A stretch of DNA of 49,103 bases, filler included, from Jimgerdemannia flammicorona (taxonomy: Eukaryota): NCBI GenBank assembly GCA_003990765.1. It is 2 parts of 2 records of this genome, joined end to end, with 100 filler letters (N's around TTAATTAATTAA, not from the genome) between each part and the next. Parts side by side here need not be neighbours in the genome. Positions count along the whole stretch, not along the records: positions 24,609 to 49,103 come from RBNJ01000969.1; 1 more part is not named here. One strand, 5' to 3'. Under the pieces are notes generated by a model. That model worked only from the letters and a program-made list of their open reading frames with translations, had not been told where the DNA came from and did no database searches. Positions within the stretch are counted from its first letter, which is position 1. The number at the start of each line of letters is the position of its first letter. A program made the position numbers and the translations under genes. Below, piece after piece: positions 1 through 49,103 of the stretch.

Positions 1-164
1 CAATAAAAGGTCACTTTATCTAATACCATCTCTACCTGCCCACTACTCTGTTCACAGATCTTTTCTACCAGACTACGATATCACCTACCTTGGGGGCCCC
101 AACCCACCCACTGTAATAAATTCTCCTGTAAACCCATCTGTCATTACAATTCTTGTCAATTCTA

Positions 165-560
165 CTTGAGCTACCAGCAGTATCTGAGGATGAAAAGATA
201 GACTGCTATGTCTGAGGTCTGAAGGGAAACACATAAGTCAAGTTTGAGCTAGAAGAGCCCAAAACTCTTGATGAAGTCATGAGAATCATCAATAGATTTG
301 ATATTATCACCTTTGGCAACTATACTTTGAACCAGAATACCACAAGAAGAACCACTTTGAGAACTGCCACAGAAACCAATCAAGGACAGTTGGCCTGACA
401 CCAATGGACTTAGACATTATGAATAAAAAGAACACTAAGCTCACCCCTGAAGAAAAGGACTGTCTGAAGAAATCTGGAGCCTATTTCTTCTATCACCAAA
501 TAGGACACATTGCAACCAAATGCCCTAGGAAGACTAGTGAACCCTCAAGACCAGTCATCA
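165..560 (+). pseudogene. gag: Gag C-terminus of element A with degenerate CCHC zinc knuckle
   Basis: ELPAVSEDEKIDCYV*GLK, TPMDLD and YFFYHQIGHIATKCP (a C-x2-C-x4-H-x4-C knuckle after G>A damage). Confidence 0.85.
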
Positions 561-601
561 TATTGTCTAAGGATATACCTGTCAATCCCACCACTAGTCA
601 A

Positions 602-1018
602 CTTAAGCTCAAGATCAAGAAGCTTCATCCAAAAGCCCAGGTCCCTCAATATTAAATAGAAGGAGTCATTGGTCTTGACCTATACTCAGTCAAACAAGTC
701 ACTATTCCAGCCAAGAGCTGTACTCTGGTGCCTACTGAAATTGCAGTTCAATACTCTGAAGGACATTATGCTAGAATTGCACCACAATCAGGACTCAGTA
801 TCAAACATCATTTAGATATAGATACTGGTATCATTGATCCAGACTTTTAAGGATAAGTTCAAGTCTTGCTTGTCAACTAGAAGGATCAAGACTACACAGT
901 TAAAGAAGGAGACCAAGTCACACAAATGATCCTAGAAAAAGCCAGTCAACTCAAGATTACAGAAGTCTAAGAACTCTCTGAAACCAAATGAGATCAAAAG
1001 AGTTTTGACAGCACTGAT
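602..1018 (+). pseudogene. dut: dUTPase domain of element A, in frame between the gag knuckle and the protease
   Basis: LKIKKLHPKAQVP…GLDLYS…YARIAPQSGLSIKH…GIIDPDF*G*VQVLLVN…VKEGDQVTQMI…ETK*DQKSFDSTD matches trimeric dUTPase motifs I-V. Confidence 0.93.
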
Positions 1019-1054
1019 CAAGCAGTAAGTCTTGGTGAAAATTGAGCTCAAGCT

Positions 1055-1390
1055 ATGCTCATTTTCAAAGGCCTAGTCAAAGGAAAAGAAGTCTAAGTAC
1101 TCATAGATAGCAGAGCTGTAGGGAACTTCATCAATCAGAATCTCATTGAAAACCTCAAGATTCTCACCAAGCCTACACTCAAGAACAATAGTATAGTCAC
1201 TGCAGATGGTACTCTATATCCTATTGAGTCAATTGCTGCCAAACTACCCATCAAGATCCAGAAATATTGAGAATAAATAGACTTTGAGGTTGCACTACTA
1301 GGAGATCATGACCTGATCTTAGAAAAACCCTGGCTTATGAAATATAACTCAGACATTGATTGGTGTAAGAATAAAGTCACCTTACTTTAA
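1055..1390 (+). pseudogene. Aspartic protease of element A
   Basis: VLIDSRAVGNFI (from DSGA) and DLILEKPWL…IDW; same frame as the dUTPase. Confidence 0.9.
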
Positions 1391-1590
1391 GATAGAGCCA
1401 ATATTATGATCAAGACAGACAAGACAAGACTATGAACAAGACCCAGATTATAATACTGTCAGCTATATAGTACAAGAAAGCACTCAAGAAGATAATATAT
1501 ATCTTTATTATAATGATTTGCCCTAAGAAACAAGATAAGAGACTATCAGTTAATAAAAGCATTAAGCTATTGCTAGAAGAATTCAAGAAT

Positions 1591-1863
1591 GTCTTTCCAG
1601 ACAAGCTATCTGGTCTACCACCTATATGAGAAGTTGATCATGAAATTAAACTGACCCCAGGAGCTGTACCACCCAAGAAATATATATACTACATGTCACC
1701 ACTTGAAATTGAAGCAGTCAAGAAGGAACTAAAAGAACTACTTGCATGAGAAGCCATCCAGCCAAGCAAATCTCCTTATAGCTCACCAGTCTTATTCATT
1801 AAGAAGAAGAATAGTACTCTGTGAATGTGCATAGACTATCATGTACTCAACAAACTCACTGTC
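1591..1863 (+). pseudogene. Reverse transcriptase N-terminal part of element A
   Basis: VFPDKLSGLPP…DHEIKL…PSKSPYSSPVLFIKKK…MCIDYHVLNKLTV. Confidence 0.9.
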
Positions 1864-1943
1864 TCCTTTCTCCTGTACAATTCACATTACACAGACTTCA
1901 AGCAACAGTTTTCAACACAACTTGGAGAAAAGGTACCATCAAA

Positions 1944-3971
1944 ATGTCATCAAGTAAGAGTGCCAACAGGTATACTGGGTTGGGGGGTTCTGGGGCTTTT
2001 GGCTGACAGAATGTGGAAAGGGGTTATGGCCTGGGGATGGGGGCCTTTGGAGGGTCGAAGGGCAGTGAGGGCTCTGGAGGAGGACTAGTATTAGGTGGTA
2101 ATGGAGGAAGAACTGGCCCCTCAAGCTTTGCTGACAAGGTGAAGAGGAGTGGATGGCTGACTAGAGTCAGGACTAGTGCTGCTGTGGGGAAGGGCAAGGT
2201 GAGCTTTGGAAGGGGGAGAGGTTCTCAGACTGAGAGTGTGAGCATAGGGTCTAGAGGGGTTGTGGCTAGGGGTGGGACTGCTGATGGAGGTGTGATGGGG
2301 AATCAGGAGAAAAAAAGAGATGTAATAGCTGATGGCAGAGTGGGGCTAGGGCTACTGATTCAGAAGGGAGACCTGGCCAATAGTGTGATGGGGCTGGTGG
2401 TGGCACTATTACTCAAGAAGTTGGTTTCAGAGTTTGCAGCTACCTTGTGCTTCCAGGGCTTAGCAGTGATAGCAAGGATGGTCCTGGGGCTTATCTTGCA
2501 GCAGATAGCTGGGGCAGCCTTGGTGAAGTTCCTAAAGGGGCTGGAGAGGGTAGAGGTGGGCTTTGAGGAGGTGGGCTCACTGGATGAGACAATGAAGACT
2601 AGAGTAGTAGTTGGTGAAGTAGTGGTCCCTATGGTGCACTACCTTAGGTGGGACCTTAGGGTGGTACAGCTGCTAGTCAAAGGGGTGCCTACAGTGATGA
2701 AGGTTGAGACTAGGAGGAGGATAGAGGAGGTGGTGGCAGAGTATAGTGATGTGGTAGATATCGGCTTCTGGGTGTGAGAGGGGACAGCAATCAGGATGAG
2801 TGATGTAGATGTCAGGATTAGGCTGGCAGAGAGAGAGGCCACTGGAAAGATGAATAACTGACCTTCAGTGTTGATGTGGGGGGCTGTTGTCTGTAGGGTG
2901 TTGAGGGTGAAGGGGAGTGAAGAGGAGGAGGAGGACTTGTTGGAAGCACTGGAGGAGTTGAGTGGTGCAGTTGAATGAAGGGCAAAGGCCTGGAAGCTCT
3001 ATGAGGAGACAACACATCTGGAGGTTGTAGAGGGGAAGAGGATTCGAACTAACAAGGGGCAGTGGGAGTAGACTCAGGGGCATAAGCAGTAGAGAGAGCT
3101 ATTAGCAAGTATGAGTAGTGGGGCTAAGAAGAAGGTGGATAGTGCTAGGGAGGCTGGGGGCATCAAGGCCAGTGTCTGGGCTAGTAAAGGAGGAAGGGAG
3201 GTGGGGGTAAACAAGGAAGGGGCTGAGAAGGAGCCAAACAAGAACCCCTATGCAGATGGTACATTTGAAGTCTGGGAGCAGGAGTTGGATGCCACCTTCC
3301 TCCCTCTTATCAGGAGGGGCTTGATAGCAAAGAGAGGGGCAGCAGATAATGTGCTGATGAAGGGGACACAGCAGGTACACTTTGGAGTCCCCAATGTGGT
3401 GAAAGGGGGTCAGGTGGTAGCAGTTGATGAGGACAAGCTGGTGGATGTCCCAGAGGAGGAGTGGGATGAGGCGACCAGTATAGGAGCTGATACCACAATG
3501 TTGGATGTAGGGCAGCCAGGGACTCTGGGAGGGAAGGAGGTGGGGAACCTGCTGTAGATGAGCAAGGTGATAGATAACCTCACAGCAGAGGCATTGGGAG
3601 AAGTGGACCTAAGTGTAATGCCTGAGGAGCATTGGGCGTGGATTCTGCATAGAGATAGAGTGAGAGAGGCACTGAAAGTGGAGATTCTTACAATCTTCCT
3701 AGAGGAGAAGGAATATGAGGTTGATGAGGTGAAGAAGGCAAAGCTGGGGCTTGTCACTAGTGAGTGGGCTGCCTACTATTGGGTGGAGCATCATGGTTTG
3801 CAGCTCTGGCAGAAGGCCTGTCTGGAGTACTGTGAGGACTTTGAGGAGAGAGAAGATGGAGCAATGGTGGAACTTCGGAGAGGATTGGAGGCATAGAAGA
3901 CTGATGAAAGGAAGCTAGCTACTGAACATGACTTAGACTTGGTGCAGGAGGAGCCAAATGCAGACTTGTAG
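1944..3971 (+). pseudogene. LINE-1 ORF1 (about 675 codons, several in-frame stops)
   Basis: ORF-track fragments 2013, 3111 and 3558 share one frame from the ATG at 1944 to the TAG at 3969-3971; collinear with LINE-2 ORF1. Confidence 0.85.
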
Positions 3972-4000
3972 AGGTTGGGATCACTACATAATATTTTCTT

Positions 4001-7000
4001 ATGAATAGTATAACCAAAATCTTCTCTTTGAATGTGAATGGGTTAAGGGGAGCTGGGCAGCATAAGAACATTTTTACTTGGCTCAAGAGTTTGGAGGCTG
4101 ATCTCTTTTTACTACAGGATGTATGGTGTGAGGATGAGGATGATCAGATAGAGTGGACTAGGAAATGGGGTGGGGCTACTGCTTGGTTTGGAAAAGTGGC
4201 AATTCTGGTGAAGAAGGGTAGAGGAGATTTGGGGGAAATCAGGAGCTGGGGGGATCGCTTGGTCTGGGGAGATTGGTATCGGCCAGGATGGGAGTTGGTG
4301 AGAATTGGCTCTTGCTACTATCCAGTAGTTAGGGGTGAGAGAACTACATGAATTAAGGAGCTGCTGGAGGAGGGTATTCTCTTGGAGGAAGGAGTTGATG
4401 TTCTTGGTGGGGACTTTAATATGGTTCGGAATCAGCATCTAGACAGAACTGATGGAGGGAGGAATGTAGGGGGGAGGAGTGGAGGTCTGGATGCTTGAGA
4501 GGAGGTAGAGAATTTGAGCTTCTTAGGGGATATAGGCAGGACATGATGGGGCAATACCAGGGTCTACCACATTGGGTGAATGGCTTGGATATAAGGATTG
4601 ACTGGATTCTGACAGCCAAATGTTGGGGTTCAGATGTTTGGAAGACATTGGAGATAGAGTAGTGCCTGTGGTCTGATCACTGGGGACTTTTGGGGCAGGG
4701 GCAGTTTGGGGGGAGTAGAGATAGACCTAGACATTGGTACCTTAACTCCTCTCTGCTGGCTGAGGAGGAGTTGTGGGACTCATGGGTGGAGGATATTCAG
4801 ATGAAGGTCTTTATCTAGAGGCATGAGGATTTGTCTGTGGGTGTCTATTAGATAAGATTAAAAGAGGCTACAAGGGTCTATTGGAGAGGAGCTGGTAGAG
4901 AAGCAGGGAGACAGAGGAGGAAGTGCACAAGGTGTACTTCCAGTAGGCTGAGGAGATTGTAAATAGATTGGGCAGATTTGCTTACTTCTGATGAGATGGA
5001 GGATTGGAGGATAGAGCAGGTGAAATTGGAGATGATGGAACTGCAACAGGTGTTGCAAGAGGAGGAGGAGATGCATATGTGAGGAATGGCTGCCAGGCTA
5101 TGATGGCAGGGGCTTGAGGAGGGTGAGCAGCCTACTAGGTACTTGTCAAGACTCCTCAAAGCTAGGAGGGTGTGACATAGGTGGGATGGGGTCTTAGATG
5201 TCGAGGGGGATATGGTGCATAGTACTCAACAAATCTTAGGAGTTTTGAAGAAGAGATGGTAGGGTTTGTGGAGTGAGGGAGAAGGGGGTGCTGATGAGGA
5301 GATGATTAAAGATACACTTGAGGAGTGAGGGCTGCTATAAGTGGAGGGACTGAGTGATCTGATATTACCAGTGCAAGGAGAGGAGATCTAGAGTATCCTT
5401 GCAGCCACTAAGCTTGGAATAGTATCAGGGAAGGATGGGCTACCATGGGACTTCTGGAAGAAGATGGTCAAGGTCCCTGGAGTTTTGGGTGAGATGACTG
5501 TTCTCTGTGACCATGTTCTTCAGAGTGGTGAGTGGGTTGGAGAGCAGGACCTTGGGCTGGTGGCCTTATTGTACAAAGACAAGGAGAAGAGGGAAGACTG
5601 GAAGAATTGGAGACCAATCATACTTCTGGATATGGACAGGAAGATGGTAACTAAGGTGATTGTCACAAGGCTGCAGAAAGTTGCCCAACAGGTGCTGGGG
5701 AAGGAGTAGTGGGGCTTTGTTGGGGGCAGACTTATAAGAGATGAGACTGCATGGGTGCATAGTATCATTGAAGGGGCCCGGGCTTGCAGACTGGATGAAA
5801 GGTTGGTCTTTTTGGACCAGGAGAAGGCCTATGACCATGTATGGTGGGTTTGGCTAGGCAAGATGTTGGATTGAATTGGTGTTCCTCCAGGATTTTGAGT
5901 TTCTATGTTAAATCTATTAGCTAGCAGTTGGGCAGTGCTGATATGTAATGGTCATCGAGATCTGGTATTTTCCTTGGGAAGAGGGGTTCCTCAGAGGGAC
6001 CCTCTGTCCTCAGTTCTATATGCCCTTTCATTAGAGCCTTTGATGGATAGGATTCACCAGAAGGTGGCCAGGCTCTCTATCTATAGTATAGTGTGGAGGG
6101 TGGGGGCCTTTGCTGATGACATAGTAGTTGGACTTAGGTCAGTGGCAGATGTTGAGGCACTTAAGGGGACAGTGGAATGGTATGAGGCTCACTCTGGGGT
6201 AAAGCTCAACTGGCATAAGTATGAGACAATAGTGCTAGGGAATGGACTAGTAGGTGGGGACATCATTGGAACAATTGTCTCTACAAGTGAGGTGGTGTGG
6301 TATCTGGGTATCTTCCTTTCTATATATGGTTCTGTCTTGCCACAAATATGGTGGGAGAGCAGGGTGACCATTTGGGGGGAGGCCCTTCGAGGTTGGGGAG
6401 GCCACTATATCTCTCTGGCAGAGTGGGTGTCAATTCTGAATATCTACTAGTTCCCCAAGCTGTGGTACATGGCCTATCATCTAGACTTCCCAGCTTGGGT
6501 AGTGAAGAGGCTGATGAAGATGGCTAGGGATTGGATTTGGGCAGGGAGGAGATTCCAGATCAGTTGGGATACTTTTGCAACACCAGTGGTCAGGAGAGGT
6601 CTTGGCCTTATGGATCTCCCTAAGAGATTGCACTGCTTGCAAGCCTGGTGGTTGAAGAGAGCTGCTGAACTACAGAGAAGGGGGTGGGTACTACTGATGC
6701 AGAAGGTGTAGGAGATAAGGACCTCCCCTAGAGGGTTCTCAGAAGATCTGCTCTCTTTAGTAGGGCTGAATGGCATTCAGCGCCTGTGGTTTAAGGGCTT
6801 TTGGGTGGGGGTGGTAGATGGAGCACACCATATTGGCCTGCACTGGCAAGGTAATGAGGGGAAGGTGATGTGGGGTCCCAGTATGTGGCAATGGGATCAG
6901 CTACTTCTGGGAGGCACTTCCCTTGCTGAATTTGATATTGGAGATAGAGTGGAGTGTCAGCAGAGTCTTGGCTGGAATCTTTGGCCAAGTGGCTGGCAGG

Positions 7001-7657
7001 TGGCAGGGATTGGTGAGGAGTGGAACTGGGCAGGTATCTGGTCATGGAGTGCTGAGGTGCAGAGGTGGCTTCCTCTCAAGTTCTGGGTGGTATGGTGGTA
7101 AATGTTACAGAGGAATATCATGTTGAATTACTGCACTGGGCATCTGGTGGATAGTGGCCATTTAGATTGTGAGGAGTGTTATAATGTTGAGCAAGCTGGG
7201 GCTTGTACAGATGCCAGAACACTAGCTAGGAGAGTGTGAGGTTTTGGGGGACTTTTGGGTAGAAATTGAGAATAGGCTGGATATGGAGTGAAGGCTGGCA
7301 GGTGAGAGAGGCCACTGAGAGGACTTGAGATCTCAGCTAGTAGATAGTGTAGGTGATAGTTGGCTCACTGTAGGGTGGGTGTTAGCAGTGTGGGTGGGTC
7401 TGGCTGGACATTGGCTTTTTGTATTTGAGGAGGGGCAGTAGATGGGACTACAGGAGAAGATATTATAGTGGGAGGAGTTGTTGGGAGATCTGCTGACTAA
7501 ATAGTGAGTGGGTTGGGGTCCTCAGGGGGGGTGATGTCATAGCTTGGTGGTAAGGATTTGTGAACAGAGTGGTAGGAGAGTAGAGTTAGTGTTAGATAAA
7601 GTAACTTTTCATCGAGTAGAGATAGGGAGGGGGAGCTCCCCTAGGGGGATTGGTTAG
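4001..7657 (+). pseudogene. LINE-1 ORF2: APE endonuclease, RT and C-terminal Cys/His knuckle
   Basis: SLNVNGL…LLQD, GGDFN, RIDWIL, SDH; WRPIILL, DQEKAYDHV, GVPQRDPLS, AFADD; CEEC…PEH*LGEC; ends PRGIG*. Confidence 0.95.
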
Positions 7658-7721
7658 GGGGTGGGTTTATTGTATTTATATGAGATAGATGGGCATAATA
7701 AAGAAAGGAAGTCCAAGTGAC

Positions 7722-7751
<30 letters not shown>

Positions 7752-7753
<2 letters not shown>

Positions 7754-8800
7754 CAAACTCACTGTCAAGAACTGCTATCTACTATCCTTAATTGATCAAA
7801 TCTTTGATGCTCTCAAGAATGTCAAGTACTTCACCAAGTTAGACCTTATGTTAGGATACCACTAGATTCGAATCAAGTTAGAAGATATTCTCAAGACTAT
7901 ATTCATAACTCTCTTTGGACTCTACAAATTCCCAGTCTTAGTATTTGGTCTCACCAATACACCTGTCATATTCTAGACTCTGATGAATAAGATATTCAAG
8001 GACTAACTATTCATTTTCCTGTTAGTATATCTTGACAACATCCTGATCTTTAGTGCAACTAAAGAAGAACACCTCAAATACATCTGAATAGTCCTAGAGA
8101 TCCTGTGAAAATACAAGCTTTATGCTAAGCTTAAGAAGTATAAATTCTTCAAGAAACAAGTTGAATACCTTGGCCACATTATCTCTATACAAGGAATTCA
8201 AGTAGACCCACACAAGATAGAAGCAATTAAAGAATGGCCTATTCTATCAAATTTCACAGAACTCCAATCCTTTTTTGGTCTAACTAGCTATTACTATCAC
8301 TTTGTCAGAAACTCTCTAGCATTGCTGAGCCACTAACTAATCTCATGAGGAAGGCCCTGCACTCTGACCACTATGTATCCTACACCTGGAACCTCTTCTG
8401 TCAACAAGCCTTTCAAGAACTCAAGAACCACCTAACCCATGCTCTAGTATGTATTGAATTTTACCATTGGAGTAGTCCTATCACAAGATGATGGCAAAGA
8501 ACATCATCCTATTTCTTTCAAGTCCTATAAGCTAGCCCTAGCTGAACAAAAGCTAGCTACTCATGAGAAGAAACTACTAGCAATAATATATACACTAGAC
8601 TACTGGTGATACTATCTAGAAGGTATTGAGTTTAATATTATTACTGATTATCAATCTCTCAAGTATATCAACACCTAACCTACTCTGTCATATCTATAAG
8701 CCAAGTAGAGCCTTAAGCTTCAAACCTTCAATCTGATGATCATCTACAAGTCTGACAAGATACTTGTAGTACCAGATGCTTTATTAAGATACCCAGACCT
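7752..8800 (+). pseudogene. RT C-terminal part and RNase H of element A
   Basis: KLDL…GYH*IRI, FGLTN, VYLDNILI (from YLDD), VEYLGHII, GVVLSQ, ITDYQSL, VPDALLR. Confidence 0.93.
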
Positions 8801-8989
8801 TGCCACAATTATGTAAGTCACCTTGGCATCAGAATTCCTGGACCAAATCAGGCAAGCTTATAAAGAAGATATAGTTGCCACTAGAGTTTTCTTGAACAAA
8901 CTCAAGGATATATATACTGTTGAGAACAATCTGATCTATCATTAGGACCAAGTCTATCTACCTGAAAACATGAACCTATGCTACAAGGT

Positions 8990-10020
8990 TTTGTAAGAAC
9001 ACCATGACTCTCCTCTTGTCAGTCATCTGGAAATTGAGAAAACTATCAAGAACATCCAATACCACTACTATTGACCAAACATGATCAAGGAAATCAAGAA
9101 CTATGTTGCCAGCTGTGATCAATATCAGCATAACAAGTCTACTAACCAAGTATCTGCTGGTTTGCTACAACCACTGCCAATTTCTACTAAGAAGTTTGAG
9201 CAAGTCACCATGGACTTTATAACTCAACTACTACAAACTCAATCTGGTATTGATGCTATCATCATATCTATTGACCACCTGATCAAGACTATGGTTGCTG
9301 AACCAACTACTACCAATGCTACTATATCTGAGATTACAAGAATCTTCTTCAAGTCTATTTTCTGTCACTATGGTCTACTATGAGTAATTATTAGTGATCA
9401 TGATCCCAAGTTCACCAGTCACTTCTAGTAAACTCTCTTCAAACCTCTGGGAACCCAATTGGCTTTCACTCACAAACTGATAGACAAACTGAGCACATGA
9501 ACAGAACTCTAGAACAAATGCTTAGAAACTATATTTCTTATGAGCAAGATAATTGAGACATCTACCTAACTTATATAGAGTTTACATATAACAATACCAT
9601 CCAATTATCTACTGGTCTTTCTCCTTTTTGGTTACTCCATAATTAAGATTCCAAGACTCCTACAAGTCTATTCTCTTTTAAGAAAACCAGTCAAATATAA
9701 GTCCCAACCACTAAGAACCTTACAGACAAAATAGACAAACTACTCAAGATTGCTATAGTGAATCTTCAAAAGACTCAATAGCATCAAGCCAAGTATACTG
9801 ACAAGAAATACCATGATGTCACTATACTATTGGAGATCAAGTCCTACTGTCTACTGAGAACCTCAAGATATAATCTCAAGATAACCACCCTTTGAATAAG
9901 TTCCAACCCAAGTATATTGAACCTTTTGAGATCACTGAATAAGTCTCTGCATCCTCCTACCATCTCAAGCTATCTGAAACCATAAGAGTACACCCAGTCT
10001 TTCATGTATCATACCTCAAG
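8990..10020 (+). pseudogene. Integrase of element A (HHCC, core, GPY/F)
   Basis: HHDSPLVSHL…SCDQYQ…GLLQPLP…VTMDFIT…IISDHDPKF…QTEHMNRTLEQML…PKYIEPF…HPVFHVSYLK. Confidence 0.93.
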
Positions 10021-10095
10021 ACCTGGAACCAGTCACCACCCTACCCTAGTTGAATTTCTAAGCCTTCTGTCCCTGTGATTATTGAAGACCATATT

Positions 10096-10250
10096 GAGTA
10101 TAAAGTTGAGAAAATTCTTGACAAATGAATCTACTACTGCTGTCCTGAATACCTAGTCAAGTGGATGGGTTACTCTGAATATGATGCTATCTGGGAATCA
10201 CTAGTCAATCTCAAGAACTCTTAAGATCTAGTTCAAGACTTTGAGATAAA
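10096..10250 (+). pseudogene. Chromodomain at the integrase C-terminus of element A
   Basis: EYKVEKILDK…EYLVKWMGYSEYDAIWESLVNL. Confidence 0.92.
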
Positions 10251-10573
10251 ATGCATTGTCTAATCTCTGTAGTAACTTTCTTGGATTGTCAACAACCTAT
10301 AGCAATAACCAGTGCCTTATACATTAGAAGTTTACTTTGGGACTCCAGAACTAGCAGAATATTTAATGAATAAGAAGTCTACCAAAATGAAGCTACTAGC
10401 TGGATTTGAACCTCTCCTAGTTGGTTAGTCTGGTAATAGACCCTCTGCTCTATATGAGGATGGCCAATTCCCACCAATGTACCAATACAAGTTTGAGAAA
10501 TTTTGGTTAAGTATATCTAGCCATATGTTATCTAAGAACTCAATAAGGATATTAGTTCTTAAAGAGAGAGAGA

Positions 10574-11037
10574 TATAACAATTTCACAGTCATATTTAGT
10601 CTTAGTACATTTTTGTATCTTTTAGTTAGTTTTTTCTTATTATTTCTTAGACATTCTACTATATTCCATCATCTTCTACTTGCTTAGAAACCTTCTCTCA
10701 GCACCCAGACACCACCAGAACATTCTTATCTTTCCTTAGTACTAAATATCTTATCTTAGCTAGTTATGGAACCTTTCAGAACATTGTAGAATAGTATTAG
10801 TCAGCTTTGCTGAGAACCTATTTCTTGACATTTCTCTTTCTTTCTAAGATCCTTTCAGATCTTTCTTTCAGATTATATATAAATATTCTTATTCTCTATC
10901 TAAATAAAGCTCAGAATATTTTCTCCCAGAAATCCTTCAAGAATACTTGAACCTTTAAGTATCTCTCCAAGCTACTTTAGGTCAATCAGAACTTCCAGAT
11001 TTAGCCACTTCCTCTTAAAGAAACTAGAACTGTTATA
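10574..11037 (+). repeat. 3' LTR of element A, preceded by a PPT at 10561-10573
   Basis: Purine tract aaagagagagaga followed by inverted termini tataaca…tgttata (TGTAACA…TGTTACA after transitions); internal TATA-like and AATAAA motifs; no partner LTR in the window. Confidence 0.75.
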
Positions 11038-11510
11038 CAAGTAGTATATACTGATAAAAATAGAAGAAAAGTTATCTATAAAAAAGAAGAATAAGTATTA
11101 CTCAGTATCTAGTATCTAATTTTAGATAATATAGATCTCAAAAATTAGACTTTGTTATATTGGACTATTCAAGATCCTTGAAAAATATCTATTATAAGTT
11201 AGATCTCTCAGCAATACTAAAAAATTCATCTAGTATTCTATATATCTCAACTTTAGCTAGATACTCTAAACACTTTTGAAAGAAGAACTATACTACTTCT
11301 AGATCTAGTAATTATTAATCAATAACTAGAATATAAAGTAGACTACATTCTGAATTATAAGAATTACTAATTTGGATGAGCTACTAAGCTCATCCAATAT
11401 AATCTTATAAAATGAAAAGAATACTCTGAGTATAATACTATTTGGGAAAAAGAAGATAATCTTTTACTAAATATAGAAGAAACAGTAATCTGATATAAAT
11501 ATCTAGTATA
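11038..11510 (+). pseudogene. Older chromovirus B relic (integrase C-terminus and chromodomain), the host of element A
   Basis: QVVYTDKNRRKVIY…VLLS; EYKVDYILNY…IK*KEYSEYNTIWEKEDNL; extremely AT-rich. Confidence 0.8.
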
Positions 11511-11665
11511 ATGAAAATTCTAATAAGATTTCTAAAAGATAGTTATATCTATAAATATCTCTAATAAGAGAAATATAAATATTCTGAAACAATCTTATAC
11601 AGATAACTTATCTTTAATATAAGTATCCAGTAATGATACTAATAACAAACTAAGAATAAGATTAT

Positions 11666-11847
11666 TGTTACTGTTTTTATAGCTATCAAATATATTGAAA
11701 TTCTAATTATTATATATCTTGATAATATAGCTTATATATAACTATATCATCTTTTGAATTATATCACTCAATATATAAATATATAAGTAATCAATAAATA
11801 CAATACTGCTCTTCTCTCTACTCTATATTTCTTACTAAGTTATAACA
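11666..11847 (+). repeat. Probable 5' LTR of a Ty1/Copia relic
   Basis: TGTTA…TAACA termini followed by aaggttataagct, resembling the GGTTATGAGCCC primer-binding motif of fungal Copia elements. Confidence 0.65.
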
Positions 11848-11990
11848 AAGGTTATAAGCTTTACTTAGCAACTAAGAAAACACCTCTCTAAGACTATATA
11901 CTACTTTATACTAAGATATTATAAGAGACAAATTAAGGAGTAAGTATAAGTATACTGAACACAATAGGTACAAATACTCCTAGAATAGAT

Positions 11991-12673
11991 ATGACAATAG
12001 TTATAGCTCTTATAATAAACATAAATATAGCCAAGAGATTGATCTTAATCTTTAATAATAAAGATTATGCTATTTGAATATTTTATATGAGCAATCTTCT
12101 AAAAGAGTGTAGTTTGGTAAAATATATAAAACCATAAGTACAGATTCAAGATTATAATACTAAAAAATTGTCTTTATATTATTAAACTAGAAAATGAAGC
12201 TTATAATATATACTATAATAGTTTATAATATATAGAAGACTTTATACAATTATTATATATAAGTATCCTCATCAAATCAGTTCTATCTGAAATCTTAGCT
12301 ATTTAATTTATAAATAAAGCCTAAGAAGAGTATTTGTGAATATATCAGTTATATTGATAATCTGATAAATCAAGTAAATTTCCTAAGTATATCAACAGAG
12401 TGTATCAGTAATGAAGATAAGGTTCTGATCCTTATAAGAAACCTTACTGAGACATATAATATTATAGTAATAGCTATATATGAGAGCAGAAAACTTATAG
12501 ACTATACTTATATAATAACAAGTCTTATTAATAAAGAGATGTGTCAAGGAAACAATAATAATAATAATGAGAAAGTATTCTACAGATTATATAGATGAGG
12601 TAAGAAGTATCAATAAGGTCAAAAATATGAAAAGTTTGATATAAACTACTATTACTATAATAAGTATAGATAT
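11991..12673 (+). pseudogene. gag: Copia gag relic, interrupted in its zinc knuckle by element C
   Basis: FNNKDYAI*IFYMSNLL…SICEYISYIDNL…ISNEDKVLILIRNL…NYYYYNKYRY (a CxxCxxxxH knuckle after G>A damage). Confidence 0.75.
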
Positions 12674-14175
12674 TGTTATATAGTGGTCACTGAGTCCTTC
12701 AAATATACCAGATTCTCTTCAAGGTATATCTCTTAGACTAACTCAAGTTTGTTATAAGCAAGTTCTTATTAGAGTATCTTCCCAAGGTCTTATAGTCCTC
12801 AAACTTCTTATCTTTTAAACTATCTTGTTATCTCTTAGATTACTTGTAAGGAAGTGTGTATATTGCACTGAGTAGAACTGACTTTATTTCAGAGAAAATA
12901 AGAGGGGTATTTATACAAAATATAATTCAATGGTTGCTAAGATATAAAGCTAAATATAAATTTCAATAACTAAAATAAAATGCCAGGATAGGAAAAACTA
13001 CTAAGTTCTAGGGTCAGTACTGATGGTTGTACAGGTTCAGAATGCTGGTATAATTCAGTATTACATCAAAATACCAGTGCTGGCATTATTTAGTGTTACA
13101 TCAGAATGCCAGTGCTGATATTATTTAGTATTACCAAGAGACTTAGAGCAGAATGTTCAGGACTATAGGGGCTTCATCATCAGAGGTCTATGAATTCATC
13201 ATCATTACATAGATTGCGTGTTTCATATATATCATGCAAGATGACATCATTGCCGATGATGTCATCATATTCAGTGGCAGGAAAATCAGAAACAAGAAGA
13301 TCTAGAGCTCTCTAGTCTATGAGGTTCTCTTCCACAAAATAGGGAACAAATGTGGGGTCTTAGGGAGGTCTAACCTGGATACTTGGGTCTTGGAATACTG
13401 AGATCAATCCTTGCAGGAATTGGTCTGGGTTATCCTAAAGGATGGGATGCCAGAAGTCTTCTACTTTATCACTATTGAGGGTAATAATGGACTGGGCTTC
13501 TGTAGCCACCCTGACTTCTAGTATATTGATATGGTGGGATGACAGATCTCTGAAATCTGAGACTCTAACATACTCTAAGTTGGGGATTGACTATGGTATA
13601 TGCCTGAAGATCTGATAGATCTTTTTAGCTATCCTTACCTCATGTATATCCATGGGAGTGGCATCTTGTAGCTCTTGGGGGCTGGCCTATAGAAACTCCC
13701 AGCAGAGGAGGTTTCCTATTTCATACTCCTACCATATTTGGAGGCATTCAGTAGTAATGATAATCCTCACAGTGGTAGAGGATATAGTGATAGGGGTCAC
13801 CAGTACTCAGGTTGATATTAGGAGTTCTTCTTGAGCAGATCCTCATGGCTCTTCTGATGTCTTAGAACATCCTCTCTTCGACTGAGATACCTTGGTGGTT
13901 TCTTGATCTTGAGGTTTAGTGAGCAGCAGGTATTTTGTTTGTGGTAAGTCTTTGAGCTATTTTGGAATTGGTGGGTCTTGTTGGTTGCTGCTACTGCAGT
14001 TCCTTGATCCTTCTTTTATATTCCTCAAGATGCTTATACTATGGTCACAATGACTCACAGTTGGTCATCATTGCTCATCTTGTATACTATATGATCTTCT
14101 TGTGCTTCAATCTGATGGCTTGCAAGAAAAGACTATCTCCTGTGCTGATGTCATCATTCTGGAGTCACCATTATA
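12674..14175 (-). repeat. 3' LTR of element C
   Basis: Collinear with 19879-21403 apart from transitions and small indels. Confidence 0.93.
13047..13133. repeat. About 2.5 copies of a 35-bp tandem repeat in the C LTR (also near 20238-20325)
   Basis: Unit approximately tggtattattcagtgttacatcagaatgccagtac. Confidence 0.75.
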
Positions 14176-14519
14176 TCTTCCTCCTGAATAAGGATCTTCT
14201 CAAGCATCCTTATTCATTAGTCCAGTTCTGAAAAATTTGCTGATCTTATAATCTCTGACAAGGAGTTGAAAAGTAGTGTTTATGGGCTAGTGTCTTCCCT
14301 TTGTATTTTGGCATAATAGTGAAGGGTTGCTCTCTTCATATAGAGCAAGAGCCTGATTCTGATCTTGACCAATCAGTTGATAGTTCAAACTCCTCTGGCT
14401 TTGAAAGTCTCATGGATGAGTAGTTGCTAGTGCTATATCTCTTAGAGAATAGTTCAGACAGATAGCCTGCTGGTCACGGGACATGCTGTTATGATTCACA
14501 GACTAGAACCTCATGGGTG

Positions 14520-17500
14520 GTTATCATGTTTTGCTTCTCTTGTATAGGTTCATAATACTTCTTGAGTCTGTTCCTATGTACTGTGGTAGGCAGTATGATT
14601 TCTGAGATTTTTCTAAGCCAGAAGGTAGTTTCCTTGATATCTTGTACATAGAAGGGTTCTTCCTATTTGAGCTCCAGTTTTTGTAACCATGAGGCTTCTA
14701 CCATATTTCAATATAATAGAACTTTTTCTCTGATTTGGATGGGTTCTAGGATCTTGTGATTCTTTTTCGCATTCTTCCTTATCAGTACTTGTGACTTGAT
14801 AATGTAATCTTCAGCCTTCTTCCTGATTTGGTATAGCCTCTGGATTTCTGCATCAACCCATCTCTAAGTTAGGTCTAGATTTGTGGCTGAGGTTCCATCA
14901 GAATCTTCTTCTCCAAAGAGTAGTTCTCTTGGGGTAAAGTGTGTGCTCTGTGATCATATATCTCATAGGACAGAGAGAGTAGTTGGGAGATAGTTATCCC
15001 AATTCTCATATGTCTCTGAGATCTTTGCCAGGATGTTCTTGAGGGTCTTGTTGGTTCTCTCTGTCTGTCCATTTCCTTGAGAGTGGTATGCAGTGGTCTT
15101 GATGTGCTGGATCTTGTATTTCTGATACATTATCTCATAGAATCTATTGATAAATTCTGTGCTGCAGTCTGTTGTGATTTGCTTTGGTGTTTTGTAGTAG
15201 CAGATGATTTCTCAGTATAGGAAGTCAGCTATAGAGAGGGTATTGGCTTCATATAATGCTCTTGCTTCTATCTATTTGGTGAAGAGGTCTACAATAACTA
15301 TAATATAGCAGTTTCCTGATAGTGTCACTGGTAGTGACCCAATGATATGTATCTATTGCAATATGGTGGAAGGAGATAGGCTCAATTCTTGATGACCTGG
15401 GTGTCTGGTCTTACTGATCTTATTTCTGTTTTTGGCACTTGTCATATCCTTTGACAAATTGGTACAGGTCTTCCTCCATCTTGGGCCACTACATAGTTCT
15501 TCTTGCCTTATTATATGTGTTGATTCCTCCTAGATGTTATTGTTTATGTACTTCCTTCATTACTTAATACTTCTTATATTTGGGTATTACTAGCTTTTCT
15601 CCTTTTCTGAGTATAGTGTTGTCTAGTTCAAACTGTTTTCAAGTCCAGTTGATGATGGTGATTGTCCAGGGTTCGAGGTGGTTGGGCATCTTCTACTGCC
15701 TAAGGTAGCTGATTAATCCATAGTATAGCTCCTTATTCATATTGAATAGTCTTGATGGGGGTGTTTTGGAGTGTCCTTGAGAATGCATCAGCATTAGTGT
15801 TGATTCTTTCTGAGCAGTGCTTGATAGTACAGTCATACTCTTGTAGCCTGTAGATCCATCTAGTATATATTTCTTTGGGGTTCAGAGTGTAGAATAGCCA
15901 GGCAAGAGCAGAATGGTCTGTTTGAATAGTGAAGTATTTCCTGGCTAGGTAGTAGTGGAACTTGTCTACTGCCCAGACTACTGCTAAGCATTTGAGCTTA
16001 CATGACTCATAGTTCTGTTCTGCTCTGCAGATATCTTGGCTTGTATAGGAGATAACATATTCATGTCCATCTTTCTTCTGAGCTAGAACTGCTCTAAGAT
16101 CTATAGTACTTGCATCTGTCTGCAGGATGAATTCTAGGTTTCAATCTGGTCTTCTGAGGATAGGTACTTGGGTCAACCTGGTCTTGAGTTTATTAAAGAT
16201 TTCTTAGTACTCCTTGGTCTATTCGAATTTGGTTTTCTTCTTCAGTAGCTCATAGATAGGTACTACAATATTAGAGTATCCTTTGATGAATCTTCTGTAG
16301 TAGCTGGTTAGTCCAAGGAAGGCATGGACTTCTGTAGTTGTTCTGGGTCTTGGGTAGGCTACAACAGTCTCAATCTTTATGGGGTCTATGTGGATTCTAG
16401 TCTGGTTGATGAGGTGTCCTAGATAGGTGATTTCTTGAGCTGCAAACTTGCATTTCTTGGGCTTGATGTAGAGACCATGCTCCTTGAGCTTCTTGAGGGC
16501 TAGTTATATGTGATTGACATATTCCCATGTAGTATTGCTGAAGATGATCACATCATCAACATAGACAAAGAGCCATTTTCCAATCTCATTGCTAAAGACT
16601 CTGTTTATCATTCACTAAAAACTTGCTGGAGTATTGCACATTCCAAATGGCATTTGCAGGTAGATATAGGTGGCATCAGGTATGATGAAGGCTGATTTCT
16701 CACTGGCATCTTGAGTGAGACAAATTTGATAGAAGCCTGAGAACAGATCTAAGGTGGCATAGTATTTGGCTTCGCTTCCAAGAGTGGTAAGGATTTCTTG
16801 AATATTTGGCAAGAGCTGCCTATCCTTCTTGGTGATGGTATTGAGCTTCCTATAGTCAATGCAGAGTCTTGGTGCAAACTCTCTAGGCTTGCTTTCTTTC
16901 TTTAGGGTGAGGACAATGGGTAAAGCCCAGGGACTGATAGCTTGCTTGATGATTCTGACTTCTTCTATTTCCTTGAGTTCTGCTTGCAGCCATTCTCTGT
17001 AGGCAGGTGGTATGGGTCTGGCTTTCTGGTAGATGGGCTTGATATCACTAGTGTCAACTTCATGGTAGTACTTAGATTCTTGATTGTGGATATCCCTGAA
17101 GTCTGTAGCAAGTACTCCTTCATTCTAGTACAGAATCTTGAGAAGTTGTTCTTCCAGGGGAAAGTTTTCTCTAATGGTATATGTATGCTTGTTCTGGTTC
17201 TTATCTTTCTTGTACTCAAGTTCAGTAATCTTGATAGCAGCATAGGCTCCTCTTCCAGTAGATCCAAAGCCTTATTCTCCTCTCTTGGTCTTGATGAGTT
17301 CAATGGCTTCTATGATCTTGGGCTTCTTGATTTCATAGATCAGCATCTGGCCAATCCTGTTATGCTTCTTGACTTTGAATGAGGTGGTGGGGTTGTGATT
17401 CCTGACTATGAGAAAGATCTCACCAGTGTAATCAGGGTCAATTACTCCTCCTTTAACTGAGATTTTGCTCTTGGCCAGACTGCTCCTGGTCTTGATAATT

Positions 17501-19822
17501 CCAATATAGTTTTCTGGCAACTTGACTCTAATTCCAGTGCCAAGTAGGGTGGTGGTCTGTGGTTTGAGGGCAGTATCTTGAATGCTAGCAAGGTCTATTT
17601 CTATGGCTCCTTCAGTCATGTATTCTGGGATCTTGGCTTTGGGGTGAAACTTCTTGACCTTGAGGGTGATGTCTGATTCTTATTCCTCCTCATCATTACT
17701 GTCAGCCTGAAGTTCTGGAGGCTGGTCATCTTCTTTGGCTTTCCTTTTTGCTTTGGTGGCTTCTTGCTTATGTTTCTGTTAGCAGATTTTCCTGACTTCA
17801 CTGATACAGAACCAGTAGTCATTCAGGTGTTCAGAGCAGTACATTCTAGTATCATGGGGGCATCTCCCTTGAGGGGCATAGCCATTGATGATCTTGTTGT
17901 ACCACTGCTCATCTGTGAGCTTGGGTGTCTTGTTCTTATTCTTATTCACCGAGTGCATGAAGACTTCTGTGTCCTCTTTATCTCCTTCCTCTATATCTGG
18001 TAGGACTCCTTTGTGGACATTGATAGAGACTCATACCTTTCTTTCTCTATAGTTGATCTGCATCTTCTGGGCATTGAGGTCAATGATGACCTTGGCCTTG
18101 TGAATCCATTGATTGCTAATGAGGATGTTATAGTTGGTGGTACTTGTAACAATTATGTCTACTGGGATGGTAGCTCCTCCTATTTTGATGGAGACTTCTT
18201 GGATTTTGTCAAGGGAGATAGCTTGTATACTATCTGCTGTAATATAGACCATCTTGGTGAACTCTTCAATATTTCAACCTAGGCAGTCAATTGCCTTCTT
18301 ACTCATGAGGCATTCTCCAGCACTGGTATCAATGATAGCATCAAAAATATAGTCTTTGATCTGATATAGAGTATAGGCTGATGTCTTGCGCTAGTCTTTG
18401 GATTCTTCACCTGAGTTTTCGGATTCTTCCTGTATATTGTGAGCTTCTACAATCTTGTACTTTTGATTTTTGGCAGTAGTTACAAGTCCTACTCTCAACT
18501 GCTATCTAAAGGCAGGGACTTCAGCTAGCTGTCCAAAAGTAGCATTAACCTTCTGTTCCTTGAGGTCCTTGTAGATATTATACTGGTGGATCTTGATCTT
18601 ATGTAGCTTCTATTCCTTCTTGCTTTCACTTTCTCCTAAGACTGGAGTAGTATCTTCAATAATTTGGCAGGCAGCTTCATCTAACTCCATGTCTTGATCA
18701 ATCTTTTCAGGTTGAGTCTTGCTTTGAATAGTGATAGCTAGAGTCTTCTTTGGTCTTCCAACTGGCTTGCTGTTGCTCTTCTTGTTATAGGGCTTAGACC
18801 AGGTTCTGGTACCTTCAGTAGTAGGGTAGAATTCGAGCTCCTCATAGTATTCTTCATCATCAGTGTCACTAATCTCCTTGATAACTACTGTATTGATTTG
18901 TTCTCTGGTTCTGCTAGCATTGCTTGGTTGGGCCTTACATCTTGTTTCAGTCATGCAATTCTTTACATAGTGGCCTTCTTCTCTATATCTGAAGCATATA
19001 ATATTGCATTCTTCTATAGCAGCTGCAAATCTCTGTACTGGTCTCCTGTTGGTACTTCAGACTTCTCTAACAATATCACCAAGGTGTGCAGTCATCTCAG
19101 CAAACTGCTTGGCAAGTTCCTCCACTGGGTCAGCTTTGGTTGCCTTGGGGGTAGGTGGGGATGGTTGTCTGTTTATAACTGTAGCAGGTATAATACTAGT
19201 TGGCTTTGATAGCTCCATTTTGATGTCAGTTATTTTCTCTATTATGTATTCAGCAGAGTATCTGGTAGTCCAATATCTCTATGCAAAGACTACTTTCTGA
19301 TCAAGGGTCAGTACAGCTAGGGTAGACCAGATTGCTATGGCAATTTCAGGGTGAACTCCTTTGAGGAAGGTTGAATCTGCTATTTGTTCCTTGAGGGCAT
19401 CATTATAGCCAGCCAAGACAATCTGGTGGCAGATTCAGGTATAGAATGAGTTGGAATCTTCACTAAGTCTCTAGTAGATAGTATTGAGTTGATCCTTGAG
19501 AGCTTGCTTGATCTCTTCAGTATAGTATGTTGTTCTAAGGAAGGCCTTCATGTTGGCAAGTTTGACTGTACTATTATCGGCAATAGTAGCTATATTGAAC
19601 TTATCTCTGGCAGGTCCTCTGAGGCTGACTGGTAGAAGGGCCAATTGTGCATCCACACCAAGAGCTCATATGGTGGCAAATTATTCAAAGTCTTCAATAA
19701 AGGTCAGGATTGACTCTTTAGTAGTATATCTATAAAATGTGGGGGGGTGTATTTCCATTTTGTCTTGAATTCTTATAGAGGTGACTCTTGTAGTCAGAGT
19801 AGTTATTGTGGGAGTTGTTCAT
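14520..19822 (-). pseudogene. gag-pol of element C
   Basis: ATG at 19822; knuckle CFRYREEGHYVKNC (~18960-19000); IIDTSAG protease (~18325); ATLDLFSGF and VYVDD RT; RNase H ADAFSR; integrase core and KLELK*EEPF. Confidence 0.92.
17254..17670 (-). pseudogene. dut: dUTPase domain of element C, between PR and RT
   Basis: KVKKFHPKAKIP…IDLAS…GIIKTRSSLAK…GGVIDPDYTGEI…RIGQMLI…TKRGE*GFGSTG. Confidence 0.95.
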
Positions 19823-19878
19823 TTTTCAGCTTGAAAGTGAGGAATTCATCTTAAATCACCAGCCAATAGGTACCAAGT

Positions 19879-21403
19879 TGTCATATAGTAGTTGCTGAGT
19901 CCTTTAAATATGTCAGATTCTCTTCAAGGTATATCTCTTAGACTAACAAGCAAGTTCTTATTGGAGTGCCTTCCCAAGGTCTTATAGTTCTCAAACTTCT
20001 TATCTTTTAAACTATCTTATTATCTCTTAGATTGCTTACAAAAAAGTGTATGTATTATACTGAGTAGAACTGACTTTATTTCAGAGAAAATAAGGGAGGT
20101 ATTTATACAAAATATAATTCAATAGTTGCTAAGATATAAAGCTAAATATGAATTCCAATAACTAAAATAAAATACCAGGACAGGAAAAACTACTAAGTTC
20201 CAGGGTCAGTACTAATGGTTGTACAGGTTCAGGATGCTGGTATAATTCAGTATTATATCAGAATGCTGGTACTGGTATTATTCAGTGTTACATCAGAATG
20301 CCAGTACTGGTATTATTCAGTATTACCAAGAGACTTAGAGCAGAATGTTCAGGACTATGGGGGCTTCATCATCAGAGGTCAGGATGTCTTCAAAGGAGAT
20401 AAGGTCTGTGAATTTGTCATCATTATGTAGGTCGTGCATTTTGTATATATCATACAGGATGACATCATTGCTGATGATATCATCACATTTGGTAGTAGGG
20501 AAATTGGGAACAAGGAGATCTGGAGCTCTCCAGTCTATGAAATTCTCTTCCACAAAATAGAAAACAAATGTGGGATCTTAGGGAGGTCTAATCTGGATGC
20601 TTGGGCCTTGGAATACTGAGATCAATCTTACAGGAATTGGTCTGGGTTGTCCTGAAGGATGGGATGCCAAAAGTCTTCTACTTCATCACTATTGAGAGTG
20701 ATAGTGGACTGGGCTTCTGTAGCCACCCTGGCTTCTAGTGCATTGATATGGTAGAATGATAGGTCTCTGAAATCTGAGACTCTAACATACTCCAAGTTGG
20801 AGATTGACTATGGTGCATGCCTGAATATCTGATGGATCTTTTTAGCTGTCCTTACCTCATATATATTCATGAGAGTGGTATCTTGTAGCTCTTGGGGGCT
20901 GGCCTATGGAAACTCCCAGCAGAGAAGGTTTCCTATTTCATACTCCTACCACATTTGGAGGTATTCAGTAGCAATAGTGATCCTTGTTTCCATTTTATAG
21001 CAGTAGAGGATATAGTGATAGAGGTTACCAATACCTAGGTTGACACTAGAAGTCCTTCTTAAGTGGGTTCTCATGGCTCTTCTGATGTTTTGGAACATCC
21101 TCTCTTCAACTGAGATGTCTTAGTAGTTCCTTAACCTTGAGATTTGGTAAGCAGCAGGTATTTTGTTTGTGGTAAGTCTTTGAGCTATTTTGAGATTGAT
21201 GGGTCTTATTGGTTACTGTTACTACAGTTTCTTGATCCTTCTTTTATATTCCTCAGAATGCTTATACTATAGTCACAATGACTCACAGTTGGTTATTATT
21301 ACTCATCTCATATACTATATGATCTTTTTGTACTTTGATCTGGTGGCTTACAAGGAAAGACTGTCTTCTGTGCTGATGTCATCATTCTGGGGTCACTATT
21401 ACA
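19879..21403 (-). repeat. 5' LTR of element C
   Basis: TG…CA termini; matches 12674-14175. Confidence 0.93.
20335..21300 (-). pseudogene. Decayed accessory ORF embedded in the C LTR (second copy at ~13140-14070); homologue of ORF3 of element D
   Basis: …EYEIGNLL…VRTAKKIHQIFRHAP*SISNLEYVRVSDFRDLS… followed by an acidic tail; start codon uncertain. Confidence 0.65.
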
Positions 21404-21407
21404 ATAT

Positions 21408-21790
21408 ATATATATATAATACATAATTACTATTATGAAAATAAGAAGAATAATAAAAATAAGTATAGAGGTTAATAATGATAATATAGAAGCAGTAGAA
21501 AGAATTGAGGGAACAATAAAGAGCAATATATATAATGCAAATATTACTAAAACTAATAATAATCAAGATGAAGATATATTCTATATATAAGTAATATATA
21601 CTAAGTATCTAGAGAAAATATCTACATCTATGACTAAGTTATATATTTTTAAATTAGTGAAAAACAATAATATCAATATAAGTAAAGTATATATATATAC
21701 TAATATAGCTAATGATAATGATATATAGCTTATAAATTCAGATGATATATAATATATAATAGCTGATTAAGAATGGTTTTCTATATATAT
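21408..21790 (+). pseudogene. Continuation of the Copia relic (end of gag and protease)
   Basis: I*LINSDDI*YII…EWFS, a heavily mutated WxIDSGAxxHM…WF motif. Confidence 0.6.
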
Positions 21791-21799
21791 ATAATCTCA

Positions 21800-23585
21800 G
21801 CTCTACTTTCTTCTCTCAAAAATAAATTAGTATTCTTACTTAAGAATTTTCAGATCTGACTTATTAATAATTTTAAGTCTGATCAACTTGAGATACAAGT
21901 ATGGTATTTTTTTTTACATCTTATCAAAAGTGATACTTAGATAAGATCTATACTATAGGTACTTTAGAACTTAGTACTTTCTTAAAAACTCAGAACTTAG
22001 GATCAATAGTCACTATTAATTATTTACAATATATTAATTCTATCAGTATATAGTTTTATTATATATAGTCTATTATACTTCTAATTGACTTAGTCTTTTT
22101 TTTTTAGTAAACTTAGATAATAATTTAACAATTATAGACTTTAATTCTTTAAAGTCTAAGTCTTTTAATATATTCTTTTCAGATAGTTTAGTTTTGAGAA
22201 TTATATATATATTTCAGAATATAAGTATTTATAAAGTTCAGAATATTTAATTTTAGATATTATATAATTCAGAGACTTATTTATAAATTATAGATCTAAG
22301 TCTTAATTATTTTCTTATTAATTAAGAGATAAAGATTCTGTCTTTTATTGAGTTATATTTCTGAAAATATTTATACATTTTGAAGGTCTTTTGACCTTAG
22401 CTATATAACTATTGGTTAAAAGATATAAGATATAAAGTTACTAGAATATAATATAAAATTACACTATAATAGTATTATTGCTAAATCATAATAATACTAT
22501 TTAATGATATAATTTTTAAATATTAACTATGAGATAATTGTTCTGAATTTTACTTAAATTTATAATATAATATAATATATTATATATAGTAATAGTAGAC
22601 TTCTATATAAGAGATTAGAGATCTTTCATCTATCTCTATACTAAAAGAGAATAGATTAACTTATCTGAGCTAGTTTCTGATCTCATAGTCTTAGATAATA
22701 TAGATAGCCAGTTAGATATTAGTCTGATATTAGAAGAGACAGAGTAGTTAAGTGGCTAGATATTGATAAAGATTGTAACTTATACAATTAGTTCTTAAAA
22801 GAGATCAATGATAAAGTTGAACATCTTGTTTTTATATGACTAAGTATTATCATTAGAGTAGTCTTGAAAGTTAAAGTCATTTATAAGATCTAACTCTATT
22901 TATATAGTATAAGTATTATTGAGACTACTAATTTTAACAGAAGTAATACCTTATATATTACTAATAGCAAAGAATATTTTTCTGAATAATTAGTAGATAT
23001 GAAGCAGAATATATTATCTAAAAGTAGAGATATTATATTCATCTAAAATCTCTGAGATATTTATATTACTTCTAATAATAAGTCTATTTGCTTGGCAGTT
23101 TTTTAATATCATAAAATATTAGTAACCTATTATATTTTAGATATAACTTTATTAACAGCTTGTAAATACTATTTGGGATCATATGTCTAAATTAATATAT
23201 TCTCAGATAAACTGATATTGATAGTCAAAGTTAGTATCTCAGAGTATATAATATATGTTCAGAGGGAGAAAATATAATTTATTTATATTTTAGTTTATTT
23301 TTAGAGTTGGTCTTTAAATTAGACTTTGTTGGATCTTTGGTTGATTGTTTTTTAAAGCCAATTATAGTGTTTATATTTGTTTTATAAAGTAAACTATTTT
23401 AGTATAAGGTAACTATGATATCACAGCTTATTATGATATAATTTAGCTTATGCTACTACTAGTTTCAAAGATCTTACTGGTTTGTGATATCAGAAAACTA
23501 ATGACATCAGTAGCTAGTTTTGATATACTTCTAGTTCTTATGATATTATTGACTAATTTAGTCTTATAATATCAAGAGTACAACA
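21800..23585. other. Very AT-rich decayed repeat, possibly the 3' end and LTR of another Gypsy
   Basis: VVKWLDID chromodomain-like word near 22745 and a purine tract near 23262; too degraded to confirm. Confidence 0.3.
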
Positions 23586-23589
23586 AAAT

Positions 23590-24508
23590 TTCCTATGCCT
23601 ACGCCAATAAGGCCTGCCAGGCGGTATGATCACGTGACTTTGCAATAGGAATTACGGTGTGAAGATTGAAAGGGGAAATGTTTCTATGTGGAAAAGAGGT
23701 CGTGTAAATGTTGGGTGTGGGTTTGGCGATAAGGAAGCATATGCTTCCAGAGGCCCACCAATCGCGTCCATATGCGAAGAGGCCGAGCATATATTTATTA
23801 CAAGAGGGATGGGAGGGAGGGGGGGGTTGCTGTATACAAATTGCTAAACGACTAGTTGCTGGCATACGATTAAACGTATGATTGAATGTTAAGTGCGTGA
23901 AGTATATACTAGAATGTTTGCCAGGGAAGTAAAGGGAAATGGCACATAAAGCGGGCATACTGCTGAAACTTGAGCTAGCTAAGGTAGTGTGGGCGCAGAG
24001 AGACAATTGAAACTAAGCTGAGCTGCATGATTGCATGAATATTAAGTGCCAAATAAACTGCATAAAAGTTAAGCGGCTACGGCAGTTTGAACTACATTCA
24101 TAACTATATATAGTCTATTTCTGGATGTAACTATAGTAATATTTATACTAAACTAATACTAAAGCTAGTGTGACTACTATGATGTTGTTTTCTGAATCTT
24201 ATAGCATGTAACCCACTAAACTGATGATGTTCGGAATTCGATGCTTGGGGAGACGAAGCATACTTTCTGACAGCATGGCCTGACCATGGATTGTAGTGCT
24301 GGGCAGAGGATGGTGGGTGGCCAAGTCAGCATTTTCGGTGATCAACAGCTTTGTTCAGTCGTGGAGTATGAGAAGGAACAAACGAGGGTGTTAATATTGG
24401 TTTCGCGAGGTGTACCCAATCTCATAAGGTCATTTTGCCAACATTGTCCTAATAATAAATGATGTCCGACTGCCTTCATCTACCCTCTCCTTTCTCCCGT
24501 TTCTTTGT
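23590..24508. other. CpG-retaining, apparently non-repetitive island
   Basis: Many intact CpG and GCG words in contrast to the flanks; ATCACGTGAC at 23629-23638; no recognisable protein. Confidence 0.6.
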
Positions 24509-24608
24509 NNNNNNNNNNNNNNNNNNNNNNNNNNNNNNNNNNNNNNNNNNNNTTAATTAATTAANNNNNNNNNNNNNNNNNNNNNNNNNNNNNNNNNNNN
24601 NNNNNNNN
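24509..24608. other. Artificial scaffold gap/linker
   Basis: 44 N + TTAATTAATTAA (stops in all six frames) + 44 N = 100 bp. Confidence 0.97.
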
Positions 24609-24650
<42 letters not shown>

Positions 24651-24892
24651 GACTCAAAGTCCCACAGATTTTTATTAAAAGAGAATCTAGACTATATAGG
24701 CCAAAACTCTCCTCCACCACCTATCAAGCACTGCCTCTTTATTAATCTAGGCTAACTATTGTCCAGCAACTTGATCATACCAGGCATAGTAGGGCCTATG
24801 TTGGTCTATATCTCATTCTGCACACCATGCTCTCTCTACTATCAGGGAGAACTCAGTTATATACTAATGACTGAAAGCATATACCCAAAACC

Positions 24893-24904
<12 letters not shown>
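24609..24904 (-). mobile_element. 3' end of LINE-3 with poly(A) tail
   Basis: Poly(T) at 24609-24646; AATAAA on the minus strand near 24671-24676; joined to 30867 onward by the duplicated ccaaaaccccaatatatata. Confidence 0.7.
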
Positions 24905-24927
<23 letters not shown>

Positions 24928-25066
24928 ACAGACCAAGTGTCTTCCATACCAGAAGCAAATTTTATTCAAGCAAACAGCTCCAGGAAATTACATTTTTTTT
25001 TTTTATAGTCTCTTGGACTCTGTCTTTATTACCAGTCTATGAATAAGTATACAATAACACCACCCC

Positions 25067-28000
25067 CTACCCTATCCCCATCGGGGGACCCCTCCCTACC
25101 TCTTCACATATAAAGACCACCCTCTCACCAATAACTCCAACTCTCCCACCACTCTGACCACAGATTTTCACCACCAAGCAGTATCTCTGACCCCCCTGCA
25201 GCCCTCAACCAAGCCACCAGCCTGTCAAGGTATCCTCTATAAGGCACTGCCACCATGATAACTGGCTCCCCAAGCTCTGTCACCTCCTCTCCTCAAATAC
25301 AAATAGCCAGTGACTGGTCAGCCCAACCCAAATAGCCAATGCTCAGCCTAGAGTAATCCACTCCTCCCCTACCCCTCCTATCAATCAATCCCTTAGATCC
25401 TCCCACCTCCCCCATACATCATCACCCCTACGCCTTATCCCCAAGCGGTCTCCAATGGCCCGCCAAAAGTCACTCAACACCTTATACTCCCCAAGCCAAT
25501 ATTCTGGCATCTGTACAAATCCCCCTTCCTGTCCTACATTATGATACTCCTTGCAGTCAAAGCAGCCCTCTACAACAAGGTGTCCTGAGCGGAAGTTAAG
25601 CATCACATTCCTCCTCAGCACATGCCACCAGACCACCCAGTACTTCGGCGGCATCCAATTTTTCACCATGGCACTCTAGGTCCAAACCCCCTACTAGTCT
25701 CACTCCTCACCAATTCTGACTTCTTACCAACCACTAGGCCACAGATCCTGGCCTGGTCCCCTTTGGCATTTGATTCTATCACCAATGTTGAACTCCAGTA
25801 AAGGCATGCCTCTCAGAAGAATGCCATCCCATTTCCACATTGCCAGGCTCCAGCCCTCTCCCCCTCATCCCCTTGCTAGCGAATACCAATGCGGTGTGCC
25901 CCCTTAGCTATCCCTCATCAGAAGCCTTTATATCACAGTTGCCCAGTATTCTGAAGCCCAACTAATGAAAGAAGATCACCAGTTAAGCCTCTTGGTGATG
26001 TCTGCCTCTCCCATACCTTCTGCAGCAGGGGAACCCAGCCCCCTCCATACAACTCCACCACCCTCCTAAGCCACCATGCCCTCAAACAGTGTAGTCTTTT
26101 GGGGAAGTCCACCAGCCCAAGACCACCTCTCACCACTGGTAGGGACAGCATCTCCCAACCAATCTGACTCTGTCTGCCAGCCCAAATCCATCCCTTGGCC
26201 ACCTTCACTAATCACTTCACCACCTAGGCTGGGAAGTCCAGATGATAAGCCAAATACCACAGTTTCGGCAGCCAGTATACATTCAAAATCGAGACCCTTC
26301 CCGCCAGAGAGAAATGTCTTCCCCCCCAATCCTGCAAGTCCTCCTCCCAAATTTCAATCCTCTGCTCCCATCACAGCCTGGGCAGAACAGACCCATAGAC
26401 TGACAAATATATGCCCAAGTACCACACTGTCTCTCTGGTGGGGACAATTGTTCCAATAACCTCTCCGCCCACCAGTCTATTGCCCAGCATCATTGTTTCG
26501 CACTTGTGCCAATTCAGCTTTGCCCCAGAGTTCTCCTCATACCACTCCACCGTCTTCTTGAGCTCCTTGACATCCGCAGTTACTCCCAAACCAACCACTA
26601 TGTCATCTGCAAAGGCTCCAACTTTCCAGCCAATTCCATAGATAGAAAGCCCCACAATTCTCCACTGAATACAGTCCATTAGAGGCTCCAAGGAAAGTGC
26701 ATACAAAATGGGGGACAGTGGGTCCCCCTAGGGCACTCCCCTACCCAGAGGGAATGCTACCCCTCTATGCCCATTACACATGAGCGCAGCCCTACTCCTT
26801 TCCAGTAGGCTGACCATCGCCACCTGAAATGGGACCAGAACCCCAATCCTATCCAACACTTTCACCAGCCAGACTTACTGCACCTGATCATAAGCCTTCT
26901 CCTAGTCCAAAAAGACAAGACACCCATCCAGTCCACAGGCTTGAGCACCTTCAATAACTCCATGTATCCAGGCTGTGCCATCTCGAATAAGCCAACCCCC
27001 TATGAAGCCCCTCTGCTCAATACCCACAATTTGCTGGGCCACCTTCTGCAGCCTTGCAACCACCACCTTAGTCACCAACTTTCTGTCCATATCTAGCAAC
27101 ATTATCAGCTGCCAGTTCTTCCAATCCTCTCACCTTCCCTTGTTCTTATAAAGCAGTGTCACCAGCCCAAGATCCTGCTCCCCCACCCATCTCTCTGACT
27201 GCAATATGGAGTCACACAGCACTGTCAACTCTCCCAATATGCCTGGGACTCCAACCATTCGCTTCCAGAAGTCCCAGGGGAGGCCATCCTCCCCAGGCGC
27301 CATACCCGAGGCTGTCGTGGCAAGAACCTGGTAGATCTCATCCTCCTTTATAGGCATCACCAGGTCATCTAATCCCTCAGCTCATAGAGGGTACCAATCT
27401 TCTAATATTTGATCAATGGCTGTAGCATTCGCCCCACCCTCCTTCTCACTCCACAATCCACTCCATCGTGCCTTCAGCATTCCAAGGATATCCTGTACAC
27501 CATGCACTAGTCTACCATCTGAGTCAAGTACCCCTTCCCACCACTGCTGTACCCTCCTCACTCGAAGTGTCCTCATAAGAAACTTGGAAGGCCTCTCCCC
27601 TTCCTCCAGCCCCTGCCAACGAAGCTGTGCCACTAGGTCTTGCACCCTTGACTCTTCCTCTTCCTACAGCACCTGTTGTAGTTCCCCAATCTCCATCTTT
27701 ACCCTTGTTATTCTCCAATCCTCTTCTCCCTCCACTACTGCCAGACTCGCCCACTCCTCCAGAAGCCTAGCCAATCTAGTAGAAGCCCAATGCACTCTCT
27801 GCCTTTGCTGCCTCCCAGCCACTCTGCCAGCCTCACTCCAATACATCCTGGCCATCTCTTTCATTCTCCTCCACCAAACCCCAATTGTGACCCCTTCCTA
27901 CCACCAATTTACCACCTTCATCTGAATGTCTTTTGCCCACTCCTCCCACCAGAACTCGTCATTCAACAAGGAGGAATTCAGGTGCCAATGTCCAGGCCCA

Positions 28001-28712
28001 TCACCACTTCCCCCAAAACACCCCTGTCCCAAAAGGCCCCAGTGATCAGACCATGGACACCATTCTACCTCTAGCACCTTCCAAACATCACGGCCCCAAC
28101 AGTTGGCTGTCAGAATCCAGTCAATTCTTGTCCCCAGACCTCCAGCCCAATGCATATATACCCTCCTGTCCCCCCAGTACTCCCTACCAGCATCCACCAG
28201 CACTCCTAGCCTTTCGACCTCCTCCCATATCACCAGCCCCCCACTCCTGCTCTCAGCACCCCATCCTCCATCAGTTCTATCCAGCCATACATCCTGAACC
28301 ATATTGAAATCTTCTCTAAGTATATCCAACCCAGCTTCAGCAAGGATCCCACTCTCCAGGACCAATCCACATGCTCCCCCCACACAGCAGGGCAGTAATA
28401 GGAGCCAACTGTAACTGGCTCCCAACCTGCACGAATCCACTCACCCCAGACCAGTCTCTCTCCCCAGCTCCTCACATTCTGTATCTCCCCTCTGCCTTTC
28501 CGAACCAGAATCCCAACCTTGCTGTTCCAAATTACCATGCCACCCCATTCCTTAGTCCATTCCATTCTAACAGAATCATCCTCACACCTGACATTCTGCA
28601 AGAGAAAGAGATCGGCCTCCAATCCCTTCAACCAAATAAAAATGTTCCTGTATCTAACTGCACCCCTTAGCCCATTTATGTTCAAAGAAAAAATGTTGGT
28701 TGTACTATTCAT
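25067..28712 (-). pseudogene. LINE-2 ORF2 (APE endonuclease and RT)
   Basis: MNSTTNIFSLNINGLRG, RIDWIL, WSDH, APGEDGLP, AFADD; ends PMGIG*. Confidence 0.95.
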
Positions 28713-28742
28713 AATGAAATATTGTTTGTTTGCAATCAATCT

Positions 28743-30772
28743 CTACTGCTCCATGCCCATCTCCTCCTGTGCCATGTCCAGATTATGTTCAGCCATCACC
28801 TCCTCCTCTTCAGTCCTCTGAGCCTCCAGTCTAGCCAACAGCTCATTCATCTCCTCATCAGCCTTCTCCTCAAACTCCTCTCTGTACTCGATGCAAGCCT
28901 CCTGCCAAAGCTACAACCCATGACACCTGTTCCAACAGTACTCAGCCTTCTCCCCAGTGACAACCACCAACTCTGCCTCCCTCTCCTTGTCCACCTCATA
29001 CCCTTCCTCCTCCAGATACACTGTGAGAATTTCTGCCTTCAGTGCCATCGCCACTCCTTCCCCTTGCAAAATTCTCGCCCAGTGCTCGTCACCCATCCCA
29101 CACAAGTCCACCTCCCCCAGCTCTTCTGCCACCAGGTTGTTCATCATCCGGCACATCCAAAGTAGGTTCCCCACCTCCTTCCCACCTGGGGTTGCCGGCC
29201 TCCCTCCATCCAGCATCGTGGTGTTAGCTCCAGCACTTGCATCCTCATCCCATATCTCCGGGACATCCACCAGTTCCTCCTCCCCAGCCACCACTACCTG
29301 GTCTCCATCCATTACCTCCAAAATGCTGAATTTCACCTGCTGGGTCCCCAGCATCATCACATCCTCCCCAGATTTGTTCCTGGAAGCCGGGCCATGCCTG
29401 ATAAGAGGGGAAGGGGTGGGGGAGTTCTCCCAGACTTCCTCCCAAACCTCCAAGGTGCCATCTACATATGGGTCGCTAATTGTCACCTCTTTTGCCTTCT
29501 CTGTCTTTGCCCCATCATTCTCACTCCTCTCACCAGCCCAGACACTCGCTCCAGCCCCTTCTGTACCTGTCTTCATGCTCATATCCTTCTGTAGTCCACT
29601 CCTCAGTTTAGCCAGCAGATCCTTCTGCCTCTTCCACCTCTGAGCCCTTTCCCACTGCACCTTGTCTACTCGAATCCTCTTTCCATCCACTACCTCCAGA
29701 TGTGTCAACTCCTTGAAAGTCTTCCAGACCTTGGCACACTGTTCCACAGCCCCATCCAGCTCCTTCAGCACTTCCAATAAATCCTCCTCCTCTTCTTCAC
29801 TTCCCTTCACCCATGTCACCTTGTACAGGAATGCACCCCAAACCATCGCTGAAGGCCAGTCCCTCATCTTCCCAGTAGTCTCTTTTCCAGCCAGCCAAAT
29901 CCTCACATCCATGTCCCTAGTCCTGAGTGTGGTCCCTTCCCAGACCCTGAATCCGATATCCACCACCTCACTATACTCCACCATGACATCCTTCACTCTC
30001 TTCCTCGTCTCCATCACCATCACTGTGGGGACCCCTTTCACCAGCAGTTGGACCACCCTCGGATCCCATTTCAAACACCTTGCCATCAGAACATACACCT
30101 CCCCAACCACCAACCTCACCCTCAGTGTCTCCTCCAGCGGTTCGACCTCCTCAAAACCCACTTCCACCCCCTCCAGTCCCTTCAGGAACTTCACTGAAGC
30201 TGCTCCAGCCACCTGCTTAGCGATAAGCCCCAATACCATTTACACTGTCACCACTAAGCCCCGGAAATACAGTGTGACTGCAAATGCCAAGATCGACTTC
30301 TTGAGTAACGGAGCCACCACCAGTCCCATTACACCATCTGCCAGGTCCCCAGGCCTCGTGCCTTCCCACCACTCAGCTCACCATCAGCAGTCCCATCTAG
30401 ATTTTTTTCCAGATCGCCCATCACACCCCCATCAGCAGTCTCTGCCCCAGCTGCTACCCCCCCAGCTCCACCCCTATAGCCCTCCAGAGAGGTACCCCCA
30501 AGAGGTTGCTGCCTGGTAGCCTTCACCGGTACCTTCCCCCCTTGCAGCCAGCTCTCCAGTCCAGCCCCTTGCTGACCCCCCTTCACCTTCTCTACAAAGC
30601 TCACCCTGCCAGACCCTTGACCTCCAGCTCTACCCCCTCCTCCACCATGGCCTCCTGCCAGCAGGCCCCTCATACTTCCCCCCAAGCTGAGGCCTCTCCC
30701 CACTTGTTGCCATTCAAATGCTCCAGGGCCACCCTGCCTAGTATGCACCTCTGGATGCTCATTGGTCACCAT
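28743..30772 (-). pseudogene. LINE-2 ORF1 (frameshifted)
   Basis: A 442-aa open segment collinear with LINE-1 ORF1. Confidence 0.88.
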
Positions 30773-30866
30773 AATACTAGTAGCTTTTCTTCAGAAACTG
30801 TGTCGAAAGTGTTGCCAAAGATTGTGTAACCTGAATGTTACTGGAGAAAGATTGCTCCAGGAAATT

Positions 30867-33800
30867 CCAAAACCCCAATATATATACACAGCCATACTCA
30901 AGTCAAATAAAATAGCTCTTATCACTTTAAAGAGAATGATAGGCAAAGAAAAACTCTCATCAAAGTACATCATGGTAGATAGGACCTAGTTCTCTCAGAT
31001 GAGATGAGTAGAGAACTTATATATAAGGTGAGAGGAGACCCCCAATACTCCACTACTCAAGCCTGCAGGCCTCAATCACATTACCATATCAGCTTCTAGT
31101 TTCAGTTGAGTAGCCAAGATGCCTGAAATAGATAGCCTCAGGCTCCCTGACAATATGGTGAGCTCTATTATACTAGAATCTTCTATAGCACATCATCTGA
31201 CTTCTCTCTAAAGCTACTAGAGAGAGGAGATCCCCAGTCATACCATGGGGGGAGAACTAGGCCCCCCACACTCTCTGCATGAGTGGAACTCACTCACTAC
31301 CTCTCAACTCACTAGTATACTTCAACTACTATGCTTTCAAGCAATGAAGCTACTTGAAAAAATCCACAAAACCCAGGCCTCCCTAGTCTACTGGTAAGGT
31401 CAATATCTCTCAGCCAATCTGACTTTATCACCCTACTCATATCTAGGTTCTAGCCATCTTTAATAATCTTTTGACCACTCATACTAGAAAGTCCAAGTAG
31501 TATCCCAGCTACCATAGCTTAGATATCTAGTATATATTCAGCACAGTCACCCTCTCTACTAGAGATATATATCAATCACCCCACCCCAAGAGAGTACTCT
31601 CCCACTCTACCAACTACTGCTCCTACTATCTGTAAGATAATAAGAAGCCATATATTAAAAAGTAGATTCCCAGGTAGTAAACAGCCTCTCCTGCAGAAAC
31701 AATTATTCCAATTACATCTCTATCTACTATTTCTTCTCCTAACACCAAGGTCTCATACTTATGCCAGTTGAGCTTAGTACCTAAGCATTCCTCATACTAC
31801 TCTACTACCACTATCAGTACTGCCACATTTGCTACTGACCCCAATCTAACTACCTTATTATCAGCAAAGACCCCCACCTTTCAATTAACCCTCAGAATGT
31901 CCAACTTTCTCACCTTTTGTCTTATTTAATCCAAAAGAGACTTTAGAGACAACATATATAGAATTAGTGACAATAGATCCCTCTGTGGCACTCTTCTACC
32001 CAGAGAGAATAAAACCCCCCTATACTCATTTATTATGATTGCTACCTAACTCTCTTCCAGCAGACCAACCAAGGTCTGCCAAACCCCAGGAGGGACTTTT
32101 ATATGCTTTAGCACCTCTTCCAACCACACTTACTAGACCCTATTATAGATCTTCTCTTGATCTAAGAAAACTAGCCTTTCATCTACTCTAGCAGTATGAG
32201 TACTCTCAATAATACTATATATCCAAGCTATCCTATCTTTGATAAGACATCTCTCTATGAATCCTCTCTGCTCAGCTTCCAGAACCCTCTGAGCCACTCT
32301 CTGTAGACTAGCCACTAGTATCTTTATAATTAGTTTGCAATCCAAGCCAGAAGTATGATCAGTCTCTAGTTTTTCCACTTCTTTCTCCTTCTCTTATTCT
32401 TGAACAACAGAGTCACAAGATCCAAGCACTGCTCCCCAATCCATGTCCCTGAGCTAATAACTTCATTGCATATTACTAACATTTCCTCCAGAATCAGCTT
32501 AACACCTTCTATCTTCTTTCAAAAATCCCATAATAAGCTATCTTTCTCAGGAGTTATCCCTGAGCTCATAGTTATCAGTATCCACCAAATCTCCTTCCCT
32601 TAGACAGCAGTACCAAGGTCATCCAAGCCTGCTGCCAGATCAGAGTATCAGTTCTCTAAGTATCTATCAATATCCAGCACTCCCATCCCTCCTTTCTCCT
32701 TATTCTACAATTGTCTCTACTATATACTCAACTGGTCCAAAATCTCCAGAGTACCAATAACCAACTCCCCCACCTCATCCAATATCCTCTCGTATTACTG
32801 CTGTACTCTTCTCATCTATAGAAGGTAAGATAAATACTTTATAGACCTCTCTCTCTCCTCTAGTTCCTATTATCTCAGCTGGACTACTATGTCTTATATC
32901 TGTAGGTCCTCCTTCTATCTCAGCAATCTCTTCAACTCCTCCACCTCCAGCCAGACCTACTGGGCCCTCCAATCTCACTCCTTACCCTTATTCAGCAGAT
33001 CTACCTATGTCACCAGCAACCTCACTAATCTCTAGGAGGCCTACCTCACTCACTTCCTCCTGTAAGTACCATACATCCTTCCAGCCTCTCTTTAGTACTA
33101 TTGTACATCTGATTTCAACTACCTCTAGTGATCCCTAATTAGCAATTTTGCTATTCTCTATCTCAGTATCCTGGTTCTAATGTCTATTACTTATATATCC
33201 TATAAGGAGGTCTTTCTAAACAATAAGATATACAGGTACTAATATCCAGGCCCCTTCCCACTATCCCCAAAACTCCCCTCTCTCAGAAGGCCCCAGTGAT
33301 CAGACCACAGATACCAAACAGTTTCCAAAGATTTTCAGATATTGACTCTCCAGCATTCAGTAGTTAATATCCAGTCAATCCTTAAGCTTAACTCTGCCAC
33401 CCAGTAAGTATAGATTCTATAATCTCCCTATCTAAGTCTCCTAGCATCTACTAAGGAACTCAGATATTTGACTTCCTCTCAGGCTTCTATCCTACTACTT
33501 CTACTAGCCATCACCCTTTCCCTATCAGTCCTATCCACCTTCCTATCTCATATTATGTAAAAGTTATCACTTAGATAGTCAATCTCTATCTCTCCCAATA
33601 CTCCAGATTCCCATAGCCCTTGGATCTATTCTACCCTCTCTTTTCTTTCTGTTGGACAATAATATGATCTAATAGTCAAGAGACTCCAGCCTGACCTCTT
33701 TTAAACTCTCCACACTATCCTACTTTCTCAATGTCCAATATCTCTAATATCTCTCTTGCTTTTTCTAACCAGAATACCTATACACCCCTATCAAATAGCC

Positions 33801-36000
33801 TCACTATCCTACTTCTTTATTTAGTCTAGGCTATCCAAGTCTCTATTATATCTAATATTCTGTAGTAGGAATAAATCTACATCTAGTCCCTTTAGCCAGC
33901 CAAAGATATTTCAACATCTCTCTACACCCTATAGCCTATTGACATTTAAAGAGAAAATTCTAGTTATACTGTTTATATTGAATAATATATTTTCATAGAG
34001 AGCAGCTGTCTACTCTATAATTTCATACTTACTATATCACTTGCAATATCCAGATTCCTCTCTGTCTCTAGCTCATCTGCCTCTCCCTGCTGAGTCTCCA
34101 ATATCTCTAAGATCTCCTAATAATCAGTACCATCTACTGCTTCTATATCTGTCCAGTACTCCTTACATACCATCTGCTATTTCACCAGTCCCTTCCTTGA
34201 GCCTAACAAGTATACAGCCCTTTTGTTTACAATTACTAGAAGTATAGTCTCTCTGATATCATTTACTTAATACATCTCAGCCTCTAGCAAGACAACTATT
34301 ATATCACTCCTGAGTTTCTGTGGCATCTTCTCATCTTACAGGATTTCACTCCAGTATCTCTTACTTAGCACCTGAAAGTCCTCTCCCCCCAGCTCCTTAG
34401 CTATCATATTTATTAATATTTTCCACAGCCACTTCTCTTCATCCACAGCCTCCTTTACTCTCTGGACTACTCCTTTCCCCCCTTCCATCTACCCTCTCTC
34501 TACATTCATCTTAGCTAACTTATTTCAATCCTCCTCCAGTATATCCTACAATTTGTCATCTCTTCCAGCTTCTACTGGTACTCTATACTGAGTGTACTCC
34601 TTCTTACTCATCTTTTTATCTTCTATAATAACACTCTGTCCTGTGCCTCTACTCTTCTCCAGGGTGGTCTTGAGTACTGCTCCTTTCTCCTCTGCTCAGA
34701 TACTTATCCTTAATCCAACTTCTCTAGTAGCAGTCTTCCCCTCTGCCCCTCCACCCAACTTTGCCAACAGCTTCTTCTGAATATACCTCCTCTGTACCCT
34801 CTTCCAGACTGTCTGATCCAGCTATACCTTTTTGCCATTTATGATCTCCACTACTGTCTTGGCCTCAAATTTCTTCCAGGCTGATCTCTGTCTCTCAACA
34901 GCCCCCACCAGATCCTCCAGTACCTCTAGTAAGTCCTCTCTTTCCTCCAGTGTTCCTTTCACTCTTGAGACCTTGCACTCTACTGATCTCCACTTGAGAA
35001 CTGCTGGCCAGTCTCTTGCTTTCTCTGTATTATCCTTGTCTACCAGCTGTACTCTTATATCTATATCTCCTATCCTGTACTCTATGTCTTTTCAGACCTA
35101 AAACCCAATATCTACAATATCTCTATACTTCTTGATTACCTCTACAATCAACCCCTTGACTCTCTCCTTTGATACTATAGGAACATCCAGTACTATTAGT
35201 TATACAACTTGAGAATTCCAGTACAAATGCCTAGTTATAAGGACTGCTACCCCCTCCCTATTACTACTCCCTTCTCCATTGCTTCCAGCAGTATCTCCTC
35301 CTTCTTGAAGTCTACCTCTATCCCTTTCTGACCCTTCAAAAACTTCACTGAGGCTGCTCCTTTTACCTCTTGAACCAGTAGTCCTAGAATCATCCTCATA
35401 ATCACTACTAGGCCCTAGAAGTATAATGTGATGGCAAATTCTAATCTTAATTTTTTAAGTAATAGTGCTGCCACCAGGCCCATTATATTATCTACCAGAT
35501 CTCTGGGCCTCATGCTCACCCTTTGTCCAGATCTACCATTATCTATCATATCTAGATTTTTTGCCAGATTGGCAGTCTTCTTATCATCAGCAGTCCTACT
35601 TCCCCTAGCCACTATTTCCCCAGCCCTACTGCTCTCACTATCAAGAGCCACTTCACCCAACCCTATAGCTCTCACTATCTCTTTACCTTTCCTCAACCAG
35701 TTCTCTAATTCAGTCAATAGATATTCCTCCTTCATCTTGTCAGCAAAGCTCATCCTCCTAGTCCTCTATCTCTTTATAATGCTCCCTTCTCTTTTATATC
35801 CTCTAGTCAGCAGATCCTGTATACTTCCCTCTATATCATGACTTCTCCCCACATACTACTAGTTAAATACACTAGGGCCACTCTGCCCAACATATATCTC
35901 AGAGTACTCATCAGTTGCTATGTTGCTAGTATCTATTCTCCAAAAATAATATCTTGAGTATTATCAGAAGTTTGAATAACCTGAATATTATAAGTATAGT
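30867..36000 (-). mobile_element. Body of LINE-3 (older, more decayed relative of LINE-1/2): ORF1 ~34000-35920, ORF2 from ~33976
   Basis: FSLNVN, WSDH, LVFLDQEKIYNRV, VFADN and GGLGFVDF motifs; 5' end resembles that of LINE-2. Confidence 0.9.
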
Positions 36001-36899
36001 TATTTTTTAAATATAATTACCTAACTCTCCCAAACTAATAACTCTATTTAATCAAAACTATTTAGCTATAGACTTTAGCAGAGATCCAAAATTAGCTTAT
36101 TTGCTAGATTTTATATATAGATCAACTATTTATAATTATTAAGAATAATTAATTATATAATATCTTTAATCTTCTCAAGTATGATCTATATCTGCTGATA
36201 TCTAAGAGACCTATAGGAAGGAGTATAATAATCTCTACTAGAAACTTCAGATAAAATAAGAGTAATACTATACTATTATAATTCTCTTCTCTTCTCTTAA
36301 AAAAATCAACAATCTAATCTCATATCAAATAAATAGAATTTAGTAAGTAGAATTTTTTTTATAATTAATATATAGATGTCTTCCAATACTATTTCATTTC
36401 TGAATATTACTAATTATTAGTTGATATTGATTAGTAGCTTTAATCTCTTACTTTTGACTTTATTAAGCTTGAGGATTCTTATTTGGGAGAAAATATTATA
36501 GATGTTTTTATTATATATATTTATGAGCTTGAGATTATAAGATAAAAGAGAAGAGGGCTTACTATTTTTTAATTAGAGAAATCCAAATAAAAGACTTTTC
36601 TTTTTTTAATATTTTAAACTATTTTTCTATATTTAAATAGACAATCTTTAACAGAAAAAATATCCTTTAATATAGAAAATTACTATATATATTATCAGAT
36701 CTATATACTGAATCTTACTATATAGAATTATCTTATATATATAAATAAAATATCCTGAGATGAAGATGAAATTAGTAGTAAAAATCTGAGTATTGTTTCT
36801 AAGCTGAGTAAACTGATTATGATGGTCTGATCATCTTTATAATAATAAGTCAAATTTACTATATAGTGTAGAAATTGTAAGTGCATAACCTCCAAGTCA

Positions 36900-37250
36900 C
36901 CAAAATCACATATCATCCTCAGAACTAATTTGGAAACCATATGCGAGACTACAAAACAAGTTACTGAAGAGATCATCTGGTTATACAAAATATGCTAGTA
37001 AGTACGAGAACTCACTGCCAAGACACAAGAATACTAGAAGAAGTACTATAACCATAAGACTGACTCTGAACTGCTATAACTAGTTTGATATACTATACTA
37101 TTATAAAAGGAAACCAGAAGTACCAAACTCAAATCGAGACAAGAAGAACCCTATCTCATCCATCAAAAGGTTCATGAACTGTACTTATCAACTCAAGACC
37201 AGGATACTCTACAACTATACAAGACCTCATTACTTAGCAGAAGCAAAATA
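36900..37250 (+). pseudogene. Gypsy fragment E, integrase C-terminus of C/D-like type
   Basis: EEIIWLYKI…KTQEY*KKYYN…KLKSRQEEPYLIHQ…TYQLKT. Confidence 0.7.
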
Positions 37251-37581
37251 TATTTAAATAACTCTATTCACTCTATCTATATCACCTCCATTGGAGAGTG
37301 ATGGATGCTTCATCTGAACTCAAGAAAGCCAACATCATCAAATTCAATCTCAATTTATCCATATGACAGATATTACTACTAAAAATTACCTCAGATTATA
37401 GAAAATATCATTTTTGAGAGGTTCAAACCCCCAGCCATGACATTGAGAGCTCTTGCTCTAGACAAGGATGGCCAGTTCTCACAAATATGCCAGCAGACCA
37501 AAAAAAAAAGAGAACCAAGACCTGTTAACCTTGTGCAACCACCACAACTAAGAATAGTCTCAATCTTGCAAGAGATAGAAG

Positions 37582-38730
37582 TAATGATACCTTGGAAACT
37601 AATGATGTCAGAAGTCAGAAAACTGCTTAGACTTTGCTAACAATGATGTCATCAATAGTGATGTCATCAAAGACTAACCAGACAGTATCTAACCTATAAA
37701 TAGCTTAGCAGTCATAGTATAGTTAGATTAGCCTTGTATGATATAACTGTGAACTGACTCAGTAGTTAGATAATCTCTTAACATATCAGATTATACTTGT
37801 ACTATGTGACTGTATTCTGACTAGTGCTCCCAATGAATCAAATCAAATCAAATTTGGCCCAAACTCAATTCGATTCGATTGAATCAAGGGTCCAATTCAA
37901 TTCAATTCAAATTGAATCAAAGGTCCAATTCAATTTGAAGTTCAATTCAAACCTTAATTTTCAAAATGTAATAACTTGATGTAAACTCATCTAAATTTAA
38001 CATATTTTAGCTTGTTAGATTCACTGTATTAATGTAATTCTAACAAGCTAAAGTACATTAGATTTGGATGAGTGTATGCTGAGTTATTGCATTTTGAAAT
38101 TAGAGTTTGAATCAGACCCTCAATTTAATTCGACTTTTGATTCGATTTGAATTGATTCAAATTGAAAAATCCCCAATTTGATTCGACTCATTTGGGAGCA
38201 CTAATTCCGACTCAGCAAGGTACTAAGTGCTATATCCATATTCAGCATAGTCCAGATAGCCCCTCACTAGTATAAATACCCCCTCCCCCAGACCTCAGAA
38301 TCTCAGATCCAGATACCCAAGAACACTCCTGAATACTTCCCTACAATATTCCTTCACATAACTACTCCTAGTATAGCAATATCATGAATAATGAATAAAC
38401 CTATTTAATAATCCATAAATCACTCTTAAGTAAATCTGCTCTCTGTTAGGTCCCACTCCTAACCCCATCACGAAATTTCCTAATTGGGTATTGTCTGCAG
38501 TGATATACCAATTCAACTAAGCTGGTCTTAGTTTCTTGAACTTTCTGAAATACAGAAAATCCTGAACATCCAGAACTAGTCTGAAAAAGGACTTTGGTTG
38601 AGACATCAACCTGATCTTGAAATCAATAAGTATAGAGGATGTACTCCATATGAAATTGATCTTGACCTTAAGAAAATAGTCTTTCAGAATATCCAGAACT
38701 TCCAGAAAACTCTTCCAGAACTATGTAACA
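37582..38730 (+). repeat. Probable 3' LTR of fragment E, interrupted by a hAT MITE
   Basis: Purine tract at ~37570-37581, TATAAATA at 38271, AATAAA at ~38394, ends tgtaaca; no partner LTR in the window. Confidence 0.5.
37822..38203. mobile_element. Non-autonomous hAT element (MITE), 382 bp
   Basis: TIRs tagtgctccca/tgggagcacta; 8-bp TSD attctgac/attccgac; gaatc/attcg subterminal repeats; internally palindromic. Confidence 0.93.
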
Positions 38731-38979
38731 GTTACCCTAAAAAGCAACCCTCTTACAGAAATATTGGTTTGATATCAAAAATAGATATCTATATATATTG
38801 AAACTTAATATATATAATAATTAAATATATACTGGAGTTTGCTATAGTAGTACTTTTGGATGACTAATATAAATTAGTTTTCAGTCAGCTGAAATATATT
38901 AATTGAATTTAAACCCTTTTTTTTTTTTAAAAAAAAAAACTAATAGATTTTATAGTTACTACTAATAAAAATATATGAA

Positions 38980-39960
38980 GTGAGACTATTGATGAAAGTA
39001 AGTGAGATATATTGAGAAGTATTGTTAGAGTTTTGGAAATATATAGAAGACTGCTTTGGCTTTATATTTATTTTAGCTACTTTTCCTATATAGTATTATA
39101 ACTATTTATAAAAAAAAATAGTCAAACAAGTCACTTCAATAGTAAGCTCTGTAATTCCAATATATAATTTCTTGATTGACTGACTAGAAGACAAGCTAAA
39201 GAATAGTAATAAATTTCAACTAAGTCTAGTTCAGAGATATACTGTAGAGATCACCTTGAGTAAGCTTAGAAAATACTTCTTCAAAACAGATGCTATCATT
39301 TTCTCAATCAGTATTAGTAAGCCAGTATTGCCACCCATCTCTTCCAAAAAAAACTCTCTATCAAACTCACTCTCTTTATATATACATACAGTATTAGATC
39401 TATACTTGAAGCTCTAGTACTACAAAGATTAGAGCTGAGAGTAGTAGTATATTAAGAAAGCAAAGTAGGCTATAATTGAAACATATTGGAAGAATTATAT
39501 ATTACTACAAGATTTCAGCCAAATTTCAGTCAAGTATACTAAAAAAAACTCTTTTATCATATATTTATTACAATAGCAGAGAAAGGAAGAGAGAACAATT
39601 GGCAGAAACACTCTAATCAATAAATAAACTAATTATTTATCTAACTAATAACCAGGTGATCCTACTAGAGAGCATAGAGATATTCAACTAATAGAAGGTA
39701 GGTTTTCTTTTTATAGATTGTTGATAGAGTTGGGCTAATAATCTTTAACCACTATTCATCATAGAAGTATATAGCTATAGGTATGACAGATATACTTCTT
39801 CAATCTAAGTGATATAGTATGAGACTATCTGATCATTTCTGCCACTAGTACTCTAGTTAAAAGAGTATTCTTTAGAAAGAAGAATCTTATTTCTCTTAAG
39901 AGATATATTCAACTAAGACAATTCAGATATATATACTTGAAGTCTTAGTAGGATATAGAT
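38980..39960 (+). pseudogene. hAT transposase C-terminal half with two probable spliceosomal introns
   Basis: IPIYNFLID…KLRKYF…VLDLYLKL (LDPRxK); FN**K; DYLIISATSTLVKRVFF…LKS** (dimerisation domain); GT-AG introns at ~39317-39391 and ~39698-39780. Confidence 0.8.
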
Positions 39961-40045
39961 TACTAATTCATATAAATAATAAAGAATAAATTATTTTTAA
40001 TAGAGTTTTTCTAGAAAAATATAGTTTCAGTGAATCAAGAGATAA

Positions 40046-40475
40046 GAAAATCAGTAGAGAGAGTATACAGAATTTGTAGCCCTCTATCTGCTGTAAGAAG
40101 TAACTCCAAATAGCTAAAAGAAAAAAAAATAAAAAAATGAAAAATCAGTAAAAAGAGTATGTAGAATTTGTAGCTCTCTATTTACTATAAAGAGTAACCC
40201 TAAGTAGTTGAAAGAAAAAAAAGAAAAAAAGAAAAATTGGCAAAGTGAGTATATAGAATTTATAGTTCTTTATCTACTATGAAAAGTAACTCTAAGTAAC
40301 CAGAAGATAAAAGGAAAAAAAGAAGATTGGCAAAGAGAGCATATAGAATTTGTAGTTCTTTACCTACTATAAGAAGTAACTCTAAGTAGTCAGAAGGTAA
40401 AAGAAGAATTAGCAGAGGAAGTATACAGAATTTATAGCCCTCTACCTACTATAAAGAGCAACTCTAAGTAGTTAA
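40046..40475. repeat. Five-copy tandem repeat of ~82-94 bp with A-rich spacers
   Basis: Core approximately gagagtatacagaatttgtagccctctatctactataagaagtaactctaagtag. Confidence 0.85.
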
Positions 40476-40896
40476 AATCCAGTATAGTTTCAGATTTTAC
40501 AGATATTCTGATCCTATATAGAAGTACTATGAGTACTCTATAGCAGAGTTAAGGAACTGATAGAGCCCAGCAAAAAGACTAAACTAATACTAAAAAAAAT
40601 ATGTCCATACTGTCTACCTCTTATAAAACTATTCCACTTACTAGTTCTAGATTATAATAGGTCTGTTATCTATTATAAGTATAATAATAGTTATGTCTAA
40701 GCTCTCTTTAAAGGCAATAGTACTATGGAGATTATGCAGCTAGAATAAGACTACTATATTGGCTATAAATAGAACCCTGAAGCCATAAGAGAGATTATAC
40801 TAGATATCTCTACTGCTCTCTTAAGTAGAGTCCTTTCTATATATCTAGAATATAAAATATTACCAGAGTAATATTGTTATTTATATGTATATATAG

Positions 40897-41362
40897 TGTA
40901 ACATAGCAGATGCTTACTCTTGAAAGTACATTGGACTTCTATATCTTGAAAACTTGATCTTCTCTGACTCCTCAGAGTCCTTTGAGTTGCAGGGGAGGGT
41001 AGGTGAGTTTGAAGTATATCTGCCTGCAGGCTTACTAGTTCCTTTGCTATCTTTTTGCTTTGAACTATTTTGATCTGAGGTTTATTTACTCAAAGATACT
41101 GGGTTATTTATATAAGTTTGCTAGTTATGAGATGGTCACTGGGTTATGTGGCTAAGTTATGAGTCATTTAACACTTTGCAAAATATTTTGCTAGTTGTGA
41201 AATGCTATACTATATTGAGAAGCTCGATCTTGCACTTTGTGAAATATTTAGCAAATGGCAGAATCGAGGACTGCTAACTATGTGGCTATACTACTTTGGG
41301 ACTGGATGCAATCAAGTGTCTATTCTCTATTTCCTTCTTCCAAATATGGCTATACCATCACA
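40897..41362 (-). repeat. 3' LTR of element D
   Basis: TG…CA termini; about 92% identical to 47143-47608 by manual alignment. Confidence 0.95.
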
Positions 41363-41861
41363 ACTTCCTTTTGAATAGATGATCTCGTCCCTGAAGTATC
41401 TATTCAAACTTCCAAGCTTCAATGGTCTGTATGGTCTTGTATTATGTGATTTGTTGCATTACTGTTTCCCAATAGTGTCACCTGACTCGGTTGAAGTCTG
41501 AGGGAGTCACTCCTTGCAGGTGGGCTAGTGCTGGTTCATCTTCTCAGAATAGCTTGTGGATTCTCTTAGCAATAGTGATCTAGGAATAAGAGAGCTGGCA
41601 TTCTGCAATCCAATTTTCTTTGGTCATTTCTGGGTCTTGGTTGAGTACTTGGCCAAGTTTTAAGTACTCTTGGAATTCATTTCAATGCTGATAGGCCTTG
41701 AAGTGTGAGATCTGAGAGAGATGAGTCTGTATGATGCTTTGGATACTATCATAAAACTCCTCTATGGTCGGAGACTCAGTGGTGTACCATTGTCTCTCGA
41801 TGGCTCTTTGGGCAGTGCTAGTGATCTTGAGTGCCATTGCAGTACTTTTGTTACTGGCCAT
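41358..41861 (-). pseudogene. ORF3 of element D, unknown accessory protein (~165 aa, in-frame stops)
   Basis: ATG overlaps the last pol codons; MASNKSTAMALKIT…EYLKLGQVL…IAKRIHKLF*EDEPALAHLQGVTPSDFNRV…; homologous to the ORF in the C LTR. Confidence 0.7.
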
Positions 41862-44800
41862 GATATTTTTTAAGTCAGTTTCGGTGAATGGTGGTGGGGA
41901 TTATTGTGCCTGAGAGTTTTCGTAGCTAAAAGGTGGTCTCTTTTATATCTTGTATCAGGTAAGGTCCTTCCCACTTGGACTCCAGTTTTCGTAACCATGA
42001 AGCTTCTACCATATTTCGATACACCAGGACTTTGTCTCCAATCTTGATAATCTCCAAGGGTTTGTGGGTCTTTTCTGCATTCTTCCATTGTAGTATCTGC
42101 ACCTTGGTTATATAATCCTCAGCCTTCTTCCTGATTTGGTATAGTCTCCATATTTCCATATCCACATGTTTCCATACAGCATCTCTATTGAATGATAGGG
42201 TTCCCTGAGAACATTTTTCTCCAAACAGCATTTCTTGAGGAGTAAAGTGGGTACTTTGTGATCGGATATCCTGGAGAGCAGATAATGCTATTGGCAGATA
42301 GTGATTCCAGTTCTTGTAGTTATCACAGATCTTGGCAATAATATTCTTGAGGGTTTTGTTAGTCCTTTCTACTTGTCCGTTTTCTTGAGGATAATATGCT
42401 ATGGTCCAGATATACTGGATCTTGTACTTTTTGTAGAGAACTTCGAAAAACTGGTTCACAAATTCTGTTCCTCTATCTGTAGTTACTTGTGTTGGGGTCT
42501 TGAACCAGCAGATGATTTCTTTGTGGAAGAAATTGGCAATTGACTGTGCATTGGCTTCCATAAGGGGTCCTGCTTCTATCCATTTTGTAAAAAGGTCTAT
42601 GATGATGATGATGTATCAGTTGCCAGTCAAAATCAAGGGTAGAGGACCAATTACATTCATTGCAATGTGGGCAAATGATACTGGTTCTATGTGTGCTGAT
42701 CCTGGGGCTTGATTTCATTAGTCTTGTTTCCATTTCTGGTATTTGTTACAGGTCTTGACAAATTGTCTGATATCTTCCTCCATCCCTGGCCACTATATTA
42801 TTCTTCTTGCCTTGTCATATATATTCATTTCTCCTAGATGGCCAAGTTCATATACTGATTTCATTGCTTGCTCCTTCTTGTGTTCTGGTATAACTAGTAG
42901 TTTTCCTTTTTTCAGTATTTCTCCATCAGTTTCGAATTGTTTCCATATTCTGTTGATAATCGTTTGTGTCCATTCTTTCAGATATTGGGGCATCTTTTGC
43001 TGTCCCAGATATGTGATAATTCTGTAGTAGAGCTCCTTATTCATGATTGATTTGTTGGTTAGAGATAGTTCGGGGTGTCTGTAAGAGGGCATCTGCATTG
43101 GAATTTGTTCTTCCAGGGCAGTATACAATGGTTACATCATAGGTTTGTAGCTTCATTATCTATCTGATATAGATTCCTTTGGGTTGTCCAGTTATCAGTA
43201 GCTAGGTGAGAGCTGAGTGGTCCATCTGGATGGTGAAGTGTCTTCTGGCCAGATAGTAGTGGAACTTTTCCACAGCCCAGATGACTGCAAGGCATTCTAA
43301 CTTATAGGACTCATATTCTTTTTCAGCCCCTCGGGTTCTGCAGCTAAGATATGCAATGACATACTCTTTTTTGTCTTCTTTTTGAGCTAGGACCGCTCCT
43401 AGTCCCTGTGCACTTACATCTATCTGAAGGATAAATTCTTAGGTCCAATTGAGTCATCTGAGGATGGGTGCCTGAGTTAGTCTGATCTTGAGTTCATCAA
43501 ATGCTTTTTGTTGTCTGCCAGTCTACTGGAACTTGGTATCCTTCTTGTTGAGTTCATAGATTAGACCTACAATGTTGAAGAATCCTCTAATGAATCTGTG
43601 ATAGTAAGAGGCAAGTCCCATGAAGGCTTGAGCTTCTGTGATGGTAGTGGGCCTTGGGTATGCTGCTACCACTTATATCTTGAGGGGGTCTGTGTGTGTT
43701 CTATCTCGATTGATAATATGGCCAAGATAAGAGATCTCAATTTCTGCAAACTTGTACTTCTTGGGTTTGATATAAAGGTCATGTTGTCTTAGTCTCTCTA
43801 TTATCTGCTGTATGTGCTGCAGATGTTCCTCAGGTGTCTTGCTGTAGATGATTACATCATCAACATAGACCATCATCTATCTTCCTATATCATAGCAGAA
43901 GATTTTGTTCATCATTCACTGGAAGCTTGCTGGTGCATTGCATATTCTGAATGGTATTCGTAGGTAGATGTAGGTTCCATCTGGGGTGATGAAGGCTGAC
44001 TTTTCACTTGCCATCTCTGTGAGTCTGATTTGGTGAAATCCTGAGTATAAGTCCAAGGTGCTGTAGTACTGTACTTCATCTCCCAGTGTTATAAGGATGT
44101 TACTGATGAGTGGCAGTAGTTGGCGATCCTTCTTGGTAACTGCATTAAGCTTTCTGTAGTTGACACAGAGCCTTGGGGTGAATTCTCCAGGTTTGCTTCC
44201 TTTTTTCGGGGCTAGTACAACTGATGAAGACCAGGGGCTGCTGGATTCTTTGATGATACCAGCTTCTTCTATCTGCTTGATTTCTTCTCTGAGCCATTCT
44301 TGGTAGGCTGGTGGGACAGGTCTTGCCTTCTGGTAAATTGGTTCGGTGTCTCCAGTATCTACCTCATGATAGTAGTGTGGAGTCTTTTCCTTGATATTCT
44401 TGAAATCTGTGGCGAGAATATCCTCGAATTTGTGGAGTATTTTCTTAAGTTTCTCTTTGAGTGGGAATTCGTCTCCAATGGTGTAACTGTGCTTGCTTGT
44501 GTTTTCCTCCTTCTTATGCTCGAGTTCAGTAATCTTGGTACTGGTGAATACTCCTTTTCCTATAGATTCAAATCCTTTCTTTTCTCTTTTCGTTTCCTCC
44601 AGCTTCTTAACTTCTATGATCTTTAGTTGTAGGATTGGAAAGATCAACATTTGCACCAATCAGTCCTTCTTCTTGACTGGAAATGGGATTATAGGATTGT
44701 GATTCCTAGAAATGAGTAGAATTTCTCCAGTATAGTCTAAATTGATGACTCCTCCTTCAATTGTGATTTTGCTTCTAGCCAGACTGCTTCTTGTCTTGAG

Positions 44801-47086
44801 AATCCTGATATGATTCTTTGAGATGGTCATCTCCAGTCCAGTTGTGAGTAGGGTGGTTGTCTGGGGCTCCAGTACAGTCTCTTCTACTGTAGCGATGTCT
44901 ATTCTGGCTGTGTTTTCTGACTTATATTCTGGCAAGACTGCATCAGGGTGGATCTTTCAAATCTTGACCTTGATTTCTTCTTCATCATTACTGTCCTCCA
45001 GGAGGGCTGGTGGTTTGTCATCTTCCTCCTTCTCTTCTTCCCTAATCTGTTTTTCGAGAGCTTTCTGCCTTCTTTCTTGGTAGATCTTCTTGGTTCCGAT
45101 AGTGCACTGGTAGCAATCATTGACATGCTCCATACAGTATATCTTGATTCCATGAGGACAGACTCCTTGTGGGGCATAACTTTCTGTGATCTTCTTGCAC
45201 CATTCTTCTTCACTCATCCATCCAACTTTCTTCTTCTTTGGAGTAGTCACCATATAAGCTTCCTCTTGCTTGCTCTCTTCTTCCTCCATGTCAGGCAGGA
45301 CTCCTTTGTTAACATTGATGGGAATTCGTATCTTCTGTCCCCAGTAGGTGATCTGCATCTTCTGGGCATTGAGATTGATTACTGCCTTAGCTTTGTGAAG
45401 CTATTGATTGCTGATGAGAATGTCATAGTTGGTGGTATTGGTTACAATTATATCTACTGGGATTGTTGCTCCTCCAATCTTGATGGGAATATCTCGGATC
45501 TTTCCCAGGGGTGTGGCTCTTGTGCTGTCAGCTGTGATGAACACCAGCTTAGTTGCTTCTTCCATATCCCAACCTAGGCAGTCTGCTGCCTTCTCGCTGA
45601 GGAGACATCCTCCTGCTCTCATATCAATGATGGCTTTAAAGATTCTATCTTCGATTTGGCATGTTGCATAAGCAGAGGTTTTGTGATTGTCCTCACTTTC
45701 TTCTCCTGAGTCCTCTTGAACATTATTGGCCTCAGTTATCTTCCATCCTTGTTCCTTAGTTATTTCGGCAAGTCCAAATCTCATTTGCTGTCTGAATGTT
45801 AGGATTTCTGTGAGCTGACCAAAGGTTGCATTGACCTTTTGTAACTGAGGTCCTTGAAGATATCATACTTGAAGGTCTTAGTCTTGCAAAGCTTCTTTTC
45901 TTTTTCTCCTTCACTGGCTGGAGTGGTTCCTTGGATGATATCTTGAACTGCTTGCTCCAGCTCTGTATCTTGGTCCATTTCTTCAGCTTGGCTTTCTGTG
46001 GTAGTTTCCATCCACTTTTCCACTGGATTCTTCTTGGGTCTTCCTGGCAGTTTCTTGTAGGGTTCTTTGTGAACATCCTTCTTGGTGGTCTGAGCAAGAT
46101 AGGCCTCCCATTCCTCTTCATCAGATTCTCTGATTTCTTCAAAGATGATTGTATTGGCCTATTCCTTATTTCATGAAGCATTGCTTGGTTGAGCCTTGTG
46201 CTTGGTTTTGCTCATATATTCATAGAAGTAGTGGCCTTCTTCTCCACAGCTATAGCAGGTACCTTTCTTTTTGTCTGAGGTGGTGGCAAACTTCTGAACA
46301 GAGCAGCAGTCTCTTCCTTGAATTTCTTTTACCATATCTCCCAGGTGGGTGGTCATTTCGGCAAATCTTTTGATGAGTTCCTCCATAGGGTCACTGTTTT
46401 TTTGCTGCTCTGTAGCTTTTGGCTGAGGTGTGTTTTGATTGATCATTGTGGTAGGGATTACGCTGGTTGCCTTGGGTGCTTCGATTCTGACTCCTGTAAC
46501 TCTTTCCATTGTATGGTCTTGTGGGTGTCTGACTATCCAGTATCACTGAGCATAGGTGACCTTTTGTGACAGATCTAGGATCACTGGTGATGAGCAGATA
46601 GCCATGGCTATTTCTGGATGGACTCCTTTCATGAAGATTGCTTTGGCTACTTGATCTTGGATAGCGGCAGCATAATCTGCAAGGATTATCTGATATCGAA
46701 TTCTGGTATAGAATGTGTTTGGATCCTCACTCATTCCTTGGCATGTTGTATTGAGCTGATCCTTCAGAGCTTGCTTGATCTCATCTGTATAATATGTATT
46801 TCAGAGCCAGGTCTTCTGTACTGTCAGTATAGCATTGGTATCATTTCCTGCATGGGTTGCAGCTGTGAATGCTGCTCTGGCAGGACCTCATAGGCTGAAG
46901 GGCATGAGGGCTACTTGCTGTGCTGCTGTCAGAGTCCTTACAGTGGCATACTGCTCAAAATCATCAATGAAGGTGATGATTGATTTGTCTGAGGTATATC
47001 CATGGAATACTGGTGGTCTCATATCCATCTTGTCTGGGTATTGGGGCTTGATTTGTATGATTGTTCATATGGTGGTGGTTGTTCAT
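41851..47086 (-). pseudogene. gag-pol of element D
   Basis: ATG at 47086; CYSCGEEGH knuckle; IIDMRAGG protease; STLDLYSGF and VYVDD RT; TDRGTEF, NGQVERTN and WEGPY integrase. Confidence 0.94.
44558..44974 (-). pseudogene. dut: dUTPase domain of element D, between PR and RT
   Basis: KIHPDAVLP…IDIAT…LKTRSSLAR…GGVINLDYTGEI…VQMLI…TKREKKGFESIG. Confidence 0.93.
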
Positions 47087-47142
47087 TGTTCAGCTTGAAA
47101 GTGAGGGATTCATCTTAAATCACCAGCCAATGGACACCAAGT

Positions 47143-47608
47143 TGTAATGTAGCGGATGCTTACTCTTGAAAGTACATCGGACTTCTGTATCTTGAAAACT
47201 TGATCTTCTCTGACTCCTCGGAGTCCTTTGAGTTGCAGGGGAGGGTGGATGAGTTCAAAGTGTATCTGCTTGCAGGCTTACTAGTTCCTTTATTATCTTT
47301 TTGCTTTGAACTATTTCAATCTGAGGTTTATTCACTCGAAGATACTGGGTTATTTATATAAGTTTGCTAGCTATGAGATGGTTACTGGGTTATGTGGCTA
47401 AGTTATGAGTCATTTAACACTTTGCAAAATATTTTGCCAGTTGCAAAATACTATACTATATTGAGAAGCTCAATCTCGTACTTTGTAAAATATTTAGCAA
47501 ATGGCAAAATTAAGGACTGCTAACTATGTGGCTATACTACTTTGGGACTAGGTGTGATCAAGTGTCTATTCCCTATTTCCTTCTTCCAAATCTGGCTATA
47601 CCATCACA
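47143..47608 (-). repeat. 5' LTR of element D
   Basis: Matches 40897-41362. Confidence 0.95.
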
Positions 47609-48329
47609 ATAGATAGAGAAATATTATATCTGATATATTCTAATATAACATAAATATAGTTGTGTAAACTCTTGGCCCAGAACCTCATACTGTTAGATAG
47701 TACTGAAGAAGACTTACTTTTTATTAAGCTTCAGGAGTTCTGACTTAGATATTTACTAAAACAGATCAATATCTGGTCAATTCTTCTATTTTACAAGCAA
47801 CTCTCTCTCTGTTATACAAATAGTCAAGTACTTACTTATCTTATATAGTATACTGAATTATACTAAGAATATATATATATATAACTATACTGAGAATACT
47901 ACCAAGCTAGTCTGCTGTTTATTCTAGAAATCTGCTCAAAGATCTCTAGATCATTATTACTATCATTATATTGACTATATTATACTTATATGTAACTTGC
48001 TTTTTGATTTTACTTTTGAAATTTCAGTAAGAGTATAGTATTTTATATATCTCTGAATATTTTTAATAAAATTGATTAATTTTTTCCAAAAGTCATCAAG
48101 TGTAGGAAATTTGGAAAAATCAAGAAACCCACTCTTTGTCAATATTGCCATATATCTAATTTCCATCCAAACATCTCCTTCTTACTTATTATACTACCTT
48201 TTCTCTACTACTTAATATTTGATAATATAATGACAAAGTTCTTCACTATAGAGGCTTCTTACTACTATTATAACTAGTGCTCCGCAAATCCGACCCGATT
48301 AACCCGAAACCCGACCCGTAAAACAGCCA

Positions 48330-48517
48330 ACCCGGAATTAGACATCACCCGTCTTTAACCCAACCCGGAATTATACGTCACCCATCTTTAACCCGACCTG
48401 GAATTATACATCACCCGTCTTTAACCCGACCCAGAATTGTACGTCACCCGTCTTTAACCCGACCCGGAATAATACGTCACCCATCTTTAACCCGATCTGG
48501 AAATGTATGTCACCCAA
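48330..48517. repeat. 33-bp subterminal tandem repeat, about 5.7 copies
   Basis: Unit acccggaattatacgtcacccgtctttaacccg. Confidence 0.9.
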
Positions 48518-48653
48518 CCCGTTATTTACCCTTAACCCAAACCTGAACCCGACCCCTGAACCCGACCCTGAACCCGACCCCTGAACCCAACCCTGAACCC
48601 GACCCTCTGAACTCTGCTCTAAAAAAATGATTCGGAAAATATTTGGATAATAT

Positions 48654-48921
48654 TCAGAGTAATTGAAAGTGAAAAATATCTGAAGACCACCAAGAATCCA
48701 AACACATGCATGCACGAATTGTATTTACACACAAGCTGTTTTGACGTTCAGTCACTAGCTCACCAGCAATAGAAAAAATACGTTCAGATGGAACAGATGT
48801 TGCCGAAATAGCAAGATAATCATGAGCCATTCGTGAAAGATTAGGATATACCAACTGATTTCGCCACCACCAATCCAGTATATCTATACGAGGATCCGCT
48901 GGATTCTCTGACAAATAACTG
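48654..48921 (-). pseudogene. hAT transposase C-terminal dimerisation domain, cut by an insertion at 48922
   Basis: ILDWWWRNQLVYPNLSRMAHDYLAISATSVPSERIFSIAG…TIRACMCLDSWW. Confidence 0.92.
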
Positions 48922-49103
48922 TAGTGCTCCGAACGAGTCAATTCGAATCAAATCCGGATTCGATTCGTCACATGACGGTTTGATTCGAATCTCAAATCCG
49001 AAGCCATCCGGATCAACTCAGATTTAATCCGAATCGCCCCATCCGAATCGCCCCATCCGAATCACCCATCCGAACCACCCCAATCCGAATCACTCAATCC
49101 GAA
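48922..49103. mobile_element. Left end of a second hAT-family element inserted into the transposase (runs off the window)
   Basis: TIR tagtgctccg followed by gaatc/attcg repeats like the 37822 MITE; ccgaatcgccccat repeats at 49029-49103. Confidence 0.82.

Follow-up and report, generated by a model that had tools for sequence, protein, structure and literature searches.

A selected third gene after pol in a Ty3/Gypsy lineage of Jimgerdemannia flammicorona, with a distant homologue inside the LTRs of a sister family

In a 49,103-nt stretch of DNA from the genome of Jimgerdemannia flammicorona (the window), a reading frame interrupted by stop codons opens at the very end of pol in one Gypsy element, element D. 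Is this frame, ORF3, what is left of a gene, does a second element in the window, element C, carry a homologue of it, and what might its product do? Here, we argue that ORF3 represents a real accessory gene that is maintained by selection and is homologous in the families of both elements, a reading drawn from sequence comparison to which we assign a probability of about 85%. We also outline what the product may look like and propose, much more tentatively, how it may act.

The ORF3 frame of element D and its open relatives

Element D, on the minus strand, is bounded by a 5′ LTR at 47143-47608 and a 3′ LTR at 40897-41362 (466 nt, TG...CA, in which TATAAATA and AATAAA stand at positions 251 and 277), and the two LTRs are 92% identical across 467 nt. 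The 5′ LTR is followed by a primer-binding region common to element C and to L001, a near-intact relative from a metagenome. Directly upstream of the 3′ LTR is the polypurine tract (PPT), whose purine run, AAAAGGAAG, occupies 41364-41372 and is, as read from the sequence, homologous to CAGGAGGAAG in L001 and element C. The C-terminal part of the pol (integrase) frame spans 41851-42615 and finishes ...KKYHGQ*, with its stop at 41853-41851. As the preliminary description of this locus had recognized, an ATG overlapping these last codons opens a further frame: it lies at 41861-41859 on the minus strand, in the +1 frame relative to pol and 8 nt ahead of the pol stop (ATGGCCAGTAA), and the encoded protein begins MASNKST.... 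With LTRs, primer-binding site and PPT all present, ORF3 stands in the env position, right after pol and overlapping it, and L001 has an identical layout around ORF3.

Translation places stops at codons 60 (TGA), 94 (TAG), 106 (TGA), 128 (TGA), 140 (TAA) and 154 (TAG) of the frame. Because open homologues finish ...EAWEFE at the last of these points, we take codon 154 as the natural stop; ORF3 of element D therefore comprises 153 codons plus its TAG (41861-41400), and it carries five internal nonsense codons and no indels. The in-frame stops noted earlier are thus present, and the frame does run without a frameshift, as had been stated, but it is shorter than the roughly 165 codons up to the PPT that had been given, since it ends 27 nt ahead of the purine run (41372-41364) and 37 nt ahead of the LTR.

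Open relatives of this frame exist, within a very narrow family. In the D-type search, five of eight candidates were significant (E 6e-74 to 8e-48, 67-78% identity) and have open frames, and cluster members supplied two further homologues, P0011 (153 aa) and P0015. P0005, P0011 and P0022 are each 153 aa long and share their end point with ORF3 of element D, and at least eight independent open homologues share its start methionine. A phmmer search of 1.84 billion representatives found only three real D-type clusters, a fourth match, P0018, being taken as spurious (a 550-aa tandem-repeat protein matched over a single 29-residue stretch). A metagenome scan confirmed one of 364 pattern matches, L001, and a scan of viral contigs confirmed none of 35. 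By Pfam, L001 encodes gag, PR, dUTPase, RT, RNase H and IN, the integrase matching both rve and Integrase_H2C2, and its ORF3 is open, in a position equal to that in element D, with an ATG in good initiation context (ACCATGG). The pol of this Ty3/Gypsy lineage carries its dUTPase between protease and RT, gives no chromodomain match in Pfam and terminates about 40 residues beyond the GPY motif. Intact relatives have, in the +1 frame, a 153-codon ORF3 whose ATG overlaps the final 8-44 nt of pol and whose stop lies about 35-50 nt ahead of the LTR. The sequencing runs listed as containing the element include no RNA run; two DNA-type runs (small shares, 0.10 and 0.05) yield contigs with many related short pieces, which differ from the window mostly by A>G and T>C, and the indels listed for the ORF3 region are two that compensate each other, at 41679/41684, both from a single contig.

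ORF3 of element D and that of L001 differ at 138 of 462 nt (30% divergence) with no indels, and the differences fall 38/26/74 on the three codon positions, the third dominating. For this one DNA pair, of which one member is a dead copy, NG86 gives a dN/dS of 0.143 in the ORF3 frame (bootstrap range 0.07-0.28, 435 of 500 replicates finite) and of 0.89 and 1.61 when the sequence is read in the two alternative frames, values that are only rough because dS is near saturation (pS 0.66); integrase, compared between the same two elements, gives 0.103. These comparisons show purifying selection on ORF3 about as strong as that on integrase, for a single DNA pair.

The LTR pair of element D differs by 36 transitions and 1 transversion and that of element C by 170 transitions and 1 transversion, with a CpA bias in each (21/36 and 107/170). 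Measured against the codons of P0005, the changes behind all five nonsense codons of element D are consistent with C>T; measured against L001, which has CGA, CAG, AAG, AGA and CAG at these sites, a single C>T change suffices for three of them, and the other two require multiple changes. The residue guessed earlier at codon 106, R, agrees with P0005, whereas L001 has K there.

Could ORF3 nevertheless be no gene at all, with the frame arising by accident from a 3′ region that is conserved but non-coding, such as a cis-acting RNA element? The five internal stops in the window copy would fit such a reading, as would the fact that no family, fold or RNA-level support was found. We consider it scarcely credible in the face of at least eight independent open homologues with the same start methionine, of differences concentrated at third positions (74, against 38 and 26), of a dN/dS of 0.14 confined to the ORF3 frame, and of 462 nt without an indel at 30% divergence. 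Comparison with its relatives instead shows 41861-41400 to be a mutated copy of a genuine third gene of a Ty3/Gypsy lineage. The view put forward in the preliminary description, of a family-specific, protein-coding accessory ORF whose window copy was broken by point mutations, is upheld.

A homologue inside the LTRs of element C

Element C, also on the minus strand, has a 5′ LTR at 19878-21403 (1526 nt, with TATAAATA at LTR position 1297 and AATAAA at 1324) and a 3′ LTR at 12673-14175 (1503 nt), the latter preceded by the PPT (CAGGAGGAAGA) and a 377-nt spacer after pol. An ORF3 homologue had been reported in this element; the homologue is real, but it lies inside both LTRs and not in the interval between pol and LTR, and neither tblastn nor inspection by eye found an ORF3 remnant in the 377-nt spacer. 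The C-type search yielded 6 significant candidates out of 56, with open frames of 271, 247 and 215 aa among them, and by tblastn these homologues map onto both LTRs of element C: onto 20338-21161 in the 5′ LTR (queries P0023 and P0026; LTR positions ~243-1066 of 1526) and onto 13183-13933 in the 3′ LTR (residues 1-248 of P0023). The stretch that matches ORF3 of element D is found at 20945-20780 and again at 13728-13563, within the two LTRs. Both window copies of the C-type ORF have ATA as their first codon; the 5′ copy has one frameshift near 20625 and several nonsense codons, and the 3′ copy has one frameshift near 13768 plus nonsense codons. At the stop in ...RHAP*SI..., which had been guessed to replace Q, the homologues have W. 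Since the gene lies inside the LTR, element C holds two copies of it.

The TATA and poly(A) motifs show equal spacing and equal distance to the LTR end in element D, L001 and element C, and because these positions match we place the C-type ORF in U3, upstream of the TATA box, a putative boundary that is derived from motif positions and not from mapped transcript ends. The C-type gene has in addition a TATAAA of its own, at LTR position 156 and 87 nt upstream of its start codon. The PPT adjoins LTR position 1, and of the two genes only that of the C-type sits past this tract, within U3; given this location, both genes would be found 3′ of pol on genomic RNA. A simple shift of the PPT was rejected as the route by which the ORF came to lie in the LTR: homology between C and D extends from about 45 nt ahead of the PPT through the tract itself and into the first bases of the LTR. 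Alignment of the D LTR with the parts of the C LTR that flank the ORF did not rise above shuffles.

Homology between the two types is visible at the protein level. The preliminary description had seen little DNA similarity between C and D in this region, and blastn finds none past the end of pol; ORF3 proteins of the two families are 19-26% identical, against 67% DNA identity in pol. When profiles of open homologues were aligned with hhalign, the D-type profile being built without the window sequence, the score was 38.4 (E 2.7e-5) over 113 collinear columns. One hundred column shuffles gave a mean of 13.1 (sd 2.3, maximum 24.2), about 11 sd below the real score, while 100 local-block shuffles reached at most 24.6 and reversed profiles 21. 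None of the 200 shuffles attained the real score, so that the protein-level conservation claimed earlier stands, including against the shuffled controls by which it was to be judged. A tblastn search with the D-type protein P0005 gave a match in the 5′ LTR of element C, at 21164-20721 (E 5e-4) and in the C-type frame.

These results bear on another possibility, that the LTR ORF of element C is a real gene unrelated to D-type ORF3, with motifs that are convergent or shared by chance. When D and C alone are compared pairwise by BLASTP, the match is marginal (E 3e-4 to 6e-4, one comparison), the hhalign probability is just 74-80%, from shallow profiles (Neff about 1.4) and with two long insertions in the alignment, and the two genes differ in length and in position relative to the PPT and have no common DNA similarity. 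We nonetheless regard independent origins as unlikely, given a profile score that stands so far above its shuffled and reversed controls, an alignment that stays collinear across its 113 columns, and an independent tblastn match in which an open D-type protein lands on the same LTR stretch and in the same frame; each gene is, moreover, the 3′-most ORF on the RNA of sister elements. As judged by these alignments, the family of element C is shown to have a distant ORF3 homologue, of 215-271 aa, past the PPT and inside the LTR.

The predicted product and its possible roles

Domain and fold searches of the ORF3 proteins returned little. In Pfam, the D frame of the window gave only Cactin_mid (E 0.11), and PF09039 (HTH_Tnp_Mu_2) appeared in two of the ten A2 homologues at sub-threshold level (E 0.031 and 0.11; bit scores of 14.8 and 13, where 20.5 was required). 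Pfam includes models for Sag and Nef, and a Pfam-A hmmscan of P0023, P0026, P0003 and P0004 matched no family, hence neither of these. PDB sequence-profile searches returned one chance-level match for the D-type protein (L-asparaginase, E 0.27) and none for the C-type, and the already described retroelement domain that the preliminary description had allowed for was found neither there nor in Pfam. The ESM Atlas offered unnamed bacterial and phage clusters only, nothing usable. The AF2 model of the D-type protein has seven helices and a mean pLDDT of 57 (70-77 over residues 31-100); against the PDB, Foldseek matched it at best to a generic helical bundle (E 0.68), and a wide VIA-align search likewise ended at a generic helical bundle, the HRSV M2-1 core, with a best Z of 5.9 that is below the meaningful level for helical proteins. 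The C-type model, with a mean pLDDT of 37, was too poor for a fold search.

The highest 19-residue Kyte-Doolittle mean is 0.19-0.74 in four homologues, which contain no hydrophobic stretch, in agreement with the earlier observation that ORF3 has no signal peptide or transmembrane segment. Because it lacks a transmembrane segment ORF3 is not an env, and an envelope glycoprotein is further rejected on the absence of an env Pfam family, the length of 153 aa and the all-helical model. Origin by duplication of gag-pol was likewise rejected, BLASTP of P0005 and P0023 against the L001 polyprotein giving E 2.3 or worse. We infer that the ORF3 product is a soluble, all-helical, intracellular protein, to which the C-type would add a head rich in arginine and a tail that is long and acidic: C-type proteins have a pI of 4.1-4.6, with a 20-residue window of net charge +6 near the arginine-rich N-terminus and windows of -5 to -9 toward the C-terminus, and the D-type is without the arginine-rich head.

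A symmetric dimer model scores 0.49 against 0.29 for the best control, a narrow margin of +0.20; its runs have at least 66% of contacts in common, with a partner pLDDT of at least 64. In calibration on proteins of solved structure, 21 of 30 one-chain pairs and none of 23 single chains attained the mark used for dimers (among eukaryotic proteins, 17 of 29 and 0 of 30), and eukaryotic proteins without a solved relative pass it more rarely (1 of 7). On this modeling, the ORF3 product is probably a symmetric dimer, held together by the helices that are most conserved (residues 40-76).

What might such a protein do? We propose, as a candidate role that we hold with considerable reserve, that it is a nuclear, dimeric regulator that would bind the LTR DNA or genomic RNA of its own element and raise element expression. 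It would act by transcriptional activation or by export or stabilization of unspliced RNA, in the manner of Tas, Rev or CERV. The D-type product would be expected from a spliced subgenomic mRNA, and the C-type product either from such an mRNA or from an LTR-internal promoter. The predicted dimer, together with the basic head and acidic tail of the C-type, gives a weak hint of a nuclear regulator; nucleic-acid binding is a putative part of the proposal.

Two other roles deserve consideration. ORF3 might serve as a cofactor of integration or of the particle, partnering integrase or Gag in the cytoplasm or at chromatin with no control of expression, and might for instance do in trans the targeting that a chromodomain does for chromoviruses. 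The end of pol about 40 residues after the GPY motif, with no chromodomain match, would suit this idea, as would the start of ORF3 inside the last integrase codons, and a dimeric helical adaptor would be compatible with the model. We think this role improbable, however: ORF3 is without similarity to gag-pol, no chromatin-reader or other known domain was found in Pfam, and the C-type gene is distant from integrase and encodes an acidic tail of the activator kind. The preliminary description had offered an anti-silencing factor as one example; a counter-defense factor of this kind would block repeat-directed mutation, methylation or RNA silencing. The host does mutate repeats heavily, as the transition excess in the LTR pairs attests, and ORF3 has diverged between families far more than pol has, which would fit an arms race; yet both window elements have been mutated to death regardless, selection within the family is purifying rather than diversifying, and no similarity to known silencing suppressors or methyltransferase inhibitors was found, and we judge a role in counter-defense quite unlikely. 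The nuclear regulator remains our working proposal.

Known systems and significance

MMTV sag, HIV nef and foamy-virus tas/bet are retroviral accessory genes in or overlapping U3. The C-type gene resembles them in its place past the PPT in U3, in sense orientation, and so in being carried twice in the DNA form, once per LTR, and 3′-terminally on the RNA; it differs in having no sequence similarity or Pfam family in common with them and in residing in a Ty3/Gypsy host without env. Like sag, the C-type ORF lies wholly within the LTR; unlike sag, it has a homologue outside the LTR in a sister family.

The D-type gene invites comparison with the ORFs of this kind that many LTR retrotransposons carry without known function (PMC10309623). 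CERV, from the C. elegans element Cer1, is described there as a nuclear protein, the product of a spliced mRNA, that is required for genomic RNA export (PMC10309623). As in Cer1, ORF3 occupies the env position, is not an envelope protein and has homologues only within a narrow group; it differs in being a 153-aa protein that starts at an ATG of its own, CERV being 517 aa long and taking its N-terminal half from an upstream exon (PMC10309623). The bdelloid rotifer elements Vesta, Juno and TelKA likewise pair a family-specific post-pol ORF with a dUTPase in the element, and their ORF3s are typically separate transcription units expressed via spliced messages (PMC5408684). The rotifer proteins are of env-like, GDSL esterase, DEDDy exonuclease, coiled-coil or TM types (PMC5408684), and by Pfam the ORF3 described here is none of these. 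Novikova et al. 2010 include fungal Gypsy elements, some with dUTPase, drawn with an 'add. ORF' of unknown function (PMC2864245); those elements differ in bearing a chromodomain, and the comparison is by description only. Our search of the open-access literature yielded context papers only, with no description of such a fungal Gypsy ORF3 or of an LTR-embedded retrotransposon ORF. ORF3 is a lineage-specific ORF3, of a kind already known, and its protein family matches none known.

Extra ORFs after pol are common in LTR retrotransposons and almost never explained, and here comparison shows that one of them is selected. TE annotation pipelines would miss both the D-type and the C-type gene, and the latter would be masked as 'LTR'. 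Sister families with the gene on opposite sides of the PPT provide a natural experiment on the placement of an accessory gene into U3, comparable to that seen in complex retroviruses. Should the product be a trans-acting regulator or a counter-defense factor, it would matter for the persistence of these elements in a genome whose repeats mutate with a strong transition bias. With the C-type comes a further question, whether a solo LTR can stay protein-coding. A bolder reading, which we regard as doubtful, is that one accessory gene changed PPT side between sister Gypsy families and that each C-type LTR, solo LTRs included, constitutes a self-contained gene for a trans-acting dimeric regulator. 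If this is true, MMTV sag or foamy-virus tas would find a counterpart in the C-type LTR of a fungal-type retrotransposon, and expression of the regulator could outlast loss of the element's internal region.

The third gene of element D and its relatives

Element D, on the minus strand, is a dead Ty3/Gypsy copy bounded by LTRs (40897-41362 and 47143-47608) that align without gaps and are 92% identical over 467 nt. Its pol ends in ...KKYHGQ* with a stop at 41853-41851, and the ATG of the third ORF after pol (ORF3; MASNKST...) lies at 41861 in the +1 frame, 8 nt upstream of that stop, overlapping the last pol codons as the preliminary description had it. That description also rightly noted in-frame stops, which a translation with X at stops places at codons 60, 94, 106, 128, 140 and 154, and the lack of a frameshift: the frame aligns without an indel over 462 nt to that of L001, a metagenome contig carrying a relative of D. 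The length first proposed, about 165 codons, did not hold. Three full-length homologues (P0005, P0011 and P0022) have 153 residues each and end in ...EAWEFE, so codon 154 is the natural stop, and by this comparison ORF3 of D is 41861-41400 on the minus strand. The purine run of the PPT follows at 41372-41364, and then the LTR TG at 41362. Tandem arrays lie on both sides of the element (40033-40480 and 48281-48544): a few hundred bases past the 3' LTR, five copies of about 90 nt each, and past the 5' LTR, six overlapping copies of a 33-nt unit.

The differences between the LTRs of a pair comprise 36 transitions and 1 transversion in D and 170 transitions and 1 transversion in element C, the second Gypsy element considered here, with a preference for CpA (21/36 and 107/170, respectively). 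This pattern resembles repeat-induced point mutation and shows what killed the D copy. Relative to the window, contigs from two public runs show mostly A>G and T>C changes; the window copy is therefore the mutated one.

Word-indexed searching of 5.8 billion proteins yielded eight candidate homologues of the D-type protein, five of them significant (E 6e-74 to 8e-48); all five are open frames, 67-78% identical to the query, and none contains a Pfam domain. Their clusters contribute P0011 (153 aa) and P0015. Scanning all 1.84 billion representatives with phmmer gave four matches at E <=1e-3. We take one of these, P0018, as spurious, a 550-residue tandem-repeat protein in which a single 29-residue stretch matches; the other three belong to the family, which is thus real but very narrow.

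In metagenomes, one of 364 pattern matches was confirmed: L001, a 6.5-kb contig carrying a near-intact element. A single frame of 1281 codons encodes zinc knuckle, protease, dUTPase, RT and RNase H by Pfam, followed by a Pfam-recognised integrase and an open ORF3 at 5795-6253, whose ATG stands in an ACCATGG context and overlaps pol by 44 nt; a PPT and the TG start of an LTR lie 3' of it. Positions 1-77 of the contig hold the last codons of a second ORF3 copy (...KTIQTIEAWEFE*), then a PPT, an LTR and the element proper. The two ORF3 tails differ in sequence, and the order points either to tandem elements with one LTR in common or to an assembly that circled back through the LTR.

Between D and L001, ORF3 carries 138 differences, distributed 38/26/74 over the codon positions. 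The other two frames have Nei-Gojobori dN/dS values of 0.89 and 1.61, whereas the ORF3 frame has 0.143, a value that comes from a single DNA pair, with pS at 0.66 and near saturation, and with D having additionally decayed neutrally after insertion. Bootstrapping gives a range of 0.07-0.28 (435 of 500 replicates finite), dropping the pol overlap gives 0.141, and the integrase of the same pair gives 0.103; uncorrected pN/pS is 0.30 for ORF3 versus 0.18 for integrase. At the five internal stops of D, L001 has CGA, CAG, AAG, AGA and CAG, and the residues found there in P0005 are R, Q, R, R and Q. A dN/dS below 1, which the preliminary description proposed to test for, is found in this pair, and codon-level divergence shows ORF3 to be an accessory gene under selection, located 3'-terminally on the element RNA. 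That the frame contains no gene at all is very improbable.

The C-type relative and its place in the LTR

Element C, also on the minus strand, has pol DNA 66.7% identical to that of D, and the similarity ends exactly where pol ends, in keeping with the little DNA similarity reported earlier for the third ORF. A homologue had been proposed in C, and a stretch matching the D ORF3 core does exist; it sits, however, inside both of the 1.5-kb, 86% identical LTRs (12673-14175 and 19878-21403), at 20945-20780 and 13728-13563. Searches gave two significant matches of 11 with the C frame and six of 56 with an open relative, including open frames of 271, 247 and 215 aa. Open relatives map onto both LTRs (21161-20338 and 13933-13183, minus strand), where a single frameshift and several nonsense codons interrupt each copy. 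Both copies open with ATA (21159-21161 and 13931-13933) in place of the Met of the C-type homologue P0023, reflecting either loss before insertion or a hit at the same CpA site in both copies. Tblastn and sequence inspection found no trace of ORF3 in the 377 nt between C pol and its PPT.

Pairwise BLASTP between the D and C proteins is marginal (E 3e-4 to 6e-4). Profile comparison by hhalign gives a probability of 80% and E 1.3e-5 when window sequences are included, and 74%, E 2.7e-5 and a score of 38.4 over 113 collinear columns when a window-free D-type profile is compared with C-type. The latter score exceeds all 200 shuffled controls (100 column shuffles, mean 13.1, sd 2.3, maximum 24.2; 100 shuffles within 8-column blocks, maximum 24.6), as well as reversed profiles (21), so the C/D alignment proposed earlier is significant. 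Tblastn with the open D-type P0005 gives an independent match in the C 5' LTR, in the same frame (E 5e-4). We consider it very likely that the two proteins are homologous, and similarity without homology correspondingly unlikely.

The PPT, the roughly 45 nt preceding it and the first LTR bases are alike in C, D and L001, and all their LTRs contain TATAAATA with AATAAA 26-27 nt further on, at a distance of about 215-230 nt from the LTR end. Because this pair (LTR position 251 in D and L001, 1297 in the C 5' LTR and 1261 in the C 3' LTR), the PPT and the LTR start match, the C LTR amounts to a D-like LTR enlarged in U3 by about 1 kb, of which the ORF takes 824 nt (LTR positions about 243-1066). 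Each ORF lies 3' of pol on the genomic RNA, with the PPT after the gene in D and before it in C. These alignments and motif positions show ORF3 to be outside the LTR in the D family and within U3 in its sister, the C family. Both C copies also carry a TATAAA(AG) 87 nt upstream of the ORF start, at LTR position 156 (minus strand, near 21248 and 14020), which may be a promoter within the LTR or may stand there by chance, such words being common in AT-rich mutated DNA.

The C-type gene within U3 has parallels in MMTV sag, HIV nef and foamy-virus tas. In the open-access literature searched, we found neither a Ty3/Gypsy retrotransposon whose U3 holds a conserved, complete ORF nor a prior description of the ORF3 protein family. 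Env-position ORFs of unknown function are a known kind (PMC10309623, PMC5408684), and fungal Gypsy elements have been drawn in one survey with an 'add. ORF', also of unknown function (PMC2864245), which may or may not belong to the present family.

Other elements of the window

A dUTPase lies between protease and RT in pol (Pfam E 3e-22 and 3e-28), at 17272-17679 on the minus strand of the window and at residues 648-775 of the 774-4619 frame of L001; Pfam finds no chromodomain in the L001 pol frames. In D, the dUTPase region is still recognisable by eye at its end, near 44600-44659. At 302-655 (plus strand), a fragment of a third Gypsy-like element carries a zinc-knuckle-like motif, CX2CX4HX4C, together with sequence similar to the dUTPase region start; it has no Pfam match at E 0.001 and stops where a LINE-like (non-LTR) element starts. 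The latter is present in two copies, at 2007-7101 (plus) and about 25000-31000 (minus), with endonuclease/exonuclease/phosphatase and RT domains, GC of about 0.5 versus 0.23-0.43 in surrounding DNA, and extreme GC skew (+0.30 to +0.52 on the sense strand in one, -0.38 to -0.53 in the other). A more decayed stretch at 31000-36000 shares this skew.

Predicted protein features and possible function

Neither D-type nor C-type ORF3 proteins match a Pfam family or, in these searches, a described retroelement domain, and a PDB sequence profile search gave a single chance-level match (E 0.27). A relation to gag-pol was also considered; sequence comparison found none. The proteins contain no hydrophobic segment, in agreement with the earlier report of no signal peptide or transmembrane segment, and the product is therefore not an envelope protein; we infer a soluble intracellular protein. 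AlphaFold2 with ten D-type sequences predicts seven helices (mean pLDDT 57; 70-77 over residues 31-100), and fold searches found generic helical matches only (Foldseek best E 0.68, VIA-align best Z 5.9). The C-type model is poor (pLDDT 37); these proteins have an arginine-rich head, a long acidic tail and a pI of 4.1-4.6.

Modelled as two copies, the D-type protein has a score of 0.49, and the best control has 0.29. Among proteins solved as pairs of one chain, 21 of 30 reach this mark, compared with 0 of 23 solved as single chains; the eukaryotic figures are 17 of 29 versus 0 of 30, with only 1 of 7 among those without an older solved relative. Runs share at least 66% of contacts with partner pLDDT of at least 64, and the modelled interface (residues 40-76 and 84-94) is the stretch holding most of the invariant columns. 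The model supports a dimer without proving it, and the D-type product probably forms one.

What might such a protein do? An integration or particle cofactor seems unlikely, and a counter-defence factor slightly more so; the weight that these and the role favored below leave over falls on other roles, none of them named. We favor, at a probability of roughly one in three, a nuclear regulator of the element's own expression, a proposal based on the basic head and the acidic tail seen in C-type proteins, on predicted self-association and on CERV, the one well-studied precedent. This env-position ORF of Cer1 lacks homologues and is required for genomic RNA export (PMC10309623). Spliced subgenomic mRNA is said to be typical of ORF3s (PMC5408684), and ORF3 may be expressed in this way, or for C-type alternatively from a promoter within the LTR. 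As a regulator, ORF3 would act through transcriptional activation at the LTR, or through export or stabilisation of the element's unspliced RNA.
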